Assembly: GCA_963728545.1 (NCBI GenBank) | Contig: CAVSKO010000002.1 | Location: 358,874-422,873 of the forward strand | Length of the DNA stretch: 64,000 nt | DNA from: Blastocatellia bacterium | GTDB taxonomy: Bacteria; Acidobacteriota; Blastocatellia; UBA7656 | Direction of reading: 5' to 3' | Shown here: positions 1 through 64,000 of the stretch, in pieces | Numbering within the stretch: position 1 is the first letter of the stretch | Layout: the number at the start of each line of letters is the position of its first letter | Translations under genes and position numbers: made by a program | Notes under the pieces: generated by a model | What the model saw: only the letters and a program-made list of their open reading frames with translations | Databases searched by the model: none | Told to the model about the DNA's origin: nothing

Positions 1-47
1 CGACAGCCTCGCTTTAGAAAACTTCTTGATAAAGAAATAGGAGAGAG

Positions 48-992
48 ATGGAAAAGCGACTTTACCTGGTGACGGGTGGAGCAGGTTTTATAGGCAGTCA
101 CATCTGCGAACGACTTCTTAACGACGGCCACAGCGTCCGCGTGCTGGATAATTTCTTTTCGGGAAAAGAGGAGAATCTTAAATCAATTGGCGGCGAAGTC
201 GAGCTTGTTCGCGGCGACATACGCGACCGGCAAGTGCTGGCCGAGGCAATGAAAGGCGTGTGGGTAGTCTTTCACGAAGCCGCGCTCGGCTCCGTGCCGC
301 GCTCGGTTGCAGACCCTCTGACCACGCACGACGTGAATCTGACGGGGACGCTGAACGTATTGCTCGCGGCGCGAGACGCGGGCGTGCGCCGGGTCGTCTA
401 CGCGTCAAGCTCGTCGGTTTACGGCGAAACGCCGGAACTGCCTAAGCGAGAGAGCATGCAGACTCAACCGCTATCGCCTTACGCGCTGTCAAAGCTCGCG
501 GGCGAGCATTACATAAGAATCTTCAATCGGGTTTACGGTTTTGAAGCCGTCTCGCTTCGCTACTTCAACATATTCGGGCCGCGCCAGGACCCCGAGTCTC
601 AATACGCCGCCGTGATACCGAGGTTCGCCACCGCGCTGCTCGGCGGCAATCAACCTGTCATCTACGGCGACGGGATGCAGTCGCGCGATTTTACTTATGT
701 CGAGAATGTAGTCGAGGCAAACCTGCTCGCGGCGGAAGCCGAAGGCGTCGCGGGCCGTGCTTTCAACATCGCGTGCGGCGGGCGGTTCACATTGCTCGAC
801 CTGCTTGAGAGGATGAAAAAAATTATCGGGAGCGACATAGCACCAATTCACGAAGACGCTCGCGCGGGCGACGTTCGAGATTCACAGGCCGGGATCGAAG
901 CCGCCGAGGAAGCTTTCGGCTATCGCGTTAAGGTCGGTTTCGATGAAGGGCTGCGACGAACGGTCGAGTGGTTTCAAAAAGCAGAGCGGTGA
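48..992 (+). CDS. NAD-dependent epimerase/dehydratase, UDP-sugar 4-epimerase-like (WbpP/TviC/Cap family)
   Basis: N-terminal Rossmann GGAGFIGS motif; short-chain dehydrogenase/reductase YxxxK signature (SPYALSK); 314 aa, typical length. Confidence 0.8.
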   Translation: MEKRLYLVTGGAGFIGSHICERLLNDGHSVRVLDNFFSGKEENLKSIGGEVELVRGDIRDRQVLAEAMKGVWVVFHEAALGSVPRSVADPLTTHDVNLTGTLNVLLAARDAGVRRVVYASSSSVYGETPELPKRESMQTQPLSPYALSKLAGEHYIRIFNRVYGFEAVSLRYFNIFGPRQDPESQYAAVIPRFATALLGGNQPVIYGDGMQSRDFTYVENVVEANLLAAEAEGVAGRAFNIACGGRFTLLDLLERMKKIIGSDIAPIHEDARAGDVRDSQAGIEAAEEAFGYRVKVGFDEGLRRTVEWFQKAER

Positions 993-1005
993 GAATTATT
1001 TGAGA

Positions 1006-1974
1006 TCACTCTGACAGCGCATTGACGTGAGTCCTGACCGTCTCGCCCAGCGTATTGAGGTTGTAGCCGCCTTCGAGAATCGAGACGACGCGCCCCTCAG
1101 AGTGCCGGTCAGCCATCTCCATAACCTCTTTCGTCATTTCTCGAAAATCGCTGTCTTCAAGCATCAGCCCGCCGAGCGGGTCGCCGCGTCGAGAATCGAA
1201 CCCCGCAGAAATTATGATCAGATCCGGCGGAGCAACTTTCTCGATCTCTTTCAGCGCATCGGTAAAGGCTTCGCGATGAGAGCGGGCCGGTGTGCCCAGG
1301 CTCAGAGGGATGTTCAAAGTCGTTCCTTCGCCTTTGCCCTGTCCCCTCTCGTTGCTCGCGCCGGTTCCCGGGTAATAAGGATACTGGTGAGTCGAGAAAT
1401 AAAATACCGTAGGGTCGTCCCAGAAAATGTCTTGAGTGCCGTTCCCGTGGTGCACGTCCCAATCAATTATCAAAACGCGCTCGGCCCCGTACTTTGCTTG
1501 AGCGTACCTCGCGCCGATGGCCGCGTTGTTGAACAGGCAGAATCCCATCGCGCGATTTGGAGTCGCGTGGTGGCCGGGCGGGCGAACGAGCGCGAATGAG
1601 TTATCGGCTTCGCCCGTGAAGACAGAATCGACCGCGGTAATTGCCGCTCCTGATGCGAGGCGCGCAACCTCGAAAGACTCTTTGCTTATCACGGTGTCAA
1701 GATCGACAAACGGAACGCCGCGCTCGCAGAGGTTTCGTAATTGATCGATAAGGCGGCGGCCATGACACCGCTCGATGTCAGTTTCGGAAGCCGGCAGCGG
1801 AGATACTTTCTGCACGCGAGACCACAGCCGCTCATCGCCCTCAAGCGCGCTAACTATGACCCGCAAGCGGTCGGCGTTCTCCGGGTGACGCCCGGTCTGG
1901 TGATCGAGGTAAGCGGGGTCGTAAATCAGAGTCGTTGTCATAGGATTATTATAGGGGATTTGTCGCGAGGTCAA
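1006..1974 (-). CDS. histone deacetylase-family protein (AcuC / acetylpolyamine amidohydrolase-like)
   Basis: Arginase/deacetylase-fold motifs incl. DWDVHHGNGTQ and zinc-ligand Asp/His pattern; 322 aa. Confidence 0.8.
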   Translation of the reverse strand: MTSRQIPYNNPMTTTLIYDPAYLDHQTGRHPENADRLRVIVSALEGDERLWSRVQKVSPLPASETDIERCHGRRLIDQLRNLCERGVPFVDLDTVISKESFEVARLASGAAITAVDSVFTGEADNSFALVRPPGHHATPNRAMGFCLFNNAAIGARYAQAKYGAERVLIIDWDVHHGNGTQDIFWDDPTVFYFSTHQYPYYPGTGASNERGQGKGEGTTLNIPLSLGTPARSHREAFTDALKEIEKVAPPDLIIISAGFDSRRGDPLGGLMLEDSDFREMTKEVMEMADRHSEGRVVSILEGGYNLNTLGETVRTHVNALSE

Positions 1975-2005
1975 AAAGCACGCAGGCAGTAGAACAAAAA
2001 AACAG

Positions 2006-2033
2006 AAGGTGCGCCTGGTTAAGGGCGCACCTT
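2006..2033 (-). terminator. stem-loop (aggtgcgcc / ggcgcacct) with adjacent A-run on plus strand = U-run on minus-strand RNA; terminator for prolyl-oligopeptidase gene
   Basis: 9-10 bp perfect stem read directly; position between convergent/tandem minus-strand genes. Confidence 0.45.
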
Positions 2034-2219
2034 AGAGCTTAAAGAGGAGGGTTTTCACCTTGCTCACAAGAGGAAGAGGTATGAATCATCGCTCGCCGGC
2101 GCGGCGCTGCAAATAAAAATTATACCGCGCCAACCGCAAGCAAGATCACATGCTAGCTTCCCGTTTTAGAAAACGATTCCTTCTCGCAAAAGTTCCTCCT
2201 CATTGCTTTAGGAAGTAAT

Positions 2220-4392
2220 TTATTTGTTCATCGCGCCCAGCTGTTTAAATAAAAAAGCGTAAGTGTCGGCTTCCCGCTCGTTGCGCTGTTTTTGCGTCTC
2301 GCCACTACCGTGTCCTGCGTCGTAATCGATCCGTAGCAAAACGGGTTTGCTACTCGCCGAAGCCGCTTGCAATCGCGCCGCCATTTTCGCCGACATCCAG
2401 GGGGCAACGCGCGGGTCGTTGATGCCGTGCGTCAAAAGGACTGCCGGATATTTTACGCCGTCTTTGATCTTCAAATAACCATCCATCGCCAGCAGTGCTC
2501 TGAAACCTTCTTCGGTTTCGACCGAGCCGAATTCGGGGATATTTATAGCGCCGCTTGCGGTTGTTTCGCCGCGCAAAACATTGATGTAACCGACATTGAT
2601 AATCGCCGCGCCGAACAATTCGGGCCGTTCAGCAATCGCGTTGCTGATTAAAATACCACCTGCGCTTACACCTTGAATCCCCAGGTGTTCGGGCGAGGTG
2701 TATTTTTCCGCAATCAAATACTCGGCGCAGGCTATAAAGTCTTTCCAGGTGTTCGGCTTTGTCTTCCCTTTTCCCGCCAGATACCATTCTTTACCGTATT
2801 CGCCGCCGCCGCGAACGCCCGTTAAAACATACACGCCGCCGCGCTCTAGCCAGGGCAAAGCATTAGCAAAGAAGTCCGGCGAAGTGTTTTCATAGCCATA
2901 TGCGCCATACCCGTCCATCAAAACAGGATTTGAGCCGTCGCGCTTCAAGCCTCTTTTGTAGATGATAACGAGCGGGACCATAATGCCATCGTAGGATTTT
3001 GCTTTGGCGTTGACGGTCTCGATATGCGACATATCAATCGGAATCGGCGGAACGAGTTTGGTATCCGTTGAATTTCCGGTTTTCGGGTCGTATTTGAAAT
3101 GAGCAGTTGATTTTGTGAACGATAGGGTGCGGAAATAGATGCCGTCTGTATTTGTTTCGGTTGGCGTAATTCGAGCCGAGCCGCCGTAAGGCAGCCTGAT
3201 CAACTCCGCTTTCATCGTTTTGTAATCAACGCGCCAAATTCTTCTCATGCCGCCGTCGAGCGTCTGCACATACATTGCATCGCGTTGCGCTCTGCCTGCT
3301 TCGACTATGGCTTCGCCGCCGGAAAAGAAGGTTTCATCCTTGGTTAAATACTGTTGTTTGAGATTCGCGCGAACGATCTTATAACGCGGCGTATTTTTAT
3401 AAGTCGTCAAATACAGATCGTCGCCGCGCATATTCAACCCCGTAACTTCATCCTCAAAACCGACGATTTTGCGCCAGGGCACGGGCTTCTGGTTTAAAGC
3501 TTGGAGCTGAGTAGCATAAATTTCGATGTTCGGCGGCACACCCGAGTTGACATAAGTAAAAACGTATTTCCAATTCGGATCGGTATCAGGGAACGTCAGC
3601 AGTTTTTGGTCTAAACTGATATTCGGATTTACGTCATAACCGAAAACGGGTTTATCCGTATCGGGGTTCGTTCCCAAAACATGGAGATAAACACGGAGTT
3701 TTTGATATTTTTCAGTTTCCGGCGCGCCTTCGGGAAGTTTTTGCAGGCGATTGTAGAGAAAAGATTTTCCGTCAGGCAGCCATTCGCCTTCGCTGAAATT
3801 CGCCCGGTTCGATCCGCTCGCCCATATCTTTTCCGGTAGCGGTTTCAACGACGCGAATCTCGCCGACTTCCGAACCACCCGCGTAAATGAGATAAGAAAC
3901 GTATTTGCCGTCCCAGGAAATATTCCAACCGCCGAGCGAGTAACGCTTGCCGCCGTCGATTACTTTCGTCGGGTCAATTAAAAGGCGCTCCGCGCTCGTC
4001 AGACCTTCGCGGACATAAAGTTTATTGTCCGGCTCGCCCGGATTGCGCTTCAAATAAAAATAAAGATTGCCAAGCGGACGAACGCCGCTGATATTTACGC
4101 TCGCGCCGCTCAATCCGTTGAGTCGCTCTAAGATTTCGCCGCGCATCGGCATTTTATCAAGATAAGCGCGACTGTAATCGGCTTGCGATTTTATCCATCT
4201 CTGCGTTTCGCCCGCCTTCAAATCTTCCAGCCAACGATACGGGTCTGTGATTTTCTGGCCGAAATACTCGTCGCTTACATTACGCACTTCGGCTTTCGCC
4301 GGCGCGTTTTGCGCGAGAGTAGATGCAATAGATATTGAGACTAGCAAACAAGCGGCAAGATTTGTGGCGAAGAGGTATCGAAACGGTTGCAT
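2220..4392 (-). pseudogene. prolyl oligopeptidase family serine peptidase (S9A), split by an apparent frameshift (ORF fragments 3772..4392 and 2220..3878 overlap in different frames)
   Basis: N-terminal fragment has signal peptide + beta-propeller start (DPYRWLED); C-terminal fragment has S9 catalytic GVSAGG serine motif and DxxGHG; combined ~720 aa = normal POP length. Confidence 0.6.
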
Positions 4393-4409
4393 AAATCGTT
4401 ATCTTCTAT

Positions 4410-6843
4410 TCACTCATACCTCAACGCCACCATTGGATCCACTCTTGTAGCTCGGCGCGCGGGAAAGATGGTTGCGACCATCGCCGCCGCTGCCAGGACA
4501 AGCGACACCAGCGCGAAGGTCGTAAGATCGGTCGTCCCCACGTCAAAAAGAAGGCCCGACATTATGCTTGATAACACCACGGACAAGGCCACTGCTCCTG
4601 CGAATCCTATGACCAGGCCGATTCCGGTCAGCAGCATGCTTTGGCCTACAACCATCTTCAGTATGTCCAATGATTGCGCGCCGAGCGCCATCCTTATGCC
4701 TATCTCGTGCGTTCGCTGCGTGACTGAATAGGCGATAACGCCGTAGATGCCGACGACGGCTAAGACGAGCGCGACGGAAGCGAAGATGACAAGCAGCAGC
4801 ATGTTGAAACGCTGCCGCGATATTGATTCGGAAAGCACATCCTCCATCGTGCTGATCTCGGCGATGGGCTGTTCAGGGTCTATAGCGCGCACTTCGGCTT
4901 GCGCTGCCGACGCCAACGATCCCGGATCGGTGTGTGTGTGCAGCACAAAATTCATGAAAGCGTAAGGCTCACGCGCATGCGGCCAATAAATGGTCGGTTT
5001 TACTTCAAGGTTCAATCCCATATCGCGAATGTCGCCGACTACGCCCACGATCTCATCCGGCTCGTCGCTGTCCCAGCTTATTACAACGCGCTTGCCGAGC
5101 GGGTCTTCATTAGGCCAGTAGAGCCGCGCCATCGTTTCGTTTATCAAAAGCACTCTCTGGCTCTTCGCCGTATCTCGCTCGTCGAGCATTCGGCCCTTAA
5201 TCAAAGGTATCGCCATCGCGTCAAAATAGCTCGGCGTCACCACTCTCACGTCTGTAACGGGCTGTTCGCCGGGCGGGGGCTCGGGGCGATCTGTGATAGT
5301 GAAACCGGTGGCGGATCGCTGGCCCGCCAGTTGCAAAAAGTTTATCGCGCCTACGGACTCGACCCCTGGCAAGACGCGGAGCCTGTCTTCCAACTGCTTG
5401 AAGAAGGCTATGCGTTGCGCTTCCTGACTATATTTTGATCCCGGGAGCTGGAGTTTCAGAGTCAAAATATTTTCAGTCCTGAAACCGGGCTGTACATTTT
5501 GAAGCCGCATGAAGCTTTTGATCATCAATCCCGCGCCGATCAAAAGCACGAGCGACAAGGCCACTTCGGCTATGACGAAAAGATTCCGAACCATGCGGCT
5601 GCTGCCCGCAACCCTGGTCCCGCGCCCGCCTTCCTTGAGCGTCGCGTTGAGATCGGGCTTCGATGCTTGAAGCGCCGGCACCAGGCCAAAGATTATCCCT
5701 GTTAAAAACGATATGATGAGCGTAAACACAAGCACGCTCCAATCGATTGCGATTTCGTTAAGCCGAGGTATGTTATCAGGGCTGACGGCTACGAGAAGTT
5801 TCAACCCCCAGTAAGCGAGCAACAGCCCGAGCGCGCCGCCGAAAGTTGAAAGAAGCACGCTTTCAACCATCAACTGGTAGATGATTCTTGACCGCGCTGC
5901 GCCGAGGGCTGTCCTGAGCGCCAACTCTTTTTGCCTTGTCGCAGCGCGAGCAAGCAAAAGGTTGGCGACGTTCGCGCAGGCTATCAACAAAACGAAACCT
6001 ACCGCACCGAGCAATAACAGTATGATCGGCCTTATGTCTCCCACGATCTGTTCGTGGAGCGGAACCAGGTTCACATTCCATCCGGCATTAAATTTCAGAT
6101 TGGTCTGCTCTAATTGAGCCGCTATGCCTTCCATCTCTGCCTGGGCCTGGTCGCGGGTCACACCCGGCTTTAGCCTGGCGACGCTCAGCAGGAATCGGCC
6201 CGATGTCGCTCGATAATCAACGGCGGGGTCTAAGGCCAACGGGAGCCATATTTCCGTCTCCCGGTTCATGAAAATAAAAATCGGCGGGCATGACGCCGAC
6301 GACCGTATAACTCCTGCCGTTCAGCGTCACCGATTGGCTGAGTATTTCGTCGCGGCCTCCGAACAACTGTTGCCAGAGGCGATGGCTCAGAATCACGACC
6401 AGTTCATTTCCGGGCCGTCCTTCTTCTTCAGTAAAGGTGCGCCCGCGCAAGGCCTGAACTCCAAGCACGTTGAAAAAGCTGACAGTCACAATCTGAGCGT
6501 CGAGCACTCTAGGCTCACCCTGGCCCGTCAGGTTTCGCTGGCTGTTGGTGGTGAGCGCAGCCATCGGATCGAGCGTCTGGGTTTGTCGCGTCCAGTCTAA
6601 ATAATTAGCGGGAGAGACGACATTGGTAGCGCGATTTCGCGGAATGTTTCTCTCCCAAACCATAACCAGCCTGTCAGGGTCCGTGTAGGGGAGAGGGCGA
6701 AGAAGGACGCCGTTGACGACACTGAAGATGGCTGTGGTTGCTCCGATGCCTAGCGCAAGCGCGATTATCGCAACCGCCGTAAATCCTGGTTGCTTCCTAA
6801 GCACGCGCAAACCGTAACGAATATCTTGCAGAACTTTATCCAT
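4410..6843 (-). pseudogene. MacB-like / FtsX-family ABC transporter permease (Acidobacterial duplicated orphan permease type), split by apparent frameshift near 6220-6300
   Basis: Fragment 6217..6843 is ~65% identical to N-terminus of intact paralog 10716..13142 (MDxxLQDxRY...GFTxxAxLALALGIxAxxAIFSVVN); fragment 4410..6269 matches the remainder incl. two FtsX 4-TM modules; 53-nt out-of-frame overlap. Confidence 0.6.
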
Positions 6844-6870
6844 AGCCTGGCCCTCTCTATTGTCGTCTGC

Positions 6871-8082
6871 TTAATTTTTAGACCGCTGCCGTCTCCGAGG
6901 CGCGTCATCCTGTGTGTTCGGATCGGCTTCGATCTTTATATTCATATCCGCCGCTCGGCGGTCGCGCATCAAAATCATTCCCAGCGCCCAGGTTGCCTGT
7001 TTTCGCACGTGATTATTCTCATCCTTAGTCGCCGCGCTCAAAGCTTCGACGGCGCGGTAATCGCCTTTAAGACCTAACGCCCATGCCGCCTGCGAGCGCA
7101 CATGGCCGTCGGAATCTTTCAAAGCCGCCGTCAAAGTTTCTACGGCCCGGCTATCGCCCTTGAGTCCGAGCGCCCACGCTGCTTGCGACCGCACGTGCGC
7201 GTCTTGATCTTTAAGAGCCTCCATCAAAGGCTCGACCGCCTCACGGTCCCCCTTAAGCCCCAGCGCCCATGCCGCTTGCGAGCGCACATGGCCGTCGGAG
7301 TCTTTCAAAGCAAAGGTCAGTGGTTCCACAGCACGGCTATCGCCTTTTAGCCCTAACGCCCATGCTGCTTGCGAACGAACGTGATTGTCAGAATCTTTCA
7401 AAGCTACTATCAGTGGCTCTACGGAATCTCTGTTGCCTACAAGCCCCGAGGCCCACGCCGCTTGTGAGCGCACTTGCGGTTCCGAATCTTTGAGCGCTGT
7501 AATGAGAGGCTCAACCGCTCGCGAGTCGTGCTTCAAGCCCAGGCCCCATGCGGCTTGCGCGCGAACTTGCCAGGCAGAATCGCTTATCGCAGCAATCAAC
7601 GGCTCAACCGAGCGGTCATCTTTTACCAGCCCCAGCCCGAATGCAGCGTTCTTTCGCGCATACATCTCCTGGGTCTTTAATGCCTGGATGAGCGGGTCAA
7701 CCGCAAGAGGCCCAATCCTTGAAAGGGCGATAGCAGCTTCCTTGCCCACCGTGTCATCATCGTCAAAATGCGTGCTGTTACCTCTCCCACCGCAATCAAG
7801 CACTCTTACCTTCGTCTCATCGCCAAGCAGCCGAACCAGATGCGATATTGCGGGCGCGGCCCGCTCTCGCATCTGTCCAAGCGAGCAGGCGGCAGTAGCA
7901 CGCTCGACGGCGTTGCTGGATTTCAACGCTTCGATCAGCCTGTTCAGGTCAGAAGATGAAATATTCGACTCCTGCTGAGAAAACGTCGTCGTAGTTGCGC
8001 CTGACCCTGCTACGCGAGTCTGCGCGGTTGCGCCAAAAAGGCAGCAAAAGAGCATTGCTATCATTGCCAATCTTTTCATCAT
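6871..8082 (-). CDS. secreted HEAT-repeat (PBS-lyase HEAT-like) protein
   Basis: Signal peptide MMKRLAMIAMLFCCLFGATAQ; ~8 tandem 31-aa repeats VRSQAAWALGLKGDSRAVEPLxxALKD; acidic then Arg-rich C-terminal tail. Confidence 0.75.
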   Translation of the reverse strand: MMKRLAMIAMLFCCLFGATAQTRVAGSGATTTTFSQQESNISSSDLNRLIEALKSSNAVERATAACSLGQMRERAAPAISHLVRLLGDETKVRVLDCGGRGNSTHFDDDDTVGKEAAIALSRIGPLAVDPLIQALKTQEMYARKNAAFGLGLVKDDRSVEPLIAAISDSAWQVRAQAAWGLGLKHDSRAVEPLITALKDSEPQVRSQAAWASGLVGNRDSVEPLIVALKDSDNHVRSQAAWALGLKGDSRAVEPLTFALKDSDGHVRSQAAWALGLKGDREAVEPLMEALKDQDAHVRSQAAWALGLKGDSRAVETLTAALKDSDGHVRSQAAWALGLKGDYRAVEALSAATKDENNHVRKQATWALGMILMRDRRAADMNIKIEADPNTQDDAPRRRQRSKN

Positions 8083-8123
8083 AATCTCCTTTGACTCAGT
8101 TATGATCAGAGAGACTCATCGCT

Positions 8124-10172
8124 CTACAAGTCGCGGCTTGCGCGAGCGCGTCTGCGCGGCCTGGCGGGCCTTGGGTTCGGATTCTTGTCTTCATCCGGGT
8201 TGACCTCGACATCGATGTTGTCGGGTTCTATTTCTATATCTTGAGGCTCCTCATTCCCGTCGGTCTTCGTTTTGGTATCGAGATTTACGTTGATCCTCAT
8301 GGGCCGAGAGTTTACCAAGAGCATTCCGAGCGCCCACGCTGCGTTCTGTCGTACGTGAGGATGTTCGTCTTTCATCGCAGCGTTCAAAGGTTCTACAGCC
8401 CTCTGGCTGCCTCTCATTCCGAGCGACCATGCGGCCTGCGCCCTCACGTTCGCGTTCTCGTCTTTGAGGGCAGCTATCAAAGCGTCAACGGCGCGGCTAT
8501 CGCCTTTCATTCCGAGCGCCCACGCGGCCTGTGATCGAACTCTATGGTGTTCATCCTTCAGAGCGGCCATCAGCGGTTCTACGGCGCGGTGATCTCCCTG
8601 CATGCCGAGCGCCCATGCGGCCTCGGCCCTCACGCCTGCATCCTTATCATTGAGCGCGGCCGCTAACAAATCTGTAACGCTCTGGCCGCCTTTCATTCCG
8701 AGCGCCCATGCCGCCTGTTTTCGCACCTGCTCGTCGCCGTCTTTCAGCGCATCGATCAAAGCCTGGACAGCTCCGCTCGTTGTCTGCTCAGAAGATTTTT
8801 CCTCTTGTTGCTGCGGCTCTGCCGGTTCTACTGGATCTGCTTGATCTTCCTTTGAAGTCTCTTCGTCTTGCGGTTCGGGTTCAGATTGCTGTAGCTGTTC
8901 TTCCGTTTCCGATTCGGCTGTGTGAAACGATGGCGTCATCGTTTGAGTTTCAAATCGAGGATCGTTCTGCTTGAGCTGTGTCCCGATCAATTCAAGACTC
9001 TTTGATTCAGGCGGCGGCGAAGCCTTTGTCTGCGCCGTCGGGCGGAGGCTTGCGAGCGGAAGAATGATCAAGGCAAGGGAAAGAACCACGAGTGACGAAC
9101 CGATTCGGTTCAATCCTCTTCGGTTCAAGCTAGGGTCGAGGATAGCCAGCAGTCGCCCTTCGAGTTGCGACCGGCGCGCCATTGCTACCGCCGTTAAAGA
9201 TGAGCAGCTCCCCGATCTGAGCGAGCGCGCGGTTTCAAGCAGCAGGTCTGCGTAATCCGACGCCCTGGTGCCCGTTCCTAAGACTTGATCGTCGCAGGCC
9301 AACTCGCGCTCCATTCGCAAGCGGCGCGCGGCCATCCACACAAGCGGGTTGAACCAGTAAAGCGCGCAAGCCGTTTGAGCCATTGTCTGCGTCAAACAAT
9401 CTTTGCGTTTGACGTGAGCCAGCTCGTGCATCAATACGACGAAACGGCGTTCGCGCGGCCAGTTGTCAGCATCCGCGGGCAAAAGGATCGCGGGCCGTAG
9501 CGTGCCCCAGGTCTGCGGCATCGCTATCCTTGGGCTTTTAAGCAATGAAACTCGCCTGAGCAAACCTAGCTGGCGGCTTATGTCGAATGAGAGATCGGTC
9601 CAGGCCGGGTCAGTAATTTCATGCGCTTTGCGAGAGAGTAACCATACGGCTGCGATGCCGAATAAAAACCGCCCGAGCGAAATAAAGACCCCCGCGAGCC
9701 AGATTATTAAAATCCATTGACCCCAATTAACGGCTTCGTTTGATGCCACAGCAGATGATTCGTAATCTTTGGAAGCTTGCCCGTGTGAAGCAGGGACAGC
9801 CTGTGCTTCAAAAGCAAGTTTCGCATCCATTGCCGGGCGGGCGGGCTGCGCCTCACGCTTGGCCTTGTCCGTTCGAACAATCGCGGCGCTCCTTGTCGAC
9901 TCATCTGATTTAAGCATTGAAAATGATTCGGGCAAAATAGAGACGCGCCACGACGGGAGCCCATAAGTTAAAACCGGCAGCGCGAGCAGTCCCAAAAGCG
10001 ACAGGCTCCACAAAAGATGACGAGTCGCAGCCGACGCGCGCCGCAATATAGTGTTTAACGCGAGGGTGGCTAGAAGTATCGCCGTAGCTTTCAGCGCGAT
10101 GTCTAAAATAAAGAGCGTCGTCTGGTCTTCAATGGGCGAAAGCTGCAAGATTTCAAATGCCGTGTAGATCAT
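8124..10172 (-). CDS. BlaR1/MecR1-like M56 metalloprotease signal transducer fused to C-terminal HEAT-repeat domain
   Basis: N-terminal TM helices; M56 zinc motif HELAHVKRKD and downstream FNPLVWM; TM helix then acidic/Gln-rich linker, ~6 HEAT repeats (same repeat type as 6871..8082) and Pro/Arg-rich tail; start overlaps stop of BlaI-family gene. Confidence 0.75.
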   Translation of the reverse strand: MIYTAFEILQLSPIEDQTTLFILDIALKATAILLATLALNTILRRASAATRHLLWSLSLLGLLALPVLTYGLPSWRVSILPESFSMLKSDESTRSAAIVRTDKAKREAQPARPAMDAKLAFEAQAVPASHGQASKDYESSAVASNEAVNWGQWILIIWLAGVFISLGRFLFGIAAVWLLSRKAHEITDPAWTDLSFDISRQLGLLRRVSLLKSPRIAMPQTWGTLRPAILLPADADNWPRERRFVVLMHELAHVKRKDCLTQTMAQTACALYWFNPLVWMAARRLRMERELACDDQVLGTGTRASDYADLLLETARSLRSGSCSSLTAVAMARRSQLEGRLLAILDPSLNRRGLNRIGSSLVVLSLALIILPLASLRPTAQTKASPPPESKSLELIGTQLKQNDPRFETQTMTPSFHTAESETEEQLQQSEPEPQDEETSKEDQADPVEPAEPQQQEEKSSEQTTSGAVQALIDALKDGDEQVRKQAAWALGMKGGQSVTDLLAAALNDKDAGVRAEAAWALGMQGDHRAVEPLMAALKDEHHRVRSQAAWALGMKGDSRAVDALIAALKDENANVRAQAAWSLGMRGSQRAVEPLNAAMKDEHPHVRQNAAWALGMLLVNSRPMRINVNLDTKTKTDGNEEPQDIEIEPDNIDVEVNPDEDKNPNPRPARPRRRARASRDL

Positions 10173-10561
10173 TAGCGCCCCTCCTTTCTCGCCTCTTCTA
10201 TCAGCTTGGAAAGCCTGTCCAGGTCCGAAGCCGATAACTTGGACCGCGACATGTCAAGGAGCGTCGCCACCGCGTCTTCTGTCGAGTCGTCAAAAAACGT
10301 CTGTAGCATCTGCTTTAGCGCAGACTGCCTGGCTTTCTCGCGCGACACCGTAGGCAAGTAGACATATCGCAACCCGTCCATCTGGTGCTTCAACAATCCC
10401 TTTTCTTCAAGCAACCGCAGCATCGCCCGCACAGCCGAATAACTGGGCGGGTTTGGCAGGTCCTCCATCACATCGACCGCCGTAGCCTGCGCGCGCTTGT
10501 AAACGATGTCCATAATCTGACGCTCACGGCGGCTCAAATTCGTGTGCATCTGCTTTGTCAT
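10172..10561 (-). CDS. BlaI/MecI/CopY-family transcriptional repressor
   Basis: 129 aa; winged-helix Penicillinase_R pattern (LSRRERQIMDIVYKRAQATAVDV...SYSAVRAMLRLLEEKGLL); translationally coupled to downstream M56 transducer. Confidence 0.8.
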   Translation of the reverse strand: MTKQMHTNLSRRERQIMDIVYKRAQATAVDVMEDLPNPPSYSAVRAMLRLLEEKGLLKHQMDGLRYVYLPTVSREKARQSALKQMLQTFFDDSTEDAVATLLDMSRSKLSASDLDRLSKLIEEARKEGR

Positions 10562-10604
10562 CTGCGGCTCTCCTCTGAGAATCGAAATCGGCTTGAACTC
10601 GACG

Positions 10605-10620
10605 TGCTAATTTTTTAGCA
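10605..10620 (-). promoter_or_regulatory. candidate BlaI operator 1 (perfect palindrome tgctaa-TTTT-ttagca) overlapping putative -10 of blaI-operon promoter
   Basis: Read directly; on minus strand a TTGACT -35 and TAAAAA -10 (17-nt spacer) lie between the two palindromes. Confidence 0.4.
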
Positions 10621-10647
10621 TGTTGGATTTTTTAAGTCAACAAGAAA

Positions 10648-10665
10648 ATGCTAATTTTTTAGCAT
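10648..10665 (-). promoter_or_regulatory. candidate BlaI operator 2 (18-bp perfect palindrome atgctaattttttagcat) upstream of putative -35
   Basis: Second copy of same dyad 44 bp from first; two-dyad arrangement as in classical bla/mec operators. Confidence 0.4.
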
Positions 10666-10673
10666 CAGCTTGC

Positions 10674-10708
10674 AAAAAAATCGCTCTCGAATTCGAGAGC
10701 GATTTTTT
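10674..10708 (-). terminator. Rho-independent terminator (A-run, 11-bp perfect stem tcgctctcgaa/ttcgagagcga, T-run); bidirectional
   Basis: Perfect palindrome around GAATTC flanked by A7 and T6; immediately 3' of MacB-like permease (minus strand). Confidence 0.7.
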
Positions 10709-10715
10709 AGACCTG

Positions 10716-13142
10716 TTATTCGTACCGCAGCGCAATCATCGGGTCGACGCGGGTAGCTTTGCGCGCGGGGATATAGCTGGCGATCAAGGCCACAATCGCG
10801 AGGATCACGGCGACTCCTACAAAAGTGGCCGGGTCTATGGCCTTCACGCCATAAAGCAGGCTGGACATGAACTGCGTTACAATGAGCGCTCCGGCAAGCC
10901 CGATTGCCACGCCTATGCCGACCAGCACAAAGCCCTGCTGTATCACCATAGAAAGTATATGGCTTTGCTGTGCGCCTAACGCCATGCGTATGCCGATCTC
11001 GTGCGTCTGTTGAGCGACCGAATAGTTCATCACTCCGTAAACGCCTACAGCGGCAAGTATCAAAGCGACCGCCGCAAAAATGCCGAGCATAAGCATATTG
11101 AAGCGCGGCTGCGCGACCGAGCCGTAAACTATCTGCTCCATGTTGCGTATGTCGGCTACGGGTTGATCCGGATCGATTGAGGCGATCTCGTTCCTGACAG
11201 CGCCGACGAGGTTCGACGGGTCGCCTTCGGTTCTGACGGCCAGGAACATCTGCCTGGCAGGCGTTTGCTGATAAGGGAAGTATATAAACTCTCGACCTTG
11301 CGCGCTCAGGCCATAGTGTTTGACGTGCGCCACTACGCCGACGACTACCAGCCACGGGGCCGTCGATTGATTGCCGCCAATCTTGACTCTCTTACCGATA
11401 GGGTCTTCATTGGGCCAAAATCTTCTGGCAAAGGTTTCGTCGATTATGCAGACCATCTGAGCGCCTTGCGCGTCGTGGTCGTTGAAGACTCTGCCGGCCT
11501 TCACCTCTATGCCCATCGCCTCGAAATAGTCCGGGCTGGTAACTCGACGGTCGCATTCGAAGCTTGCGTTATCAACGCTTGCAGAAGGCTGCTCGACGGT
11601 CACGGTGCCCGATTGATAAGCGCCGCTCAGGGGAAGGTGTGACACGGTTCCTGCGGTCTTCACGCCCGGCAGCGCCCGCACGCGCTGTATGAGATTCTGA
11701 TAAAAAGGGGTGAGCTGCGCGGCGTCGGAGTACTTCGTCTGCGGGAGCCGCAGTCTGAGCGTGAGCAGATGGTCAGGTTTAAACCCCGGCTCTACTTCTT
11801 GCAGGCGAATAAAACTGCGTATCATCAGCCCCGCGCCCGTCAGCAGCATGAGAGCAAAAGCCACCTCTGCTACGACGAGCACGCTGCGAACCATACGCCC
11901 CCGCGCGCCGCCCGTAGACCCCCGGCCGCCTTCCTTGAGCGTCTCGTTCAGATCGGGTTTTGATGATTGAAAGGCGGGGACCAGTCCGAAAACGATCCCT
12001 GTCAGCATCGCTATTCCGATCGTGAATATGAGCACGCTGGCATCGATCGATACCTCGTTCAGGCGAGGGACATTATCCGGCGCAACCGCGATTAATGCTT
12101 TCAGCCCGAGATAAGCGAGCAACAACCCTATCGCACCGCTGAAGACCGCAAGCACGATGCTTTCCGTCAAGAGCTGGCGGATCAGACGCCCTCGACCTGC
12201 GCCGAGAGCGGTGCGTATGGCTATCTCTTTTTCTCTGGCGACAGCCCGCGCCAACAACAGGTTCGCGACGTTGGTGCAAGCGATCAGCAATACGAACCCC
12301 ACCGCGCCTAACAACATCCACAGCATTGGCCGCACGGTTTTTACCACGTGAGCGTGCAAGGGGACGATGTTTATGCCGAACCCGAATTTATAAAACTCAT
12401 TATCGAGATCGGCGGAAATCTGCTTCATCTCTTCTTGAGCCTGCGCGAGACTGTATTCGGGCTTTATGCGAGCGATTACGCGCATGCCGTGGTTGCCGCG
12501 ATTTTGCTGGCGAAAATCCGCCGCCATCGGCACCCATAGCTCAATGTTCCTCGGAGATTGAGCGTCGGGCGGCAGTATCCCGAAGCCGTCGGGCATCACG
12601 CCTATGACCGTGGCGTTCTGGCCTTCGAGCGAGATAGTTTGATTTATGATGCCGGGGTCGGAAGCGAAGCGACGTTTCCAAAACCCGTGACTCAGTATCA
12701 CGACCCTCTCTCCGCCGGGCCGGTCTTCGGCTTCGGTGAAGGACCGGCCTTGAGACGGTTGGACTCCGAGAGTAGGGAAGAGATTTGCGGTTACGGCTGC
12801 GCCCTGTAGCTGTTCAGGCTCTCCGACGCCCGTCAGGCTGACGCTCGGAAAACTCATCGCCGCAAAATCTTCTATCATCGTGCTGCGCTCTCTCATATCG
12901 GCAAGCTCCGGGCCTGAGACCCAGTTCTGCGGCAGGTCGGGCCCGAAATAAGTCCAGACCAGCACCAGCTTGTCGGGGCTCGCGTAAGGCAGAGGGCGCA
13001 GCAAGACGGTATTGACGACGCTAAAGATCGCGCTGTTTGCTGCAATCCCCAGCGCCAGCGCCAGCACCGCGATGATGGTGAAGCCCGGACGTCTAGCCAA
13101 CATGCGGAAAGAGTAGCGCAGGTCTTGTAGTAACGTATCCAT
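10716..13142 (-). CDS. MacB-like / FtsX-family ABC transporter permease with N-terminal MacB periplasmic domain (ADOP type), intact
   Basis: 808 aa; characteristic N-terminus [22 protein letters not shown]; two FtsX permease modules; overlaps ATPase gene stop (ATGA). Confidence 0.85.
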
Positions 13143-13843
13143 CAGGCGACCTCTACACTTTCTTCAACCACGCGCCCGTCGAACAGGTGTATCTGCCGGT
13201 CGGCGTGGCGGGCGTAGCGCGGGTCGTGCGTCACCATGCAGATGGTCGCCCCCGCGCCGTGAAGCTCTTGAAGCAGATCGATGACGGCCTCGCCGTTTGT
13301 CGAATCGAGATTGCCCGTAGGCTCGTCGGCCAGCAGTATGAGCGGGTCTCCGGCTACGGCGCGGGCTACGGCCACACGCTGCTGCTGGCCGCCCGACAAC
13401 TGGCTCGGCAGGTGTTTTGACCTGTGCGACATCCCGACCCGCTCAAGCGCATCCATCACTCGCTGCTTTCGCTCCGACGATTTCATTCCGCGATAGGTGA
13501 GCGGAAGTTCTACGTTTTCAAAGACCGTCAGGTCGCCTATTAGATTAAAGCTTTGAAATATGAATCCGACCTCGCGGTTGCGCACGCGCGCGCGCGCTGC
13601 CAGGGGGAGATCGGAAACCGGCTTGCCGTCCAGATACTGGTTGCCTTCCGTGGGAGAGTCGAGCAGCCCGAGAATCGAGAGCAGCGTAGATTTGCCGCAG
13701 CCCGACGGCCCGGCGATAGAGACGTACTCTCCTCTCTTTATTTCGAGATGAATGCCCGACAGCGCATGCGTTTCTACTTCATCGGTGAGAAAAACCTTAG
13801 TCACCCCTTCCAGGCGAATAAGCGGATGGTCAGCAGAGTTCAT
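13142..13843 (-). CDS. ABC transporter ATP-binding protein (MacB/LolD-type)
   Basis: Walker [13 protein letters not shown] signature [14 protein letters not shown], Walker [13 protein letters not shown]. Confidence 0.9.
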
Positions 13844-14165
13844 ACTTTCTTGTCCTCCGAAGATTTTTTTTCATACTTATCCCGCTTCTTTCGGTGCGCG
13901 TATGCAGTCTTAGACGTTACTACGCAGGATTCTGTTATCAAGGTGCATAATAATGAAGCACCCGATTCCTTATCTCTTAAGTAAAACTGCGCCAGTTGAA
14001 GTCCGAAGCCAAAAGGACTGCAAAAAGCGAATTTCAAATGACCGACTCCCCAACAAGCAGGCCTCAGGCTTTGGGCACTTTCTGTGAGTGGCGCGAGATA
14101 AAAAAAAGTTTCGAATTTTTTTTGCGTTAAAACGAGGGTGATCTTTAGCATGAAGATTGAAACGA

Positions 14166-14200
14166 GATGGACGCGGCTGTCGTACGGTTATCGAACTTTC
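14166..14200 (+). promoter_or_regulatory. possible ECF-type promoter (TGAAAC-N17-CGTA) upstream of ECF sigma gene
   Basis: Motif resembles sigW/ECF autoregulated promoters (AAC in -35, CGT in -10); sequence-only. Confidence 0.3.
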
Positions 14201-14355
14201 GTAGCCGTACGAAAGTCCCTTTTTTTCGAGAGACGGCACAAAAGCTGCAACCTTTTCATTGCGTCCGCCACTTACTGGTCGAAACGAGGATGAAGTGGCA
14301 AATGCTGGAAGCAATTAGCCTGGTGGGCCAGCCGAGCGGACGCGCCGGGGCTCTG

Positions 14356-14922
14356 ATGAACAGTTCAGAAGAACTCATTTCGCGCGCCCGCCGTGGCGAT
14401 GATGAAGCCTTCCGCCTGATCTTCGAGCGGTACGGCAGACCCATCATCAGCTTCATCTACGACATGGTGGGTCAGCGAGACCTGGCCGAAGAGTTGACGC
14501 AGGAGACTTTTGTGCGCGCTTACAAAAACATCGGCGGTCTGAGAGATGAGACGAAGCTGTTAACCTGGCTGTTCGGCATAGCCAAGAACGTGGCGCGCGA
14601 GTTGATACGCGCCCGCTATAAAGATGACGGCAAAGTCGGCATAGATGATGACCGCGTGATGGAATTGAGCGATAATAATCTTCTGCCCGAAGACGTGCTT
14701 TTGAACAAAGAGCTGAACGGAGTGATTCAAACCGCGCTCGGGGCGCTCGATGAAGATAAGCGATTGGTCTTTTCGCTCAAAGTGTTTCAGCAGCGGAGCT
14801 ACGAAGAGATTGCGGAGATAACCGGCTTTTCTATTCCAAAGCTCAAGACCGATCTGCATCGCGCGAGGACGGAGATGCGCCGCCGCATCCGTCCATATTT
14901 GGGAGCTAGCAATGAAGTGTGA
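14356..14922 (+). CDS. RNA polymerase sigma-70 factor, ECF subfamily (ORF track start 14167 probably over-extended)
   Basis: Region 2 (FRLIFERYGRPIISFIYDMVGQRDLAEELTQETFVRAYKNI) and region 4 HTH (SYEEIAEITGFSIPKLKTDLHRAR); 3' end overlaps anti-sigma start. Confidence 0.8.
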   Translation: MNSSEELISRARRGDDEAFRLIFERYGRPIISFIYDMVGQRDLAEELTQETFVRAYKNIGGLRDETKLLTWLFGIAKNVARELIRARYKDDGKVGIDDDRVMELSDNNLLPEDVLLNKELNGVIQTALGALDEDKRLVFSLKVFQQRSYEEIAEITGFSIPKLKTDLHRARTEMRRRIRPYLGASNEV

Positions 14923-15772
14923 AGATTATCTTCCTATGATCGAAAGTTATGTTGACGGCGAGCTTGACGGCACAACCGCTCAACGCATCCGGACGCACCT
15001 TACCACGTGCGACTCTTGCCAGGATTTCGTGGCGGAGTTGAGGCAGGAGCAAGAGGTGTACGCGCTTTACAACCGCGAGGTAGACATAACGCCCGCGATG
15101 TGGGCCGCTGTCCAGGCGAGGATTGAAAAAGCGAAGCCCGCCCGCTCCTCAAGCGTTTTTGAGGGCGTGAGCAATTGGCTTCGAGGGTTGGTCGGAACGC
15201 CGCGCTTAAGCCCTGCTCTCGCGGCCGCGCTAATCATAATGACCGTCGGCACAACCGTAGTCGTAATGAAGTACCTGAATTCACCCGATAAACCCGAAGT
15301 TCAGCAGATGGCCGACGCGCGCGAGCCGAAAACAAGCGAAGAGAAGAAAGTTGTACAACCGCAAACCGGAGAGTCGCAGCCGCCAATCGTGGCAGAGACG
15401 AATCCGGTGGTGAAGCCTCCCACAGGCGGTAAGCCTGATGAAGAGATCAAAGTGCCCGGGCGTCAAAGAAACGCCGTAAAGCAACCCGCTGTCAAGCCTC
15501 AGCCTACGCCGGAGCAGCTTGTGCGCGAAGCCGAACAGAAATACTTGAGCGCGATTGCGATTCTTGAAAAAGACTTTGATCGCAACAAGTCTAAGCTTGA
15601 CCCTGCGATTGTCGTGCGATTCGAAAAGGCAATGGTAGACATCGACAACACGATTGCCGAAACTCGGCGGGCCGTGCGCGAGAATCCTGATGACCCGATA
15701 GCATTGCAATACATGCTCTCGGCTTATGCAAAGAAAGTTGACGTGCTCAGAGAGATGGCAAGAAGTAATTAA
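14912..15772 (+). CDS. anti-sigma factor, zinc-finger (zf-HC2) type with one TM helix
   Basis: N-terminal HxxxCxxC-like motif (RTHLTTCDSCQDF), central hydrophobic helix, overlap with sigma gene. Confidence 0.7.
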   Translation: MKCEDYLPMIESYVDGELDGTTAQRIRTHLTTCDSCQDFVAELRQEQEVYALYNREVDITPAMWAAVQARIEKAKPARSSSVFEGVSNWLRGLVGTPRLSPALAAALIIMTVGTTVVVMKYLNSPDKPEVQQMADAREPKTSEEKKVVQPQTGESQPPIVAETNPVVKPPTGGKPDEEIKVPGRQRNAVKQPAVKPQPTPEQLVREAEQKYLSAIAILEKDFDRNKSKLDPAIVVRFEKAMVDIDNTIAETRRAVRENPDDPIALQYMLSAYAKKVDVLREMARSN

Positions 15773-15847
15773 CGAGTCACTCCCTGTTCAGACAGAGATA
15801 ATTCTAAGGATGTGCGTCAGGCATAAATTGAGCCTGAGTTCATAGTA

Positions 15848-17026
15848 ATGTTTATGAAAAGAAGAACGCTAATAATTTTAATACTCCTCGTCTTCGCATC
15901 GAGCGTGGCAGGCATTGGCGAGAGGGCCGATGCCTCGATCATGCCCGGCGGAGGGCAGAAAGAAAAAGAGAAGCCTACGACAAAGGTTACTCCGAAAGTG
16001 GCGCCGAAGGTGACCATTAAGCCGGACGTGAATGTTGACCCGCAGGTTGCCTCGACCGCACCAGATCAACCGAGTCAGGTGTCGGTCAAGTTAGATCGCG
16101 GGGGCAAGGTCGTCGTCGTAAACCGAAGCGGCGAAACCCGCATTACCGGATGGGACAGCGATATGATCGAAGCCCGCGCCGTAGGCGAGGAAGGGCCGGA
16201 GGCTGTGCAGGTCCGAGTGTCCGGCGAAGGCGCTCGCTCTCGCGTTGTTTTATCTGTGCCAGCTTACAATTCGCGGCGTCATAGCAGCGAGATCAGCCTA
16301 GAGATCAAGCTGCCGCGTTACGCGGACCTCGAATCGATCGAGAGCCAGCGCGGCGATATTGACATCACGGGTCTTGACGGCACCGTTGCGGTCTCGACCG
16401 CGCACGGTTCGCTTACGATCAAGAATGTCGGCTCGCTCAAGGCCGCGACTCGCAACGGCGAGGTCACGGTCGCAGGCGTCAAAGGTGATGCATCTATCAG
16501 GAGCTTGAACGGCGATCTGACTATAGACAACGTCTCCGGCTCGGTCGATCTGGCGGCGACAAATGGGAACGTCATAGCTCGCGGCACAGGAGGCAACATC
16601 CAGGTCAACTCGGCTTCGGGCGACATCGATCTGCATTGCGTAAAAGGTAATGCGACGGTGAATACTGCAAGCGGGGCGATCATGCTGGTCGGCGTCGGCG
16701 GAAATATAGAAGCCAACACCGCGAGCGGCGATGTGATCTTCAAAGGCGCTATGCGCGCAAGCGGCAGTTACAGATTAAAGTCGATTTCAGGGGCTGTAGA
16801 GATGGCCGTTCAGCCCGACCCTCCGGGTTTCACCGCGACGCTGATTACCTATAGCGGCGAGATCGAAACAGATTTTCCGCTGACCGTCAACGCGCCGCTC
16901 ACGGGACCTATCAACCGGCGCATAGTCGGCGTGTACAAAGACGGCCAGACACAGATAACGCTCGATTCCTTTAGCGGGACCGTTAGCATAGTTAAAGCGA
17001 CAGGTCCCCCGACGGGGTGCAAATAG
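15848..17026 (+). CDS. DUF4097 (putative adhesin / LiaG-like beta-helix repeat) protein, secreted
   Basis: Signal peptide; repeated motifs GxVxVxxVxGDAxIxSLNGDLTIDNVSGSVDLAATNGNV. Confidence 0.7.
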   Translation: MFMKRRTLIILILLVFASSVAGIGERADASIMPGGGQKEKEKPTTKVTPKVAPKVTIKPDVNVDPQVASTAPDQPSQVSVKLDRGGKVVVVNRSGETRITGWDSDMIEARAVGEEGPEAVQVRVSGEGARSRVVLSVPAYNSRRHSSEISLEIKLPRYADLESIESQRGDIDITGLDGTVAVSTAHGSLTIKNVGSLKAATRNGEVTVAGVKGDASIRSLNGDLTIDNVSGSVDLAATNGNVIARGTGGNIQVNSASGDIDLHCVKGNATVNTASGAIMLVGVGGNIEANTASGDVIFKGAMRASGSYRLKSISGAVEMAVQPDPPGFTATLITYSGEIETDFPLTVNAPLTGPINRRIVGVYKDGQTQITLDSFSGTVSIVKATGPPTGCK

Positions 17027-17093
17027 TTTTTCAACTTAGAATGTTCAACGGCTCGAAGCGGCACATTCCGCAACAAATTTGGAGAGGTGAAAA

Positions 17094-17915
17094 ATGAGAA
17101 CAAAAATCAACAAGCTGATCGGTATCATGCTAACAGCAATCTTCGTGTTGGCAGTTGCTTATCAACCTTCTGTGGCATCTGCTCAAAGAGACGACGATGA
17201 TTCGCGAAGCGATTTGCCGGAGCGCGAAGAGATCCGCCAGAGCTATGAGCTTTCGTCCGGCGCAACCGTGATAGTCGAAGGCATCAACGGCACCGTAGAT
17301 ATTGAGACGACAAACGGACAGACCGCTGAGGTTCACATAGTTCGTTCTGCGGCGACGAAGGATGATTTGAATTATCACAAAATATTGATCGAGCACTCGG
17401 GCAGCCGTCTCGTGGTTCGGGGCGAAAACGACCGCGAGCGCGACCGCGCCTCGCGAGGCCGCAAAGTCCGTCACCGCGTAACGATGAAGATTCCGCGCAG
17501 AGTCGATCTGACGACGAGCGGCGTCAACGGTCGTGTCAATATCGGCGAAGTTGACGGCCCCGTCAAAGTCAGCGGCATCAATGGCCGCGTCAACGTCGGG
17601 CAGGCCATAGGCTACATGGAGATTTCAGGGATAAACGGCGCGGTGACGGTAACCATTGCGCAGCTCAGCCAGCGCGGCATTGAGGTGAGCGGCATCAACG
17701 GTCGCGTGGAGCTGCGCTTCACCGAAGACATCAACGCCGACCTGGAGGTGACGGGCATTAACGGAAGCGTCCAGGCCGATATGCCCAACGTGACCATCTT
17801 TGGCAAGATAAGTCGCGATAATTTCCGCGCGCGAATAGGGTCGGGCGGGACGCCGATACAGATGTCAGGCATTAACGGCGGCGTGCGCATAGCTCGCGCT
17901 TCGAGCGCAGGCTAA
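17094..17915 (+). CDS. DUF4097 repeat protein, secreted
   Basis: Signal peptide; repeats SGINGRVNVG / SGINGAVTVT. Confidence 0.7.
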   Translation: MRTKINKLIGIMLTAIFVLAVAYQPSVASAQRDDDDSRSDLPEREEIRQSYELSSGATVIVEGINGTVDIETTNGQTAEVHIVRSAATKDDLNYHKILIEHSGSRLVVRGENDRERDRASRGRKVRHRVTMKIPRRVDLTTSGVNGRVNIGEVDGPVKVSGINGRVNVGQAIGYMEISGINGAVTVTIAQLSQRGIEVSGINGRVELRFTEDINADLEVTGINGSVQADMPNVTIFGKISRDNFRARIGSGGTPIQMSGINGGVRIARASSAG

Positions 17916-17931
17916 ACGCATTCACTTTCAG

Positions 17932-19899
17932 GTGGCTGTAATGTTGAGACTCAAAACATCTCACCGCAGAGACACAGAGAGCACAGAGGGGGCGCAGAGA
18001 AAACCAACCTCTGCTCTGCGCCCCCTCTGTGCTCTCTGTGTCTCTGCGGTGAGTCTTCTTGTAATAACCTTTTCTACGATTATCGCTGGTGCGCAGACCG
18101 CCGAAGAGTTCCGGGCGGAATTTCATCAGACGTATCCTCTCGCCGCGACAGGGCGGATCAACGTGAAGAATGTTTCGGGCGCTGTCCGCATCATCGCGTG
18201 GGACCGCAACGAGGTAAAGCTGGATGCAGTAAAGACTGCGCAGTCGAAAGAGAGTCTCGACGAAGCGGAGATCAAAGTAGAAGCCACCGCAAACGCCATT
18301 CAAATCCGTACCAGCTATCCTAATGATTGTTGCTTTTACTCGGAGGAGTGCTGCGAGAAGCGGTTTTATAGAAGCCGCGAATCCCGGCTCGCCTCGGTCG
18401 AATATAGCCTGATGGTCCCGCGAAATGCTCGCTTGGAATCCGTCGAAGTCATAAAGGGCAACGTGAAGATTGACGGCCTTTCAGGCTCTATCAATGCTTC
18501 CACGGTCATCGGCGAGGTTGACGCAAAACTTAATCGGCTCGCAGATTCTAATTCGATCACTTTAAGCTCGCTTACGGGCGGCATTCTTTTAACCATTCCT
18601 TCTGACTCGCACGCCATTGTGATCGCGCGGTCGCTTTCCAGCGAAATAACTAATGATTTCGGGCTGACGATAAATCGCGGGGAGTTCATCGGTCGCAACA
18701 TCGCGGGCCGACTCGGACGAGGCGGCGCGCGAGTGACGCTCGATAATATCACGGGCACTATCGCCGTCCGCCGCCTTTCGGACGGGCGCACGCCGAGCGC
18801 CGCGACGAACGTCAATCCTCAAACGGTGAGAGGCGAGACAGAGGCTAACCAGACTCTCGCTCGCCGCATAGTCGCGAGGGCGCGGCAACAGGCTCAACAG
18901 GCCGTCAACAATTCGGTCGATATTTCTCAAGCAATGCGCGATGTGCGGCGCGAGGTCGCTCGCGCGATGCGCGAAAGCTTGCCGATAGCCATCAGCATAG
19001 CAGTGCCGCAGATAGTCATAACTCCTGCGCCGGAAGCTAGAGTGCAGCCGCCTCGCGCTACTCGTGCGCCTCGCCCACCTCGCCCACCACGCTCGACACC
19101 ACCGGAAGCTCCGTCAACGCCGTCCCCGACGCCGACTCCAACAGCGCCTCGTGCCGAGCCGATCTATTTTAGAGTTAACGAGACGGAATCGAAATCTTTT
19201 ACCTTGAGCGGTGTCAGTCGTATCAACCTCGACACCTTCGACGGCCCGATAACGGTTCGCGCCTGGGACAAACAAGAGGTGTTGATAACGGCTACGAAAA
19301 AAGCCCGCGATGAAGAGGCGATGCGCAGTGCGCGAGTTCGGTTCGAGCAGCGCGCGGGAGAGGTCGTGGCAATTGCCCGATTCGATGATCCGGCAGGCGA
19401 GCGCGATAGCGCGGATGCCCAGGTCCATCTCGACGCATTCGTTCCGCGAAAAGCAAATCTCCGCCTCGCGACGAGCGACGGCAGGCTCTTTGTCGAAGGC
19501 GTGTCGGGCGAAATGGAACTGCGCACCGATGATGGAGAGATACGAGTAGCAAACGGGGCGGGCCGTCTGCGCGCCAACACAAGCGACGGCCAGGTTCAGG
19601 TCACGAAATTCAACGGCGACGTCGACGCTCGGACAAATGACGGGCAGATACTGTTGGAGGGACGTTTCAATTCTCTGAGCGCGCGAACGGGCGACGGAAC
19701 CATAACACTATCTCTTCCGGCAAGCTCTAACGCGACGATAGAGACTGCCGCCGAATCGATCATCATAGACGGTCTCAGAGTGACTGAAGAGGGCGATTCT
19801 GCGAGCCGGTTGAGACGTTGGAAAGTAGGCGCGGGCGGGACGGTCTTTTCGCTTCGCACAGGAGACGGGCGAATCGTGTTGCGCCGGTCGGGCGCATGA
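17932..19899 (+). CDS. two-module DUF4097 repeat protein with Pro/Thr-rich linker (start uncertain; 5' end overlaps palindromic repeat copy A)
   Basis: Two DUF4097-like repeat regions separated by PPRATRAPRPPRPPRSTPPEAPSTPSPTPTPTAPR. Confidence 0.65.
   Translation: MAVMLRLKTSHRRDTESTEGAQRKPTSALRPLCALCVSAVSLLVITFSTIIAGAQTAEEFRAEFHQTYPLAATGRINVKNVSGAVRIIAWDRNEVKLDAVKTAQSKESLDEAEIKVEATANAIQIRTSYPNDCCFYSEECCEKRFYRSRESRLASVEYSLMVPRNARLESVEVIKGNVKIDGLSGSINASTVIGEVDAKLNRLADSNSITLSSLTGGILLTIPSDSHAIVIARSLSSEITNDFGLTINRGEFIGRNIAGRLGRGGARVTLDNITGTIAVRRLSDGRTPSAATNVNPQTVRGETEANQTLARRIVARARQQAQQAVNNSVDISQAMRDVRREVARAMRESLPIAISIAVPQIVITPAPEARVQPPRATRAPRPPRPPRSTPPEAPSTPSPTPTPTAPRAEPIYFRVNETESKSFTLSGVSRINLDTFDGPITVRAWDKQEVLITATKKARDEEAMRSARVRFEQRAGEVVAIARFDDPAGERDSADAQVHLDAFVPRKANLRLATSDGRLFVEGVSGEMELRTDDGEIRVANGAGRLRANTSDGQVQVTKFNGDVDARTNDGQILLEGRFNSLSARTGDGTITLSLPASSNATIETAAESIIIDGLRVTEEGDSASRLRRWKVGAGGTVFSLRTGDGRIVLRRSGA
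17951..18060. repeat. palindromic intergenic repeat, copy A (~40-bp arms ctcaccgcagagacacagagagcacagagggggcgcagag / reverse complement, loop aaaaccaacc)
   Basis: Near-perfect inverted repeat read directly; homologous copies at ~41899..41992 and ~53182..53286. Confidence 0.8.
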
Positions 19900-20224
19900 C
19901 AGAAAGATCGCTTTTCTTGTTAACGGATCGTCACGGGGTCGCGTCTTAAAAAGTGGAGTTGGGCGCAAAAACGAATAGTCGCAGGGTCGGGTAATCTGAA
20001 ACTGACATCAAGTTTTTATGACTCGCGGGCGCTTTTACTTTTAAAGGCCGCGCCCGAAAAGATGGGGCTTGCGCGTGAGCCTGAAAGAGATTCAAAAAAA
20101 TAATGTTTATTCAAACAAATGGAACATTTATCCGCGCTCGCTCGTCTAAAAAAAAGGCACTTTTGATGCTCTCATTCAATAATTAATTTGAGAAGGCGCG
20201 GATCGGATAAGCAGTTGGGGTTCA

Positions 20225-22708
20225 GTGGAGTTGGTTATGATTAAATGTATAGTGGTGACTTTTGCATTGGTGCTTTGCCTGCTGGCGGTTAACACACAGG
20301 CTGCACAGCAGGATGCAGCAGCTTCGAATGGTTCATCTAATGCAGCAAAACCCGCCGACCCAAAACACGTAACAGTTCCCCCCGAAAAAGCGAACCCCGT
20401 AACGATACCTAAATTTGATAAACCGCCCGTAATCAACGGCAAGCTCGATGATGAGGTGTGGAAGACGGCGGTTGTGCTAAAGAATTTTTATCAAGTACAG
20501 CCGGGCGATAACATAGCCCCATCGAAACCCGCCGAAGTCCTTCTCGGATACGACAGCAAGACCTGGTATATAGCTTTCCGCTGCCCGGACGAGCCGGGCA
20601 AGGTTCGCGCTACGGTTCCGAAGCGCGATAACATCTGGGAAGACGACAACGTCGGGATGTTTATTGACACCTTTAACGATAAGCGCAAAGCGTACGCTCT
20701 TTTTTTTAATCCCATTGGTATTCAAGCCGACGGCACGCTGACAGAGACAAACGAAGATTACAGCCTCGATATAGTTATGGAGTCGAAAGGCGTAGTGAAC
20801 GAAGACGGGTACACCGTCGAGATTGCTATTCCTTTCAAATCGCTCAGGTATGAAGCGGGCAAAGGCAAGCTCTGGGGCGCTCACTTTTTCCGCCGCATCA
20901 AGCGTTTCAACAACGAGCTGAATTCATGGATGCCGCTCGACCGCAGCAAGTCGAGCTGGATAGCGCAAGAGGGGCACCTCGCCGGGTTGGAAGGCATTAC
21001 AACCGAGCGGCAGCTTGAGCTCATACCGACGCTGACCGTTTCGCAATCGAGCCGTAGAGTGAGCACGCTTTCGGTGGGTGCGATCAATGCCAATCCGTTT
21101 ATCGTAGACCCCGGTCGCATGGTCAACAGCCCGTCGAACCTCGACCCAGGTCTTTCGGTTAAGCTCGGCATAACGCCGAACGTGACGCTAGATTTTGCGG
21201 CCAACCCCGACTTCGCTCAGGTCGAAGCCGATCAACCCGTCATAACGGCCAATCAACGCTTCCCGATATTCTTCGCCGAAAAGCGGCCCTTCTTTCTTGA
21301 AGGCATAGACATTTTTCAGACGACGATTGCTGCCGTTCACACGCGGGCGATAGTCGACCCGGACTATGCGGCAAAGCTGACGGGGAAAATCGGGAAAAAC
21401 ACTTTCGGGTTTCTGGCGGCTTCCGACAACGCGCCGGGCAATTTTAGCGAGGATGAGATAAATGACCCTGAAATCTTTCCTGACATAGAGAGATTCATCG
21501 ACAAGAACGCTTATATCGGCGTGTTGAGGCTGAAGCGAGACGTAGGAAAAGAATCGAGCGTGGGTTTTCTGGCGACGAGCTATAACTTTATTGAACGCCA
21601 TAACCAGCTTGCGGGCTTCGACGGGCGGTTCAAGCTCGACAAGCAGACCGTTTTCTCTTTCCAGGTGCTTGGCACTACGACCCGCAGCTACTTCTACGAG
21701 CCGGAGATTGACCAGAGCATTTATAGGACGGGGAACGGCCTGGTCTACTACGCGGGCCTCGATAAAACGGGTCGCAACTTCGGCTATTACGCTGAAGTGC
21801 TGGGGCGGACGCGAGACTATCGCGCAGACGTAGGCTTTACGCGGCGCACAAACACAAACAGCGGTTTTCTCTTCATGCGCTATAACAATGACGCGAAGCC
21901 GAAGGCGAAACTCATCTCGTGGCGCGTGTCGAATGCAGCCGGCGTGAATTACGATTTCCAGGGCCGTATGCAAAACTGGAACAATGAATCTCAATTGCAG
22001 ATCAGGGTTCCCGGCAATACTTATCTCGGATTCGGCGTTGAAGAAGGCTACGAGAAATTGATTGAAGAAGAGTTCGGCCCCCTGCGCACGGCGACACAAC
22101 TCGGGGCTTTCTTTGGGCCGGATTCGGAGCGTTCGGCGCACCGCAAATCGCTCTACTGGTATGTCGAGACAGCGCCGAGCAAGAAGTATTCGATATTTGT
22201 CTTCACGTCGAGAAACTGGGGGGCGCTTGACCTGGACTTCGGCGGCGGGCCTCGGTTCCCGCGCGTCAGCCCCGCTGCTTTAGTCGATCCCGATGCGCGG
22301 CTCGATCCCGGAGCAGGCAATACATGGTTTGTTGACGGGATCGTCACTTACAAGCCTATCAACGCTTTGAGCACATCGCTCGGCTTTACAAAGAGCAGGC
22401 TTGTGAGAAGTGACACTGCGCTGCTGGCGTTTGACGACAACATCTTTTCGTGGCGCACGACCTACCAGTTTACGCGGTTCACCTTCTTGAGGGCGCGGCT
22501 CGATTATGACACGCTCGCATCAAGCGTTCGCGGGCAGTATCTGTTCGGATGGACGCCGAATCCGGGAACGTCGTTTTACGTGGGCTATAACGATGACCTG
22601 AGCTATAACGGGTTTGACCAGTTCACGGGGAATTCTTTGCCGGGCTTCCGGCGAAACAACAGGACGTTTTTTATAAAGACCTCCTACCTGTTCCGCCGCA
22701 GCCTTTAA
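20225..22708 (+). CDS. CBM9-like / DUF5916 domain protein (predicted outer-membrane or secreted), paralog 1
   Basis: Signal peptide; N-terminal carbohydrate-binding family 9-like block (KFDKPPVINGKLDDEVWK...FYQVQPGDN); long beta-rich C-terminal region ending ...FFIKTSYLFRRSL. Confidence 0.65.
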   Translation: MELVMIKCIVVTFALVLCLLAVNTQAAQQDAAASNGSSNAAKPADPKHVTVPPEKANPVTIPKFDKPPVINGKLDDEVWKTAVVLKNFYQVQPGDNIAPSKPAEVLLGYDSKTWYIAFRCPDEPGKVRATVPKRDNIWEDDNVGMFIDTFNDKRKAYALFFNPIGIQADGTLTETNEDYSLDIVMESKGVVNEDGYTVEIAIPFKSLRYEAGKGKLWGAHFFRRIKRFNNELNSWMPLDRSKSSWIAQEGHLAGLEGITTERQLELIPTLTVSQSSRRVSTLSVGAINANPFIVDPGRMVNSPSNLDPGLSVKLGITPNVTLDFAANPDFAQVEADQPVITANQRFPIFFAEKRPFFLEGIDIFQTTIAAVHTRAIVDPDYAAKLTGKIGKNTFGFLAASDNAPGNFSEDEINDPEIFPDIERFIDKNAYIGVLRLKRDVGKESSVGFLATSYNFIERHNQLAGFDGRFKLDKQTVFSFQVLGTTTRSYFYEPEIDQSIYRTGNGLVYYAGLDKTGRNFGYYAEVLGRTRDYRADVGFTRRTNTNSGFLFMRYNNDAKPKAKLISWRVSNAAGVNYDFQGRMQNWNNESQLQIRVPGNTYLGFGVEEGYEKLIEEEFGPLRTATQLGAFFGPDSERSAHRKSLYWYVETAPSKKYSIFVFTSRNWGALDLDFGGGPRFPRVSPAALVDPDARLDPGAGNTWFVDGIVTYKPINALSTSLGFTKSRLVRSDTALLAFDDNIFSWRTTYQFTRFTFLRARLDYDTLASSVRGQYLFGWTPNPGTSFYVGYNDDLSYNGFDQFTGNSLPGFRRNNRTFFIKTSYLFRRSL

Positions 22709-22717
22709 TTAGTGGTC

Positions 22718-22770
22718 GGGGCTTAGAGGCTAGAGATCAAAGATCAGGGACTCGCCTCTAAGCTCTGACC
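22718..22770 (+). terminator. imperfect 17-bp stem-loop after DUF5916 paralog 1
   Basis: ggtcggggcttagaggc ... gcctctaagctctgacc read directly; no clear T-run. Confidence 0.35.
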
Positions 22771-22939
22771 CATATAACGCGCCGTAGTTCATTGTAGTTT
22801 ATCGGATGGCCAACGGCAGCAAACGGACCTTAAAGATTGTGATTGAATTATAAATCTGTGGCAGGGTTGATTAATCGCAATCGAGACAGGCTTAATAATT
22901 ATTTAGACGGACCGACGCCCCTTTAATTCGAGAGTAAGA

Positions 22940-25411
22940 ATGTTCGTTATGAAATTTATATCCGCTCTATTTGTGCTCGCCGTATGCGCGATTTCGCTTT
23001 GTGCGCAGACTCAACCGATAGAATCTTCTGTTGCGACCGGCACGACCTCTGCCGCGAAGCCCGCCGGGCCGAAATCCGTCACGGTGCCGCCCGAAAAGGC
23101 GCAACCCGTCAGCGTCGTCCGCTTTGAAAAACCGCCCGTGATTGACGGCAAGCTCGATGAAGAAGTCTGGAAGCAGGCGGCCATGCTAAAAGACTTCTAC
23201 CAGACACAGCCCGGCGACAACATCGCGCCGTCGCAACGCACAGAGGTTCTACTCGGCTATGACAGCAAATTTCTTTACGTCGCGTTTAAAGCCTACGATG
23301 AAGCGGGCAAGGTGCGCGCGACCGTGGCAAAGCGCGACGCCGTCTTTGACGACGACAACGTGCGAATCGTGCTCGACACGTTCGACGACAAGCGCAAGGC
23401 TTACGTATTTGTCTTCAACCCCTTTGGCGTCCAGGCCGACGGCATACTGACCGAAGGGCGCGGCGAAGATTACAGCGTCAATGTCGTGATGGAGTCGAAG
23501 GGCATAGTGACCGAAGACGGCTATTTCGTAGAGATCGCGATCCCTTTCAAATCCCTCCGCTACACTGCCGGTAAAGACAAACACTGGGGCGTCCACCTGT
23601 TCCGCCGAATCAAGCGGTTCGACAACGAGCTTGATTCGTGGATGCCGATCTCGCGCGATATATCGGGCCTGCTGAACCAGGAAGGCCGAATCACGGGCCT
23701 TGAAAACATCGCCTCGGAGCGCACGCTTGAAATTATTCCGACCTTCACCATTTCAGAGACCGGAAAGAGAATCGCTGCCCAGGCTTCGGTTAACGATCCG
23801 ATGCTTGCCGACCGGGGCCGCTTTTTAAACAGGCCCGCCGAATTTGACCCCGGTGTGAACGTCAAGCTGGGGATCACTCAAAGCGTGATACTGGATTTTG
23901 CCGCCAACCCCGACTTCGCTCAGGTCGAAGCCGATCAACCCGTCATAACGGCCAATCAACGCTTCCCGATATTCTTCGCCGAAAAGCGGCCCTTCTTCCT
24001 TGAAGGCATAGACATTTTTCAAACGCCGCTGACCGCAGTCCACACGCGGGCGATAGTCGACCCGGACTATGCGGCAAAGCTGACGGGCAAAGTTGGCCGC
24101 AACACGTTCGGCATGATTCTCGCGTCGGACAACGCGCCAGGCAACTACAGCGAAGAGGAGCGGACGAACCCGGATATCTTTCCGCGCATCGAAAGATTCC
24201 TCGACAAGAATGCTTATATCGGCGTGCTCCGCGTGAAGCACGATGTCGGGAAAGAGTCGAGCATAGGGCTGATAGGCACGAGTTATAACTTCATTGAAAA
24301 GCACAGCCACCTCGCAGGCATCAACGGTCGTTTCAAGGTAGATAAGCAGACGACTTTCAACTTCCAGGTGCTTGGCACGAATTCGCGCGCCTTCTTTTAT
24401 GAGCCTGCCGAGGATAAGAGTATTTACAGGACAGGAAACGGGTTTGCTTACAACGCGGCCTATTTTTACGGAGGCCGGAACTTCAGTTGGGAGCTGTACG
24501 GCGAGGGGCAGACGCAAGATTATCGCGCCGAAGTGGGGTTTAATTCGAGAACGAATACAAACTTCAACAGCGTTTTTCTGGGCTACAACTCGACGCCCAA
24601 GCCGAAAGCTACGCTGATCTCGTATCACGTGCACAACTTCACGCACATCGATTACGACTTTCAAGGCCGCATGCAAATCTGGGAAAGCGAGTTCGCCGCC
24701 GAGCTTGGCTTGAGCCGGCAGACCTATGTAGGGGGTGGATACGAGCGGGCTTATGAACGAGTTTTTGAGGAAGAGTTCGGAGCAATTCGAACGGCGACCA
24801 GGACGGGCGCATTCATAGGCGATGATTCGGAGCGTTCATCGAACAAGCATCACTTTTTCCTCTGGGGCGGGACAAAGCCAAGCAAAAAATTCGGCTCCGA
24901 TTTCAGGGTCGTTTACCGCGTGGGCCATTTCGATTATGACTTCGGCGCGGGTCGCCGGTTCCCGCGAGTAAGCCCGGCCGCGCTCGTTGACCCTGATGCG
25001 GCATTTGACCCGGGTCGCGGCGGCCTTTTCGAGTTCAGAGCGAACGTGTTCTATCAACCTTCTGACGCTTTGAACACGACATTCAGTTACACGAAAAACC
25101 GTTTGACTCGTTACGACACAGACCGCGTGGCTTTCGACGACAATATCTTTTCTTCGCGCACGACTTACCAGTTCACCAGATTTTTGTTCGCGCGCGCGCG
25201 GTTGGATTACCTGACGCTCAGCTCAAGGGTGCGCGGGCAATACCTGATCGGGTGGACGCCGAATCCGGGAACGTCGTTTTACGTAGGCTATAACGACGAT
25301 ATGAATTACAACGGCTTCAGCCCGTTCACAGGGACTAGAGAGGACGGAATGCGACTCAACAGTCGCACGTTCTTTATAAAGACCTCTTACCTGTTCCGCC
25401 GTAGCTTGTAG
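22940..25411 (+). CDS. CBM9-like / DUF5916 domain protein, paralog 2
   Basis: ~65-70% aa identity to 20225..22708 over full length; identical C-terminus YLFRRSL. Confidence 0.65.
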   Translation: MFVMKFISALFVLAVCAISLCAQTQPIESSVATGTTSAAKPAGPKSVTVPPEKAQPVSVVRFEKPPVIDGKLDEEVWKQAAMLKDFYQTQPGDNIAPSQRTEVLLGYDSKFLYVAFKAYDEAGKVRATVAKRDAVFDDDNVRIVLDTFDDKRKAYVFVFNPFGVQADGILTEGRGEDYSVNVVMESKGIVTEDGYFVEIAIPFKSLRYTAGKDKHWGVHLFRRIKRFDNELDSWMPISRDISGLLNQEGRITGLENIASERTLEIIPTFTISETGKRIAAQASVNDPMLADRGRFLNRPAEFDPGVNVKLGITQSVILDFAANPDFAQVEADQPVITANQRFPIFFAEKRPFFLEGIDIFQTPLTAVHTRAIVDPDYAAKLTGKVGRNTFGMILASDNAPGNYSEEERTNPDIFPRIERFLDKNAYIGVLRVKHDVGKESSIGLIGTSYNFIEKHSHLAGINGRFKVDKQTTFNFQVLGTNSRAFFYEPAEDKSIYRTGNGFAYNAAYFYGGRNFSWELYGEGQTQDYRAEVGFNSRTNTNFNSVFLGYNSTPKPKATLISYHVHNFTHIDYDFQGRMQIWESEFAAELGLSRQTYVGGGYERAYERVFEEEFGAIRTATRTGAFIGDDSERSSNKHHFFLWGGTKPSKKFGSDFRVVYRVGHFDYDFGAGRRFPRVSPAALVDPDAAFDPGRGGLFEFRANVFYQPSDALNTTFSYTKNRLTRYDTDRVAFDDNIFSSRTTYQFTRFLFARARLDYLTLSSRVRGQYLIGWTPNPGTSFYVGYNDDMNYNGFSPFTGTREDGMRLNSRTFFIKTSYLFRRSL

Positions 25412-25610
25412 AGGCGCAGGGCCGTTTTATGTCAACTTTTTTGCATTTCGTGAAACTTTCCTTCGGCTTATGGCACTGACTGTGTGTCAGGCAAGATCGT
25501 CTTGCGCCTACCATCTCCCCGCTCGCGAGGCGCGAGGCGAATTATTTGGAACTTGAGCGCAGCAGTGGGCGAATAATTACCTGACGATCACTCAAAAAAC
25601 GAAGGAGGAC

Positions 25611-26610
25611 TTGAACGTCATGAAGCGAGTTTTATTACTCTCATTAGCCTTTTCGCTGTCTTGCGCCTCAGTTGGTTTGGCAGCTACAGACCGGTCGCAA
25701 GAAGCGACAACTACGGAAGCTCCTGTAGCAGTCGTCGCGGCGCAGGAACGGGGCAGCTATCTGGGCGTAGGTCTCGACGAGGTGATGCCGGAGACTGTCG
25801 CTCGGCTGAAGCTAAAGGCAGAGCGGGGGGCGGTTGTAATAGATGTCGTGGCCGACAGCCCCGCGGCAAAAGCAGGTCTTCAAAGAGATGACGTAATCGT
25901 CAGGTGGGACGGCGAGCAGATTGAGAGCGCCATACAGCTTTCGCGATTGAGGCGCGAAACTCCTGTTGGCCGAACCGTGCGGCTCGGCATCGTCCGCGAC
26001 GGGCGCGAGATGGAAGTGAGCGTGCAACTCGGAGAAAGACCTGAGCGGGTTCTCAAGAATCAGACCCAGAGTAGTCACGCCGCGCCCGGCTCGGACTCGT
26101 TTCATCAGGCCGGAAAGGGCGCCGAGAGCAAGGACGATCATTCGCGGTCCTATAGGGATGCAGATGCTCAGTCTCACGCCGCAGATGGCCGAATACTTCG
26201 GCCTTGGGCAGCGGTCGGGCGCGCTGGTTACCTGGGTGGATCAGGATTCTACGGCAGCGAAGGCGGGGCTTAAAGCGGGAGACGTGATTCTCTCGATCAG
26301 CGGCGAGACGGTCGACGGCCCCAGTAATGCCTGGCGCACGCTCCGTCAAAAGGCGGGCGAGACGGTCGAGATAAAAGTGATGCGCGACCGAAAAGAACAG
26401 AGCCTCACCGTGACGCTTGAAAAGAGCACGGCGACCTCGTGGATAATCGAGCCGGGCGACATCAATATATCTATTCCGGTCGCGCCGATTGCTGTTCCGA
26501 TGCCGCACATCGAATTGCCGGCTCTGCCCGCGATGCCTGTAATGCCAAAGATCCACATAGCTCCGATAGCGGTGCCGTTCGTGCGCATGACTTATAGGAT
26601 TTTGATCTAA
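25611..26610 (+). pseudogene. secreted tandem-PDZ protein, apparently frameshifted between ~26041 and 26157 (ORFs 25611..26273 and 26158..26610)
   Basis: Signal peptide + PDZ 1 (GVGLDEV...VVADSPAAKAGLQRDDVIV) in frame 3; PDZ 2 (LTPQMAEYFGL...DQDSTAAKAGLKAGDVILSISGETV) in frame 1; second ORF would start inside a PDZ fold. Confidence 0.5.
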
Positions 26611-26654
26611 GTTCGCCGGTTTCACTCTCATGGGCATTTCCTGATAACCGAGCG

Positions 26655-26760
26655 GACTTAAAAGGAGACGGGGAGAAAGACACGGAGAGAGGGGACGCGG
26701 CGACGCGGCTGAGGATTACCCAATCTCTGTGTCCCCGTCTCTCTGTGTTGCCGTACTGCT
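26655..26760. repeat. degenerate relative of the palindromic repeat family (copy B)
   Basis: Shares cacagagag / ctctgtg and gagacgggga / tccccgtctc motifs but arms only partly complementary. Confidence 0.3.
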
Positions 26761-27199
26761 CTCGCGGATGAGATTTTACCTGTTTCCCACTGCCTCTCTT
26801 CCTTGATCGCTCGACGGAAAGCAATTACTGAATCCTCAGGCACTTTATTGTTGACACGGTCCAAGGTAGATGTTACAAGGTACTCGGCTGAAAGGTTGAT
26901 TGAAGCTATGCCGTCTTGTACGGCTTCCGGCGCGGGATCCCTCATCGAGCATGCCTCGATTCCTGTTGTGCGCCTCAAAGTGCCCCCTGACCAGTAAAAT
27001 GTAGTATCTGTCGGTTTGTTGCTCCCCTCGTTTGCCTTCTCTCAGCATTAGCAAGCACGCACCTCATCGGTCAATATGCATGGACCGCATAGGCGACCGT
27101 TTGAACCTGGCAATGGCGCGCGCTATTGCCGGATTTAGGAGCATCGAGCGAGCGTTAGTGGACGCTCAGTATGAACAAGGCAGAGCTAACTGGTAAATT

Positions 27200-28942
27200 A
27201 TGTCGGCTAAACTGGGCGAGACCCTTCTAAAAGATAATCTAATCACACCTCAGCAGCTCAAAGAAGCGCTCGACTTTCAGAGAGTCAACGGTGGAAGGCT
27301 CGCCTCTACCCTCGTAAGACTCGGAATGCTTTCCGATGAAGAGGTCACGGCAGTCTTGAGCCGCCAGTACGGCGTCCCTTCCGTAAACCTCGACCTTTTT
27401 GAAGTCGATCAGGCCGCAGTCGCCCTTGTGCCGCAAGAGACGGCCGAGCGTTACTCGGTGCTGCCGCTGTCTCGCGTAGGCGCGACGCTCACGCTAGCGA
27501 TGGTCGATCCCACAAACGTCTTTGCCATAGACGACATAAAATTTATGACGGGCCTTTCGGTCGAGCCTGTCGTAGTCTCTGAGACGACACTCAATGCCGC
27601 GATAAAGAAATACTACGGCACGACGCGCGAGATGGAGCTTGCGCGCGTGATGGAAGACCTGGTCGCGGAGACGACGAACAAAAACCCTTACGGCGAAGAC
27701 ATCGACCAGCTTGACATCGAAGAGCACGAAGAGGAGATCGACCTCGAAAACCTCGAAAGGATGGCCGAGGATGCGCCCGTAGTAAAACTCGTAAACGTCA
27801 TCCTCGTAGACGCGCTCCGCCGGGGGGCATCCGACATTCATATCGAGCCTTACGAAAAAGAGTTTCGCGTTCGCTTCCGCATGGACGGCGTGCTTTACAA
27901 CATAATGGCTCCGCCTCTGAAGATGCGTGACGCGCTCACGTCGCGAATGAAGATCATGGCCCGGCTCGACATAGCCGAAAAGCGGCTTCCACAAGATGGC
28001 CGCATAAAGATCAGAGTTCGGCTCGACGGGCGCTCGCGCGAGCTGGATTTCCGCGTATCAACATTGCCCACTATCTTTGGCGAAAAGATGGTGCTTCGCC
28101 TGCTTGATAAAGAGAATCTGCGGCTCGACATGACTCAGTTAGGCTTTGAGGCCGCGAGCCTGGATAAGTTCAAGCGGAACATCTCGAAGCCTTACGGGAT
28201 GGTGCTGGTCACGGGGCCGACGGGTTCCGGAAAAACGTCTACGCTTTACTCGGCGCTGCAAAGCCTGAACACGCCGGAAACGAACATAATGACTGCGGAA
28301 GACCCGGTCGAGTTCAACCTGCCCGGCATAAACCAGGTGCAGATGAAAGAATCGATAGGGCTGAATTTCGCGGCCGCGCTCCGCTCATTCTTGCGCCAGG
28401 ACCCGAACATCATTCTCGTCGGCGAAATCCGAGACTTCGAGACGGCAGAGATCGCGGTCAAAGCCGCTCTGACCGGCCACCTCGTGCTTTCCACCCTGCA
28501 CACAAACGACGCGCCTTCGACTATCAGCCGGTTGATGAACATGGGTATCGAGCCCTTTCTTGTCGCAACTTCTGTGAACTTGATCCAGGCGCAGCGACTT
28601 GTGCGAAGAATTTGTAAAGAGTGCAAAGCCGAGCACCACGCCCCGGCAGAGGCCATGATCGACGTGGGATTCCCGGCCGCCGAGGTCAAAGAGATAAAGA
28701 CGTTCAAAGGCATAGGATGTGGAAATTGTAATGGTACTGGCTACAAGGGCCGAGTCGGTCTTTATGAAGTTATGGAGATAACCGACGAGATACGCGAGTT
28801 GATTCTGGTCGGCGCGTCGGGCTTGGAGCTACGCCGCAAGGCCATTGACGAAGGTATGTTGACGCTCCGCCAGAGCGGGCTTGAGAAGATCAGGCAAGGA
28901 TTGACTACGGTAGAGGAAGTCGTGAGAGAAACAGTTAAGTGA
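27200..28942 (+). CDS. pilB: type IV pilus assembly ATPase PilB (GspE family)
   Basis: N-terminal GSPII_E_N domain, Walker A VTGPTGSGKTST, Asp/His boxes, C-terminal tetracysteine CKECK...CGNCNGTG. Confidence 0.9.
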   Translation: MSAKLGETLLKDNLITPQQLKEALDFQRVNGGRLASTLVRLGMLSDEEVTAVLSRQYGVPSVNLDLFEVDQAAVALVPQETAERYSVLPLSRVGATLTLAMVDPTNVFAIDDIKFMTGLSVEPVVVSETTLNAAIKKYYGTTREMELARVMEDLVAETTNKNPYGEDIDQLDIEEHEEEIDLENLERMAEDAPVVKLVNVILVDALRRGASDIHIEPYEKEFRVRFRMDGVLYNIMAPPLKMRDALTSRMKIMARLDIAEKRLPQDGRIKIRVRLDGRSRELDFRVSTLPTIFGEKMVLRLLDKENLRLDMTQLGFEAASLDKFKRNISKPYGMVLVTGPTGSGKTSTLYSALQSLNTPETNIMTAEDPVEFNLPGINQVQMKESIGLNFAAALRSFLRQDPNIILVGEIRDFETAEIAVKAALTGHLVLSTLHTNDAPSTISRLMNMGIEPFLVATSVNLIQAQRLVRRICKECKAEHHAPAEAMIDVGFPAAEVKEIKTFKGIGCGNCNGTGYKGRVGLYEVMEITDEIRELILVGASGLELRRKAIDEGMLTLRQSGLEKIRQGLTTVEEVVRETVK

Positions 28943-29036
28943 TTTTAGATTTTTGATTTTGGATTAAGGATTGCGCGCCGACCCATCAGAGCTTCGGTCC
29001 CACAATACAAAATCTAGAATCCAAAATCTAAAATCG
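28941..29036 (+). terminator. AT-rich imperfect hairpin between pilB and pilT (gattttagatttt... / ...aaaatctaaaatc), GC-rich loop
   Basis: 13-bp perfect + extended imperfect stem read directly. Confidence 0.4.
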
Positions 29037-29047
29037 CCGGAGGTTAT

Positions 29048-30217
29048 ATGCGAGAGATTGCACTGAGCGATTTGTTGAGGAAGATGATAGAGCTTGGCGG
29101 GTCCGACCTGCACATAACGACGAACTCCGCGCCTATGGTGCGCGTTCACGGTGTGCTGAGGCCGCTTGAGTATCAGGAGATGACGCCGGCAGAGACGAAA
29201 CAGCTTGCCTATTCAGTCTTGACCGACGCGCAGAAGCACAGGTTTGAAGAGACTCTGGAGCTGGATTTCTCATTCGGTATCAAGGGGCTGTCACGCTTCC
29301 GCGCGAACATCTACAACCAGCGCGGCGCGGTCGGCGCGGTCTTCCGTTCAATCCCTTACGAGATACGCTCTTTTGAGGAGCTTGGGCTGCCGGGCGTAAT
29401 CAATAAGCTTTGCGATAAGCCGCGCGGGCTTATACTCGTCACGGGGCCTACCGGGTCGGGCAAATCAACTACGCTTGCCGCGATGCTAGACAAAGTTAAT
29501 CGTGATCGCCACGAGCACATAATCACGGTCGAAGACCCGATAGAATATCTGCACGCGCACAAGGGCTGTATAGTCAACCAGCGAGAGGTCCACTCTGACA
29601 CGCACTCATTCGCCAACGCGCTCAGGGCCGCTCTTCGCCAGGACCCGGACGTGGTGCTCATAGGCGAAATGCGCGACCTTGAGACGACAGAGACCGCGCT
29701 CAGAATAGCCGAGACGGGCCACTTGACTTTTGCCACTCTGCACACGAATTCGGCGGCGTCATCGATCAACCGTATCATAGACATTTTCCCGGCTCACCAG
29801 CAGTCGCAGATTCGCACGCAGCTTTCGATGGTGCTGGAAGGAATCGTCACGCAGGCGCTGCTTCCGAAGGCTAACGGGCAGGGGCGCGCTATGGCTATGG
29901 AGATACTTGTGCCGAACGCGGCTATTCGCAACCTAGTCCGCGAAGACAAGATTCACCAGATTTACTCTATGATGCAGACGGGTCAGGAAAAATACGGGAT
30001 GCAGACCTTCAACCAATCGCTTGTGAGTCTCTACTTCAAGAAGCAGATCACGCTTGAGATGGCTATGGCTCGCTCATCAAACGCGGACGAGTTACAGGAT
30101 TTGATAAATCGCGGGACGGCGGCGATGCAGGGTGCAACTCCTCCTGGCGTCAGACAGCCGGGCTATCCCGCGCAACCCAACCGGCCCATGAATCCGTTAG
30201 GCCGCGTGGGACGGTAA
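29048..30217 (+). CDS. pilT: twitching motility ATPase PilT
   Basis: Walker A VTGPTGSGKSTT; PilT signature AxxHLTFATLHTNSAAxSINRIIDIFP; 389 aa with short C-terminal extension. Confidence 0.9.
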   Translation: MREIALSDLLRKMIELGGSDLHITTNSAPMVRVHGVLRPLEYQEMTPAETKQLAYSVLTDAQKHRFEETLELDFSFGIKGLSRFRANIYNQRGAVGAVFRSIPYEIRSFEELGLPGVINKLCDKPRGLILVTGPTGSGKSTTLAAMLDKVNRDRHEHIITVEDPIEYLHAHKGCIVNQREVHSDTHSFANALRAALRQDPDVVLIGEMRDLETTETALRIAETGHLTFATLHTNSAASSINRIIDIFPAHQQSQIRTQLSMVLEGIVTQALLPKANGQGRAMAMEILVPNAAIRNLVREDKIHQIYSMMQTGQEKYGMQTFNQSLVSLYFKKQITLEMAMARSSNADELQDLINRGTAAMQGATPPGVRQPGYPAQPNRPMNPLGRVGR

Positions 30218-30221
30218 AAGC

Positions 30222-30362
30222 AAAGGATGAAGTATGAGGGATGAAGGATGAAAAAGAAACAAGCCTCGGTTCTGAAATCTGAGATTTGCGATTTTAAATC
30301 CGCGCCGCGCGCAAGCGCATCATGCGCCATATTCATCCTTCATCCCTCATACTTCATCCTTT
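30222..30362. repeat. 31-bp perfect inverted repeat (aaaggatgaagtatgagggatgaaggatgaa) flanking a 79-nt spacer, directly 3' of pilT
   Basis: Arms 30222..30252 and 30332..30362 are exact reverse complements. Confidence 0.8.
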
Positions 30363-30416
30363 AAAGATTGCCCCTTTGGTAGTAAACAGATTTAGAGTAA
30401 AAGTGGGGAAGCCAAA

Positions 30417-31643
30417 ATGCCTACTTATGTTTTCAAAGGCCGCAACCGAATGAACGAGATGGTTGTAGGCGAGCGCGTGGCTGCCGACCGCGCGGCGCTC
30501 GAAGCCATGCTCCGGCGCGAGCAAGTCATCTTGACCAGCGCGCGCGAGAAGGGACGCGAGATCAGTCTGCCCAAGGTTGGGCGCGAGAAGGTCAAGAGCA
30601 AAGACCTGGCGCTGTTCACACGCCAGTTTTCGGTCATGCTCGACGCAGGACTGCCGCTCGTGCAATGTCTTGAGATACTGGGTCAGCAACAGGATAACAA
30701 GTTCTTTCAAAAGGTTATCTTTCAAACACGCGCAGACGTTGAAGCCGGTATGACGCTTGCGGATGCGATGGCTAAACACCCGCGCGTGTTCGAACCGCTC
30801 TACACCAACATGGTTGCGGCGGGCGAAACCGGCGGTATTTTAGACATCATCTTGCAGCGACTGTCAACCTATCTTGAGAAGATGGTCAAGCTCAAGAGCG
30901 ACGTGAAGAGCGCGCTGATCTACCCGATAGCGGTTATCGTGATTTCGATCATAGTCATCTCGATCATCATGATAGTCGTCATCCCCGCCTTCAAGAACAT
31001 CTTTGAAGGACTGCTGGGGCCGGGCGAGAAGCTGCCGTGGTTGACCGAGCTTGTAGTCTCGATATCGCAATTCCTGGCCGGGTTCTGGTGGCTGATAGCA
31101 ATCTTTGTCGGCGTTATGGTCTTTGCGGCGAAAGCCTGGTACAAGACCGACAGCGGGCATCACATGATCGACAGCCTTCAGTTGAAACTGCCGATCTTTG
31201 GGCCTATCCTAAAAAAGATAGCGATAGCGCGGTTCAGCCGAACACTCTCGACCTTGCTCAGCTCAGGCGTGCCCATTCTGGAATCGCTTGAGATAACTGC
31301 AAAGACGGCGGGCAATATCGTAGTCGGCGAAGCGATCCTTAAAGTCCGCACCGGTATCGAGCAGGGCCAGACGTTTGTCGAGCCGTTGAAAGCCAGCCAG
31401 ATCTTTCCAGTGATGGTAAGCCAGATGATAGGGGTCGGCGAGCAGACGGGCGCTTTAGACGCCATGCTTTCAAAGATTGCCGACTTCTACGAGCAGGAAG
31501 TTGATGCCGCGATTGCAAACTTGCTGAGCCTGATGGAACCAGCTATGATTCTGTTCCTCGGCGTCACAATCGGTACTATAGTTATCGCGATGTATCTGCC
31601 ACTGTTCACGCTCATCGGCAAACTGGCAGGCGGCGGAAAATAG
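30417..31643 (+). CDS. pilC: type IV pilus platform protein PilC (GspF family)
   Basis: Two GspF repeats, three TM segments, 408 aa. Confidence 0.9.
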   Translation: MPTYVFKGRNRMNEMVVGERVAADRAALEAMLRREQVILTSAREKGREISLPKVGREKVKSKDLALFTRQFSVMLDAGLPLVQCLEILGQQQDNKFFQKVIFQTRADVEAGMTLADAMAKHPRVFEPLYTNMVAAGETGGILDIILQRLSTYLEKMVKLKSDVKSALIYPIAVIVISIIVISIIMIVVIPAFKNIFEGLLGPGEKLPWLTELVVSISQFLAGFWWLIAIFVGVMVFAAKAWYKTDSGHHMIDSLQLKLPIFGPILKKIAIARFSRTLSTLLSSGVPILESLEITAKTAGNIVVGEAILKVRTGIEQGQTFVEPLKASQIFPVMVSQMIGVGEQTGALDAMLSKIADFYEQEVDAAIANLLSLMEPAMILFLGVTIGTIVIAMYLPLFTLIGKLAGGGK

Positions 31644-31650
31644 TTTGTTA

Positions 31651-31740
31651 GTCAGTTGTCCGTAGTCAGTTGTTTATCGGTTATTTTATAACTTTAGACG
31701 ACGGACAACGGTCTACGGACAACTGACTACGGACAACTGA
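31651..31740 (+). terminator. 23-bp perfect-stem hairpin (gtcagttgtccgtagtcagttgt / acaactgactacggacaactgac) between pilC and pilS, ending 1 nt before pilS ATG
   Basis: Read directly; arms contain tandem acggacaac motifs. Confidence 0.5.
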
Positions 31741-31741
31741 C

Positions 31742-33472
31742 ATGCGTAGAAAGCTTCAATGGTTGTTGGTCTCGCGCCTGGCCTTGGCGGTTGGACTGCT
31801 TGCGGCTGTGGCACTCTTTGAGCGAGATGACGCCAAGCGTTCGTTTATACCCGTCCTCTCGATGCTCGCGGGCGCGGTAGTGGTGTTGTCGGCTTTCTAT
31901 TTCATCGCGCAGCGCACTTCGTCCCGGCTCAAGTTACAGGGGTACATCCAGCTTTCAATCGACCTCGCGCTCGTCACCTGGCTCGTCTATTTGACGGGCG
32001 ATGTCGAGTCGGCCTTCCTTGCGCTATATCTGGTAATTATCTTTGCCGCAAGCACACTATTTGGTAGGCCAGGCGTCCCTCTGCTCGGAGCTTCTGCGGC
32101 TGTGATGTACGCAGTGACGGGCGTACTGGCGATGAGCGGGCTGGCCCCGCGCGCCGACGGGTGGGCGCCTTACGATCTAAAGAGCCTGCCCTGGGCAGAG
32201 TTCATGTTCTCGCTGAACCTTACAGCCATCTTTGCTATCGCGGCGCTGTCGAGCCATCTGGCAGAGCGGATTCACCGCAGCGAATCCGAACTGGCTACGG
32301 CCACATCAGAGCTTGCAACCGCTACGAAAGAGTTGGCCGATAATCGCCTTGTTAACGACCGTATCATAGAGAGCATGCGAAGCGGCCTTGTGACGACCGA
32401 CCTGCGCGGCAATATTCTAACGTTCAACCGCGCCGCCGAAGAGATAACAGGTTACAAAGCGCAGGACGTTAAGGGCGACAATATCTCTTCGATTTTCGGG
32501 GACATTGACAAACAGATTGAAGTCGGGTTGGAATCGATCCGCACGCGGTCACGCTTGCCGCGATTTGATATCGGGTGCAAGACAGCAGACGGGCGCGACC
32601 TGCACCTGGGCTTTTCTGTCGCGCCGCTGGTTGACGAAGCGCCGGAACTGCAAACAAATGCAAACGGCTTCCCGTTTCGCGGTTACGTCTTGACCTTTCA
32701 AGACCTGACCGAAGTGATGGAGTTGGAGCGCGAAGTTCGCCGCCAGGAGCGGCTCGCTGCGCTCGGCAAGATGGCTGCGGGGCTTGCGCACGAGATTCGA
32801 AACCCGCTCGCATCCATGCGCGGGTCTGTCCAGGTGCTCGCAAGCGAGCTGAGCCTTTCGCGCGACCAATCTCAGTTGATGGAGATAGTCCTGCGCGAAT
32901 CTGACAGGCTGAATCGAATCGTTTCGGACTTTCTCACTTATGCCAGGCCGCCTCGGATCGAGCGAACGGTCATCGAACTGTCCAGCATCTTGTCAGAGAC
33001 CGTGGCCTTGCTCCGCAACAGCCCCGAGCTGACACCCGATCATCAGGTGGCGGAGGATTTTCCCGCCGAGCCTGTTCACTATAACGGCGACCCGAACCAG
33101 ATTCGACAGATCTTCTGGAACCTCGCTCGCAACGCCATACAAGCGATGCCGAGCGGCGGAGAGCTGCGCGTGACGCTTGAAGCCGCCCGCGGGCGCGAAG
33201 TGACTATAACCTTTAGCGACACGGGTCAGGGCATGAGCCGGGAGCAGAAGGAGAGAATGTTCGAGCCGTTCAACTCTTCGAGCGGCGGGACGGGCCTTGG
33301 GATGGCGATAGTTTATCAACTTGTTCGGGACCACAACGGAAAGATAGACGTTGAAAGCGAAGCCGGAAACGGCACTCGTATCTCGATAAAGCTTCCGGGC
33401 AGCGGGCGGGTCAAACGCGAGTTTGACTCCCCGGTTCCAGAGACATCGGAAGCAATAGTAACCCGCGTTTGA
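31742..33472 (+). CDS. pilS: sensor histidine kinase PilS-like (multi-TM, PAS, HisKA, HATPase_c)
   Basis: N-terminal 6 TM; PAS; H-box AAGLAHEIRNPL; N/G1/G2 boxes; paired with NtrC-type regulator upstream of sigma-54-driven pilins. Confidence 0.75.
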   Translation: MRRKLQWLLVSRLALAVGLLAAVALFERDDAKRSFIPVLSMLAGAVVVLSAFYFIAQRTSSRLKLQGYIQLSIDLALVTWLVYLTGDVESAFLALYLVIIFAASTLFGRPGVPLLGASAAVMYAVTGVLAMSGLAPRADGWAPYDLKSLPWAEFMFSLNLTAIFAIAALSSHLAERIHRSESELATATSELATATKELADNRLVNDRIIESMRSGLVTTDLRGNILTFNRAAEEITGYKAQDVKGDNISSIFGDIDKQIEVGLESIRTRSRLPRFDIGCKTADGRDLHLGFSVAPLVDEAPELQTNANGFPFRGYVLTFQDLTEVMELEREVRRQERLAALGKMAAGLAHEIRNPLASMRGSVQVLASELSLSRDQSQLMEIVLRESDRLNRIVSDFLTYARPPRIERTVIELSSILSETVALLRNSPELTPDHQVAEDFPAEPVHYNGDPNQIRQIFWNLARNAIQAMPSGGELRVTLEAARGREVTITFSDTGQGMSREQKERMFEPFNSSSGGTGLGMAIVYQLVRDHNGKIDVESEAGNGTRISIKLPGSGRVKREFDSPVPETSEAIVTRV

Positions 33473-33487
33473 TTTAGAGAAGGGAAT

Positions 33488-34978
33488 GTGATGGAGAAGA
33501 TACTGGTTGTAGATGACGAGCGCAGCATGCGCGAATTGCTTGAACTCGTTTTAAAGCGCGAGGGTTACGCCGTTCACACGGCAGAGAATGGGACCCGCGC
33601 ACTTGAGTTCGTGCGCCAGAATGTTTATGACCTTCTCATTTCGGATGTAAAGATGCCCGACATCAACGGCATCGAGCTTCTTGAGCGCGTCCGCGAAATC
33701 TCGCCCGAAACAATGGTCATAATGATAACCGCATTCGCCACCGTGGACACGGCTCGCCGCGCGTTCAAGCTTGGCGCTGAAGATTTCGTAATTAAAGATT
33801 CGGGCTTCGATGTCGAAGAGTTGAAAGTGACGGTTGGCAAGGTGCTTGAGAAGAAACACCTGCGCCAGGAAAACGTGCTTTTGAAACGTGAGCTTCGCCA
33901 GCGCAACTCGCTCGACAACATCATAGGCCGATCACCACAGATGCAGGCCGTCTACCAGATGATCGAGACCGTCGCCGCTACGACTTCGACCGTGCTTATA
34001 ACCGGCGAGTCGGGGACCGGCAAAGAGCTTGTCGCGCGCGCTATTCACAGTATGTCAAACCGCGCGGGCGCTCCGTTTGTGTCTATCAACTGCGGCGCAT
34101 TCACGGAAACGCTTTTGGAGTCCGAGCTGTTCGGCTATATGAAGGGATCGTTTACGGGCGCGGTATCTAACCGCAAGGGGCTGTTTGAGGCAGCCGAAGG
34201 GGGAACGATCTTTCTCGACGAGATAGGTGAGACGACGCCTGCCATGCAGGTCAAGATGCTCCGCGTGCTTCAGGAGCGAAGCATTCGCCGCGTCGGCGGC
34301 ATTGAAGAGATTCCCGTAGACGTTCGGGTCATCGCCGCTACCAACCGTGATCTTGCGCAGATGGTTGAAGACGGCACATTCCGCAACGACCTGTTTTATC
34401 GTATCAGCGTGATTCCTATCGAAATGCCACCGTTGCGGTCTCGTCGCGCAGACATACCTGACCTTGTGCGCCACTTTCTTGAAAAGTACAGCGCGGCTGC
34501 CGGTCGGCCCACGCTTGAGATTTCCGAAGAGGCAATGCGTTATCTTGAGTCGTATGACTGGCCGGGCAATGTTCGAGAGCTTGAGAACACTATCGAACGG
34601 GCCGTCGCGCTTGAGCCTGGTCGCATCGCGGGAGTAGACCGCCAAAGAGTCGAATCAGGCCCGCTCGCAGGATTGCCGGACCGCCGTCTCAAGCCTGAGT
34701 GGTTGCCTGAGCGAATATTGAAATACAAGCCCAGGAACATTACAGACATCGATTTACCGGAAGACGGGTTGGATTTGGAAGCCTATCTGTCTCAGCTCGA
34801 AAAGGACTACATTATCCGCGCGCTGCAACGCACGGGCGGCAACCAGACTCGCGCCGCAGAGATACTGAATATGTCGGTCCGCAGTCTTCGTCATCTTCTG
34901 GACAAACATAAGATTCGCCAGACGGCGAGCCTTCTGCGCGAGTCTACGGCTGTCGGCGACAGCGCGGCGAATAAATGA
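33488..34978 (+). CDS. pilR: sigma-54-dependent response regulator PilR-like (NtrC family)
   Basis: Receiver domain (DDE...D...K), AAA+ sigma-54 interaction domain GESGTGKE / GAFTGA-like, C-terminal Fis-type HTH. Confidence 0.8.
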
Positions 34979-35228
34979 TCGCATAGACCGGCAATCTATT
35001 GTCGGCATAACGGCCAAGACTCTTTCAAGCAACGTTCTCTGGACGAGACTGCGCCTCTGCCTATAACACCGCCTTCTGTTTCACCCCCACTACAGGATGC
35101 ATTCGAAATATAATTTTGAATGCGATCCCTGAACAGGGGATCATTACATCCTTTTGCTCACACTATAAACCCGCAACATTCATACGGCGCTCGAAACGAG
35201 TTAGTAAAAGCTGACCGACCTGCTGAGA

Positions 35229-35244
35229 TGGCATAACCCTTGCT
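35229..35244 (+). promoter_or_regulatory. sigma-54 promoter (TGGCAT-N5-TTGCT; GG/GC at -24/-12 spacing) upstream of pilin 1
   Basis: Exact -24 GG / -12 GC geometry, 57 nt upstream of ATG. Confidence 0.6.
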
Positions 35245-35300
35245 GATCATTACAATGGTTTTCGAACAAGCAGGGCGATTTTATGTTCAAGGAGATGGTT

Positions 35301-35726
35301 ATGAAAAGTGAGCGTGGCTTTTCGTTGATAGAGCTTTTAGTAGTAGTCGGCATTCTTATGATAATTTCGGCGATAGCTATACCGGGGCTTCGCAAAGCAA
35401 GGAATAATGCTAACTCAGGATCGGCGATACAATCGCTCAGAACGCTTACGACAGCCGAACACTTATACGAGAGAAGGTTCCATCAATACGCCACGTTAGC
35501 CCAACTTGTGCCCGAAGGCACGATTGATACTCATCTCGGAACAGGATTGAAGAGCGGTTACAGTTTCACGCTGACTCTGAGCGCAGGAAACCAGAATTTT
35601 TCCTGCACAGCAACGCCACTTGATGATCCTCCTAACATGCCCCATTACTTTGTCGATCAGACCGGCGTCATCCGTTACAACGACGGTGCGCCTGCCAATG
35701 CATCAAGCTCTCCGATACCGAGGTAG
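35301..35726 (+). CDS. type IV pilin (prepilin, N-terminal GFSLIELLVV methylation motif)
   Basis: Leader MKSERG|FSLIELL, Glu+5; RBS aaggag 6 nt upstream; track start 35283 is 6 codons earlier. Confidence 0.8.
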   Translation: MKSERGFSLIELLVVVGILMIISAIAIPGLRKARNNANSGSAIQSLRTLTTAEHLYERRFHQYATLAQLVPEGTIDTHLGTGLKSGYSFTLTLSAGNQNFSCTATPLDDPPNMPHYFVDQTGVIRYNDGAPANASSSPIPR

Positions 35727-35871
35727 GACCATCCGTTTCTGACAAAAAGTGGTAATGATTTCTAACGCAATTTGTTAGGAAAAGTCTATGAAAAGAGCGC
35801 CTCGAATCCAGGATTCTAGAAAGCTTGTTTGCTCACAACAGTTTCCTGCGACCATTCCGATTTAGAACACA

Positions 35872-35887
35872 TGGCACAAGCGTTGCC
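35872..35887 (+). promoter_or_regulatory. sigma-54 promoter (TGGCAC-N5-TTGCC) upstream of pilin 2
   Basis: Consensus -24/-12 elements ~90 nt upstream of ATG 35978. Confidence 0.6.
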
Positions 35888-35977
35888 GTTATCAAGCTTG
35901 AGATTAAAGTTAGTTTGGCCGCTGAGGACAACATTGCCTACGGCGAGACAAAAGAAAAAAGGAGCAAAAGGAGCATT

Positions 35978-36463
35978 ATGAAGAAAGAGAACGGATTTTC
36001 ACTGATAGAGCTGCTGATAGTGGTAGCCATCATAGGCATCATCGCCGCTATCGCAATCCCGAATTTGCTTAAGTCCCGACAGGCGGCCAACGAGTCGTCA
36101 GCCATTGGATCGGTTCGCACGTTGGGTACGGCGCAAGCAACTTACCAATCTACTCGCGGTCGAGGTAAAGACTTCGCGGTCTCTCTGGCTGCAATGAACA
36201 CGGAAGGCTTGATCGACTCAGCGTTGTCGAGCGGTGCCAAGAGCGGCTTCGCGTTCACGTGCGTAGGCGTGGCAGCGACTGCAACAGCACCGTCGTACTT
36301 TGACAGCTCGGCTCAGCCGCAATCGTCCGGTACGTTCGGAACAGGCAACAGGTCATTCTATTCGAACGAGACGTTTGTGATATATGCATTGGATGGCGGT
36401 ACAGCGCCGACAGCGGCATTCCCGGTGAGGGTGCCTGCTGCACCTGCCTTACCGATTGAATAG
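35978..36463 (+). CDS. pilA: type IV pilin, tandem duplicate copy 1 (161 aa; track ORF 35825 over-extended)
   Basis: MKKENG|FSLIELLIVVAIIGIIAAIAIPNLL; RBS aaggag; differs from copy 2 at 5 of 161 residues. Confidence 0.8.
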   Translation: MKKENGFSLIELLIVVAIIGIIAAIAIPNLLKSRQAANESSAIGSVRTLGTAQATYQSTRGRGKDFAVSLAAMNTEGLIDSALSSGAKSGFAFTCVGVAATATAPSYFDSSAQPQSSGTFGTGNRSFYSNETFVIYALDGGTAPTAAFPVRVPAAPALPIE

Positions 36464-36490
36464 AACCTCTATCAATCTGGTTGAGTGTGA

Positions 36491-36531
36491 AACGGGCGAG
36501 CCGCCAAAAAGGCTTGCCCGTTCTTTTTTTT
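36491..36531 (+). terminator. Rho-independent terminator after pilin 2 (stem aacgggcgagcc/ggcttgcccgtt + T8)
   Basis: GC stem followed by ttcttttttttattt. Confidence 0.8.
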
Positions 36532-36685
36532 ATTTAAAGAAATTTATGTGTCTCAATTGAAATTGAACAAAAAATGGCATTCATCACTTAACGAAATTTG
36601 GGAATGATAACCTGCCGCCAACTGTTTTCAAAAAGCTTTTCTTTAAGAGACACCAGTTAAAACAAGAGCGACTTTCTATTTCGCG

Positions 36686-36701
36686 TGGCACAGCCTTTGC
36701 C
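36686..36701 (+). promoter_or_regulatory. sigma-54 promoter (TGGCAC-N5-TTGCC) upstream of pilin 3
   Basis: Consensus -24/-12 ~90 nt upstream of ATG 36792. Confidence 0.6.
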
Positions 36702-36791
36702 AATGCTAGTAACGCGATCTGTCGTAGTTCGGCCGCTAGGGACAAAACGACCTACGGCGAGACAAAAGAAAAAAGGAGCAAAAGGAGCATT

Positions 36792-37277
36792 ATGAAGAAA
36801 GAGAACGGATTTTCACTGATAGAGCTGCTGATAGTGGTAGCCATCATAGGCATCATCGCCGCTATCGCAATCCCGAATTTGCTTAAGTCCCGACAGGCGG
36901 CCAACGAGTCGTCAGCCATTGGATCGGTTCGCACGTTGGGTACGGCGCAAGCAACTTACCAATCTACTCGCGGTCGAGGTAAAGACTTCGCGGTCTCTCT
37001 GGCTGCAATGAACACGGAAGGCTTGATCAACTCAGCGTTGTCGAGCGGCAACAAGAGCGGTTTCACATTCACGTGCGTAGGCGTGGCGGCGACTGCAACA
37101 GCACCGTCATACTTTGATGCCTCAGCGCGTCCGCAATCGTCCGGAACATTTGGAACAGGCAACAGGTCATTCTATTCGAACGAGACGTTTGTGATATATG
37201 CATTGGATGGCGGTACAGCGCCGACAGCGGCATTCCCGGTGAGGGTGCCTGCTGCACCTGCCTTACCGATTGAATAA
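36792..37277 (+). CDS. pilA: type IV pilin, tandem duplicate copy 2 (161 aa)
   Basis: Identical to copy 1 except D/N, A/N, A/T, S/A, Q/R in the central region; identical 45 nt upstream incl. RBS. Confidence 0.8.
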   Translation: MKKENGFSLIELLIVVAIIGIIAAIAIPNLLKSRQAANESSAIGSVRTLGTAQATYQSTRGRGKDFAVSLAAMNTEGLINSALSSGNKSGFTFTCVGVAATATAPSYFDASARPQSSGTFGTGNRSFYSNETFVIYALDGGTAPTAAFPVRVPAAPALPIE

Positions 37278-37307
37278 GTCGGATTATCAATAGATCAACT
37301 GATCATA

Positions 37308-37350
37308 AAACGGGTGAGCCTTTCCGAGGCTCACCCGTTTGTGTTATAGT
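37308..37350 (+). terminator. stem-loop terminator after pilin 3 (aaacgggtgagcc / ggctcacccgttt)
   Basis: 13-bp perfect stem, followed by T-rich tract. Confidence 0.65.
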
Positions 37351-37469
37351 TTCTTCATCAGCTCATAAATTATGCGGAACCGTTCAGGGTCGCCCGCGTT
37401 CGACTTTGTAAGAGAGCACAAAGCTTTACCCTATTCGGGGAAGCTCAATCTGGAGCTGAGGAGAGTACT

Positions 37470-37952
37470 ATGAAGAAGAGACAAGAGCGAGGTTTTTCGC
37501 TTATCGAGTTGCTTATCGTGGTTGCCATTATCGGTATTATCGCCGCACTCGCAATTCCCAGCTTGTTGAAATCTCAACAGGCAGCTCGCGAGACGGCTGC
37601 AATCGGTGAAGTCTCGGCTATTGGCAAAGCGCAAGTGACTTACCAGATGACAAAGGGTCGCGGGAAATTCGGGACGCTTGCACAGCTTGGTGAAGACGGC
37701 GGGCTTAATGCCGCGTTAGCATCCGGCACAAAGAGCGGTTATCTTTACACTTCTGATCCTGTCGTTGTCGAGGGATTGCCCGGGATGTACGACACGACTG
37801 CGAAACCCAGTTCAACGGGGAAATTCGGAACGGGCAATATTTCCTATTACTCTAATGAGTCTAATACTATTTACGAAGCAGAAGGCGGGACGCCGCCTAC
37901 GTGCACTCCGCAAGACCGCATTCCAAAAGACGGTCAGATCATAACAAGGTAA
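37470..37952 (+). CDS. type IV pilin, divergent paralog (160 aa)
   Basis: MKKRQERG|FSLIELLIVVAIIGIIAALAIPSLL; RBS gaggag. Confidence 0.8.
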   Translation: MKKRQERGFSLIELLIVVAIIGIIAALAIPSLLKSQQAARETAAIGEVSAIGKAQVTYQMTKGRGKFGTLAQLGEDGGLNAALASGTKSGYLYTSDPVVVEGLPGMYDTTAKPSSTGKFGTGNISYYSNESNTIYEAEGGTPPTCTPQDRIPKDGQIITR

Positions 37953-37962
37953 GCAGAATTTA

Positions 37963-38001
37963 ATGGGCCGGGGAGCGCTCTCGGAGTTTGCCCCGGCCCA
38001 T
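37963..38001 (+). terminator. stem-loop after pilin 4 (tgggccgggg / ccccggccca)
   Basis: 10-bp GC stem; no clear T-run. Confidence 0.45.
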
Positions 38002-38116
38002 CAACTCTTGATCGAGTTGCTGAAGTATTGAAAGCGTGAGATCGAAAACTCGCGCTCAGTCCCTTGCCCCTGCGAGCAGTCCCGCCCCCGCCAGGAAAAG
38101 TTTCTTATAAATCATC

Positions 38117-40078
38117 TTGAAATCTACACGCACGAAAACCACAGGCAAACACGCGCGCGCGCGCGAAGCCTCAGCCAACGCGCACGATAAAGATTCATTC
38201 TCACTCGTAGAGCAACTGAGCGCGGGCCGCGTAATAATGCTCATTTGTCTCGTCGCGTTTCTGGCTTATGCGAACTCTCTCGGCGGGGATTTTGTCTTTG
38301 ACGACAACGAGCAGATAGTCGAAAACCAGAATCTGCGTTCCTGGGATAACATCACGCGCGGGTTTACCACTCACGTGTGGGCTTTTCGCGAGCAAGGCGA
38401 AACTACGAACGTCCCCGCGCCACTGCCGTACTACAGGCCGCTCTTTACTCTGATGCTGACGGTCGAGTATCAGCTATTCGGGTTGCAGCCGCAGTGGTGG
38501 CATCTTGTGAGCCTGATTCTTCATATCATCTGTGCGGTCGAAATCTTTTATATCATTCTGGTATTATCGCGCCGAAAACTGGTTGCCTTAATCGCCTCGT
38601 TACTGTTTGCTGTCCACCCTGTCCACGCAGAATCTGTAAGCTGGATCAGCGGGATGACCGATCCGTTGTTTGGCGTATTCTTCCTCGCGTCGTTTTACTT
38701 TTATCTCAAGCATCGTGACGGTCATCCACCCGCAGCCCCATCGGGGAAAGAGAAGGCGTCCGCGTCGTCGGAGAAAAGAAGGTATCTTGTGTGGTCGCTT
38801 CTGTTTTTCATCGTCGCGGCTTTCGCTAAAGAAACAGCCCTCAGCCTCGTTATTTTGATATTCGGCTACGAAGCGGTCATCTCAAATGGCAAGATGAGCG
38901 CTCGCTTGATAGAAGCTGCAAAGCGCGCGTTGCCTTTTGTCGCGGCGGCTTTGGTTTACCTGATCCCGCGATATCTGGTTCTCGGTGAAATGATGTGGAG
39001 CAATCCTCAAGCTCCGGATCGGCCTTTCTCTCACACGCTTTTTACGCTGCCTTTTGTGATTTGCAGTTACTTGCTGCACCTCGTATGGCCCGTCGGCCTG
39101 AGCGTCACTTATGACACGAGGTTTATAACTTCAGCGGCGTCTCCAACATTCTTCTTGCTCGCCATTATTCTCGCCGTCATCACAGGCTTACTGATCTATT
39201 TTCGCGCTCGTATCAGCAAACAAGTATGGCTGGCGTTGTTGATGATTATTGTCCCGCTATTACCTGTGCTTAAACTCGGACAGGTTTCGCAAGAGCAGTA
39301 CCTGGTCTTTGATCATTACCTGTATATCTCTGTTGCAGGGTTGGGTTATCTGGCGGGGCTTGGGTTGTTTAGGCTTTCGCAGTCGAGGACCGAAAAATTG
39401 AGCCTTGCGGCGGCGGCATTGTTAGTGGTCGCGCTTGCAGCCGGGACGCATTTTGAGAATAAGGCGTGGGCCAATTCTTATGCGGTCTGGTCGAATGCCG
39501 CGCGCGTGAGCCCGAATTATTGGGCGCCTCAATACAACACCGCGCTAGAGTTGATTAAGCTCAAGCAATACGACAGCGCGCGCGCGATGCTTGAGCGAGC
39601 GAGTGCGCTCAAGCCTGACGAGCCGACAATCTATGACGCGCTAGGCCGCGCTCATCTTGGCATGAGTGATCTCGAAGCTGCCGAAGCGAGTATCAAGCGC
39701 GCGCTTGAGATCAACCCTCAGATGGTAGAATCGCTCAATAATCTCGGCACTGTTTATTTTGAGGCGAAAGATTATGAGAAGGCCGAAAAGTATTTTACCG
39801 AAGCGTTGCGTGTAAACCCGAAAGCGACGGCAGTGCAGTACAATCTGGCTCGCTGCTACTCTCGCTTGGGCCGGGACAATGACGCCGTGAGGGAATTTGA
39901 ACAGTTCTTAAAATCGTCGCCCAATGATGCCGAAGCCCTTTATGAGCTTGGAGAGGTCTATAAAAAAAGAGGGCGGCGCGATGACGCTATTCGCTCTTTC
40001 GAGCGCGCGCTTGATTTGACAAAATCACAAGAACTGAAGGAAAAGATTTCAAACAGTTTAAGCGGCTTAAAACGATAG
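38117..40078 (+). CDS. TMTC/PMT-like GT-C-fold glycosyltransferase (DUF1736-type multi-TM domain) with C-terminal TPR repeats
   Basis: First-loop acidic motif VFDDNEQIV; YRPLFTLMLTVEY and WWHLVSLILHI motifs typical of TMTC/PMT_2 family; >=10 TM; 5-6 TPR repeats at C-terminus. Confidence 0.6.
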   Translation: MKSTRTKTTGKHARAREASANAHDKDSFSLVEQLSAGRVIMLICLVAFLAYANSLGGDFVFDDNEQIVENQNLRSWDNITRGFTTHVWAFREQGETTNVPAPLPYYRPLFTLMLTVEYQLFGLQPQWWHLVSLILHIICAVEIFYIILVLSRRKLVALIASLLFAVHPVHAESVSWISGMTDPLFGVFFLASFYFYLKHRDGHPPAAPSGKEKASASSEKRRYLVWSLLFFIVAAFAKETALSLVILIFGYEAVISNGKMSARLIEAAKRALPFVAAALVYLIPRYLVLGEMMWSNPQAPDRPFSHTLFTLPFVICSYLLHLVWPVGLSVTYDTRFITSAASPTFFLLAIILAVITGLLIYFRARISKQVWLALLMIIVPLLPVLKLGQVSQEQYLVFDHYLYISVAGLGYLAGLGLFRLSQSRTEKLSLAAAALLVVALAAGTHFENKAWANSYAVWSNAARVSPNYWAPQYNTALELIKLKQYDSARAMLERASALKPDEPTIYDALGRAHLGMSDLEAAEASIKRALEINPQMVESLNNLGTVYFEAKDYEKAEKYFTEALRVNPKATAVQYNLARCYSRLGRDNDAVREFEQFLKSSPNDAEALYELGEVYKKRGRRDDAIRSFERALDLTKSQELKEKISNSLSGLKR

Positions 40079-40963
40079 ATGCAACTGCTTGAAATTGATA
40101 GCATCTATATTGCGAGGACAATGGCTACCACTGAAATCACAAGGCAGCAGGTCGCCGGGCCGATGTTTAACTTGAGGCCGGGAATGCGCGCGAAGATCGC
40201 CGCAATAGCGATCAACACGTTCCGCGAATCGGTCCGCGACCGCGTGCTCTACAATTTGATACTGTTTGTTTTGATCCTGATTGGCGCGTCCGTCTTTGTC
40301 AGCGAGCTTTCAATTGACCAGGAGAGCAAGTTCATAATGGACCTGGGGTTGAGTTTGATGCTCGTATTCGGCGCGCTTATAGCAATCTTCATAGGCGTCG
40401 GCCTCGTCTTCAAAGAGATAGACAAGCGCACGATCTATAATCTGCTTTCAAAGCCTGTCCACCGGTATGAATTCATAATAGGAAAGTTCTTCGGGCTATG
40501 CATGACGCTGTTAGTCAATTGCGTCGTGATGGTCATCGGAATTGAGCTGGCCTTGATGTACGTAAACGGCGGGTTCGTCTCGTTGCAGTTGACGCTTTTG
40601 CCGGCGGCCTATTTGATCTTCCTTGAGCTTATGCTTGTGGTCGCGGTCGCGCTTATGTTTTCCAGCTTTTCAACGCCTATGCTTGCTGCGCTCTTTACAT
40701 TCGCGGTCTATGTCATAGGCCATTTCAGCCCCGATTTGCGACTTGCCGCCGAGTTGACCGATTCTGCGGTGACTCGCGTTGTGCTGATAGCGCTTTATTA
40801 TTTGCTGCCGAACCTGTCGAATTTTAGTTTTATCAGCGAAGCCTCGCGCGGCAAGATCGTTCCTCTCTCAATGGCTTTGTCGGCTACCGTCTATGCGATC
40901 ATATATGCGAGCATATTGCTATCCGCCGCCGCTTTGATTTTTCAGAAACGGAATTTTAAGTGA
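40079..40963 (+). CDS. ABC-2-type transporter permease-like integral membrane protein (no cognate ATPase adjacent)
   Basis: 6 predicted TM helices with ABC-2 family pattern; start may be 40121. Confidence 0.5.
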   Translation: MQLLEIDSIYIARTMATTEITRQQVAGPMFNLRPGMRAKIAAIAINTFRESVRDRVLYNLILFVLILIGASVFVSELSIDQESKFIMDLGLSLMLVFGALIAIFIGVGLVFKEIDKRTIYNLLSKPVHRYEFIIGKFFGLCMTLLVNCVVMVIGIELALMYVNGGFVSLQLTLLPAAYLIFLELMLVVAVALMFSSFSTPMLAALFTFAVYVIGHFSPDLRLAAELTDSAVTRVVLIALYYLLPNLSNFSFISEASRGKIVPLSMALSATVYAIIYASILLSAAALIFQKRNFK

Positions 40964-41889
40964 TTATGAAACGCGCGATACCAATAGTCATAATCATCGC
41001 GGGGTTTTGCCTGCTTTATCCATTGCAGCGCTGGATCGACTCATCCACTCCACGCGAATCGACAAACGAAGAGAACCTCTATTTCTCTTCCGGCGAATTG
41101 ATAAAGAAGATGAGCCTGGGCCTGGATGGGCTTGCCGCAGACATATACTGGATAAGAACAGTTCAATACTTTGGGCGCAAGCTGATCGATAGCCGCGCAC
41201 CCGGCGAGCCGCCGTCCTTTGGAAGCACCAAAGAGATTCGTATGGAATTGCTTGCCCCGCTGCTCGATATTATTGTCACGCTCGACCCTCAACATATTTC
41301 GGCTTACAGATTCGGAGCGATCTTTTTGCCGGAGCGCGATCTGGCGGCTGCCATAAAATTGCTTGAGCGCGGCATCGCCGCCAATCCGAACGAATGGAGG
41401 CTCTATCAAGACCTGGCCTACATTTACTGGCAGGCGGGAAACCAGGCGAAGGGGGAAGAGAAGGCGGGTTATTATGCGAAAGCCGCCGATTGGTACGAGC
41501 GTGGCAGCCGAGTCGAAGGCGCGCGCGATTGGATGGCCGACATGGCCGGAGTGATGAGGATACAAGGCGGCGAGCGCGCGACGGCTCGGAAAATCTATGA
41601 AGAGTATGCAAAGAGTGAAGAGACGAACATACGCAATCAGGCGGCGGCCAGATTAAAACAGCTCGACTCGCTAGATCAGATCGATAAGATCAACGAAGAG
41701 TTGCGCAAGAGAGTCGAGCAGACCGGACAATGCCCGGCGAGCTTGCGATTGCTTGCGAGAGAGCTTTATTCAAAAGAGCTGACGTTGAATATAGAAATGT
41801 CGCCCGTTAACCCGGAAGGCTTTCCGTATGCACTCAACGCGGCAACCTGTCGGGCAGAGCTTGATAAACAATTGACTATTCCGCGCTGA
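40960..41889 (+). CDS. hypothetical membrane-anchored protein with TPR-like helical repeats
   Basis: N-terminal TM anchor MIMKRAIPIVIIIAGFCLLY; alpha-helical repeat-rich; 4-nt overlap with upstream gene. Confidence 0.4.
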   Translation: MIMKRAIPIVIIIAGFCLLYPLQRWIDSSTPRESTNEENLYFSSGELIKKMSLGLDGLAADIYWIRTVQYFGRKLIDSRAPGEPPSFGSTKEIRMELLAPLLDIIVTLDPQHISAYRFGAIFLPERDLAAAIKLLERGIAANPNEWRLYQDLAYIYWQAGNQAKGEEKAGYYAKAADWYERGSRVEGARDWMADMAGVMRIQGGERATARKIYEEYAKSEETNIRNQAAARLKQLDSLDQIDKINEELRKRVEQTGQCPASLRLLARELYSKELTLNIEMSPVNPEGFPYALNAATCRAELDKQLTIPR

Positions 41890-41898
41890 ATTTTTTAT

Positions 41899-41992
41899 TC
41901 AAAACATCTCACCGCCGCAGAGGCGCAGAGCAGATGTTGGTTTTCTCTGCGCCCCCTCTGTGTTCTCTGTGTCTGCGGCGGTGAATCTTTTT
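41899..41992. repeat. palindromic intergenic repeat, copy C (deletion variant)
   Basis: catctcaccgccgcagaggcgcagag...ctctgcgccccctctgtgttctctgtgtctgcggcggtgaatctt; between convergent genes. Confidence 0.75.
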
Positions 41993-42004
41993 CCGAAAAT
42001 TGTT

Positions 42005-42832
42005 TTAAGAATGCTGCTGGCTCTTCAGGTCTATCGTTACGGTAGCGCCTGAAGTCTTTATCCTGGCTCGAACAGGCGTGCGCTTTTCGTCGTCGGTCAC
42101 CCAGATAAACATCTGGCCGCTGCGTTTCACATAACGCCCGTCAAAGACTTTTGCGTCCAGCAAAATCGTCTTGAACTTGATCGAGTTGACCTTAATCTCT
42201 TCGCGACGGCCTACGACGACTTCGATGTTATACACCTGGCCGCTGTCGCTTATGGGCACCTGGATCACATCGCCCTGGTTGAGCTTCTGAGTCCGAACGA
42301 AATATGTAGCCGATAAAATATCTTGAATCCACGAAGGCGAGCTTGCCTCTTTTACGTTTGCCGTTCCCGCGCTTTTCGACAGGTCTCTGTCTATGTAAGT
42401 CACGCGACCGGCCTCGCGGTCGATAACTGCTTTCTGCTCGCGCCGCGTCGCCCCTTCCTCGATCTGTTTGGTTGAGGTGTGAAGCCCTAGATCATTTGTG
42501 CTGACCATCGAATGAAATCGGTCCCTGACTTTGATGCCGAACAGCTTCGGGAAAAGACCTTTTGAGACGGCTTCTGCTTTAAGCTCTATCAAGTCAGATT
42601 GCTGCGGCTCGGTAGGCTTTGACACCCAGAGCTTCAGCTCGCCGATAGTGCCTGAGAAGATCAGTTTTGAGAAATTTATTTCATAAGTAAGCGTCTCGCC
42701 GACCTTGAATGGAAGCGGTTGAGTAATTTTCGGAGCGGTGACGGCAGCGACCTTGTCCGACGCGACCTGCCCGAAGCCCACGGATGCGCCCTGAATCAAA
42801 ACCATCAATACGATTAATAGCTTCTTAATCAT
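42005..42832 (-). CDS. secreted DUF3108-like protein
   Basis: Signal peptide; beta-rich 275-aa protein resembling DUF3108 family common in Acidobacteria/Bacteroidetes. Confidence 0.45.
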   Translation of the reverse strand: MIKKLLIVLMVLIQGASVGFGQVASDKVAAVTAPKITQPLPFKVGETLTYEINFSKLIFSGTIGELKLWVSKPTEPQQSDLIELKAEAVSKGLFPKLFGIKVRDRFHSMVSTNDLGLHTSTKQIEEGATRREQKAVIDREAGRVTYIDRDLSKSAGTANVKEASSPSWIQDILSATYFVRTQKLNQGDVIQVPISDSGQVYNIEVVVGRREEIKVNSIKFKTILLDAKVFDGRYVKRSGQMFIWVTDDEKRTPVRARIKTSGATVTIDLKSQQHS

Positions 42833-42877
42833 AATCTAATTATACCTGTCTCGAACCGACTTTGGAACAACGAGGTG

Positions 42878-43492
42878 TTAGATGCGAAAAAAGTACCTCG
42901 CGGCTAACAGGGCCATTACAAAAGCGATTCCGATTGCAGCCCGGTATTCGCGGTGGCGAAGGTATAAAGACGAATCAAAGCTTCTTATCGCATTGGGCGG
43001 GCTGACTTGAGAGTCTGGCTGGTTGTCGGCCTTGTTGGGTCTGTAAGGAGTCAAGCGCGGAAACATCAACGGCACCCGTCGGCTGTAGATTTCATACTCA
43101 TCCGGAAAAAGCTCTTGCATATACTCGGCTTCGGCAGCCATCACGGGCAAGTAGATCAAAAGATAGACTGCGATAAAAAGCGCCACAAACCAGAGCGAGT
43201 TGGTCGCGACTGCTATGCCTGTCGCCATAATAAATGTGCCGAAATAGAGCGGGTTGCGCGTGTAGGCATACGGCCCGGCTACGCAGAGTTCCTGGTTCTT
43301 TCTCAAATGCCCCGAAGCCCACGCCCTGATCGTCAGACCGATTAACGCGAGCGCCGCGCCCGCTATCAACGAGATGCCGGTGGGACGCGCAGCGATAACC
43401 AACAGCGGGGCAAGAATGAATCCCGCAGGTACTCTTATCCGTTGCGCTATCTTGCGAAATGTAAATCTTGTTTCTCTGCTAGCCTCAACCAT
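42878..43492 (-). CDS. isoprenylcysteine carboxyl methyltransferase (ICMT) / phospholipid methyltransferase family membrane protein
   Basis: 5 TM; conserved GPYAYTRNPLYFG and EE...L motif. Confidence 0.65.
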   Translation of the reverse strand: MVEASRETRFTFRKIAQRIRVPAGFILAPLLVIAARPTGISLIAGAALALIGLTIRAWASGHLRKNQELCVAGPYAYTRNPLYFGTFIMATGIAVATNSLWFVALFIAVYLLIYLPVMAAEAEYMQELFPDEYEIYSRRVPLMFPRLTPYRPNKADNQPDSQVSPPNAIRSFDSSLYLRHREYRAAIGIAFVMALLAARYFFRI

Positions 43493-43501
43493 ATTTATTC
43501 A

Positions 43502-43563
43502 GTGATGAGTAATGACTGATGAGTGAAAAACAGAGTGCCGATACTCATTACTCATTACTCATC
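43502..43563 (-). terminator. imperfect hairpin (agtgatgagtaatga... / ...tcattactcatcact) between minus-strand genes
   Basis: 15-bp perfect + imperfect extension, AT-rich, repeat-like arms. Confidence 0.35.
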
Positions 43564-44617
43564 ACTCCAATCTCCTTGATATTGCGTCTATCACTTCGCC
43601 TGCCGGGATGTCCATACACTCCCAGTGCCAGCAGCTACGACGATAACAATCTGTGCGGCACCACAAATCTCTGCCGACAGTGATATCTCTACTATCAAAC
43701 GGGCCGTTGCGCTCAGGCGAGGTCGGCCCGTAAAGCCCGACTATTGGCGTGCCTGCGGCTGCGGCGAGATGAAGCGGGCCGGTATCGCCTCCGACAAAGA
43801 GACGCGCTCGCCGCGCCAACGCAACAAACTGCTTCAGAGTTGACGGCGTAGGGTGAGCCGCATTTGATCGCGAGCTTGCGCGAACGGCCTCAGCCATCGC
43901 CTCTTCGCCCGGCCCGTAGGTGACTATGGAATTGATCGCGCGGTTAGTTGAAAGCCAATCTGCAACCTCGCCATATCGCTCGACAGGCCAGAGCTTTGTC
44001 GGCCAGCCTCCGCCGGGATTGATAATTGCGAACGGGCTTCCGACGCGAGTCATCACGCGGTCGGCATATTCGTCATCCTCCGGCGAAACATAAATCGGGA
44101 ATTCGTACCGAGACTTAAGCGGTTTTTCGTTATTGATGAGGCTTTCGGCGAGCGCGAGATTTTTTTCGATGACGTGTTTTACCTGTGCGGTCTCTACTTG
44201 CTCGGTGAGGAAAAACCGGCTCGCTTTTTCCCGCAGCTCGCGGGTTTCAAACCCGATACGGCGGACGGCCCCTGTCGCCAGCGCGACTACGCCGGATTTG
44301 ATCAGTCCTTGAAAATCTATAGCAACATCAACCGGGCTCACGCCCGCTCCGTTATTGCTCGCGCCCGTACGCGCCTGCTCGATCTTGCTGCGTATGTCTT
44401 GGAGAGTTGCTTTACTAATCACATTCTTTCGCCACTCGCGAGTATCTATCTCGATCAGCTTGTTTATGACGGGCGAGCCTTTGAGAATCTCGCCGGCACG
44501 CCGCTCGACTATCCACGAGATGTGAGCTTCGGGCAACGCTCGCCTGACGAGGGCCGCTGCCGGGAGCGTGTGGACCACGTCGCCTATAGAGCTGAGCTTG
44601 ACGATTAAAATTCGCAT
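43562..44617 (-). CDS. ADP-heptose:LPS heptosyltransferase (glycosyltransferase family 9)
   Basis: N-terminal MRILIVKLSSIGDVVHTLPA; GT9 C-terminal GxDTGxxHLAAA motif. Confidence 0.8.
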   Translation of the reverse strand: MRILIVKLSSIGDVVHTLPAAALVRRALPEAHISWIVERRAGEILKGSPVINKLIEIDTREWRKNVISKATLQDIRSKIEQARTGASNNGAGVSPVDVAIDFQGLIKSGVVALATGAVRRIGFETRELREKASRFFLTEQVETAQVKHVIEKNLALAESLINNEKPLKSRYEFPIYVSPEDDEYADRVMTRVGSPFAIINPGGGWPTKLWPVERYGEVADWLSTNRAINSIVTYGPGEEAMAEAVRASSRSNAAHPTPSTLKQFVALARRARLFVGGDTGPLHLAAAAGTPIVGLYGPTSPERNGPFDSRDITVGRDLWCRTDCYRRSCWHWECMDIPAGEVIDAISRRLE

Positions 44618-44749
44618 CCTAGCCGGTTTAGATAATTATCGAATAAATCGCGAAGCGGAATTATAGCATTAGCCCGCGTCGGGCCGTTAGCCGCCATTCT
44701 TTGAAATGGCGCGTGTAGCGTGTTAAAATCGCTTTCGCTCATTCGAGTT

Positions 44750-45919
44750 ATGAAAAACATTAGCATACTTGGATCGACCGGCTCGATCGGTAAAAACACC
44801 TTATCCGTAATCGACTCCCTCCGCGAAAGATTTTCAGTCAGCGCCCTGGCCGCAGGTCGTGACCTGGATGGGCTGGCTCGCCAGATTGCGCGATTCCAAC
44901 CTCGACTCGTATCGGTGGCAGCCGAGAGCGACATCCCTGAGCTGACAAAGAGGCTGCGTGACGCGGGCGTAAGCCGCATGCCGGAGATTGTCTTCGGCGA
45001 CAGAGGGCTGGTCGAAGTGGCCTGCGTCTCGGATGCCGAGATAGTCGTCTCCGCTACGGTCGGCGCTGTCGGGTTTCTGCCCACTTACAAAGCGCTGCAA
45101 CTTGGCCGCCGCGTCTGTCTCGCGAATAAAGAGACTCTCGTTATGGCCGGGGAGTTGATGACGCGAGCAGCACGTGAAGCGGGAGCCGAGTTGCTCCCAG
45201 TAGATAGCGAGCATAATGCCCTTCATCAATGCCTGCGCGGAGAACGTACCAGCGAAGTAAAGCGATTGATATTGACCGCGTCGGGCGGGCCTTTTCGCGA
45301 AACTTCACTGGCCGATATGAAGCGGGCGAGTGTCGAGCAGGCGCTCGCGCACCCGACCTGGCAGATGGGGGCAAAGATCACTATCAATTCTGCCACGCTC
45401 ATGAACAAAGGGCTTGAAGTTATGGAAGCGGGCTGGCTTTTCGGGTTTTCAGCCTCCGAGATAGCCGTGATGGTTCACCCGCAATCGATAGTTCATTCCA
45501 TGATCGAGATGATCGATGGCTCGATCATCGCTCAACTGGGCGTGACCGACATGCGATTGATGATTCAATACGCGCTCACCTATCCGGAGCGCCTGGTGAC
45601 CGAGTTGCCGCAACTCGGAATCGAGCGACTTTCACGTCTGGAGTTTTTTGAGCCTGATTTTGAAAGATTTCCATGCCTCAGACTCGCTTATGACGCTATG
45701 CGCGAAGGCGGCACGATGCCTGCCGCATTGAGCGCGGCAAACGAAGTGGCGGTGGCCCGGTTTCTTGATAAGAAGATCGCTTTTATGGATATTCCTCGCG
45801 TGATAGCCGATACGATGGACGCACACGACACACGTCCCTGCTCTAGCATCGAGGCTATTCTTGAAGCCGACGGCTGGGCGCGGGCACGAGCATCGAAAGT
45901 CCTGAGTGCCGAGTCCTGA
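44750..45919 (+). CDS. dxr: 1-deoxy-D-xylulose 5-phosphate reductoisomerase
   Basis: MKNISILGSTGSIG NADPH motif; conserved DSEH/ NKG segments; dxr-rseP synteny. Confidence 0.9.
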   Translation: MKNISILGSTGSIGKNTLSVIDSLRERFSVSALAAGRDLDGLARQIARFQPRLVSVAAESDIPELTKRLRDAGVSRMPEIVFGDRGLVEVACVSDAEIVVSATVGAVGFLPTYKALQLGRRVCLANKETLVMAGELMTRAAREAGAELLPVDSEHNALHQCLRGERTSEVKRLILTASGGPFRETSLADMKRASVEQALAHPTWQMGAKITINSATLMNKGLEVMEAGWLFGFSASEIAVMVHPQSIVHSMIEMIDGSIIAQLGVTDMRLMIQYALTYPERLVTELPQLGIERLSRLEFFEPDFERFPCLRLAYDAMREGGTMPAALSAANEVAVARFLDKKIAFMDIPRVIADTMDAHDTRPCSSIEAILEADGWARARASKVLSAES

Positions 45920-45962
45920 GTAAAAACATGAGCACAGTGTTTTGGTTTCCCACTCAGGACTT
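45911..45962 (+). terminator. 10-bp perfect stem-loop (gagtcctgagt / actcaggact) overlapping dxr stop, before rseP
   Basis: Read directly. Confidence 0.4.
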
Positions 45963-46088
45963 AGAAAGCTCATAGACACCCTCATCGCACTAAGATAAAC
46001 TTAAAGTTGTATATCGGTCTGACGAATTTGCGTGCATGCTAACAGGCCGTTGAGTTGTGGCTCTATTTGATCTGAAGGAGAATTTGCC

Positions 46089-47504
46089 GTGATAGGCGTA
46101 CTCGTTTTTATTCTTGTTCTAGGCGGGATGATCGTAATTCATGAATTTGGCCATTTCATAGTAGCTAAATTATTCGGAATCCGTGTTGAGGTCTTCAGCA
46201 TAGGCTTCGGCAAGCGGCTCTTCGGGGTTAAGAAAGGTGACACGGACTATCGCCTCAGCTTGATACCGCTGGGCGGATACGTGAAGATGGCGGGCGAGAA
46301 CCTGGACGAGCAGAGGACAGGCGCGCCCTACGAGTTTATGTCAAAGCCGAGGTGGCAGCGATTTCTTGTCGCCGTTGCCGGGCCGGCTATGAATATACTG
46401 ACGGCCATTGCCATTATTGCTATCCTCGCGATGATCCATTTCGAGACCGAGGCTTACAGGACGTGGCCCGCGCAGGTCAATGCAGTCGAGCCGGGCTCTC
46501 CCGCGGATAAGGCGGGCATACGGCGAGGCGACTTGATCCTTAAGATAGATGGTGAAGAGAACCCGCTCTGGCGCGATGTCGAAGACTCCATTCTCGTCAA
46601 TCCCGGTCAGACCATCCCTGTCACGGTTAAACGAGGCGATCAGATTATAGACCTCACTTTACCTGTAGCATCGCGCCCCTTCGAGCAAGAAGAGATAGGT
46701 TATGCCGGGTTCAAGCCCGATATCGGCTCCGACGCCAAGCTCATAGTAAAAAACATCGGCAAGGATAAACCGGGCGCGCAGGCGGGACTACTGCCGGCCG
46801 ATCAAATAGTCGCAGTCAACGGCAAGCCTGTCGAGCAAAGCCCTTATGGCAACCTTGATGTGATCACCGCCATACGCGCGAGCAACGGGCAGCCCGTGAC
46901 GTTGACCGTCAAGCGCGGCGACCAGACGCTCGATATAACGGCAGCGCCTCAGATGGATGACGGCGAGTATCGAATCGGGTTCGAGCCTGACCTGATCAAC
47001 GTTCAGAAAATAGTCACGAAATTGGGGCCAATCGAAGCGATTAAGTTTTCACTTCAAGAGAACAAGCGAATACTGAAGCTGACCTGGAAGGCCATCTCTC
47101 AGATGTTCGCCGGACAGCGCTCGCCTGGAAAAACTCTTACAGGCCCGATTGGCATACTCGGCATAACTCAGGAAGCGACCGAGCGCGGCGCGTGGTCCGT
47201 CCTTAATCTGATGGCTCTGTTGTCGCTCAATCTGGGCATATTCAACCTCCTGCCGATTCCGGTGCTCGACGGCGGGTTGATCTTCATGCTCATACTGGAA
47301 TCAGTCCTCGGCCTGTTCGGCATACCGCTTTCCTTGCGCGTCAAAGAGCGCATGATGCAGGTCGGGTTCGTAGTCTTGATACTGCTGATGGGATTTGTGA
47401 TATTCAACGACATAGCCAAAAAAATTCCGGGCAGCAACGTGGTCCAGCAACAGCAACAACAGCAGCAACAGAACGCGCCCCAAAAAGAGGGCGAGCAGCC
47501 TTAG
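46089..47504 (+). CDS. rseP: RIP metalloprotease RseP (site-2 protease, M50) with PDZ domains and poly-Gln C-terminal tail
   Basis: HEFGHFIVAKLFG zinc motif, two PDZ domains, LDGG motif; ends VQQQQQQQQQNAPQKEGEQP. Confidence 0.9.
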   Translation: MIGVLVFILVLGGMIVIHEFGHFIVAKLFGIRVEVFSIGFGKRLFGVKKGDTDYRLSLIPLGGYVKMAGENLDEQRTGAPYEFMSKPRWQRFLVAVAGPAMNILTAIAIIAILAMIHFETEAYRTWPAQVNAVEPGSPADKAGIRRGDLILKIDGEENPLWRDVEDSILVNPGQTIPVTVKRGDQIIDLTLPVASRPFEQEEIGYAGFKPDIGSDAKLIVKNIGKDKPGAQAGLLPADQIVAVNGKPVEQSPYGNLDVITAIRASNGQPVTLTVKRGDQTLDITAAPQMDDGEYRIGFEPDLINVQKIVTKLGPIEAIKFSLQENKRILKLTWKAISQMFAGQRSPGKTLTGPIGILGITQEATERGAWSVLNLMALLSLNLGIFNLLPIPVLDGGLIFMLILESVLGLFGIPLSLRVKERMMQVGFVVLILLMGFVIFNDIAKKIPGSNVVQQQQQQQQQNAPQKEGEQP

Positions 47505-47526
47505 CCTGCTCGATCTAGAGACTGGC

Positions 47527-47561
47527 CGTTAAGAGGCGGGCGTCGCGCCTGCCTCTTAACT
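47527..47561 (+). terminator. stem-loop after rseP (gttaagaggc / gcctcttaac)
   Basis: 10-bp stem read directly. Confidence 0.45.
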
Positions 47562-47589
47562 TAAATTGATCAAAAAACCTTAGCCCCAC

Positions 47590-49294
47590 GTGCGGTGTGA
47601 AGATATGAAAAGATTCGCGATAGCCTTGATCGCTCTGGTTTGTTTCTGTCTGGCTCTCTCGCCGCGTTCACCTGTCTACTCTCAAAAAACTGTCGGCGCA
47701 AAACCGCGCTTTGTTGAGGGCGAGATATTGGTCAAGCTGAAATCAGATTCGCTGGCAGGCGGCGGCCTGGACCGTGTTGCTGAACTTATATTGCCCGGAC
47801 GGGCGGCACAGGTTGAAGCGCTTCAACCTGCCGAAGGCGGCGGACTCTTTCTTTTACAATTTGATCGCAGCCTCAGCGTTGAGGATGCAGTTCGCACCGC
47901 ACTGGAGGACCCTCGCGTCGAATATGCTGAGCCAAATTATCTGATCCGCCCCGCAGAGACTGTGCCTAACGACGAATTCTTTAATCTGATATGGGGGCTG
48001 TCGAATAAAGGCGATAACTCGGGTACTGCGGGCGCAGACATAGGGGCGGCGAGGGCGTGGGACATAACGCAAGGTAGCCAGGACGTAGTCGTGGCCGTTA
48101 CAGACACGGGGGCAGATTTGTCTCACCCTGATCTGGCGCCCAACGCGTGGGTGAACGCAGGCGAGGTGGCAGGCAACGGGGTGGATGATGACAGGAACGG
48201 CTTTGTTGATGACATCAACGGCTGGAACTTCTTTTCCAACAACAACCGTTTCTTTGAAAACGCTTCTGACGATTTTCACGGAACTCACGTGTCGGGAACT
48301 ATCGGGGCCGCCGGTAACAACGGGATAGGAGTGGCGGGCGTAGCGTGGCGCGTGAAATTGGTGTCATTAAAATTTATCGGCAGAAGGAATGGCGACCTTG
48401 AAGGCACAGAAGACGGCGCGGTCAGAGCGATCAATTACGCGACGGCTTTGAGAAAGCAAGGCGTTAATCTCAGGGCCATCAACGCAAGCTGGGGCGGCGC
48501 CGAAAAAGCACAGGCCCTGCGAGATGCAATAGCGACGGCGGGACAGGAAGGCATTCTCTTTGTCAACTCGGCTGGGAACGGCGGCGATGATGGCTCTGGC
48601 GACGACATTGATCAAAAACCGGATTACCCTGCCGCCTGGAGCAAGGAGATTTCCTCTATGATCTCGGTGGCGGCGCTCGACCGCTCGGATTCAGTGCCGC
48701 TTTATTCCAATTACGGCCACTTGAGCGTGGACGTAGCAGCGCCCGGAGGCGTGTGCTCTTGCCCTGCTGGGGGCATCTTTAGCACCGTGCCGGGCGGCAG
48801 GTATGCTTATTTGAGCGGTACTTCAATGGCAGCCCCTCACGTGACTGGAATCGCCGCGTTGCTCTGGTCTGTAGACTCGACGCTCACGCCCGCCCAGGTT
48901 AAACAGAGAATCATACGCACGGCCCAGCCGGTCAGGGGCTCTTGCTTCAAGGATAGTCAGCTCAGGCCGTGCAAGCGCCATCAACGCTTTAACCGACACC
49001 GTCCCGCAAAATGTCCCTATTTCAATCGGATTTGTGCAGACCAATAAGAAGACCCTGACCATAGACGGTCTAAGCTTCTTGAAAGGCTCAACTGTAATCG
49101 AGGTCAATGGCGTTGCGCTTACAGGAACCAAATTCGATGAATCATACAAGCTGGCTAACGGGGCTTACACGCGCATAAAGGTGAAACTCGGAAAGCCCGG
49201 CATGAAGTCTACATTTCCGGCTGGCGTCGCCGTGACAGTCGCTGTCTTGAATACCGCGACAGGCGAGAGGTCTCTCAGCCATCTCTTATATTAG
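47590..49294 (+). pseudogene. subtilisin-like serine protease (S8), apparent frameshift near 48930-48940 (C-terminal domain continues in ORF 49034..49294)
   Basis: Asp/His/Ser triad motifs (VTDTGAD, HGTHVSGT, GTSMAAPHV); frame-2 translation from 48929 (RSGALASRIVSSGRASAINAL...NKKTLTIDGLSF) aligns to C-terminus of paralog 49668..51317. Confidence 0.6.
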
Positions 49295-49667
49295 AAACTG
49301 ATTCACAGGCAAGCTCACGACACTCCTGCCGGTCGCCTGTACAAAATCTCGCCGTTCTGATTTGTTATTCCCCGAATAGAGAAGCCCGCCAGAAGATAAC
49401 CGTAGCTGCTCTTTGGCACGGTTAGAAGGCCCTAAAAAGAGTATTGAACGAGCTTTAATAAGTTGTATTATTATTGTGGATATTGTGGTAAAGGACAACC
49501 GGATTTTATAATTGCTCGGTTGGCAGAAAGGCCCAAAGAGGTCTGACCGCAATAGGTTCCTTAGGTGTTGCCCCCACTCACAGATGGATTTTATAGTTCA
49601 GGGCAATAGCGCGCCTGCTCATGCCAACAGTGTGTATTAGCGCGAGCGCCCGGCAAAGGTTTTAAGC

Positions 49668-51317
49668 ATGAGAAGAAATACTGGAATTCTTTTATCCCTT
49701 GCTATGTTACTGTCATTTTTAATACCTGATGTGTGCGTTCGCTCCCAGGCAGATTCAAAGGTCAGGCTCCTCTACGTAGACAATCAAGTGATCGTGAAAT
49801 TCAAGGCGGACGGCAACAGTAGAATCGATACCGAGCGAGTAGCAGAAACGCTATTGCCATCGCGCGCGCAGAGGGCCGAGCCGATAATGTCGGCAGAGAC
49901 AGGAGGCGCTTTCCTGCTACAGCTTGATGGCCGAATCTCTGTTGAAGAGGCTATCGCGGAAATATCTTCCAACCCTTCGGTCGAGTACGCGGAGCCGAAT
50001 TACCTGATCTATCCTCAAGCAACGACGCCCAATGACACGTACTTTTATGAGCAATGGGGGCTGTTTAACAACGGGCGTCCCGGCGCAGACATAGGGGCGA
50101 CGCGGGTGTGGGACATAACGCAGGGGAGCCAGGATGTGGTAGTAGTTGTATTAGACACAGGGGCGGATTTGTCGCACCCTGATCTGGCGCCCAACGCGTG
50201 GGTGAATGCGGGCGAGGTGGCAGGCAACGGAGTGGATGATGATAGAAACGGCTTCGTTGATGACATCAACGGCTGGAATTTCAGGGCCAACAGCAACCGG
50301 CTCGTCGTTAACGCCGACGAAGATTTTCATGGGACTCACGTATCGGGAATCATAGGCGCGTCAGGCAACAACGGAACGGGTGTCTCCGGAGTTGCGTGGC
50401 ATGTAAAGCTGATGTCGCTCAAGTTCATAGGCGACGAAAACGGCAGCACTGCCGATGCGGTCAAAGCAATAAACTACGCGATGGACCAGAAGCGTAAAGG
50501 CGTCAACGTAAGAGTGATCAATGCCAGTTGGGGAGGTTCGGGCGGAAGCACGTCACTGCAAAGCGCCATCTCTGCGGCAGGCCAGGCGGGAATCCTATTT
50601 GTTAATGCAGCAGGGAACGGCGGCGACGATTCGGTGGGCGATAACATAGACGAGCAGGCTGATTACCCGGCATCCTGGAGTTCGAGCATGAATTCGCTGA
50701 TCGCTGTCGCCGCGCTCGATAGCGAAGACAGGCTGGCGTCATTTTCAAATTACGGTCTTAGGAATGTGCAAGTCGGCGCACCGGGCGTGAGGGTCTTGAG
50801 CACGTTGGTCGGCGGTGGTTATGGCTTCGCATCTGGCACATCAATGGCTGCGCCACACGTATCCGGCATAGCGGCGCTGATCTGGTCGCGCGAGCCTTCG
50901 CTGACTCCTGCTCAGGTCAAGCAGCGGATAATCTCGACCGGCGACCCTGTCTACTCGCTAGCATCGAAGGCTACGAATCCGGCGCGCGCGAATGCCTACA
51001 ATGCCATTTCAAACTTTACTCCGCCGGCACCAGGTCTGGGCGTCGGGGGAGTGAAAGCTAATAAAAAGCTCCTGACGGTTGACGGGCTTGGATTTGTGCG
51101 CAACTCGACGGTAGTCGAGGTCAACGGCGTTGCTCTTTCGGGGACGAAATACGACAGCGCATATGAGCTTTCAAACGGCACGCTCACACGGATGAATCTA
51201 AAGCTGGGCAAGGCAAAGATCAACGAGGTAGTGCCTCGCGGTGTTCCTGTTACGATAACCGTTATGGACCGTAATACCGGCGCGAGATCGCCCGGCTACT
51301 TGTACGTAAGAAATTAA
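49668..51317 (+). CDS. subtilisin-like serine protease (S8) with N-terminal propeptide and C-terminal beta domain, intact paralog
   Basis: VLDTGAD / HGTHVSGI / GTSMAAPHVSGIAAL; 549 aa; signal peptide. Confidence 0.85.
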   Translation: MRRNTGILLSLAMLLSFLIPDVCVRSQADSKVRLLYVDNQVIVKFKADGNSRIDTERVAETLLPSRAQRAEPIMSAETGGAFLLQLDGRISVEEAIAEISSNPSVEYAEPNYLIYPQATTPNDTYFYEQWGLFNNGRPGADIGATRVWDITQGSQDVVVVVLDTGADLSHPDLAPNAWVNAGEVAGNGVDDDRNGFVDDINGWNFRANSNRLVVNADEDFHGTHVSGIIGASGNNGTGVSGVAWHVKLMSLKFIGDENGSTADAVKAINYAMDQKRKGVNVRVINASWGGSGGSTSLQSAISAAGQAGILFVNAAGNGGDDSVGDNIDEQADYPASWSSSMNSLIAVAALDSEDRLASFSNYGLRNVQVGAPGVRVLSTLVGGGYGFASGTSMAAPHVSGIAALIWSREPSLTPAQVKQRIISTGDPVYSLASKATNPARANAYNAISNFTPPAPGLGVGGVKANKKLLTVDGLGFVRNSTVVEVNGVALSGTKYDSAYELSNGTLTRMNLKLGKAKINEVVPRGVPVTITVMDRNTGARSPGYLYVRN

Positions 51318-51335
51318 GTTTCTTATGCAAGCTCT

Positions 51336-51381
51336 TAAGCGGCGCAATTCAATAGCTCAGGCTATGGGATTGCGCCGCTTC
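51336..51381 (+). terminator. stem-loop after subtilase 2 (aagcggcgcaat / attgcgccgctt)
   Basis: 12-bp perfect stem. Confidence 0.5.
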
Positions 51382-51454
51382 GAGCTTTCTTCTAAATAAC
51401 ATAGACAGGGGTTTCGCCTTATTGTAAGATTGCCGTCATCCTGATCGCCCTTTT

Positions 51455-51796
51455 ATGGCTGAGGAATCATTAATGAATCAAGGCAGGACCGCAGGACAAG
51501 CAGACGCGCTGATCGACCTCTTAAAATCCTCGCTCACGGCTGAAGGCGCGCAGGCTTTCGGCCACCTCGTTCTTTACACCTCGTTCGGAGTTGTGCGCGG
51601 GCGCATCGGGCTTACTTTCGCTCAGTTATTAATCGGAGCCGAAAACGGTGTAAATACGGACTCCTCCATGCTGGAAGTCATTGAGCTAAACGACGCAACG
51701 GTCGAACACTACTCAAATCACCTTCCTACGGCCAGCTTCAACAGGATGTACGTGCGGCTCGCCAACGTGCACGGCTTCGCAATGGTAGATTCGTAA
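51455..51796 (+). CDS. hypothetical protein
   Basis: 113-aa ORF, no recognised motif. Confidence 0.3.
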   Translation: MAEESLMNQGRTAGQADALIDLLKSSLTAEGAQAFGHLVLYTSFGVVRGRIGLTFAQLLIGAENGVNTDSSMLEVIELNDATVEHYSNHLPTASFNRMYVRLANVHGFAMVDS

Positions 51797-51895
51797 ACCC
51801 TCCGCAACGTGCGCTCCTCTCTGAGGCAAATCTCTTAAGTTGTGCTACACTGGGCTGACGCTTGTATATCCGCTCGCCACCAGAAGGAGATGCCT

Positions 51896-52303
51896 ATGCT
51901 AAAGAAAATCACCACATTGACGGTAGCCCTTTTGCTAGCTTTTACGTTGATCGGTCAAAGACAGGTTGTCGCAAGCTCAAAGGCCGAGAGGGATGTTAAG
52001 TACATCGAAAAGGTAAAGGCGGGAATACTCAAGCTAGGCGTAGGACAGCAATCGCGCGTCACCATAAAGATGCGGGATAAGACAAAGCTGGTCGGTTATA
52101 TCAGCGAAATTCAAAACGAACATTTCGTCGTGTCCGATATAAACTCTTCTTCGACGATGACTATTGCTTACACAGACGTTTCCCAGGTGAAGGGCAATAA
52201 TCTCTCGACCGGCGCAAAAGTCGCGATAGGCGTGGGGATCGCCGTTGCGGTCATCATTATTCTCTATTCGGTTCGCGGGGCTTTTTGCGACGGCCAGTGC
52301 TGA
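51896..52303 (+). CDS. small secreted/membrane-anchored hypothetical protein (signal peptide + C-terminal TM)
   Basis: RBS aaggag 6 nt upstream of ATG; MLKKITTLTVALLLAFTLIG signal; C-terminal VAIGVGIAVAVIIILY. Confidence 0.4.
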   Translation: MLKKITTLTVALLLAFTLIGQRQVVASSKAERDVKYIEKVKAGILKLGVGQQSRVTIKMRDKTKLVGYISEIQNEHFVVSDINSSSTMTIAYTDVSQVKGNNLSTGAKVAIGVGIAVAVIIILYSVRGAFCDGQC

Positions 52304-52322
52304 AGTTCCGCGCTGAAAAAGC

Positions 52323-53162
52323 ATGACCGATTATCTCAGCTATCGAAACGACCTCGACGACCCGGCGCTCGCCTCAGTCTTTGATGAGCTGTCTTTCTGG
52401 TCATCCAGGTTCGGCGCGTTGCTGCTCAATAACATGGAGCTTCGCCGCAACCTGAAGATTTTGGACCTCGGCTGCGGCAATGGGTTTCCCTCTTTCGAGA
52501 TGGCAAATCTTTTAGGCGCTTCCTGTCACATAACCGGCATGGATATATGGCGCGAAGGTCTAAACAGAGCCAGGTACAAACAGCGATTCTATCAACTCCC
52601 CAACCTGACTATCCTTGAAGCGGACGGCGCAAGAATGCCGTTTCGGAATTCCACGTTTGATGTGATCGTCTCTAACCTCGGTGTGAATAACTTTGCCGAC
52701 CCCGCGCCTGTTCTGGCCGAGTGCCTTCGGGTCGCGCGCGCGGTCGGAACGCTCTACCTGACGACCAATGTCAAAGGCCATTTCGCGCAGTTTTATACAG
52801 TATTTCGCGATGTTCTGGGCGAACTGAATAAGACCATTTACCTTGATCGCCTGGATGCTAACGAGATGCACAGAGGCACGAAAGAGTCTTTAACCGGACT
52901 TCTACACGACGCGGGTTTCAATGTGAACAGGGTGATTGAAGATAGCTTTGACATGCGCTTCCTGGATGGCAGCGCATTGTTGAATCACTCTTTGACAAAG
53001 ATAGGGTTCCTTGACGGTTGGCGTGCCGTCGTCAGCCCGGATGATGAGAGAGTCGTTTTCCAGAGAATTGAAGAACGGCTGAACGAAGCGGCAGAGCGAA
53101 GTGGAGAGTTGCGGATGACTGTCCCGATGCTTTTTATCGAAGCGAAAAAGCCGGATTTATAA
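52323..53162 (+). CDS. class I SAM-dependent methyltransferase
   Basis: Motif I ILDLGCGNGFPS; motif II/III DVIVSNLGVNNF. Confidence 0.75.
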   Translation: MTDYLSYRNDLDDPALASVFDELSFWSSRFGALLLNNMELRRNLKILDLGCGNGFPSFEMANLLGASCHITGMDIWREGLNRARYKQRFYQLPNLTILEADGARMPFRNSTFDVIVSNLGVNNFADPAPVLAECLRVARAVGTLYLTTNVKGHFAQFYTVFRDVLGELNKTIYLDRLDANEMHRGTKESLTGLLHDAGFNVNRVIEDSFDMRFLDGSALLNHSLTKIGFLDGWRAVVSPDDERVVFQRIEERLNEAAERSGELRMTVPMLFIEAKKPDL

Positions 53163-53181
53163 AGTAAGCGCGGGGTATTCC

Positions 53182-53286
53182 GATACATCTCACCGCCGCA
53201 GAGACACAGAGGGGGCGCAGAGAAAACCATATTCTGCTCTGCGCCCGCTCTGTGTTCTCTGTGTCTCTGCGGTGAATCTTCTTGTT
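53182..53286. repeat. palindromic intergenic repeat, copy D
   Basis: catctcaccgccgcagagacacagagggggcgcagag aaaaccatat tctgctctgcgcccgctctgtgttctctgtgtctctgcggtgaatctt; between convergent genes. Confidence 0.8.
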
Positions 53287-53295
53287 TTAATATCG

Positions 53296-56034
53296 TTATT
53301 TCACTTTCATAACGACCAGCGTCAAATCATCGTGCTGCGGCATGTCACGGCAGAACTCGCGCACGGTTTCAACTATCTTCATCGTCAATTCGTTGGCCGA
53401 CAATTGCGCCCCCCCGGCGATGATGCGGCGCAAACGCGATTCTCCGAACTCTTCGCCCTCCGGGTTGAGCGCTTCCGTCACGCCGTCCGTGTAGGCGACC
53501 AGCAGGTCATTCTCGAACATCTCTATGGTCTCCTGCTCGTAGTCCGACGTGTCGAACGCCCCGATGATAGTCCCGCCGGTACTCAACAGAGAGATGCTCG
53601 GTTGTTCCGTCTCCATTTTGAACTCTGTCTTTAAGGCAGCTCGATCACCCGCAGCTACGGCTTGAGTGGCTTCCCGCGCTTGCGTGGCGGCCGCTGCTCT
53701 CATAAGTATCGGCGGGTTGTGCCCGGCATTGACGTAAGTCAGACGGCCCGCCTCTTCATCATATTGAGCGTAGAAGAAGGTCGCATACGCGCTCGCATCC
53801 GTAGAAACGTGAAGCAGCCGGTTCATAGAGCCGACAAGCCCCGTAAGGTTTCCGTTGACGGAAGGGGCCTGGCTGCGAAGCGAGGCCTGCACGGTCGACA
53901 TCAAGAGGGCAGCCGAAATGCCTTTGCCTGCAACGTCGGCGACTGCAATGCCTACCCTGCCGGGGCCGAGCAGTATGAAATCGTAGTAATCGCCTCCGAC
54001 GCCGCGCGCCGGGTGACAGACGCCCGCTAATTCTACGCGGCCAACATCAGGAGGACTTTGAGGAAAGAGCCGCTGCTGGACTGAAGTGGCTATCTCAAGC
54101 TCGTGGCGAAGCCGCTCCTCTTCGCTGATCATCTGTACAAGCTGCGCGTTCTGAATCGCGTAAGCCATCTGCCACGCCAGCGCCATAAGCAAGTTCTTGT
54201 CTTCGCGCGAGTAGGGAAGATCGCCCAGCCTGGGGCCGAGCGAGATGATTCCCAGCAATTGGTCCTTCGTAGCGACAGGCAATAGCAGGGCCGAACGAAC
54301 TCGGCGTAGGGTCTTTAGCTCCCTTGCCCGCGCGTCGCTCGCAACCGTGCTCGCAACCGCTTTGCCTGGGCCGGAAGAGTGACTCATCATCTGCTTACCG
54401 TAATCGAAATCAACGACCAGCGGTTGAGACGAGTAGCTCATTCGGTCTACCACAAAACCCGCGTCCGGCAGCGTTAGGCTTCGATCCAGGTCCGACGTAA
54501 ATGAATTATCACTCATAGCGCGCGATGTGATGGCGCAGTTGTAATCACCGGTCTGGTCGTCTTGCAGGAAGATCGCTACTGTTTCGATGTGAAGCGCGGC
54601 TTGAATCTTTGCTACGGCGCGCTCCAACAGTTTCTCAACCGTGGGGACGGCGCGAATCTCCTGACCCAGCTCTGACAGGATTAGCTGCGCATCATAAGCC
54701 TCGCGGAAAAATTTGCGATCGATGATCGGCAAAACGCGGTGGTTGACGATTGTGAGCAGCCCTATGGCGACCGCCGTAGCAAGCATAGTGACCGCGATGT
54801 CTGCGCGCGTGCCGAGGCTGTCGATGAAAGCCATGCGAGCGCCGGTAAGCAGGAAGCTCAAGAGCGCGAATACGACTATGGCCTGTATGATGATGAATCC
54901 CCGCGATACGAGCAGGTAGCGAACGCCTCGCCGCAAGATCCACCTTATAGGGATGACCTGGTGGCGAACGATGGCGTAAGCGAACGAGAGCGGAAAAAGC
55001 GGGAATGCGAGAAAGGCTATTACCGCCAGCCATTGCTCAAGCATCGGATTTGTATCTTTTAGATTGAATACAAAGGCCAGTCCGAGCGAGCTGAACATCG
55101 GCAAAAAACCGGCTATGCTGCCGGCCACGACGACGCGCATCTTGCGGCGCGAAGCGCGGCTCGCCTGCCGGTAGTTAATCATCAGCGAAAATAGCCCGCC
55201 GGCCACATAAAGAACCGAAAGGGCTATACCCACGGTTCCCAAGGCCGCTAATGAGAATTTAAAATAATTATAACTCTCTGCACGCCCAAAGGCCGCAAGC
55301 AGGTTCAGTATCGCAAAGTAAGGAAAAATGAAGATAAGGTGCGGAACATAAAGATAGTATGAGAGCCGTGGAAAACGTCTGAGCAGCGGCGACGGCTCAG
55401 GAAAAATCTGGAAGAAATGAAAGAAGACCGGCCAGAGGAATAACGAGACGATCTGCACGATCAGCATCACAACCATCAACCAGGGCGGCACACCCGCGAA
55501 TGACGGGGTCGTTGCCATCAGCGCGCCGATAAACATTCCGAACATCAGCGCGAGCAGAAGCGCCTGTTTGTCGTAGGGCTTGAGCAGGAAGACCACAAAA
55601 CCTGTGATTATGAATATCGCGGGAATTATCAAATATCCCGCGACCATCAAAGTCCAATCCGAAGTCAGCACCGGCCCGGTCTTGAGGGAGAACGACCTGG
55701 TCTGCCCGTCGCGGCGTATCTCGATTTGATAAAGCTCGCCGGGCAGCGTGTTTTGAAAGACGCTGAGAACGTCATAAGGATTTTTGATCGCCTGGCGATT
55801 TAACGAAATTATCTCATCTTCGACTTGAATCGGCAGGCCCGAAGCGACCTGCGCGATATACAGACGGGCGCCTTGTTGTTGTGCCACCCAGCCCGGATCG
55901 CTCCGAACGCTCAGTATCGCGAGGCTGCGATACATATTCACCCCGATGCAGATGAAAAGCAGGGCGAAAAAAAGACCGCCCAGGATCAGCCTCAATCGCT
56001 TATTTGTCTGCTCGCGCGGCACGTCGTATATCAT
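53296..56034 (-). CDS. sensor protein phosphatase: N-terminal TM + periplasmic PDZ-like domain, 7-TM receptor region, GAF domain, C-terminal PP2C/SpoIIE-type serine phosphatase
   Basis: PP2C motifs GGDYYDF, VADVAGKG, TDGVTEA; GAF between TM block and phosphatase; 912 aa. Confidence 0.75.
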   Translation of the reverse strand: MIYDVPREQTNKRLRLILGGLFFALLFICIGVNMYRSLAILSVRSDPGWVAQQQGARLYIAQVASGLPIQVEDEIISLNRQAIKNPYDVLSVFQNTLPGELYQIEIRRDGQTRSFSLKTGPVLTSDWTLMVAGYLIIPAIFIITGFVVFLLKPYDKQALLLALMFGMFIGALMATTPSFAGVPPWLMVVMLIVQIVSLFLWPVFFHFFQIFPEPSPLLRRFPRLSYYLYVPHLIFIFPYFAILNLLAAFGRAESYNYFKFSLAALGTVGIALSVLYVAGGLFSLMINYRQASRASRRKMRVVVAGSIAGFLPMFSSLGLAFVFNLKDTNPMLEQWLAVIAFLAFPLFPLSFAYAIVRHQVIPIRWILRRGVRYLLVSRGFIIIQAIVVFALLSFLLTGARMAFIDSLGTRADIAVTMLATAVAIGLLTIVNHRVLPIIDRKFFREAYDAQLILSELGQEIRAVPTVEKLLERAVAKIQAALHIETVAIFLQDDQTGDYNCAITSRAMSDNSFTSDLDRSLTLPDAGFVVDRMSYSSQPLVVDFDYGKQMMSHSSGPGKAVASTVASDARARELKTLRRVRSALLLPVATKDQLLGIISLGPRLGDLPYSREDKNLLMALAWQMAYAIQNAQLVQMISEEERLRHELEIATSVQQRLFPQSPPDVGRVELAGVCHPARGVGGDYYDFILLGPGRVGIAVADVAGKGISAALLMSTVQASLRSQAPSVNGNLTGLVGSMNRLLHVSTDASAYATFFYAQYDEEAGRLTYVNAGHNPPILMRAAAATQAREATQAVAAGDRAALKTEFKMETEQPSISLLSTGGTIIGAFDTSDYEQETIEMFENDLLVAYTDGVTEALNPEGEEFGESRLRRIIAGGAQLSANELTMKIVETVREFCRDMPQHDDLTLVVMKVK

Positions 56035-56182
56035 AGTAAAAAAACGACTCGATAACCTAGCCCTATTTTTAACCGAACCATTGCTTAATAGTCTATTACG
56101 CAGATTGGAAAAGTGTAGTTGCGAATCGGGCTTCTAATAATGTAAAAAACTGAAGTTCGATATTTATCAAGCGGAGGCGAGT

Positions 56183-57382
56183 GTGATCGATAAAATTCAA
56201 CAGGCTTTAAACGACGCAGACCTTGACGGGTGGCTATTTTATAACTTTCGCGGCAGCGACCCTATCGCGGAAAACATTCTGGGACTGGCGAGCGAGGGCC
56301 ACATGGCGACGCGACGATGGTTCTACCTCATCCCGCGCAGAGGCGAGCCCACAAAGATTGTCCACTCCATCGAGCGCGATGTTATTGACGCCCTGCCCGG
56401 CGAAAAGCTCATTTATCTGCCCTGGCAACAGCTCCACGAACACCTCAGAAGCTCGCTTGCGGCTTTGACCGACGCGCGCGCGCCTCGCGTCGCGATGCAG
56501 TATTCGCCCGATGCTGCCATCCCGTATCTTTCAAGGGTTGATGGCGGAACTATCGAGCTGCTTCGCTCATTCGGGATAGAGATCATATCTTCCGCCGATC
56601 TGGTGCAGAAGTTTGAATCGGCCTGGGGCGACGAACAGCTTGCTATGCACGACGAAGCGGCGCGCGGGCTTTACAAGATCGTTCACGAAGCTTTCGCTGA
56701 GATTGGCCGCCGTATCGGAGAGGGAATTCCGACGACCGAGTACGACATGCAGCAGTTCATAGTGGGTCGCTTCGCGGACCACGGGATGATTACACGCGAC
56801 CCTCCGATTTGCGCCGTCAATGCCAATAGCGCGATGCCTCACTACGAACCTACGCGCGACAAGCACTCGCCGATAAACAAAGATGATTTCGTGCTGATAG
56901 ATCTGTGGGCAAAGCTGGACCGCCCGAATTCGGTCTATGCCGATATTACCTGGACATCTTTTGTGGGCGAGAGCATTCCCGAAGAGGTCAATAAAGTGTT
57001 TACCGTCGTGCGAGACGCTCGCGACGCCGCAACCGACTTTGTAAAAGACGCATTCGCAGAGGGCCGGACTATTTACGGCTGGGAGGTTGACGACGTGTGT
57101 CGCGCAGTGATCGAGTCAGCCGGATACGGCAAGTACTTCATACACAGAACCGGCCATAACATTCACACCGAAGTTCACGGCAACGGAGCGAATATCAACA
57201 ACCTCGAAACAAAAGATCAAAGGGTATTGATCCCCCGGACCTGTTTTTCTATCGAGCCGGGAATCTACCTGGAAGGGCGCTTCGGCGTGCGCAGCGAGAT
57301 CGACGTGTACGTGGACGAAGGCGAAGCAAGAGTAACCGGCGGCGAGCCTCAACGCGAAGTTGTAGCGATAATGGCTCGGTAG
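56183..57382 (+). CDS. M24-family metallopeptidase (Xaa-Pro aminopeptidase/prolidase-like)
   Basis: Creatinase N-domain; pita-bread metal ligands (DxxxD...HxxGH...E...E: HRTGHNIHTEVH, FSIEPGIY); GTG start. Confidence 0.75.
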   Translation: MIDKIQQALNDADLDGWLFYNFRGSDPIAENILGLASEGHMATRRWFYLIPRRGEPTKIVHSIERDVIDALPGEKLIYLPWQQLHEHLRSSLAALTDARAPRVAMQYSPDAAIPYLSRVDGGTIELLRSFGIEIISSADLVQKFESAWGDEQLAMHDEAARGLYKIVHEAFAEIGRRIGEGIPTTEYDMQQFIVGRFADHGMITRDPPICAVNANSAMPHYEPTRDKHSPINKDDFVLIDLWAKLDRPNSVYADITWTSFVGESIPEEVNKVFTVVRDARDAATDFVKDAFAEGRTIYGWEVDDVCRAVIESAGYGKYFIHRTGHNIHTEVHGNGANINNLETKDQRVLIPRTCFSIEPGIYLEGRFGVRSEIDVYVDEGEARVTGGEPQREVVAIMAR

Positions 57383-57413
57383 GCGAAAGCGCAATCCAAT
57401 CCATGAATTCGTT

Positions 57414-57438
57414 GAGAGGCGGGATTAGCCCGCCTCTT
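57414..57438. terminator. bidirectional stem-loop (agaggcggg / cccgcctct) between convergent genes, overlapping YbjQ-family stop
   Basis: 9-bp perfect GC stem, 5-nt loop. Confidence 0.5.
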
Positions 57439-57859
57439 GGCTTTCTTCAACCGGCTCGACTATGACGGCGGTCCCGTAGGCCAGCACTTCGGTTATTCCG
57501 CTCAACAACTCCGTAGCGTCATATCGCATGCCTATGATGGCATTTGCGCCTATCTCGCTTGCGTGCTGGATCATGATCTCGAACGCTTCGGCGCGCGCCA
57601 TCTCGCACAGCCTTGTAAACGCGGTTATGTTGCCGCCTTTCAGCGAATGAATGACGCCGCCCATGTATCCGAAAAAAGAGCGCGAGCGCACGGTGATGCC
57701 GCGAACGACACCGAGCGTGCGAACGATTCGGTAATGGTCGAGCGTGAAGGCCGTCGTCACCATATGATGTGGCAGAGTGTATCGGTTTGAAACCTCATAA
57801 GGAGCGGTTGCCGTGATCCGTTGCTTGACCTGCTCCAGGTCGTCGAGTTTGTCCCTCAT
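57425..57859 (-). CDS. YbjQ/UPF0145 (DUF74) family protein
   Basis: Conserved GANAIIGMRYD and EVLAYGTAV segments. Confidence 0.7.
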   Translation of the reverse strand: MRDKLDDLEQVKQRITATAPYEVSNRYTLPHHMVTTAFTLDHYRIVRTLGVVRGITVRSRSFFGYMGGVIHSLKGGNITAFTRLCEMARAEAFEIMIQHASEIGANAIIGMRYDATELLSGITEVLAYGTAVIVEPVEESQEAG

Positions 57860-58000
57860 CTTTTTTAACCTTTCGTTGGCGGTGGGGAGTAAAAGATAAA
57901 TCCAACTCGCTTATTCCGCAATGAAAATTGAAAAGTTGCTACTGATTGAGCCAGCAGTTACAATCCTCATTTAAGATTCGCAGCTTAAAGGGGCATCTCA

Positions 58001-59248
58001 GTGGTGAAAATCGAGAGAAAGAAAACTGTGGCCGTAAACGTGGGCGGCGTCCTGGCCGGCGGCAACAACCCTATCGTCGTCCAATCGATGACGAACACCG
58101 ACACGGTAGACGTTGAGGCAACCGCGCTACAGGTCGAGCAACTCGCTCGCGCAGGTTCAGAGCTTGTCCGCATCACGGTCAACACTCGCCAGGCCGCAGC
58201 CGCTGTCCCGCACATCGTTGAAAAACTCGGCGAGCGCGGGATTGCAGTACCCATCGTCGGAGACTTTCACTATAACGGCCATATATTGTTAAAACAGTAC
58301 CCGGAAACGGCGCGCGCGCTGGCAAAGTACCGCATCAATCCGGGCAACGTCGGGCCGGGTCAGCACCACGACAAGAATTTTCAATCGATGATCAATGTCG
58401 CGATTGAAAACGATAAGCCCGTTCGCATAGGCGTCAACTGGGGGTCGCTCGACCAGGGGTTGTTGACGCGACTGATGGATGAGAACGCCGCGCGGCCCGA
58501 CCCGAAGGACGCGAAGGAAGTGATGCACGAAGCTATCGTGTTAAGCGCGATTGAATCGGCGGAATTGGCCGAAAGTTGCGGGCTCGATCACGACAAGATT
58601 ATACTGAGCGCGAAAGTTTCAGGCGTGCAGGATTTGATCTCGATCTATCGCGTTCTTTCAGCCCGTTCGGATTACCCGCTTCACCTCGGCCTGACCGAGG
58701 CCGGGATGGGGAGCAAAGGCATAGTCGCGTCTACGGCTGCGCTGGGCGTGCTCTTACAGGAAGGCATAGGCGACACGATTCGCGTCTCACTGACTCCTCG
58801 GCCCGGCGGAGACCGCACCGAAGAGGTCATAGTCGCGCAGCAAATTCTCCAGACCATGGGATTGCGCAGCTTCTCGCCGATGGTTACTGCCTGTCCCGGC
58901 TGCGGGCGGACGACCAGCACGCTGTTTCAAGAGATGGCCGAAGATATTCAAAACTACATACGCGAGCAAATGCCCGAATGGCGCGAGCGGTACAATGGGG
59001 TTGAGGAGTTGAAAGTCGCCGTGATGGGTTGCGTGGTCAACGGGCCGGGGGAATCGAAGCACCAGAACATCGGCATATCGCTTCCGGGAACGGGTGAAGA
59101 GCCGCGCGCTCCCGTTTTCGTGGACGGGAGAATGTTCAAAACGCTTCAAGGGGAATCAATCGTCGCCGATTTTATTCATATCCTCGACGAATATATTGAG
59201 TCGCATTACAAAAGAAAAGATGAACCTGTTGCCGAGCTACAGGTCTGA
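58001..59248 (+). CDS. ispG: 4-hydroxy-3-methylbut-2-enyl diphosphate synthase
   Basis: GcpE family: VQSMTNTDT, [4Fe-4S] cysteines CPGCGRTTS ... GCVVNGPGE; GTG start. Confidence 0.9.
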
Positions 59249-59258
59249 CCGATGGCAC

Positions 59259-61784
59259 TCACCTCTCAGTCTTTTTCTCTTCCGGGTTATGCGCCTTTCT
59301 GATCCGGGTGATCGTGAACATGATGACATTATTGGCGAAGCTAGGCAGGTCGCCCGTCTTGGCCAGCGCCTCAAGTGCAGGAATCGCGCGCTCATCTCCG
59401 AGCAGTCCCAGCGCCTGAATTGCCGCGAACCGGATTTGTAAGGTCGGGTTTTTCAAAGCAGCGACGATCAGCTCGTAAGCTTTTTCATTCCCTTTGCCGA
59501 CCTGTGACAACAACTCTATCAATGTGACGCGCACGGCGGGGGGATTCCCAGGCACGGCGTACTTCAGACCGATCTCTATTGCGCGCGGGTCTTTCAGCGC
59601 GGTAAGCCCCGCTATCGCGCCCGCGCGGACTGTGCCTTGCCACGACTCCTGTTTGACCGTGTCGGCAAGAACATCGAATGCGCTAGACGAGCCGGTCTGG
59701 CCAAGCGCTTTTGCCGATTCGGCGATTGTCAAATAGCTCGGATCGTTTTTTATTGTGCTTATAAAAAGGTCCGCGAGTTTCTCATCCCTGAAAGCGGCAA
59801 GCCCTTTGACCGCTTCCCGGCGAACTCGGGCGTCTTTGTCTTTGACCGCTTCGAGCAACCCCGCGCGAGACGGCCCGGTTCCGAAAGCCGATAACGCTTT
59901 CGTGGCTTCGACCCGCACCCCCCAGAAACCTTCGCGCTTCACGGATTCTGAGAGCGCGAGAGCGGCAGCTTCCGTGCGCTGCGCCTTCAGATCGATGGCC
60001 GCGCGCAGCCGCCCCATCACGTCGCTGTCGTGAAGCAACTGGTAGGCGATCTCTTCGTCGTTCCGCTCGAACCTCACGCGCTTTATGATCTGATTCCCGC
60101 GATCAAAATTGATTATCAGCGGTTTCGAATCAACCGCGAAAGAGAACTCTTTTTCCGCTTTGTCGATCCAGACACGATTTATCTTTTCGCCCGCAGCAGT
60201 CGTTATGGCAATATCTACGGGCATCGTGAAAAACTCGGGTGACTCGTACCAGGTGCGCCTATCATCCTTAGCTTGAGTCTGTTTGACGGTAAGCCTCAGC
60301 GTATGCGCCCCCTCGTCATAACTCGACGCGATCTCGAATTCAGGATGCCCCATCTTGTAAACCCACTCGTCGAAAAACCATTGCAGGTTCTGGCCGGTCG
60401 CTTCCTCAATCGCGATAACGAGGTCTTGAGTCTCAACCGTCCGGTACTGGTTTTTCTTCAAATAATGGTTTAGCGCTTTCCAAAACATCTCGTCGCCAAG
60501 AACGAAGCGCAGCATGTTCAATACCGCTCCCCCGCGCTGGTACGAATAAGCGTCAAAGACCGAATCCGGGTTGGGGTAACGCCTGGTCGAAATCGGGCGA
60601 CGTATCCCGTTCGTCCAGGCCTGGAAGTACGTCTCCTGGTCTGCGTAGATGTCGTAAAGATAATCGTCGCGCCCCCTATCGTGCTCGGTCCATACAGCTT
60701 CCATCACCGTCGCAAAAGATTCGTTCAGCCACAATTCGCCCCAGTCTCGGCAGGTGAGCGTGTTGCCGAACCAGGAATGAGCAAGCTCGTGCGCAACGAT
60801 ATCGTCGGAAGATACGTCGAGCAGCGCGCGCCTATCGTTGACGGCTGTATCGGTCATCGTCGTGGCCGTGATGTTTTCCATCGCGCCGCCGAAGTCGCGC
60901 ACCATCGTCTGGGCGTATTTCGGGTAAGGGTATTCGAACCCGGTCTTTTCGGAAAACAACGCGACCATCTTCGGCAGCTTGTTGAAAGAGACTCGCCCTT
61001 CTTCCACCTGATCGCGGTAGACGTAGGAGATGACGGGCACGTTTTTATACTGGTCTTTCAACTCGACGTATTCGCCTACGATGATCGAGACCAGATAGCT
61101 TGAGAAGGGCCGATCCATCTTCCAGTGCCAGGTCTTTGTCTTTTTCGCAGCGTCCGGTGTGACGTTCACGAGCGAGCCGTTTGAGATGACATTAAATTTG
61201 TCTTCGACCCTGGCAATCAATTCGCTGGTCGCCTTGTCGTTTGGATAGTCATAACACGGGAACCAGTAGTGATTATCTTGAGTCTCTCCCTGCGACCAAA
61301 TCTGGTAAGGCCGTGTCGGGTCGTTTTCGTTGGGCGTGATAAAGGTCAAGCCTTTCTTTGGCGTTGCCGAGTAGTTGATCTTAACGGCGATGTCGCTTCC
61401 CGCCGCGTAGGATTTATCAAGCGAGATAAAGAGTTTCTCATTCCCTTCGTAACGGAACTTCAGCGGCTGGCCCTCGCCGAGCTTAACCGTGTTTATTGTC
61501 ATCTCGCCCGCGTCAAGCTCGATCTCCTTAAAATCGCCTTTGAACGGGCGGAGATTGACCGTAGTTTCGCCGGCGACAGATCTCTTTGCCCAATCGAAAC
61601 TGACTTCGATGCGGTAGTGCCGAACGTCATAATCGTGGCTGCGCGGCCACTGATACGGCGGCGCAACGGGAGCAGGCGCAGGGGCAGGCGCTTGCGATGT
61701 GGCCGGCAGGGCCGAAATCGTAAGAACAAAAGCCAGCACGGCGGCTCGCACAGATTTATACCAATACGAGGAATAGAAACTCAT
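59259..61784 (-). CDS. M1-family zinc aminopeptidase (aminopeptidase N-like) with C-terminal HEAT-repeat region
   Basis: GAMEN-like exopeptidase motif GGAMEN, HELAHSWFGN...E zinc motif; signal peptide; C-terminal ARVRREAVKGLA-type HEAT repeats. Confidence 0.85.
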   Translation of the reverse strand: MSFYSSYWYKSVRAAVLAFVLTISALPATSQAPAPAPAPVAPPYQWPRSHDYDVRHYRIEVSFDWAKRSVAGETTVNLRPFKGDFKEIELDAGEMTINTVKLGEGQPLKFRYEGNEKLFISLDKSYAAGSDIAVKINYSATPKKGLTFITPNENDPTRPYQIWSQGETQDNHYWFPCYDYPNDKATSELIARVEDKFNVISNGSLVNVTPDAAKKTKTWHWKMDRPFSSYLVSIIVGEYVELKDQYKNVPVISYVYRDQVEEGRVSFNKLPKMVALFSEKTGFEYPYPKYAQTMVRDFGGAMENITATTMTDTAVNDRRALLDVSSDDIVAHELAHSWFGNTLTCRDWGELWLNESFATVMEAVWTEHDRGRDDYLYDIYADQETYFQAWTNGIRRPISTRRYPNPDSVFDAYSYQRGGAVLNMLRFVLGDEMFWKALNHYLKKNQYRTVETQDLVIAIEEATGQNLQWFFDEWVYKMGHPEFEIASSYDEGAHTLRLTVKQTQAKDDRRTWYESPEFFTMPVDIAITTAAGEKINRVWIDKAEKEFSFAVDSKPLIINFDRGNQIIKRVRFERNDEEIAYQLLHDSDVMGRLRAAIDLKAQRTEAAALALSESVKREGFWGVRVEATKALSAFGTGPSRAGLLEAVKDKDARVRREAVKGLAAFRDEKLADLFISTIKNDPSYLTIAESAKALGQTGSSSAFDVLADTVKQESWQGTVRAGAIAGLTALKDPRAIEIGLKYAVPGNPPAVRVTLIELLSQVGKGNEKAYELIVAALKNPTLQIRFAAIQALGLLGDERAIPALEALAKTGDLPSFANNVIMFTITRIRKAHNPEEKKTER

Positions 61785-61805
61785 TAAACCTCCAGGACAG
61801 TGCGC

Positions 61806-61868
61806 AGCGGGCAGTTGTTCGTAATTTCAAATTTCAAATCTGAGATTTTCAATGCAACTGCCCGCTGC
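61806..61868 (-). terminator. 14-bp perfect stem-loop (gcagcgggcagttg / caactgcccgctgc) with AT-rich 38-nt loop
   Basis: Read directly; loop contains aaatctgagattt also present in the pilT-downstream element. Confidence 0.4.
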
Positions 61869-61875
61869 CCGTTGT

Positions 61876-62772
61876 CTACTGCTTCTTCATTTCATCGTAC
61901 ACCGTGCCTACGTTTGAGGCGAATCGCTGCGCGTAACCGTTATAGCCGGAGTACTGCTCAAGCTTGACATCTTTTACCGCCTGCTCGCGCGTCATTCCAG
62001 CGTCTACGGCTTTTTTGACGGCGGCTCGCAGGTCTAAAAAGTATTGCTTGAAACTCTTCAGATCCGCAACCGTTCCGACTTCGCCGTGTCCGGGAATTAT
62101 CTGAGATGCAGGGTCTACGCGGGCAATCACCGCGTCGAGGGTTTCGATCCACTCGGCTGTCAGTCCTCCGTGCGCGCCGTCGATGAATGGAATGTTTTTG
62201 TTAACGAACATATCACCCATGTGGACCACTTTGTCTTGCGGAAAGTAGATGATCGAGTCGCCGTCCGTGTGGCCGCGCTTGACGTGGAAGGCCTGAATCT
62301 CTTTGCCGCCGAGGTAGATTCTGATCTCTCGGTCGAACGTCAGGTTAGGCGCGTGGACTTCGGATGCCTGTACCGACTTGGCATCCATAAGCATGTTCTT
62401 GCGGACGTTATCATGAGCGACAATCGTCGTCATCTTTAGGAAGAAAGCGTTGCCGCCCGTGTGGTCGAAGTGGTGATGGGTGTTTATCAAAAAGCGTATC
62501 GGCTGTGTGGTCACGGACTTTATCTGCTCGGCTATGCCGGGAGCCAGGTCGGCAAATTGATCGTCTATGACGACAACCCCTTCGCTTGTGACTACGAAGC
62601 CGATGTTGCCGCCCCGGCCAAACAGGGCGTAGACCTCGCCGGTCAATTTTTGCAACTTGAATGGCCCCTTATCCTGCGGCTTGCTGCCGTCGTGCGCCTG
62701 AATCGGATTGGAGATCAAAAGCAGGCTGAGGACTGCTAGAATGGCGACCAGTCTTTTCATCTTCTCCTCCAC
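61876..62772 (-). CDS. secreted MBL-fold metallo-hydrolase (beta-lactamase superfamily)
   Basis: Signal peptide; HxHxDH motif THHHFDHTGGN; additional His/Asp ligands. Confidence 0.7.
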   Translation of the reverse strand: MEEKMKRLVAILAVLSLLLISNPIQAHDGSKPQDKGPFKLQKLTGEVYALFGRGGNIGFVVTSEGVVVIDDQFADLAPGIAEQIKSVTTQPIRFLINTHHHFDHTGGNAFFLKMTTIVAHDNVRKNMLMDAKSVQASEVHAPNLTFDREIRIYLGGKEIQAFHVKRGHTDGDSIIYFPQDKVVHMGDMFVNKNIPFIDGAHGGLTAEWIETLDAVIARVDPASQIIPGHGEVGTVADLKSFKQYFLDLRAAVKKAVDAGMTREQAVKDVKLEQYSGYNGYAQRFASNVGTVYDEMKKQ

Positions 62773-62852
62773 TTATCTGTTTATTCTGTATTTTGTTTGA
62801 GCTTGAGCGAGCCGGATCAAAAGCAAAGTAAAGAGAGGTTGCATCTGACGCT

Positions 62853-62896
62853 ACGACGAGGCGAAGCCGCGCCGCTCGGGCCGGTTTCGCCTCGTC
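62853..62896 (-). terminator. stem-loop after DUF2911-like gene (cgacgaggcgaa / ttcgcctcgtcg)
   Basis: 12-bp perfect stem. Confidence 0.45.
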
Positions 62897-62930
62897 GTCG
62901 TCATTGATGTTACGTACGCAGACCGTCCGA

Positions 62931-63485
62931 TCAGGGCTTCTTCTCGGCGGGCTTTTCAGCAGCGTGGTCATGCGGGGCAAGGTAGGGGACCTTGACCTCT
63001 GCCCAGGCGCGCAGCTTCCCGTATCGCGCTTCGTAGGTGAAAGAGTCCGCCCCGTTTTCGGGCCTGATGTCCAGGCTCAAAAAGTTGACGCTCGGCCCGT
63101 CCATCGAAACCTGGAGCGGGGCAATAATATCTTTCCCCCCGCTTCCGAGCACCATCTTGTAGTTGTCATTAGCGTCGAAGTTGAAGCCAAGCGAGTAGGA
63201 GCCTTTCGGAACCGGCACCCCGCCGATGACAACGTCAAAGTCTGTTTCGAACTTGCCGATGTTTTTCCAGACGCGGTTGAACGTCGTCATCGCGCGCTCG
63301 GTCTTGCGGGCATTAAAGGATGCCTCGTTGTAGTGGAGCGATTTAAAGCTCAGCGTGAGCTTGCCCGCCCCCTCTATCAACATCGTGTGGGAAAAATCCT
63401 TTGCTGTCGTTCGCGGGTCGTGAGCGAAAACAGTGAGAGCCGCTGCCAGCACAAATGTCAGCGACAGAAAGAGTCGTTTCTTCAT
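62931..63485 (-). CDS. secreted DUF2911-like protein
   Basis: Signal peptide MKKRLFLSLTFVLAAALTVFA; beta-rich 184-aa protein of a family common in Acidobacteria/Bacteroidetes. Confidence 0.45.
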   Translation of the reverse strand: MKKRLFLSLTFVLAAALTVFAHDPRTTAKDFSHTMLIEGAGKLTLSFKSLHYNEASFNARKTERAMTTFNRVWKNIGKFETDFDVVIGGVPVPKGSYSLGFNFDANDNYKMVLGSGGKDIIAPLQVSMDGPSVNFLSLDIRPENGADSFTYEARYGKLRAWAEVKVPYLAPHDHAAEKPAEKKP

Positions 63486-63682
63486 TGTAATTATCCTCCG
63501 GCTAAATCTGAATGAAAGTTTGCGGCGAAGCGACGATTATATATACTAGTCGCGGGCGTGACAACGCGCGGGAGATGGTGTTGACTTGAATCGTTTTCGT
63601 AACCTACTATTGAACCTGGCAACGAGCGGTCTGCGTCGCGCTCTCCCTTATAATTGATTGGCCTGAATGTGAGGATAATGTT

Positions 63683-64000
63683 ATGGGAAATCTGGGGTGG
63701 ACGGAAATCCTGGTCATACTCGTGATAGCTCTAATAGTGTTTGGCCCGCGAAAACTGCCCGAACTGGGCAAGAGCCTGGGCCAGAGCCTTGCTCAATTCC
63801 GCAAGGCCAGCGACGATTTCAAGCGAACCTGGGAGCAGGAAGTCGAGATCGAAAAACAACGCTTTGAAGCGCCTCCCCAGATTCCTGCACAGGTGACGGG
63901 CGACAACTACCCGACCGTGTCGCAATCGGATTCGTACTGGCCCGTCGACACCGTGGAAGAGACTTCGCCCGCCACGGATGAAACGGTCGCGACCGTTCAA
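63683..64000 (+). CDS. tatA: twin-arginine translocase subunit TatA/E (3' end beyond window)
   Basis: MGNLGWTEILVILVIALIVFGPRKLPELGKSLGQSLAQFRKA: TM helix + FGxxKLPxxG hinge + amphipathic helix; not in ORF track because no stop within window. Confidence 0.8.
   Translation, partial: MGNLGWTEILVILVIALIVFGPRKLPELGKSLGQSLAQFRKASDDFKRTWEQEVEIEKQRFEAPPQIPAQVTGDNYPTVSQSDSYWPVDTVEETSPATDETVATVQ

Follow-up and report, generated by a model that had tools for sequence, protein, structure and literature searches.

Short-patch gene conversion as the probable origin of a near-identical tract in diverged tandem CBM9/DUF5916 paralogues of a Blastocatellia bacterium

Bacterial paralogues are well known to undergo gene conversion, with tufA/tufB of Salmonella and E. 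coli, the rRNA operons and outer-membrane protein families of Neisseria and Helicobacter as the familiar cases. In Neisseria, the opa and pil genes are subject to conversion among outer-membrane protein paralogues of a pathogen. Recurrent concerted evolution in prokaryotes has been surveyed (PMC6053082), and conversion among outer-membrane protein paralogues is also mentioned for babA/babB of Helicobacter pylori (PMC5483490). In mammalian TLR1/TLR6, tandem paralogues undergo segment-limited conversion that spares their specificity regions (PMC2077338), and a model of interlocus gene conversion in tandem paralogues addresses their mosaic divergence (bioRxiv 10.1101/2025.10.29.685298).

Here we analyze a tandem pair of paralogues, denoted genes A and B, in a 64,000-nucleotide stretch of DNA from a Blastocatellia bacterium (the whole of this stretch is hereinafter the window). 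The best explanation for the structure of this pair, to which we assign a probability of roughly 0.9, is that A and B arose by an old tandem duplication and that a recent non-reciprocal transfer between them overwrote approximately 170 nt in two patches. As in bacterial concerted evolution, the paralogues within a genome are closer to each other than to their orthologues over the converted stretch, the synonymous sites are homogenised, and the pattern recurs across lineages. Unlike the tuf genes and the long-lasting cases in the prokaryotic survey, which are homogenised essentially throughout, the pair analyzed here is affected over ~170-350 nt of a 2.5-kb gene, and outside the homogenised stretch A and B have diverged to saturation (dS ~2). 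The mosaic identity, with conversion over a conserved segment and escape of the paralogue-specific parts, resembles TLR1/TLR6 and the tandem-paralogue model; those systems are eukaryotic, whereas the present case involves an uncharacterised family of outer-membrane proteins in an uncultured Acidobacterium. With babA/babB and opa/pil, this locus shares within-genome recombination of outer-membrane protein paralogues. However, those systems diversify variable, surface-exposed parts of the proteins (antigenic or adhesive variation), whereas A and B homogenise a conserved core motif, and the A/B tract shows no sign of a variation function. The tract represents a known type of event, here in a gene family new to it, and reveals no new mechanism; as an example of short-patch conversion, it comes from long-standing tandem paralogues of an uncultured soil Acidobacterium and includes independent replicates in sister lineages as well as a spared paralogue-specific island.

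Two open reading frames are located on the same strand in this region (20225..22708 and 22940..25411; Table 1). The frame of gene A is opened by a GTG at 20225, and the ATG at 20237 (MIKC...) agrees with the starts of the orthologues, including the closest one, which also reads MIKC. Because the orthologues begin at this methionine, ATG 20237 is, by sequence comparison, most likely the start of gene A. Overall, A and B are 62% identical at the protein level and 66% identical at the DNA level. Both proteins match the Pfam families DUF5916 (PF19313; 62.7 and 53.3 bits, cut-off 22.6) and CBM9_1 (PF06452; 40.4 and 37.8 bits, cut-off 23.4). The DUF5916 profile alignment is confined to residues ~300-366, which is the conversion tract, and covers only profile positions 24-85 of 572, so that the acidobacterial proteins are distant from the Pfam seed of DUF5916. 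In an AlphaFold2 model of the gene A product (mean pLDDT 78, pTM 0.71), the protein is predicted to combine a CBM9-like sandwich and a transmembrane beta-barrel with the signal peptide; residues 323-374 are modelled as a segment that lies between strands of the barrel and is not itself a strand (pLDDT <50 at residues 326-354), and that may act as a plug, lumen loop or periplasmic turn. The products of A and B are secreted outer-membrane proteins in which a CBM9-like beta-sandwich at the N-terminus precedes a large DUF5916 beta-barrel. No paper in the literature searched mentions DUF5916, and a sequence search of the PDB with the family profile produced 0 matches and hence no solved homologue. 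The top database relatives carry Blastocatellia or Pyrinomonadaceae (Acidobacteriota) labels. The gene neighbourhood is conserved as well: genes for an ECF sigma factor and a zf-HC2 anti-sigma factor and DUF4097 genes are found upstream of the pair, and genes for a PDZ protein and PilB/PilT/PilC are found downstream.

Table 1. Coordinates of the paralogous genes, the elements of the shared tract and the identical runs in two related pairs (A coordinates are those of gene A in the window)
Feature	Position	Strand	Description
Gene A	20237..22708	+	signal peptide, then CBM9-like domain, then DUF5916 beta-barrel
Gene B	22940..25411	+	tandem paralogue with the architecture of gene A
Conversion patch 1, A	21200..21318	+	119 nt, 1 mismatch (21295); encodes ANPDFAQVEADQPVITANQRFPIFFAEKRPFFLEGIDIFQ; mostly B-type states
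Conversion patch 1, B	23903..24021	+	partner of A 21200-21318
Unconverted island, A	21319..21337	+	paralogue-specific, ...TTIAAV; 8 mismatches in 19 nt versus B
Unconverted island, B	24022..24040	+	paralogue-specific, ...TPLTAV
Conversion patch 2, A	21338..21384	+	47 nt, no difference from B; encodes HTRAIVDPDYAAKLTG
Conversion patch 2, B	24041..24087	+	partner of A 21338-21384
Run 1	21200-21294 (A coordinates)		95 nt identical
Mismatch between runs 1 and 2	21295 (A coordinates)		1 nt
Run 2	21296-21318 (A coordinates)		23 nt identical
Run 3	21338-21384 (A coordinates)		47 nt identical
L002 pair, identical runs	21188-21270, 21278-21318, 21353-21507, 21509-21537 (A coordinates)
L003 pair, identical runs	21281-21312, 21362-21414, 21417-21486, 21494-21540 (A coordinates)

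The initial annotation of this DNA noted a near-identical tract within otherwise diverged tandem paralogues, and this observation is confirmed: both strings that it quoted, the 95-mer (at 21200 and 23903) and the 47-mer (at 21338 and 24041), are found exactly twice in the window. The interval that it gave for gene B, 23895-24092, is 3 nt off; at the A-to-B register of 2703 nt, A 21195-21392 pairs with B 23898-24095. The two patches together contain 1 difference in 166 nt. The longest identical run observed is 95 nt, compared to a maximum of 48 nt in the run-length null, which consisted of 10,000 codon-column shuffles. Among the synonymous-informative codons, i.e., those in which A and B encode the same degenerate amino acid, 31 consecutive ones are identical (21200-21292; p ~2e-5). 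The synonymous codon identity between A and B is 54/60 in the tract versus 221/436 in the rest of the genes (Fisher p=1.3e-9), and the corresponding dS values are 0.185 and 1.97 (NG86). Sliding windows along the genes, a check that had been proposed together with the original observation, reveal identity comparable to that of the tract nowhere else in A and B. Where amino-acid identity is 80% or higher elsewhere in the genes, beyond the tract region, synonymous codon identity is mostly 0.43-0.67, the exception being C-terminal windows at 22487-22502 with 0.71-0.76. Because these conserved stretches mostly lack raised synonymous identity, amino-acid conservation alone is not the cause of the similarity in the tract.

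For comparison of orthologues, seven genes from four genomes were used, those of the window and of L001, L002 and L003, three related Blastocatellia/Pyrinomonadaceae contigs. A protein search identified three close relatives of A (89%, 84% and 82% identical). L001 carries A only, and L002 and L003 carry the A-B tandem in the same neighbourhood; the duplication that produced A and B is older than the divergence of the lineages to which the window, L002 and L003 belong. A scan of GTDB species yielded no relative closer than 65%, and a scan of metagenome contigs with protein B yielded distant relatives only (<=62%), so the close clade still consists of the window and L001-L003. Within the tract, the orthologue pairs show dS of 0.79-1.44 (NG86) and synonymous codon identity of 0.55-0.67, close to the background. 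These dS values indicate that the synonymous sites of the tract are not constrained; the second check that had been proposed, on conservation in orthologues, thus excludes codon-level constraint and, like the sliding windows, speaks for conversion. Between gene A of the window and its closest orthologue, in L001, dS is 1.05 in the tract versus 0.48 in the rest of the gene, as expected if the tract of the window gene was overwritten after the lineages split.

In the third-position neighbor-joining trees, copies of the tract cluster by genome, whereas outside the tract the A copies form one cluster and the B copies another. The third-position distances in the tract are 0.04 between the two window copies and 0.11 between the two L002 copies, compared to 0.33-0.51 between genomes. 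Such a switch in tree topology is the classical mark of gene conversion between paralogues. The L002 pair shows the same phenomenon (synonymous codon identity 0.88 in the tract versus 0.54 in the rest) with different codons: GAT CAA CCC GTC ATA ACG in the window pair corresponds to GAC CAG CCT GTC ATT ACC in the L002 pair. Taken with the dS values and the trees, the L002 pair supports the earlier proposal that recent recombination between the paralogues, and not only purifying selection, accounts for the identity.

Among the alternatives, an assembly or polishing artefact, whereby bubble-popping or mis-mapped reads made the paralogue segments artificially identical, is improbable even though the related contigs are metagenome assemblies. 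A like signature, with other codons and other boundaries, is present in two independent assemblies (L002 and L003). With its 95 nt, the longest identical run falls short of the final k-mer length given for the related assemblies (k141), and the contig resolves both copies. Furthermore, the 19-nt island is kept inside the tract, and the B-type amino-acid states found in gene A of the window (see below) fit a biological transfer.

A very improbable alternative is that the synonymous positions of both copies are held in place by a functional DNA or RNA element embedded in the tract or by an antisense gene. In the orthologues, the synonymous sites of the tract vary freely, no Rfam matches were obtained at E<=1 over 19800-25700, and the predicted RNA fold of the tract is ordinary (z=-0.71). 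Long minus-strand open reading frames do extend over both tracts (21188..22141 and 23825..24676), but six of the seven genes have 1-4 stops in this frame, gene B of L003 being the only one with none, and the frame resembles the usual shadow frame.

We regard as similarly remote the scenario in which DNA uptake followed by homologous recombination supplied both copies with the tract of an external allele. Such a third source could be reflected in two A-type synonymous states that the window copies share within a mostly B-type tract, but two separate imports of one fragment would be required, a search of the metagenome contigs for exact copies of a 45-nt piece of the tract returned nothing, and the L002 pattern, with its different sequence, favours a within-genome process. 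Chance identity through purifying selection on the motif and codon bias, without recombination, is hardly credible: protein conservation in the family does peak in the tract, the baseline A-versus-B DNA identity of which is already ~0.80, but the 31 consecutive identical codons stand against a background of 0.52-0.55, synonymous identity is ~0.5 in most other conserved stretches, and the same segment reaches 0.94 within the genome as against ~0.80 in cross-genome A-B pairs.

The direction of the transfer was assessed from diagnostic sites, defined as positions where the A genes of L001 and L003 agree, the B genes of L002 and L003 agree, and the A and B types differ. Outside the tract, gene A of the window is almost uniformly A-type at these sites and gene B is B-type. 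Eight diagnostic sites are located within 21199-21316; the window copies differ at 21199 and agree at the other seven (21202-21316), where the shared state is B-type in five cases and A-type in two. Patch 2 holds no diagnostic sites. The B-type states in gene A of the window include a Val-to-Ile and a Thr-to-Ala replacement: VVTT is present in the A genes of L001 and L003, and VITA in every B copy and in the A genes of the window and L002. These eight sites suggest that the transfer was mainly from B to A. The two shared A-type states may indicate that transfer was bidirectional or repeated, or that there was more than one event. Given the single difference in the patches, the conversion event is young, and we infer an age of ~5%, or a few per cent, of the window-L001 synonymous divergence.

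Gene conversion of this kind would probably proceed by RecA-type homologous recombination, either within the chromosome or between sister chromosomes, and its location would be set by substrate quality, namely high baseline A-B identity together with long identical runs. The segment 21182-21540 shows the top DNA identity in comparisons of A and B from different genomes (0.79-0.81 versus a mean of 0.66), with the caveat that such cross-genome identity is a proxy for the unconverted state, the baseline of which older conversions may have raised. Most of the identical runs of at least 17 nt in these comparisons also fall within this segment. We infer that, in the diverged pair, only this segment retains enough uninterrupted identity for strand exchange. 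At the protein level, residues 323-362 are the most conserved 40-residue window in the alignment of 71 family members (majority-residue fraction 0.94 versus 0.73 overall). Strand exchange could begin in the high-identity motif region and would probably stall at the 19-nt island, unless selection removes the recombinants that lack the paralogue-specific residues; every conversion would then renew the identical substrate for later strand exchange.

Apart from the window, conversion near the tract position is apparent in related pairs (Table 1); for the downstream patches of L002 and L003, gene B of the window is the only unconverted B reference. The L002 pair contains runs of 51 and 27 synonymous-identical codons near the tract (p=0.0002), the L003 and L023 pairs contain significant runs near the tract position (p=0.005 each), and L051 and L020 show weaker run signals there. 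The tract stretch is a recurrent conversion hotspot in the window/L002/L003 clade. Events of this kind took place independently in L002 and L003. In patch 1, the window and L002 underwent conversion independently of each other, given that the L003 A gene retains VVTT and that L001 is nearer to the window than L002 is. The scope of this pattern was estimated from 64 within-locus pairs, 38 of which come from a set made up of 79 GTDB species loci, L002, L003 and the window, and 26 from 80 metagenome loci. Only ~4 of the 64 pairs reach p<=0.005 near the tract position and most show nothing, and none of the 26 metagenome pairs has a tract at the position of the window tract. Because most of the pairs lack a tract, the hotspot belongs to the clade of the window rather than to the whole family.

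The six codons that follow the motif are paralogue-specific in the window, L002 and L003, encoding T-T-I-A-A-V in A and T-P-L-T-A-V in B. This island may have been spared because dense mismatches halted the extension of the heteroduplex, or because selection acted against recombinants that lost the island; both fit the data. Residues 363-365 are the most likely candidate for the A/B-specific determinant. A more far-reaching version of the gene conversion scenario, which we consider possible but rather unlikely, is that the loop motif of the DUF5916 barrel is a conversion hotspot shaped by selection, recurrent in at least three lineages and with the neighbouring island always spared. If so, the two barrels would need an identical core loop, e.g., for a shared partner or a gating or plug function, and a paralogue-specific determinant would adjoin this loop, such that the conversion map would mark the specificity residues of an outer-membrane family.

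In practical terms, trees and dS estimates for the DUF5916 family call for caution since they are distorted around residues 317-435. The initial annotation further suggested that the motif is functionally central to the family. Conservation, as seen in the 71-member alignment and in the span of the DUF5916 alignment, supports such a putative role. Residues 323-362 can be flagged as an invariant DUF5916 core and, together with residues 363-365, offer a starting point for the study of a widespread uncharacterised family.

Tracts at other positions are present in a few pairs, in particular at residues 55-85 in L056 and at residues 664-690 in L125. Loss of gene B from L001 via unequal crossover at the tract was also considered and rejected: the L001 gene is A-like throughout. 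The block that is absent from L001 corresponds to window positions 22784-25433 and is bounded in intergenic regions.

Among the three related Blastocatellia/Pyrinomonadaceae contigs, the closest relative of the window is L001, in which the protein encoded by gene A, the first of the two tandem CBM9/DUF5916 outer-membrane paralogues, is 89% identical to its window counterpart. Gene B, the second member of the tandem, is wholly missing from L001. Given that B is found in both L002 and L003, which are more distant from the window than L001, one tandem copy has been cleanly deleted in L001. Window positions 22784-25433 are replaced as a block by ~125 nt in L001 (L001 8560-8685), and synteny is restored immediately past the stop codon of B. 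The L001 gene is not an A/B chimera formed by crossover at the near-identical tract shared by the two paralogues. Three tandem DUF5916/CBM9 genes are present in some Pyrinomonadaceae genomes (L010, L042, L050 and L051, all on GTDB species contigs), and several copies carry N-terminal extensions, with proteins of ~1000-1060 aa. The family is growing through tandem duplication within the Pyrinomonadaceae lineage.

The identity between A and B rises again, more weakly, toward the 3' ends of both genes, where an identical run of 32 nt is found and synonymous identity is as high as 0.76 (at 22502). In other genomes, too, the final ~50 nt are unusually alike, both among orthologues and when A copies are compared with B copies; runs at 22664-22704 measure 20-35 nt. 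The weaker rise could represent either an old conversion patch or constraint on the codons of the C-terminal strand.

Features of the A-B locus and its surroundings (window positions)
Feature	Position	Paired position	Size	Remark
3' similarity region	22550-22581 (A)	25253-25284 (B)		
3' similarity region	22655-22707 (A)	25358-25410 (B)		
PDZ ORF 1	25611..26273		220 aa	
PDZ ORF 2	26158..26610		150 aa	
Perfect inverted repeat	17960-17999	18014-18053	40 nt, 14-nt loop	5' end of called DUF4097 ORF

Residues 326-354 of protein A (window 21212-21298) belong to the stretch that is best conserved across the family, yet AlphaFold2 models them with the lowest confidence, at pLDDT <50 compared to 80-95 in the rest of the barrel. 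Such low confidence hints that the segment is a loop that takes up its shape only with a partner or within the barrel lumen.

Downstream of B, a PDZ-domain gene is broken up (window 25611-26610): its two ORFs overlap and are read in different frames. The orthologues in L001-L003 are single genes encoding 320-363 aa. The gene may be frameshifted or a pseudogene, or the split may stem from an error in sequencing.

Finally, an arm of the inverted repeat at the DUF4097 ORF reappears, with 3 mismatches, on the minus strand at 53247-53276, and similar palindromes are located at the orthologous position in L001 and L003. The palindrome resembles either a strong terminator or a dispersed element of the REP/MITE-like kind. 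The real start of the DUF4097 gene probably lies downstream of it.

Follow-up and report, generated by a model that had tools for sequence, protein, structure and literature searches.

Foldback hairpins with inverted 7-nt repeat arrays as arms occupy the pilB-pilT-pilC-pilS junctions of a Blastocatellia bacterium and resemble 23S rRNA intervening sequences

The three hairpins that follow pilB, pilT, and pilC in the genome of a Blastocatellia bacterium (Acidobacteriota) are, on balance, likely to belong, as gene-less forms, to a class of foldback insertions that resembles the intervening sequences (IVSs) of 23S rRNA and employs inverted arrays of 7-nt repeats as arms. This architecture is common to the gene-less class, to PF05635 gene cassettes of related Acidobacteriota, cyanobacteria, and other organisms, and to the classical 23S IVSs. 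As gene-less foldback copies with an IVS-like build are common, the three hairpins look like tolerated inserts and not like purpose-built pilus regulators. This reading draws on the observed anatomy, 7-nt periodicity, distribution, and polarity of the hairpins, on their presence, absence, and turnover at given junctions, on the recurrence of their families, and on their association with PF05635.

The window, i.e., the whole 64-kb stretch of DNA that was analysed, stems from a genome with a GC content of about 54%. On its plus strand it encodes the type IV-A pilus assembly ATPase PilB (27200..28942; TIGR02538, 797.6 bits), a PilT/PilU family type IVa pilus ATPase (pilT, 29048..30217; TIGR01420, 501.5 bits), the platform protein PilC (30417..31643), a PilS-like PAS histidine kinase (31742-33472), and a PilR-like sigma-54 response regulator (33488-34978), which confirms the gene identities proposed in an initial annotation of this DNA. 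Hairpin 1 (28941..29035, no strand assigned, as for all hairpins below), located between pilB and pilT, consists of GATTTTN heptamers in two 33-nt arms (28941-28973 / 29003-29035) that are 82% complementary and enclose a GC-rich loop of 29 nt; it starts within the stop codon of pilB (28940-28942), and 3 nt separate its end from the Shine-Dalgarno sequence (SD) GGAGG of pilT (29039-29043). Hairpin 2 (30222..30362), between pilT and pilC, has 31-nt arms of GGATGAR heptamers (30222-30252 / 30332-30362) with 100% complementarity around a 79-nt spacer, which contains small sub-hairpins and a degenerate remnant of GATTTCA/TGAAATC-type heptamers (~30270-30300). Hairpin 3 (31649..31741), preceding the pilS-like and pilR-like genes, combines a 5' arm (31649-31673) and a 3' array (31697-31741) of GTCMGTN / NACKGAC heptamers; its exact 23-nt arms (31651-31673 / 31719-31741) are 100% complementary, and an alternative register pairs 31649-31673 with 31705-31729. 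It begins 6 nt past the pilC stop and leaves no free SD, and since its 3' arm reaches position 31741 and thereby abuts the pilS ATG at 31742, the 1-nt gap reported earlier does not exist.

All three inverted repeats are thus present as first described, and with stems of 25-33 bp and predicted RNA folding energies of -36.9, -73.0, and -49.5 kcal/mol they fold far better than shuffled sequences (z-scores of -5.7, -11.2, and -9.5 for hairpins 1, 2, and 3; 0 of 200 shuffles as stable). The initial annotation had recognized the arms as internally repetitive, which is correct, but the repeats are specifically units of 7 nt: identity at lag 7 amounts to 0.72-0.81 versus 0.05-0.44 at lags 5, 6, 8, and 9 (shuffle p<0.0002). 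Similarly, the low GC content noted for the arms holds for these three (0.24-0.44 in the 5' arms), but the genome is hardly the GC-rich one that had been assumed, and with a median arm GC of 0.48 in the class, low GC is not a class trait.

When the window and 80 related Blastocatellia pil loci (labelled L001, L002, and so on) are considered together, the arms of long hairpins display a lag-7 identity of 0.55 versus 0.24-0.32 at other lags. The heptamer hairpins collected (n=49) are abundant in intergenic spacers of Blastocatellia, where they have a median stem of 30 bp and a median loop of 39 nt. In co-directional (+|+) contexts, they set in at a median of 3 nt past the stop and end 16 nt short of the next start. 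In 44 of the 49, G exceeds C in the 5' arm (75:59 for other hairpins), and some are nested within the loops of others, including those of different heptamer families. The idea that such hairpins are attenuators or terminators providing graded expression finds no support: a T-tract is present in 1 of 44 class members versus 16 of 96 other intergenic hairpins, and the consensus scan that locates a canonical terminator after the pilin gene (36491-36522) reveals none at hairpins 1-3, which lack T-tracts and are missing in close relatives. A search of Rfam retrieved no family for the hairpins, only sub-threshold look-alikes of eukaryotic miRNA precursors.

Similar elements had been anticipated elsewhere, and besides those at related loci, four more heptamer hairpins exist in the window, bringing its total to seven. 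One (22714..22770; lag-7 identity 0.60, p=0.0004) lies 6 nt past the stop of the ORF at 20225-22708, and another, with GATGAGT units (43501..43566; lag-7 identity 0.76), occupies the whole gap between two minus-strand genes. The hairpin at 45888..45971, with GTCCTGA / GTGCCGA units, belongs to the same family as the pilT|pilC element of L001 and has the right flank ACTCAGGACTnAGAAAGC in common with it. The last one (61796..61876; nnCAGnn units) carries in its loop a nested AATTTCA/AATCTGA remnant, and this remnant holds at 61836-61848 the 13-mer AAATCTGAGATTT, which is also found at 30275-30287 within the heptamer remnant of the hairpin 2 spacer. This sharing had been pointed out before and is confirmed, as the 13-mer occurs exactly twice (30275 and 61836), with 0.10 matches expected at up to one mismatch. 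Separately, a CAGAG-rich repeat in the window behaves like a REP/BIME/REPIN/MITE-type family.

At the same stop-to-start junctions, the 80 related loci have either no heptamer hairpin or one that differs in sequence. The pilB|pilT gap of the close relatives L002, L004, L007, and L010 is hairpin-free and 14-40 nt long, and in L004, L007, and L010 it is an empty junction of 14-15 nt; other loci contain (GATTCAG)4, (TTTTCAG)4, (TTAYTGG)9, GAGTCAG, or further units there. In the hairpin 1 ortholog of L001, the arms are kept (~85% identical, one compensatory pair) around an unrelated loop. The GGATGAR family of hairpin 2 is present at pilT|pilC in L008, L009, and L013 and at other loci in L060 and L111, GTSCTGA being found at pilT|pilC in L001. 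GTCMGTN, the family of hairpin 3, is encountered at unrelated loci in L018, L061, and L070, and among 42 metagenome arrays of this family the partner array lies downstream (G-first) in 19 cases and upstream in 2. GGATGAR, AGTGACR, and GATTGSN were found again in independent contigs. Since members of a heptamer family turn up at unconnected loci and also in soil metagenomes, the uniqueness of sequence claimed for each element is restricted to the window. Nor is structure alone what defines the class: its arms are 7-nt periodic and fall into heptamer families that recur and share a weak core.

Some such arrays enclose a gene. An ORF between inverted heptamer arrays belongs to PF05635/TIGR02436 (E 1e-36 to 1e-41), the "23S rRNA intervening sequence protein" family (S23p, Avd-like), whose small genes encode four-helix bundles; the Blastocatellia protein finds its best PDB match in the solved S23p homolog XCC0516. 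Related genomes and plasmids of cyanobacteria provided 18 independent PF05635 sites for inspection: 15 lie between inverted short-period arrays, 2 adjoin direct or one-sided arrays, and 1 lacks arrays. The cyanobacterial genes inspected are framed by inverted arrays, and one of the 15 framed sites resides inside an Azospirillum 23S rRNA gene, a true 23S IVS whose arms show 7-nt periodicity. The association of heptamer foldbacks with PF05635 is a new link. The SD of the PF05635 ORF (AGGAG within GAGTCAGGAGTCAG) is supplied by the G-rich upstream array, and this offers a rationale for the G-first polarity also seen in gene-less copies. At pilS|pilR, AGTCAGA arrays enclose an intact ORF in L033, L058, and L059, a broken one in L054, and none in L030, L035, L037, and L055; as the loops of these gene-less hairpins contain no detectable ORF remnant, descent by deletion is not demonstrated, and we infer descent from, or at least kinship with, the gene-bearing form from the common architecture. 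The 64-kb window itself encodes no PF05635 gene, and no PF05635 gene was seen between arrays of the heptamer families to which hairpins 1-3 belong. Of the three options in the initial annotation, remnants of a non-autonomous element family come closest to the evidence, with the addition that a gene-bearing form exists.

How such inserts might be tolerated inside operons is suggested by their position. Each insert sits precisely in the interval from a stop codon to the ribosome-binding site or start codon that follows. Pairing of its arms would make it fold out, and the stop and downstream start region would then lie side by side at the stem base, much as in the empty 14-15-nt junctions, which would explain the tolerance. 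By analogy with IVS stems, stems of 25-33 bp are probable substrates of RNase III within pil mRNA, so that a role as mRNA-processing sites is plausible. Cleavage would leave the pilB-pilT-pilC-pilSR transcript in pieces, each decaying separately, and the hairpins may thereby influence pilus gene expression.

Alternatively, the hairpins might be mutational by-products without element identity, in which replication slippage expands heptanucleotide simple sequence repeats (SSRs), template switching creates the inverted partner, and the arms evolve in concert; nothing would move, and PF05635 genes would merely lodge in such sites. The equal copy number in both arms of perfect arrays such as (GATTCAG)4 and (TTTTCAG)4 and the variation of heptamer copy number among Coxiella strains agree with this, and for orthologous pilB|pilT units that are 1-3 substitutions apart (TTTTCAG, GATTCAG, GAGTCAG, GTGTCAG), in-situ concerted evolution appears to fit as well as insertion. 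In addition, loops are unrelated among copies of one family, unlike those of ordinary MITEs, neither target-site duplications nor a transposase or any other gene for mobility were observed at the heptamer hairpins, and heptamers are described as the most over-represented long SSR class of prokaryotes, with polymerase slippage as proposed cause (Mrazek, 2007, as summarized in PMC4679880). However, unrelated loci of both related and distant genomes harbor the same families, once together with the same non-repeat flank, hairpins of different families are nested, the G-first polarity (44:5 and 19:2) demands an extra assumption, and arrays almost always frame the PF05635 gene, which is found across phyla (72% identity between Pyrinomonadaceae and Nostocales plasmids). 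We consider this explanation unlikely and favor foldback inserts that may be mobile.

Somewhat less probable still is a selected cis-regulatory RNA of the pil operon, with the hairpins as intercistronic stabilizers, processing sites, or translational couplers setting pilB:pilT:pilC:pilSR ratios. The arms of element 2 are 84% identical between the window and L009 (manual count), well above 4-fold sites (0.45-0.49), which could reflect selection for function; arms are kept, with few compensatory pairs, while loops are replaced, hairpin 3 occludes the pilS start region, and all members of one Pyrinomonadaceae subclade have a pilT|pilC hairpin in spite of differing heptamers. Yet many close relatives do without hairpins at these junctions, the same class is found at unrelated ones, including divergent and convergent gene pairs, neither T-tracts nor an Rfam family point to a regulator, and stem mismatches (30 G-U vs. 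37 A-C) reveal no G-U excess on the sense strand. That the palindromes, double-stranded or extruded, act on supercoiling or replication as REP/BIME-like DNA sites, putatively bound by gyrase, nucleoid proteins, or the pentameric PF05635 protein, is improbable: the strand-neutral mismatches, a G-rich-first order alike on both strands whatever the gene orientation, the two B-DNA turns spanned by 3 x 7 bp (arithmetic), and a heptamer-binding protein speculated for Nostoc (bioRxiv 10.1101/2022.06.06.494920) would suit it, but the strict stop-to-SD placement, and the fact that most PF05635 genes share the orientation of their host genes, speak for the transcript.

Like REP, BIME, REPIN, and MITE sequences, the foldback inserts are short, non-coding palindromes in operon spacers with possible effects on mRNA stability, but copies of a heptamer family have only the unit motif in common, not loops or flanks, 7-nt periodic arms are not a REP feature, and no GTAG/CGTC tag, RAYT gene, TIR+TSD signature, or transposase was seen for the heptamer hairpins. 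Eukaryotic Foldback (FB) transposons have long inverted terminal repeats of variable length made of short tandem repeats, and a central loop that is variable or absent and sometimes carries a gene; as they are of kilobase scale and use other repeat units, the resemblance is architectural only. The cyanobacterial STRR and the TAACTGA / TTTTGAA repeats of Calothrix, Nostoc, Beggiatoaceae, and Bacteroidetes are likewise intergenic 7-nt units, often near start codons, with a patchy cross-phylum distribution and no assigned function (PMC4679880; bioRxiv 10.1101/2022.06.06.494920), but they are described mainly as direct arrays, whereas the class in the window forms long hairpins from inverted pairs.

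In Xanthomonas, about 185 GGGAATC arrays are known, 70-75 of them per genome in convergent inverted pairs, whose distance from the upstream ORF averages 28 nt (Rehm et al., 2015, PMC4692102). As in the window class, the arrays comprise about 4 units, are ~90% intergenic near the end of the upstream ORF, and mostly separate co-directional genes; their length varies between species. They constitute one G-quadruplex-prone family, in contrast to the many, mostly non-G4 families of this lineage (GATTTTN, GGATGAR, GTCMGTN, and others). One array overlaps or abuts the start of XCC0516. The authors read the arrays as G4 elements and drew no link to IVSs or S23p (PMC4692102).

The 23S IVSs of Coxiella, Leptospira, Salmonella, and Alphaproteobacteria resemble the window elements in their long inverted-repeat stem with heptamers in its 5' part and in their variable loop, in which a PF05635/S23p gene is optional. 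The Coxiella IVS has a 28-bp terminal inverted-repeat stem that RNase III cuts in vitro, and tandem GACAGAT heptamers precede its S23p ORF; IVSs are seen as inserts of a selfish or neutral kind, which RNase III takes out of the transcript (PMC4990558). For the window elements, such cleavage would be expected by analogy. IVSs reside in helix 25 or 45 of 23S rRNA, whereas the window elements are numerous (7 in 64 kb), belong to many heptamer families, are ORF-less in the case of the pil three, and are inserted from stop to start in protein-coding operons.

Three long foldback hairpins separate genes of the pil operon, and their arms consist of tandem 7-nt units. Element 1 (28941-29035), between pilB (27200-28942) and pilT (29048-30217), has arms of 33 nt (28941-28973 and 29003-29035) that are 82% complementary. 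Element 2 (30222-30362), between pilT and pilC (30417-31643), has perfect arms of 31 nt (30222-30252 and 30332-30362) around a 79-nt spacer. Element 3 (31649-31741), between pilC and the PAS histidine kinase gene pilS (31742-33472), has perfect arms of 23 nt (31651-31673 and 31719-31741) and an alternative register (31649-31673 and 31705-31729). A sigma-54 response regulator gene (33488-34978) and pilin-like genes follow. These inverted repeats had been reported in the initial annotation, and that observation is confirmed, positions included. RNA folding yields -36.9, -73.0, and -49.5 kcal/mol for elements 1, 2, and 3, with z-scores of -5.7, -11.2, and -9.5 against dinucleotide shuffles. Relative to the preceding stop codons, the elements start at -2, 4, and 5 nt: hairpin 1 begins within the stop codon of pilB and leaves 3 nt between its end and the GGAGG of pilT, hairpin 2 begins 4 nt past the pilT stop, and hairpin 3 begins 5-7 nt past the pilC stop and ends adjoining the pilS ATG. 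The arms, previously called "repeat-like", are tandem heptamers, i.e., GATTTTA GATTTTT GATTTTG GATTAAG in element 1, GATGAAG TATGAGG GATGAAG GATGAA in element 2, and GTCAGTT GTCCGTA GTCAGTT in one arm and GACGACG GACAACG GTCTACG GACAACT GACTACG GACAACT in the other arm of element 3. Self-identity at a 7-nt offset (lag-7 identity) is 0.72-0.81 for all six arms versus 0.05-0.44 at lags 5, 6, 8, and 9 (shuffle p < 0.0002 for the periodicity).

The pilS ATG (31742) adjoins the 3' arm of hairpin 3 (region 31697-31744) and has no free Shine-Dalgarno (SD) sequence, so that translation of pilS would need opening of the stem; ribosomes terminating at the pilC stop codon, 6 nt upstream of the 5' arm, are a possible opener. 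On the 3' side of hairpin 2, at 30366-30416, there is a conserved TGCCCC motif that could base-pair with GGGGAAG in the ribosome-binding region of pilC. Relatives keep it at the same position (L001-L018; L numbers denote related or comparison loci), whether they have the hairpin or not, and, judged from sequence, it may form an SD-sequestering stem for pilC.

Further 7-nt-periodic hairpins lie in the window at 22714-22770, 43501-43566, 45888-45971, and 61796-61876. Long inverted repeats listed for the window number 14; a crude ORF map puts 12 of them between genes, and one of the two placed in a CDS (17960) is probably there because the ORF was drawn with too early a start. Three copies of a CAGAG-rich palindrome, each about 110 nt long, are present (17950-18065, 41900-41995, and 53185-53285), and the repeat also occurs at a non-orthologous site (6375-6468) of the related locus L001; its stem is perfect over as many as 40 bp, and its loop and flanks (AACATCTCACCGC ... 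GCGGTGARTCTTCTTG) are conserved. It is not heptameric (lag-7 identity 0.30) and therefore looks like an ordinary MITE/REP-like dispersed family, with the conservation between copies that is expected of MITEs and that heptamer hairpins lack. Neither tRNA nor tmRNA genes were found in the window.

Heptamer hairpins have been gained, lost, and replaced at orthologous sites, recur at unrelated loci, and are nested in one another. A PilC query retrieved 80 loci from MAGs of Blastocatellia and Pyrinomonadaceae (Acidobacteriota) with 66-97% identity, and in the closest clade orthologous junctions carry heptamer-armed hairpins of very different sequence. Junction units are (GATTCAG)4 ... (CTGAATC)4 in L005, (TTTTCAG)4 in L012, (TTAYTGG)9 in L015, GAGTCAG in L009 and L013, GTGTCAG in L008, and TTTGTCA in L018, the junction being empty (14-15 nt, tag-GACCTGGAGGAGTT-atg) in L004, L007, and L010 and just 37-40 nt long in L002 and L003. 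GGATGAR arms occupy pilT|pilC in the window, L008, and L009, and L013 has a related GATGAAT unit there. L001 carries a GTSCTGA element at this junction, despite PilT and PilC being 96-97% identical to those of the window, and this family, including the right flank, is that of the window element at 45888-45971. In one Pyrinomonadaceae subclade the pilT|pilC hairpin is always there, with the units AGTGACR, AGAGGTY, ATTGCGG, GTTTCAG, or AGTRAAT, and sister groups of that subclade have an empty pilT|pilC junction of 19-38 nt. At all filled sites the 3' arm stops right before the host SD, and comparison of filled with empty junctions revealed no TSD. Palindromes of other families occur in L007 (1204-1299, 4622-4731, 7984-8068, and 10555-10663); its CCTTCGCGTGCTTTGCGGTCCTTTGCG... 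family has three copies with stems of 41-52 bp, and its pilT|pilC junction holds a GC-rich GTAGGGGCGG...CCGCCCC palindrome instead of a heptamer hairpin.

That each element has a unique sequence, as the initial annotation had it, does not hold beyond the window, since heptamer families recur elsewhere. L018, L061, and L070 have arms of the GTCMGTN type, the family of element 3, at unrelated loci. The pattern CAGTTGTCCGTNGTC, used to scan metagenomes, is too short for that collection, and many of the 120 matches listed look like chance singles; filtering leaves 42 matches in genuine heptamer arrays, on soil and peat metagenome contigs, with a complementary array downstream in 19 and upstream in 2. 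Such GTCMGTN-bearing contigs also hold GGATGAR, AGTGACR, GATTGSN, and GAAAWTC hairpins. Copies of one heptamer family show no loop conservation, and the hairpin of one family may lie within the loop of another (e.g., in L051, L074, and L083). The 13-mer common to the spacer of element 2 and the hairpin at 61796-61876 is real; it belongs to a degenerate GATTTCA/TGAAATC heptamer remnant that lies nested within both loops, and L009 holds an intact hairpin of this family.

Architecture, 7-nt periodicity, G-first polarity, and placement are common to the class. In the data set of the window plus the 80 loci (1.34 Mb in total, picked around one operon, so that counts are not genome-wide densities), arms of long hairpins have a lag-7 identity of 0.55 versus 0.24-0.32 at other lags, and period 7 dominates the intergenic TRF arrays (120 arrays, plus 23 of period 14), followed by periods 8 (31), 9 (26), and 6 (15). 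One fixed filter gives 49 heptamer hairpins, 44 of them intergenic, with a median stem of 30 bp, a loop of 39 nt, and an arm GC content of 0.48. For those between co-directional (+|+) genes, the median distance is 3 nt from the stop to the hairpin and 16 nt from the hairpin to the next start. G exceeds C in the 5' arm of 44/49 heptamer hairpins, versus 75:59 in non-heptamer hairpins, and because G-first order is identical on both strands of a hairpin, the polarity is intrinsic rather than an effect of strand. Units of the G-rich strand have a weak consensus S-A-G-n-R-G-T, i.e., a ...GT[C/G]A... core, with an information content of 3.8 bits versus 3.0 for shuffled units. Comparison of loop motifs and orientation gave a weak A-run tendency only (10 versus 3-6).

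In-situ slippage together with template switching is a viable explanation for part of this pattern, and in its favor the units at orthologous pilB|pilT sites are only 1-3 substitutions apart. A selected function of the arms also has some room, for the arms are conserved above neutral sites: those of element 1 are ~85% identical to their counterparts in L001 and those of element 2 84% identical (hand count) to the ones in L009, at 4-fold site identities of 0.59-0.64 and 0.45-0.49, respectively, with loops that cannot be aligned in either comparison. A few compensatory pairs occur in the arms. Stem mismatches on the sense strand (30 G-U versus 37 A-C) are without bias and do not indicate that pairing of the sense RNA in particular is preserved. 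Canonical terminators or attenuators are rejected because of the long loops (29-79 nt, versus 3-8 nt in intrinsic terminators) and the lack of a T-tract after elements 1-3; a terminator scan detected none at the three elements and a canonical one at 36491-36522, and across the class a T-tract follows 1 of the 44 hairpins. Annotators should be warned that heptamer hairpins are not terminators. An assembly artefact is rejected, since MAGs from short reads, MAGs from long reads, and finished plasmids of isolates all show the architecture.

A gene-bearing form exists at pilS|pilR of L033, L054, L058, and L059, where inverted (AGTCAGA)n arrays surround ~450 nt coding for a protein of 121-126 amino acids, and (AGTGGTT)n arrays in L019 and L046 likewise enclose such an ORF. 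The protein belongs to PF05635 (S23p, "23S rRNA-intervening sequence protein") and TIGR02436 ("four helix bundle protein"), is distantly Avd-like, and has XCC0516 from Xanthomonas campestris as its best solved relative (E 3e-23). The PF05635 copy of L054 is broken, and L030, L035, L037, and L055 have AGTCAGA arrays at pilS|pilR without an ORF. A deletion series leading from gene-bearing to gene-less hairpins at pilS|pilR was not borne out: blastn matches are confined to the arrays, and no remnant of the ORF turned up. No PF05635 ORF occurs in the window.

PF05635 genes are near-constantly framed by heptamer-type arrays, a true 23S rRNA intervening sequence (IVS) included. The same kind of arrays encloses a PF05635 ORF in L019, L033, L046, L054, L058, L059, L132, L201-L218, and L220-L224. 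In a flank survey of 18 independent sites, inverted short-period arrays are present on both sides in 15/18, i.e., at six Acidobacteriota or metagenome sites, in Nostoc punctiforme, Trichormus variabilis, Picosynechococcus, Geminocystis, Anabaena sp. 90, Calothrix brevissima, and Stanieria plasmids, in Gemmatirosa (octamers), and in the copy within the 23S rRNA gene of Azospirillum lipoferum (CAGAGGA/CGGATGA-type arms). Two sites have direct or one-sided arrays (Pseudanabaena and Nostoc 7120 gamma) and one has none (Calothrix PCC 7716). The PF05635 gene is co-oriented with its neighbors in nearly all cases, lies 30-70 nt from the upstream stop, and receives its SD from the G-rich array (AGGAG within GAGTCAGGAGTCAG). 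On the A. lipoferum plasmid AZO_p2 (L217), the PF05635 ORF at record positions 14398-14736 is unannotated, its flanks read as 23S, and its arms are 7-nt periodic (CAGAGGA CGGATGA CAGAGGA CGGAGGA); it is an ORF-bearing IVS of the classical kind, with heptamer arms. In Pseudanabaena (L222), direct arrays of ~15 x CTAAAAG upstream (170-297) and ~10 x CCAAAAG downstream (658-760) show that a hairpin is not obligatory for the gene-bearing form. PF05635 with heptamer arrays also sits inside CRISPR-Cas operons, at cmr2|cmr3 on a Picosynechococcus plasmid (L215, 595-951), upstream of cas4 in Anabaena sp. 90 (L221, 283-651), and at cas6|cas4 in Pseudanabaena (L222, 298-657), which would explain the listing of 23S_rRNA_IVP as a spurious "cas-associated" gene. 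The Pyrinomonadaceae protein is 72% identical to plasmid proteins of Aulosira and Nostoc (Nostocales), and 25 records of a plasmid collection were matched (11 Nostoc, the others mostly cyanobacteria), which suggests that this small gene has been transferred between phyla.

The most parsimonious interpretation places the three pil hairpins in an IVS-like foldback class, as members that lack a gene. Of the readings offered in the initial annotation, a non-autonomous element family gains support from the recurring families and the PF05635 framing, processing sites are possible, and attenuators are disfavored by long loops and missing T-tracts. Gene-less and gene-bearing forms would constitute one element family; in favor of this are the shared G-first polarity (the ORF needs the G-rich array for its SD) and the series with intact, broken, and absent ORF at pilS|pilR. 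The elements probably spread, and no mechanism, TSD, or enzyme for this was seen. Most likely the pil hairpins are tolerated inserts and not designed attenuators; the stem would hold the stop codon next to the downstream start region, which might be why insertion is tolerated. By analogy, RNase III would cut the stems of 25-33 bp and separate the pil cistrons, and the hairpins may cause mRNA fragmentation and occlusion of the pilS start.

It is a tentative idea, and a rather improbable one, that heptamer foldbacks, PF05635/S23p paralogues, cyanobacterial STRR-type repeats, and 23S IVSs are one cross-phylum selfish element with gene-less hairpins, the three of the pil operon among them, as its MITE-like derivatives. 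Such an element would reside within transcripts (operon junctions and rRNA helices), use the host promoter, and be released by RNase III, and an Avd-like S23p pentamer would act on the 7-nt arrays for maintenance or spread. The pil operon alone is of moderate interest; of higher interest is the way in which heptamer repeats, S23p/PF05635, and IVSs are linked across phyla. These three have until now been discussed separately, each being poorly understood, and they occur as one architecture at 15/18 independent gene sites, so that the purpose of IVSs and S23p and their means of spread become open to direct testing.

Several known kinds of element do not fit. Integron attC sites are rejected, as the arm ends lack RYYYAAC ... 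GTTRRRY cores and the flanking genes form a conserved pil operon, not cassettes. REP/REPINs are rejected because no conserved GTAG/CGTC end tag was seen and arms differ between elements; among the nine pil-region ORFs profiled, none hints at a RAYT transposase. MITEs are rejected as well, given the lack of a TSD at filled versus empty junctions and unrelated loops within heptamer families. Rfam 15 has 0 matches in the window at the gathering threshold, sub-threshold matches being eukaryotic miRNA precursors only, i.e., generic long hairpins.

Two systems come closest. Heptamers are the commonest long SSRs according to Mrazek's finding, as summarized by MacGregor (PMC4679880), and direct heptamer arrays near start codons have been described (MacGregor, 2015, PMC4679880; Nostoc preprint, bioRxiv 10.1101/2022.06.06.494920). 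Xanthomonas has about 185 GGGAATC arrays, 70-75 of them in convergent inverted pairs, about 90% intergenic and on average 28 nt past the upstream ORF; they were interpreted as G-quadruplex elements, and array #15 of the supplement overlaps the start of XCC0516 (Rehm et al., 2015, PMC4692102). The pil elements share with these pairs the tandem 7-nt units, the convergent G-first arrays with a G-rich 5' arm (3/3), and the intergenic placement near the end of the upstream ORF between mostly co-directional genes. Warrier et al. (2016, PMC4990558) regard the 23S IVS of Coxiella as selfish and its origin as unknown. With stems of 23-33 bp, the elements have the inverted repeats of at least 20 bp and variable loop of 23S-type IVSs, whose sites are helix 25 or 45 of the 23S rRNA gene; lying between protein-coding genes, they resemble IVSs without being such in the strict sense, and the optional S23p (PF05635) ORF is absent from their loops. 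RNase III excision was shown in vitro for the Coxiella IVS (PMC4990558), and for the window elements the one compatible feature is a stem length of 22 bp or more. In the literature searched, of incomplete coverage, inverted heptamer arrays of operons are not tied to PF05635 or IVSs, the Coxiella note excepted. The pil elements are a variant of kinds already known, rRNA IVSs and inverted heptamer SSR pairs.

Follow-up and report, generated by a model that had tools for sequence, protein, structure and literature searches.

Two adjacent type IV pilin genes in this Blastocatellia genome, from a soil acidobacterium, here termed copies 2 and 3, appear to be old tandem duplicates in which gene conversion has homogenised the ends and left the core unconverted. 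We place the probability of this reading at roughly 0.8. The window, i.e. the whole 64-kb stretch of DNA analysed, holds four complete type IV prepilin genes, all on the plus strand and downstream of pilB-pilT-pilC-pilS-pilR. The pilins and the regulatory genes before them are:

31742..33472, + strand, pilS-like sensor kinase (PF25323 6TM_PilS, PAS, HisKA, HATPase_c)
33488..34978, + strand, pilR-like sigma-54-dependent response regulator (Response_reg, Sigma54_activat, HTH_8)
35301-35726, + strand, pilin 1, 141 aa, first member of a pilin triad conserved in Blastocatellia
35978-36463, + strand, pilin copy 2, 161 aa, with the family-typical core D80, A87, A92, Q113
36792-37277, + strand, pilin copy 3, 161 aa, with the core allele N87/T92/A110/R113
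37470-37952, + strand, pilin 4, 160 aa, third member of the conserved triad

Prepilins are recognised by a short basic leader that ends in Gly, followed by Phe at +1, Glu at +5 and a hydrophobic N-terminal helix. The original prediction identified the four reading frames by their G|FSLIELL motif, and the identification is sound: each starts with M..G|FSLIELL, each has a class III signal peptide and an N-terminal hydrophobic helix, and each matches both PF07963 (E 9e-8 to 1e-9) and TIGR02532 above cut-off. Assembly genes lie near the pilins, encoding a PilB ATPase (TIGR02538, 798 bits), a PilT retraction ATPase (TIGR01420, 502 bits) and a T2SSF/PilC platform protein. A prepilin peptidase was not found within the 64-kb window. 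Downstream of pilSR, Blastocatellia share a fixed array of three pilins, of which the middle one has undergone duplication in five or more of some 40 species-level genomes. Pilin 4 is 54–55% identical to copies 2 and 3.

The type IV pilin fold consists of a long alpha1 helix packed on a four-stranded antiparallel beta-sheet. An AF2 model of the pilin (pLDDT 86) predicts a helix at residues 9–59 and strands at 91–98, 107–114, 125–130 and 135–139. PDB sequence matches are confined to the N-terminal helix. A Foldseek search of the model against the PDB gave nothing significant, the top match being the P. aeruginosa minor pilin PilE with an E value of 0.38, and membership in the pilin family thus rests on the sequence motifs.

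The two proteins differ at five of 161 residues, D80N, A87N, A92T, S110A and Q113R, as had been reported. The count of five substitutions holds for the protein and does not hold for the DNA, which differs at 20 sites; 19 of these are within nt 238–360 and the remaining one is in the stop codon (TAG vs TAA). Identity extends upstream to include the ribosome-binding site, again as described, and begins 41 nt before the ATG rather than about 45 nt. There are no differences at all across −41 to +237 and +361 to +485, a perfect end identity that read mis-mapping during polishing could have exaggerated. Copy 2 can be divided as follows:

35937..36214, + strand, putative 5′ conversion tract, −41 to +237, 278 nt, 100% identical to 36751-37028
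36215..36337, + strand, unconverted core, nt 238–360, codons 80–120, 19 differences from 37029-37151
36338..36462, + strand, putative 3′ conversion tract, nt 361–485, 125 nt, 100% identical to 37152-37276

The differences are clustered far more tightly than chance would produce, both in a range test (p about 6e-11) and in a codon-level longest-run permutation (p = 3e-4). The pair is a mosaic, in which identical tracts with sharp borders are set against a diverged background. On the model, the core comprises the end of the alpha-beta loop, strands beta1 and beta2, and the loop after each. Approximately 11.5 synonymous and 7.5 non-synonymous differences separate the two cores (dS 0.50, dN/dS 0.18).

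The repeat unit is 814 bp in length and consists of an upstream region, a sigma-54 promoter, a leader, the coding sequence and a terminator. Its non-coding parts show 66%, 70% and 72% identity between copies 2 and 3, with indels. From −108 to −42, over the promoter and 5′ leader, the two copies are homologous with 66% identity, which agrees with the earlier description of the sigma-54 regions as related and diverged. Signals for pilins 1–3 are:

35229..35243, + strand, sigma-54 promoter of pilin 1, TGGCATAACCCTTGC, from the motif scan
35872..35886, + strand, sigma-54 promoter of copy 2, from the motif scan
36491..36532, + strand, intrinsic terminator of copy 2, a 12-bp stem followed by a T run
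36686..36700, + strand, sigma-54 promoter of copy 3, from the motif scan
37310..37338, + strand, terminator-like hairpin after copy 3, read from the sequence and homologous to the copy-2 terminator

The 64 kb contain just three perfect −24/−12 elements (TGGCAY-N5-TTGC), at 35229, 35872 and 36686, where 0.28 would be expected by chance. They precede pilins 1, 2 and 3, respectively, and the scan of the window found none before pilin 4. The element of pilin 1 is at a similar upstream distance in most orthologous loci. Promoters of this class are marked by GG at −24 and GC at −12 (TGGCAC-N5-TTGC). With these elements and an enhancer-binding protein encoded next to them, pilins 1–3 probably have sigma-54/PilR-dependent promoters; the PilR-like protein is presumed to be the activator of all three, on the basis of adjacency and the PilSR-pilA paradigm. 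The hairpin after copy 3 was missed by the terminator scan because its T run is interrupted. It has one A-U stem pair in place of the G-U pair of the copy-2 terminator, and its tail overlaps a conserved TGnTATAGT motif. Three candidate helices were examined in the leader of copies 2 and 3; a 7-bp helix shows no covariation, and two short hairpins have limited support.

Ongoing gene conversion, which the original prediction had proposed, is seen directly when related lineages are compared. Three other Blastocatellia lineages (B, C and D) also have the spacer that separates copies 2 and 3; they are represented by short metagenome contigs, with both copies on one molecule in L055 only. In lineage B, the sister lineage, contigs L056–L059 have the order spacer 2-3, gene, spacer 3-4, pilin 4. 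Another lineage B sequence, the k=127 loop contig L052, cycles after 812 nt, compared with the 814-nt period in the window, and could represent a collapsed copy or a third, middle copy. Lineage C provides L060, with the pilin-1 tail, spacer 1-2, gene and spacer 2-3, and L053, with spacer 2-3, gene and spacer 3-4. In lineage D, L055 has the tail of the upstream copy, spacer 2-3, gene and pilin 4, all on one contig. The coding ends in lineages that share the junction differ from those of the window by 3–13%.

The gene ends group by lineage. A rate-controlled test over nt 171–237 and 361–450 gives 12 differences between the window and lineage B, and none between copies 2 and 3 of the window. Two lineage B sequences share B-specific bases at positions 171, 174, 189, 369, 378, 384 and 423. 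In L055 the last 104 nt are identical between its two copies, which share the same six differences from the window. The cores, on the other hand, group by position: the copy-3 cores of the window and lineage B differ at nine sites and the copy-2 cores at 15, compared with 19–24 in cross-position comparisons. Thus, at both gene ends the paralogues are closer to each other than to their positional orthologues, with the duplication preceding the lineage split, i.e. the ends have evolved in concert. As ends group by lineage, cores by position, and the junction is shared, the pair is old and its ends have been repeatedly homogenised.

Copies 2 and 3 are each under purifying selection between lineages, with dN/dS values of 0.05 and 0.08, respectively, between the window and lineage B, and of 0.04–0.09 in the core between positional counterparts. 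Core dS between positional counterparts is 0.585 for copy 2 and 0.255 for copy 3, compared with 0.10 in pilin 4. This elevation is beyond simple escape from conversion; it hints at more than two core alleles, at extra copies or at recombination between strains.

The most probable history is that the middle pilin of the conserved three-pilin array was duplicated in tandem long ago as an 814-bp unit. Homologous recombination between the direct repeats, in the form of non-reciprocal gene conversion, would then repeatedly copy the ends of one gene onto the other, and the 123-nt central segment would stay unconverted. The core might escape because its divergence of approximately 15% blocks heteroduplex extension, or because selection acts against variants with a homogenised core. 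Both copies should be made, since both are intact genes that have their own perfect sigma-54 promoter, the same ribosome-binding site and their own terminator. They should also enter the same pilus, in that the N-terminal 79 residues, the assembly helix, are identical. The likely outcome would be more subunit, plausibly the higher dosage of the major pilin that the original prediction listed, or a mixed pilus with subunits that differ at five residues of the globular head.

It is a tentative and rather improbable extension of this that selection holds the core apart, i.e. that at least two old head variants of the main pilin are kept side by side. If true, conversion would keep the assembly-critical ends interchangeable, and the variants would provide a mixed or switchable pilus surface that might serve, for example, against pilus-specific phages or predators. 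The deep core dS would then represent long-lived balanced alleles that are shuffled among strains by recombination.

Less probable still is that the two genes were fully homogenised and that a patch of about 120 nt was afterwards imported into one of them from a diverged strain or paralogue by transformation and recombination. Type IV pili often mediate DNA uptake, and a core dS above background even between positional counterparts fits old alleles that move between genomes. However, the same two core types are at the same two positions in lineage B, so that either an import before the split or two imports would be needed. Among the homologues retrieved, there is no donor-like sequence nearer than the copy-3 allele of lineage B. 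A recent foreign import of the copy-3 core is less likely with the same allele at the same position in that lineage.

The original prediction also raised very recent re-duplication and diversifying change in an exposed loop, and hence possible antigenic or phase variation. Re-duplication followed by positive selection on five surface residues, an incipient antigenic variation, has some appeal. All five replacements are in the globular head (alpha-beta loop end, beta1 and beta2), and polarisation with L052 and L053 places a change on the copy-3 side in every case, with site 110 changed in copy 2 also. D80N, found only in the window genome, alters a position that D occupies in all of 120 homologues. 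The scenario is nonetheless highly improbable. The 11.5 synonymous core differences, with the dS and dN/dS given above, and the low dN/dS of each copy between lineages do not fit diversification at the protein level. N87, T92, A110 and R113 are already present in position-3 genes of the sister population, and thus four of the five copy-3 states are old. The non-coding parts of the unit are about 30% diverged and carry indels, and the junction is found in lineages whose ends differ from those of the window, neither of which fits a very recent duplication.

An assembly or polishing artefact, whereby one copy, or two more diverged copies, were expanded or homogenised by the assembler, deserves little credence. 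Near-identical 0.5-kb repeats are a classic source of error and many related MAG contigs break at this pilin gene, but the spacers on either side differ between the copies, and each spacer has its orthologues in independent datasets. In another population, too, the 19 core differences are specific to the respective paralogue. The 812-nt cycle of the independent k=127 assembly could arise only if the copies match exactly over 127 nt or more, and similar tandem pairs are present in four other Blastocatellia MAGs.

Programmed phase or antigenic variation of the Neisseria pilE/pilS cassette type or the Moraxella invertible tfpQ/tfpI type is equally far-fetched, despite a superficial resemblance in the conserved-variable-conserved layout and in inter-copy recombination. 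A tblastn search of the window with copy 2 finds the four full-length genes only, with no truncated or silent cassettes. The repeats at this locus are direct; all inverted repeats of at least 30 nt in the window lie outside 35000–38000, and none thus flanks the genes. No recombinase family was found among the ORFs scanned, a subset of those in the window; the flanking inverted repeats and site-specific recombinase of the Moraxella type are thus missing from 35000–38000 and from the scanned neighbouring ORFs, respectively. Both copies have full promoters, and with dN/dS well below 1 (0.18 in the core between copies) the variable segment has no excess of amino-acid change of the Neisseria type.

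In Neisseria-type systems, promoterless, 5′-truncated silent cassettes donate sequence to one expression locus. The Blastocatellia locus is similar in showing non-reciprocal recombination between pilins with conserved segments that flank variable ones. It differs in that both partners are complete and bear promoters, conversion homogenises rather than diversifies, silent cassettes are absent from the window and dN/dS is low. Another parallel is found in tufA/tufB of Salmonella, where bacterial duplicate genes evolve in concert. Here too, paralogues are closer within a genome than orthologues are between genomes, tracts have sharp borders and recombination is presumed to be RecA-dependent. Unlike tufA/tufB, the repeats are tandem and not dispersed, and in at least two lineages a discrete internal segment has not been converted.

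As in myxobacterial pil clusters with several pilA homologues (compare Myxococcus xanthus pilB-T-C-S-R-A), the genes are ordered pilB-pilT-pilC-pilS-pilR-pilin(s), and an ABC-2 permease comes next. The top curated pilin model is the myxobacterial PilA model NF041775 (score 59 against a cut-off of 400) and the top relative with a solved structure is M. xanthus PilA 8TJ2; in both cases the match is limited to the N-terminal helix. Unlike in myxobacterial PilA, the globular domain here belongs to a separate, Blastocatellia-specific sequence family. To our knowledge, the pilin pairs of Legionella, Streptococcus sanguinis and Thermus thermophilus are all far more diverged than 97% identity. Stigmatella aurantiaca has pilA Sa1-4, including the consecutive loci STAUR_6449 and STAUR_6450, and several transcribed pilA homologues are found per genome; neither a near-identical tandem pair nor a conversion mosaic is reported for the myxobacterial homologues in that paper (PMC3776727). 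According to the abstracts, related pilins share one assembly machinery in Legionella pneumophila (PilA1/PilA2, from a single locus; PMC13170364) and S. sanguinis (PilA1-3; PMC11121087), and T. thermophilus PilA4/PilA5 form two pilus types with a single machinery (PMC7203116). In some of these sets more than one gene encodes a major subunit, and the abstracts contain no report of a conversion mosaic (PMC13170364, PMC11121087, PMC7203116).

Four further Blastocatellia MAGs have similar tandem pilin pairs, and dN/dS between the near-identical copies is about 0.05. Periods of 799, 658 and 642 nt, compared with 814 in the window, and different spacer layouts favour independent duplications in L007, L008, L009 and L016 rather than one ancient event.

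Pilin 4 has other upstream signatures:

37342..37350, + strand, extended −10-like element, TGTTATAGT, with TG-TAT--T invariant in 33 of 33 orthologous loci
37353..37469, + strand, conserved pilin 4 leader of about 120 nt, with helix P1 and two enclosed hairpins

The −10-like element is a putative sigma-70 promoter of pilin 4. The leader is apparently structured: in the predicted helix P1 the 5′ end pairs with the ribosome-binding region and encloses the two hairpins. RNAalifold on a plain MAFFT alignment of the leaders recovered three pairs. As the variable hairpins are misaligned by MAFFT, the structure was instead proposed from single-sequence folds and then tested. An Rfam 15 covariance-model search of 34900–38200 gave chance-level matches only (E at least 0.098), far below gathering scores.

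As an instance of concerted evolution the locus is clean but unremarkable in kind, and it leaves the understanding of pili and of gene conversion unchanged. As a natural example it is unusually clean, with conversion borders defined to the single base and four related lineages available for comparison, and the genes belong to a surface-filament family from a poorly studied soil phylum. Tandem near-identical pilins explain why MAG contigs frequently break at the duplicated middle pilin gene, which is useful for annotation and assembly. More may perhaps be gained from the pilin 4 leader, a candidate for a new RNA that regulates a pilin gene.

The pilin region lies on the plus strand at the end of a type IV pilus gene cluster:

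27200-28942, plus strand, pilB (TIGR02538, 798 bits)
29048-30217, plus strand, pilT
30417-31643, plus strand, pilC
31742-33472, plus strand, PilS-like kinase
33488-34978, plus strand, PilR-like sigma-54-dependent response regulator
35301-35726, plus strand, pilin 1, 141 aa
35978-36463, plus strand, pilin copy 2, 161 aa
36792-37277, plus strand, pilin copy 3, 161 aa
37470-37952, plus strand, pilin 4, 160 aa

The gene order resembles that of the Myxococcus pil cluster, and matches to profiles NF041775 and NF052606 add to this comparison. All four prepilin genes are complete, carry the G|FSLIELL cleavage and methylation motif and match PF07963 and TIGR02532. The nearest protein relatives are all from Blastocatellia (Acidobacteriota) MAGs. 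Exact sigma-54 elements (TGGCAY-N5-TTGC) occur three times in the window versus 0.28 expected, and are found just 5′ of pilins 1, 2 and 3; pilin 4 is without a sigma-54 promoter. The genes downstream of the pilins encode a membrane protein that ends in TPR repeats (38117-40078), an ABC-2 permease and a second TPR protein. The first of these has ~430 residues without a Pfam match in addition to its repeats, and the related contig L055 encodes a 653-aa TPR protein at the same place. The 38117-40078 protein might function in pilin modification or pilus biogenesis.

Long inverted repeats are present between pilB and pilT (28941-29035) and between pilT and pilC (30222-30362). In one of them the arms are 33 nt long and 82% complementary; in the other they are 31 nt long, 100% complementary and separated by a 79-nt spacer. 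Both are composed of short GGATGAA- or GATTTT-like units.

Copies 2 and 3, the middle pilins, are mosaics of identical ends and a diverged core (nt 238-360 from the ATG, codons 80-120). They differ at 20 nucleotides, 19 in the core and the other in the stop codon (TAG vs TAA), and there are no differences in the 5′ tract from -41 to nt 237 (278 nt) or in the 3′ tract, nt 361-485 (125 nt). This clustering is not due to chance (span p ~6e-11; longest identical codon run p = 3e-4). The original prediction described the two copies and their sigma-54 promoters correctly, after two corrections. Identity does extend upstream of the ATG, starting at -41 rather than at ~45 nt, and the five substitutions hold at the protein level (copy 2 to copy 3: D80N, A87N, A92T, S110A, Q113R), with 19 core nucleotide changes behind them, more than half of which are synonymous.

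By sequence divergence, the pair is old, not young. The repeat unit is 814 bp, from ~240 nt 5′ of the ATG through the terminator, and outside both identical tracts it is far more diverged:

Identity of copies 2 and 3 outside the identical tracts
Promoter and 5′ leader, -108 to -42: 66%
Upstream region, -250 to -109: 70%, with indels
75 nt 3′ of the stop codon: 72%, with indels

The terminator hairpins are homologous, with one G-U wobble in the copy-2 stem and a copy-3 stem that is all Watson-Crick. In the core, dS is 0.50, dN 0.087 and dN/dS 0.18. With flanks and core diverged in this pattern, a recent duplication cannot be the source; the very recent re-duplication proposed earlier is not supported, given the 66-72% flank identity, the indels and the core dS.

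Contigs of three related lineages were reached through members of the same 90% protein clusters. In lineage B, L052 (a k=127 contig) has identical first and last 127 nt and therefore represents an 812-nt cycle (window period 814), reading spacer 2-3 (the DNA between copies 2 and 3), gene, spacer 2-3. Lineage B contigs from four samples (L056-L059) have the order spacer 2-3, gene, spacer 3-4, pilin 4. Lineage C is represented by L060 (pilin-1 tail, spacer 1-2, gene, spacer 2-3) and L053 (spacer 2-3, gene, spacer 3-4, pilin 4 start), which overlap in the spacer with 94% identity. For lineage D a single 10.8-kb contig, L055, carries the final 104 nt of an upstream pilin copy at its start, followed by spacer 2-3, the next copy, pilin 4 and then the downstream genes that the window also has. 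Since the spacer 2-3 junction is found in lineages B, C and D, the duplication is shared and predates their split.

Despite this old shared junction, gene ends group by lineage. The window copies are identical there; both lineage B sequences carry B-specific bases at 171, 174, 189, 369, 378, 384 and 423; and over these 104 nt the two L055 copies do not differ from each other, and both differ from the window at the same 6 sites. The cores of the window and lineage B group by position, not lineage:

Core differences among window and lineage B sequences
Window copy 3 and B copy 3: 9
Window copy 2 and B copy 2: 15
Cross-position pairs: 19-24

A rate-controlled test over nt 171-237 and 361-450 agrees, with 12 sites between the window and lineage B and 0 between the window copies. 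This behaviour supports the gene conversion between copies that had been suggested. The core appears to be homogenised in lineage C as well: between L060 and L053, contigs from different samples, there are 12 core differences, and the two share lineage-specific residues and a C-terminal indel.

From the sequence pattern and phylogenetic behaviour observed for copies 2 and 3, we infer that the tandem duplication, itself old, has since undergone RecA-type gene conversion between its direct repeats. Conversion would begin in the identical ends and halt at the diverged core, through mismatch-dependent rejection or selection. Each gene would have its own PilR/sigma-54 promoter for transcription, translation would use the same ribosome-binding site in both, and a single machinery would assemble the two subunits.

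An AlphaFold model from 53 sequences (pLDDT 86) has a helix at residues 9-59, short helices at 70-75 and 81-84, and strands at 91-98, 107-114, 125-130 and 135-139. The five variable residues are predicted to fall within the globular head, in strands beta1/beta2 and where the alpha-beta loop ends. The two copies have no difference in residues 1-79, a stretch that contains the assembly helix.

Nothing points to diversifying selection on the protein, and the diversifying change in the exposed loop that the original prediction proposed is not supported at that level: the core dN/dS is low, and values for the window versus lineage B are 0.05 (copy 2) and 0.08 (copy 3), which indicates that both copies are kept as functional genes. 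Lineage B also has the copy-3 allele N87/T92/A110/R113, which must therefore be old. D80N is found in window copy 3 alone, the residue being D in 120/120 closest homologues. Copy 3 pairs a family-typical 5′ leader with the unusual N80, and copy 2 the typical D80 with a leader whose divergent 5′ half is conserved in lineage C (L060). Balancing selection on core variants keeps a modest chance, because core dS is high even between positional counterparts (copy 2, 0.585; copy 3, 0.255) compared with the background (pilin 4, 0.10; gene ends, ~0.1). This high dS might also come from the existence of more than two core alleles, from recombination between strains or from a third lineage B copy, for which the loop contig L052 would suit a middle position.

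The leaders of pilin 4 and the middle pilin are also conserved:

37342-37469, -10-like element and pilin-4 leader; one site in each of 34 related loci (e.g. L029 5582-5700, L022 6573-6693)
36727-36775, middle-pilin leader of copy 3, canonical; homologues in ~35 loci
35913-35961, middle-pilin leader of copy 2, divergent

Directly 3′ of the copy-3 terminator hairpin is TGTTATAGT (TGnTATAGT, extended -10-like), whose TG-TAT--T positions are invariant in 33/33 loci. A leader of ~120 nt follows, and for most orthologues the single-sequence folds agree on its layout. In this predicted structure, a long-range helix joins the 5′ end to GAGCUGAGGAG at the ribosome-binding site; two hairpins and a conserved unpaired GCGUUCGAUUUCGCAAGAGAGCAC would lie inside it. 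In a sequence-only alignment 72% of cells pair, versus 31-49% with partners slid. A covariance model has exactly one match per locus in 35 loci, always 5′ of the pilin-4 homologue. In the model-fitted alignment, which is fitted to the structure itself, pairing in the outer helix reaches 84%, 6/10 of its pairs show compensatory changes, and the covariation score is 0.22, versus 0.146 in shuffles (0/500 reach it) and at most 0.116 with partners slid. The region matches no Rfam family. We consider the leader a credible candidate for a pilin-gene cis-regulatory RNA that is as yet undescribed.

The middle-pilin leader, from sigma-54 promoter to ribosome-binding site, is conserved nearly base for base in Blastocatellia (GCRATCTGTCGTAGATTGGCCGCTAGGRA..GACCTACGGCAA). 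Covariation is limited for two short hairpins, and none was detected for a 7-bp helix. It may be an RNA element or a protein-binding site.

Other repeats are found in the window. An intergenic palindromic element of ~86 nt, REP- or MITE-like in appearance, has three copies (17960-18067, 41913-41998 and 53204-53290); at 17960-18053 its 40-nt arms are 100% complementary. Two more pairs of neighbouring paralogues, 20225-22708/22940-25411 (which includes a CBM9/DUF5916 protein of ~825 aa) and 47590-49047/49668-51317, have DNA segments that are 71-83% identical, and a 93-nt tandem repeat array lies within ORFs 6871-8082 and 8124-10172.

The pilin array is present in ~40 Blastocatellia loci, in the order pilin 1 (~141 aa), pilin 2 (159-169 aa) and a homologue of window pilin 4 (158-164 aa). 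Four other MAGs have a tandem duplication of the middle pilin:

Tandem middle-pilin pairs in other MAGs
L007, 6001-7300: 99% protein identity, period 799 nt
L008, 6001-7141: 96% protein identity, period 658 nt
L009, 1144-2283: 98% protein identity, period 642 nt
L016, 6001-7408: 85% protein identity

The different periods suggest repeated duplication. In L008 the sigma-54 promoter of the second copy is apparently deleted, and in L009 an inverted piece of the leader lies within the spacer. Many short-read MAG contigs end in or beside the middle pilin (L005, L011, L012, L019, L028, L032, L034, L038-L040, L043, L046). Assemblies that break or collapse at near-identical tandem copies would have this effect, and duplication may therefore be commoner than 5 in ~40.

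Neisseria offers the classic case of gene conversion among pilin sequences. There it diversifies one gene, whereas in the window it homogenises two that would both be expressed; a search within the window found no silent pilin cassettes. In the L007-L009 pairs, dS is 0.15-0.40 and dN/dS 0.05-0.06, conversion tracts are only weakly signalled, and protein near-identity is largely attributable to purifying selection. Such constraint fits a benefit of having two copies of the same subunit. Myxobacteria are reported to have multiple pilA homologues per genome, some at consecutively numbered loci (PMC3776727), and related pilins on one machinery are described in Legionella (PMC13170364), Streptococcus sanguinis (PMC11121087) and Thermus (PMC7203116).

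Follow-up and report, generated by a model that had tools for sequence, protein, structure and literature searches.

Three of the four tandem pilin genes in a type IVa pilus locus of a Blastocatellia-type soil acidobacterium are very likely preceded by sigma-54 (-24/-12) promoters (P1, P2 and P3) matched to the PilS/PilR pair encoded beside them. Extending this to the whole locus, the model favored by sequence evidence, and one that we consider probable, would have PilR and sigma-54 acting at P1-P3, with PilR enhancers at P2 and P3, and a sigma-70 promoter driving pilin 4. Sigma-54 control of pilins is a classic, well-known and expected design; it is the mixed wiring of the paralogs that is mildly interesting.

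The window, i.e., the whole 64-kb stretch of DNA analyzed, holds pilB-pilT-pilC-pilS-pilR followed by the four pilin genes (Table 1). Upstream of pilS, gene order and domain profiles identified PilB (TIGR02538 at 797 bits vs. the curated cut-off of 676 bits, in an NCBIfam profile search), a PilT-like gene and PilC. The membrane domain of PilS matched 6TM_PilS (PF25323) at 52.7 bits, against a cut-off of 27. The initial annotation had assigned a sigma-54 activator AAA+ domain to the regulator encoded next, and the Pfam match confirms it; its sigma-54 contact loop reads GSFTGA (GAFTGA-type), and within the window this protein alone has a GAFTGA-like loop together with the bEBP Walker A motif, making PilR the only sigma-54 activator encoded there. 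PilR reached no NCBIfam equivalog cut-off, its best matches (AtoC and NtrC) falling below theirs, and no PilR-named model was among the matches listed; the pair was recognized by its domains, the GAFTGA-type loop, the six-helix kinase, and its neighborhood of pilus genes and pilins with sigma-54 boxes. A search by RpoN box found no rpoN within the 64-kb window, which says nothing on the whole genome; we infer that rpoN is present in the genome because the activator is conserved with an intact GSFTGA loop.

Table 1. Genes and candidate regulatory elements of the pilin region (positions in the window)
Feature	Position	Strand	Remarks
pilS-type sensor histidine kinase	31742..33472	+	6TM_PilS, PAS, HisKA, HATPase_c (Pfam)
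pilR-type sigma-54 enhancer-binding response regulator	33488..34978	+	Response_reg, Sigma54_activat (E=2e-73), AAA_lid_14, HTH_8
Inverted repeat and second repeat	35099..35142	+	Repeat of the initial annotation, here placed at 35099-35123; adjacent second repeat 35124-35142
P1, predicted sigma-54 -24/-12 element	35229..35244	+	TGGCATaacccTTGCT; predicted transcription start near 35255
Pilin 1	35301..35726	+	141 aa; class III signal GFSLIELL; N_methyl domain
Candidate P2 PilR enhancer	35740..35777	+	Site 1 TGACAAAAAGTGGTA 35740-35754; weaker site 2 TAACGCAATTTGTTA 35763-35777
P2, predicted sigma-54 -24/-12 element	35872..35887	+	TGGCACaagcgTTGCC; predicted transcription start near 35898
Leader hairpin, pilin 2 5' leader	35917..35944	+	GGCCGCTGAGG...CCTACGGC; eight pairs
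Pilin 2	35978..36463	+	161 aa
Intrinsic terminator 3' of pilin 2	36491..36522	+	12-bp stem, then T8 run
Candidate P3 PilR enhancer	36565..36603	+	Site 1 GAACAAAAAATGGCA 36565-36579; site 2 homolog TAACGAAATTTGGGA 36589-36603
P3, predicted sigma-54 -24/-12 element	36686..36701	+	TGGCACagcctTTGCC; predicted transcription start near 36712
Pilin 3	36792..37277	+	Near-identical paralog (duplicate) of pilin 2
Terminator hairpin 3' of pilin 3	37310..37340	+	Conserved in five loci (alignment)
Candidate sigma-70 extended -10 box for pilin 4	37342..37350	+	TGtTATAGT
Degenerate match GAGCAC-N5-TTTAC	37414..37429	+	Not a sigma-54 promoter; without GG and GC
Pilin 4	37470..37952	+	160 aa; distinct pilin class, QDRxPKDG C-terminus

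The pattern TGGCAY-N5-TTGCY (TGGCAYNNNNNTTGCY) occurs exactly three times on the two strands of the 64 kb, as P1, P2 and P3, all on the + strand, while shuffled windows contained a mean of 0.07 matches and none of 100 shuffles reached three. In each box GG and GC are exactly 10 bases apart, as in the sigma-54 consensus TGGCAC-N5-TTGCW, and all three boxes are intergenic, on the coding strand of the pilin downstream, their last bases lying 57, 91 and 91 nt from the respective ATGs. The initial annotation had thus placed the three motifs and their GG/GC spacing correctly; of the 57-95 nt that it gave for the distance to the pilin ATGs, the lower bound stands and the upper becomes 91. Two other GG-N10-GC sites with six of seven flanking matches (at 5320 and 50834) are both inside genes. 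Scores of P1-P3 with our sigma-54 matrix were 15-18, but these core scores are partly circular, since the matrix was built from motif-selected sites. No IHF consensus (WATCAANNNNTTR) was found in the pilin promoter regions.

Comparison with relatives points the same way. In the seven orthologous Blastocatellia loci (the window plus L001, L002, L082, L087, L088 and L090), pilin 1 has orthologs at the matching position, and the P1 box was kept in all seven as TGGCAY-N5-TTGCT, the only conserved island before this first pilin class, with flanks that cannot be aligned. The P2-class box, with an upstream TGACAAAAAGTGGYA block, is found twice in the window and also in each of the six relatives, with losses of the -12 C in L001 and L090 and of GG in the second L082 copy; such boxes can therefore degenerate, and some copies may be inactive. 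More widely, a count of strict GG-N10-GC sites over 2.36 million positions, taken from 80 PilR loci and the window, gave 72, and in 48 cases a pilin start follows 15-135 nt downstream. The strict filter, requiring both GG and GC, misses the TGGCAC-N5-TTGT/TTGA variants that a soft matrix detected at Blastocatellia pilins; over 160 PilR loci, -24/-12 boxes stand almost exclusively in front of pilins. It is on the statistics, position, strand, ortholog conservation and family-wide pilin association that we consider P1-P3 very likely sigma-54 promoters, the reading that the initial annotation had proposed for these three pilins and their PilS/PilR neighbors.

A second signal emerged upstream of the -24 boxes. 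A count over 1.82 Mb gave 56 copies of GACA-N5-TGTC, 29 of which precede one of 100 pilin-linked -24 boxes by 110-160 nt; Acidobacteriota-wide, the position of the motif peaks at -139 to -146 relative to the -24 box, and the consensus is TGACA-W5-TGTCA. We propose this palindrome as a better candidate PilR site than the inverted repeat of the initial annotation, discussed below. At P2 there are two candidate sites, the second beginning 23 nt downstream of the first, scoring 15.7 (at -132) and 4.2 (at -109) with the UAS matrix; at P3, site 1 scored 12.7 (at -121) and can be aligned with the P2 enhancer block. Sites scoring at least 12 occur at about 0.02 per 200 nt, and every ortholog carries the P2-type block between -121 and -133. 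The P2 and P3 copies are degenerate, each with three mismatches to TGACA-W5-TGTCA, and three-mismatch copies of the palindrome were not clearly enriched in the whole window (14 observed vs. 7.8 expected), so that what argues for these two copies is position and orthology only. Neither enhancer candidate appeared in the initial annotation.

Other origins for these signals were considered, beginning with the boxes themselves. That the P1-P3 matches arose by chance, or are sigma-70 promoters that resemble the -24/-12 consensus, is highly improbable: the shuffles speak against chance and the motif's link to pilins over 160 loci against both, and although a weak sigma-70-like ATGGCA-17-TACAAT (9 of 12) overlaps P1, the orthologs keep GG-N10-GC but not its TACAAT, which ruled out this candidate, and around P2 and P3 the + strand had no sigma-70-like site among those listed. 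Accepting P1 as a sigma-54 promoter, its activator is less plain than at the other two. None of the seven orthologs has a PilR-type enhancer within 260 nt upstream of P1, whereas every P2-class promoter has a candidate one, and the regions upstream of the seven P1-class promoters share no conserved word or palindrome beyond chance. This, and the different sequence class of pilin 1 from pilins 2 and 3, would suit a real sigma-54 promoter at P1 under a non-PilR activator, with pilin 1 answering a signal other than that of pilins 2 and 3, a reading to which we give only tentative credence, as against it stand the status of PilR as sole sigma-54 activator in the 64 kb, the P2 enhancer, which follows P1 at a distance of about 500 nt, and the conserved adjacency of pilR and pilin 1 among the orthologous loci. 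NtrC-type enhancers can work at a distance and in either orientation.

A PilR enhancer for P1 had been proposed in the inverted repeat between pilR and P1. The repeat exists, 6 nt from the coordinates first given (35105-35129), reading GCATTCGAAAT-ATA-ATTTTGAATGC; it is a near-perfect palindrome with 11-bp arms (10 of 11 positions complementary), is unique within the window, and is centered 118 nt upstream of the T of the P1 TGGCAT, within the phylum-wide enhancer distance range. Despite these properties we doubt strongly that it serves PilR. It is absent from the orthologous regions of all six relatives, which share no palindrome or word of their own there, and its being thus genome-specific makes it a poor enhancer candidate; it is unrelated to TGACA-W5-TGTCA (UAS matrix score 0.5) and departs from the Pseudomonas TGT-N11-ACA consensus (PMC8035640). 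Sites of that Pseudomonas type (TGT-N10/11-ACA) were found upstream of neither P1-P3 nor their orthologs, save for one chance-like instance in L088. Together with the adjacent second repeat, the inverted repeat folds as a double RNA hairpin (-22.4 kcal/mol, z=-5.6), which fits a 3'-terminal structure of pilR transcripts equally well, and the pair could be just that.

Control of pilin 4 appears to be of another kind. Only GAGCAC-N5-TTTAC had been noted upstream of it, correctly described as lacking GG and GC, and at the corresponding place L001 has GAAGACagagcCATCC; over the 300 nt preceding the gene the sigma-54 matrix scored no higher than -0.2, vs. 15-18 for P1-P3, and no sigma-54 box was found upstream of this pilin class in five of five genomes, where matrix scores were below 0. 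The initial annotation had offered two readings, different regulation or silence. The first gains from the absence of a sigma-54 box in the five genomes and from a conserved extended -10 box, TGyTATA(G/A)T, present in all five orthologous loci while neighboring bases vary; the second is contradicted by a gene intact in five genomes under purifying selection (dN/dS about 0.06-0.2). Extended -10 boxes of this type number two in the 64 kb, both upstream of genes and on the correct strand, and of 12 found in the window and nine loci from close relatives, 10 were intergenic and gene-oriented, in sequence that is 16.5% intergenic. Because of the conserved extended -10 box and the purifying selection, pilin 4 is probably sigma-70 driven and not silent. 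The box overlaps the T-tract region of the terminator that follows pilin 3, and could therefore be conserved as part of it. We think it unlikely, if less so than for the inverted repeat, that pilin 4 lacks its own promoter and is either unexpressed or reached only by transcription running on from P3. In favor of this reading, the T-tract behind the hairpin is broken (GTTTGTGTT), which may make termination after pilin 3 leaky, and the -10 box has no canonical -35 box ahead of it, nor is any sigma-70 site listed there. Against it, the hairpin combines great stability (-27.5 kcal/mol, z=-7.7) with conservation, and the box kept in five loci is of a strongly promoter-associated type. The leader of pilin 4 could form a GAAC-hairpin-GTTCGA and a long-range CAGCTC/GAGCTG pairing, with folds not clearly beyond those of shuffles and weak covariation among five sequences.

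Put together, sigma-54 RNA polymerase would bind the P1-P3 boxes as a closed complex, needing ATP-driven remodeling by PilR, whose activity the membrane kinase PilS would set. For pilins 2 and 3, PilR would most likely act from the two-site enhancer that precedes the -24 box by about 120-130 nt, with contact to the promoter presumably made by DNA looping over the AT-rich spacer. Pilin 1 would have a promoter without recognizable enhancer, and may use either the one that closely follows its stop codon or another activator. Pilin 4, insulated by the strong terminator, would most likely use the sigma-70 extended -10 promoter predicted directly 3' of that terminator.

In Myxococcus xanthus the gene order, which we take to be pilB-pilT-pilC-pilS-pilR-pilA, is that found here. 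There too an NtrC-type PilR, required for pilA, is encoded with PilS beside the pilin gene; the locus here differs in its four tandem pilins, with three predicted sigma-54 promoters and one non-sigma-54 gene, and in its short pilins (141-161 aa), whose best NCBIfam match is the N-terminal part of the Myxococcus PilA model, at 59 bits far below the equivalog cut-off of 400. PilR and sigma-54 are known to control pilA in Pseudomonas, Myxococcus and Geobacter (PMC3333781, PMC2725144, PMC6058289, PMC11841059), the sigma-54 dependence of M. xanthus pilA being given in PMC3333781 (citing Wu & Kaiser 1997) and PMC11841059. In Geobacter sulfurreducens pilA directly follows pilR, and 5'-RACE confirmed its RpoN-dependent promoter (Juarez 2009; PMC2725144); the activator gene likewise adjoins its predicted target here, but Geobacter has one pilA promoter, and the literature searched yielded no TGACA-W5-TGTCA enhancer for it. 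Shared with Pseudomonas aeruginosa (Jin 1994; PMC6058289) are the 6-TM PilS, PilR, the -24/-12 promoter and upstream PilR sites, the last as candidates here; the Pseudomonas site is TGT-N11-ACA, or TGT-N11-AGA with GTCT elements (PMC8035640, PMC6058289), whereas the half-sites here are arranged as GACA-N5-TGTC. Similar in architecture is the enhancer of M. xanthus NmpR, an NtrC-family regulator with GCGCA-N5-TGCGC in two tandem sites (PMC11841059): both have two 5-bp half-sites with an N5 spacer and place paired sites, offset by 23-24 nt, ahead of a sigma-54 promoter, although the half-sites here are TGACA/TGTCA and the binding site is a candidate only.

More speculatively, the four pilins may form a differentially wired repertoire conserved in the Blastocatellia lineage, with one enhancer-less sigma-54 gene, one or two PilR-enhanced sigma-54 genes of an undescribed enhancer type, and one sigma-70 gene with a structured leader. 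If so, pilus composition could change with separate signals; pilins 2 and 3, whose differences are confined to coding nt 238-360 (a 120-nt variable core) and the stop codon, would add antigenic or functional variation. Acidobacteriota are abundant in soil and have almost no experimental genetics. The analysis would extend to them a PilS/PilR/sigma-54 pilin switch known experimentally in Proteobacteria and Myxococcota; it indicates that pilin paralogs in tandem are not simply co-regulated, and TGACA-W5-TGTCA about 140 nt upstream of a -24 box offers a testable consensus for predicting acidobacterial PilR regulons.

Some smaller features of the region may be recorded. An Rfam scan of 34900-38200 at permissive E-value gave sub-threshold noise only, with no riboswitch or known leader. 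The terminator of pilin 2 folds at -24 kcal/mol (z=-4.3). The leader hairpin of pilin 2 is conserved in sequence over eight leaders, with no covariation. In Terriglobia, one such candidate PilR site reads TGACAAAAATGTCA.

Real sigma-54 promoters of the -24/-12 type (P1, P2 and P3) very probably precede the first three of the four tandem pilin genes, with sigma-54 binding, PilR dependence and start sites predicted from the sequence, and we judge it likely that these promoters are served by the adjacent PilS/PilR pair (sensor kinase and NtrC-type activator). All three motifs are present exactly where the initial annotation placed them. On both strands of the 64 kb, TGGCAY-N5-TTGCY has only these three matches; shuffled sequence gave a mean of 0.07, with none of 100 shuffles reaching three. 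A looser score (GG-N10-GC obligatory, seven flanking positions counted) added only two sites, at 5320 and 50834, both within long ORFs. The boxes of P1, P2 and P3 end 57, 91 and 91 nt before the pilin ATGs, and the usual -12 spacing predicts transcription starts at ~35255, ~35898 and ~36712. A weak sigma-70-like match overlapping P1 was rejected, as it is not conserved in orthologs.

Features of the pilin locus (window numbering) and pilin classes of the orthologous clusters
Feature	Position	Length	Strand	Remark
PilB	27200-28942			
Inverted repeat upstream of P1	35099-35123			
Second, adjoining repeat	35124-35142			
P1 box TGGCATaacccTTGCT	35229-35244		+	direct sequence reading
Pilin 1	start 35301			
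Candidate enhancer of P2	35740-35754			enhancer-matrix score 15.7
P2 box TGGCACaagcgTTGCC	35872-35887		+	direct sequence reading
Leader hairpin, pilin 2	35917-35944			
Pilin 2	35978-36463			
Candidate enhancer of P3, GAACAAAAAATGGCA	36565-36579			enhancer-matrix score 12.7
P3 box TGGCACagcctTTGCC	36686-36701		+	direct sequence reading
Leader hairpin, pilin 3	36731-36758			
Pilin 3	36792-37277			
Pilin 4 leader	37351-37469			
GAGCAC-N5-TTTAC	37414-37429			
TPR protein	38117-40078	653 aa		
Pilin 1 class		141-150 aa		counterpart of window pilin 1
Pilin 2 class		161-167 aa		C-terminus ...PIE; counterpart of window pilins 2 and 3
Pilin 4 class		158-160 aa		C-terminus QDRxPKDG...; counterpart of window pilin 4

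The genes upstream encode PilB (TIGR02538, exceeding the curated cut-off), a PilT-like ATPase and PilC (T2SSF), and the kinase after pilC joins the PilS six-helix membrane domain to PAS/HisKA/HATPase. The regulator had been credited with a sigma-54 activator domain, and we found receiver, Sigma54_activat (E=2e-73) and HTH_8; it is the sole sigma-54 activator within the window, with GSFTGA as its sigma-54 contact loop. All four downstream ORFs carry the prepilin N-methylation motif. In Pseudomonas aeruginosa, Myxococcus xanthus and Geobacter sulfurreducens, PilR and sigma-54 are known to control the major pilin gene, which lies next to pilR (PMC3333781, PMC2725144, PMC6058289, PMC11841059); our locus has every sequence-level feature of that design, from which PilR binding and dependence are predicted. 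Hairpins with strongly negative z-scores follow pilins 2, 3 and 4, with none comparable after pilin 1. The N-terminus of PilB matches an MshE-type cyclic-di-GMP-binding motif (NF053729, 57.9 bits vs. a 38-bit cut-off), which suggests that c-di-GMP controls pilus assembly as well.

PilR-based scans returned 80 genome and 80 metagenome loci, the nearest PilR matches (83-90% identity) being Blastocatellia or Acidobacteriota MAGs. Six loci (L001, L002 in part, L082, L087, L088 and L090) have an orthologous pilin cluster 3' of pilR, with three pilin classes in fixed order. Since the middle class is single-copy in L001, window pilins 2 and 3 are a tandem duplication. In four other, very close relatives (PilR 88-89% identical), L083 (7492-10126), L086 (2269-5127), L084 and L085, the place of the pilin genes downstream of pilR is taken by a small ORF and a transketolase; the cassette of pilin genes at this position is therefore a variable insert.

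Strict sites numbered 72 in the 2.36 million positions scanned (the first 80 loci and the window), and 48 of these preceded a pilin start by 15-135 nt. The seven orthologous upstream regions of the pilin 1 class are essentially unalignable save for TGGCAY-N5-TTGCT (CGGCAC in L087), which by this comparison we read as a clean phylogenetic footprint. The pilin 2-class box is likewise retained, with the -12 C lost in L001 (TTGTG) and L090 (TTGTC). The second copy of a tandem pilin 2-class pair in L082 (8962-9646) has lost the -24 GG (TGACAC replaces TGGCAC) and also has no enhancer block; its promoter seems to be decaying next to an intact gene, which makes this copy a natural contrast. Distant Blastocatellia (L011-L018, L094-L096) have TGGCAC-N5-TTGT/TTGA; before the first pilin after pilR in L011, L012, L014-L018 and L094-L096, TGGCAC is perfect and TTGT/TTGA stands instead of TTGC, a lineage-wide loss of the normally near-invariant -12 C.

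Heptamers containing TGTC/GACA were enriched upstream of pilin-linked promoters, aligning as GACA-N5-TGTC. The strict palindrome occurs 56 times in 161 sequences (1.82 Mb), and 33 of these copies precede one of 100 pilin-linked -24 boxes by at most 300 nt; 29 of the 33 lie at -160 to -110, peaking sharply at -139 to -146. We consider its consensus, TGACA-(A/T)5-TGTCA, a reasonably probable PilR site. Every P2-class promoter of the window and close relatives has TGACAAAAAGTGGYA at -121 to -133, right after the pilin 1 stop, and a weaker second site, TAnCnnnnTTTGTTA, 23-24 nt further downstream. Because P2 and P3 both score as enhancer-bearing (background for scores of at least 12, ~0.02 per 200 nt), the candidate enhancer was copied along with the pilin 2/3 duplication. 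The candidate resembles the sites of the NtrC-type NmpR, 5-bp half-sites spaced 5 bp in two tandem sites (PMC11841059), in half-site layout and tandem arrangement. It is distinct from the PilR site published for Pseudomonas, TGT-N11-ACA (PMC8035640, PMC6058289), of which this locus has no copy. Enhancer-promoter spacers are AT-rich (31-43% GC), and the promoter regions hold no IHF consensus. The searched literature yielded no description of a TGACA-W5-TGTCA site or a PilR/sigma-54 pilin system in Acidobacteria. The analysis adds a candidate PilR site for the whole phylum and, for tandem pilin paralogs, a putative mix of sigma-54 and sigma-70 wiring.

The activation of P1 is less straightforward. 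An inverted repeat upstream of it had been proposed as the PilR enhancer; the repeat exists, six bases to the left of where it had been placed, and its distance from P1 falls in the right range, but nothing beyond this geometry supports the proposal, as its enhancer-matrix score is only 0.5 and none of the six orthologous P1 regions has a counterpart. With the adjoining repeat it folds as two hairpins (-22.4 kcal/mol, z=-5.6). No palindrome or word common to the six orthologous regions was found, and in no ortholog do the 260 nt before a P1-class promoter hold a PilR-type site. P1 may use the enhancer that directly follows pilin 1, ~500 nt downstream, or may be served by another activator.

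For pilin 4, GAGCAC-N5-TTTAC is where it had been reported and is not conserved (GAAGAC...CATCC in L001). A sigma-54-like box is lacking upstream of the gene in all five genomes that carry this class (best matrix scores -4.2 to -0.2), in keeping with the suggestion that the gene is regulated differently. It is no silent relic, because it is intact in all five genomes with dN/dS of 0.06-0.20, a comparison in which synonymous sites are saturated. The initial annotation was thus right on the three promoters and on different regulation, and wrong or unsupported on silence and its proposed enhancer. The preceding gene's terminator hairpin (-27.5 kcal/mol, z=-7.7) lies upstream of pilin 4, and TGyTATA(G/A)T stands directly 3' of it in five of five loci. 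TGnTATA(A/G)T has only two copies in the 64 kb, the second of which, correctly oriented, precedes a heptosyltransferase gene by 43 nt. The window and nine loci from close relatives hold 12 such boxes, of which 10 lie between genes and have a same-strand gene start downstream (intergenic share of sequence, 16.5%), although five of the ten are orthologous pilin 4 sites and not independent; the remaining seven divide into five intergenic vs. two coding. Because the box is rare, conserved and biased to intergenic, gene-oriented positions, we favor, at slightly better than even chances, transcription of pilin 4 from a sigma-70 promoter of the extended -10 type; the main rival is read-through from P3. 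Conservation upstream of this gene (alignment A2 at 79%; A4) exceeds that upstream of the other pilins, and the region includes a GAAC-[variable GC hairpin]-GTTCGATTTCGCAAGAGA block. This frame is invariant in the leader, the enclosed GC-rich hairpin sequence differing per genome, and CAGCTC near the 5' end could pair with GAGCTG immediately ahead of the ribosome-binding site; Rfam gave no match to the leader, and fold statistics were weak.

Pilins 2 and 3 differ at the stop codon and by 19 substitutions, which cause five amino-acid changes and all fall in nt 238-360; divergence is far greater in their promoter regions (alignment A1) than in the coding sequences. Near-identical coding parts beside diverged promoters suggest gene conversion of conserved ends around a variable core, with selection keeping both regulatory sets. 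The leader hairpin GGCCGCTAGG...CCTACGGC, sequence-conserved without covariation in eight pilin 2-class leaders, may stabilise the mRNA or bind a protein. Directly past the pilins, and at the same position in L001, lies a gene for a protein with TPR repeats near the C-terminus and an N-terminal part that is apparently hydrophobic by eye; it may be linked to the pilins, e.g., as a pilin-modifying enzyme.
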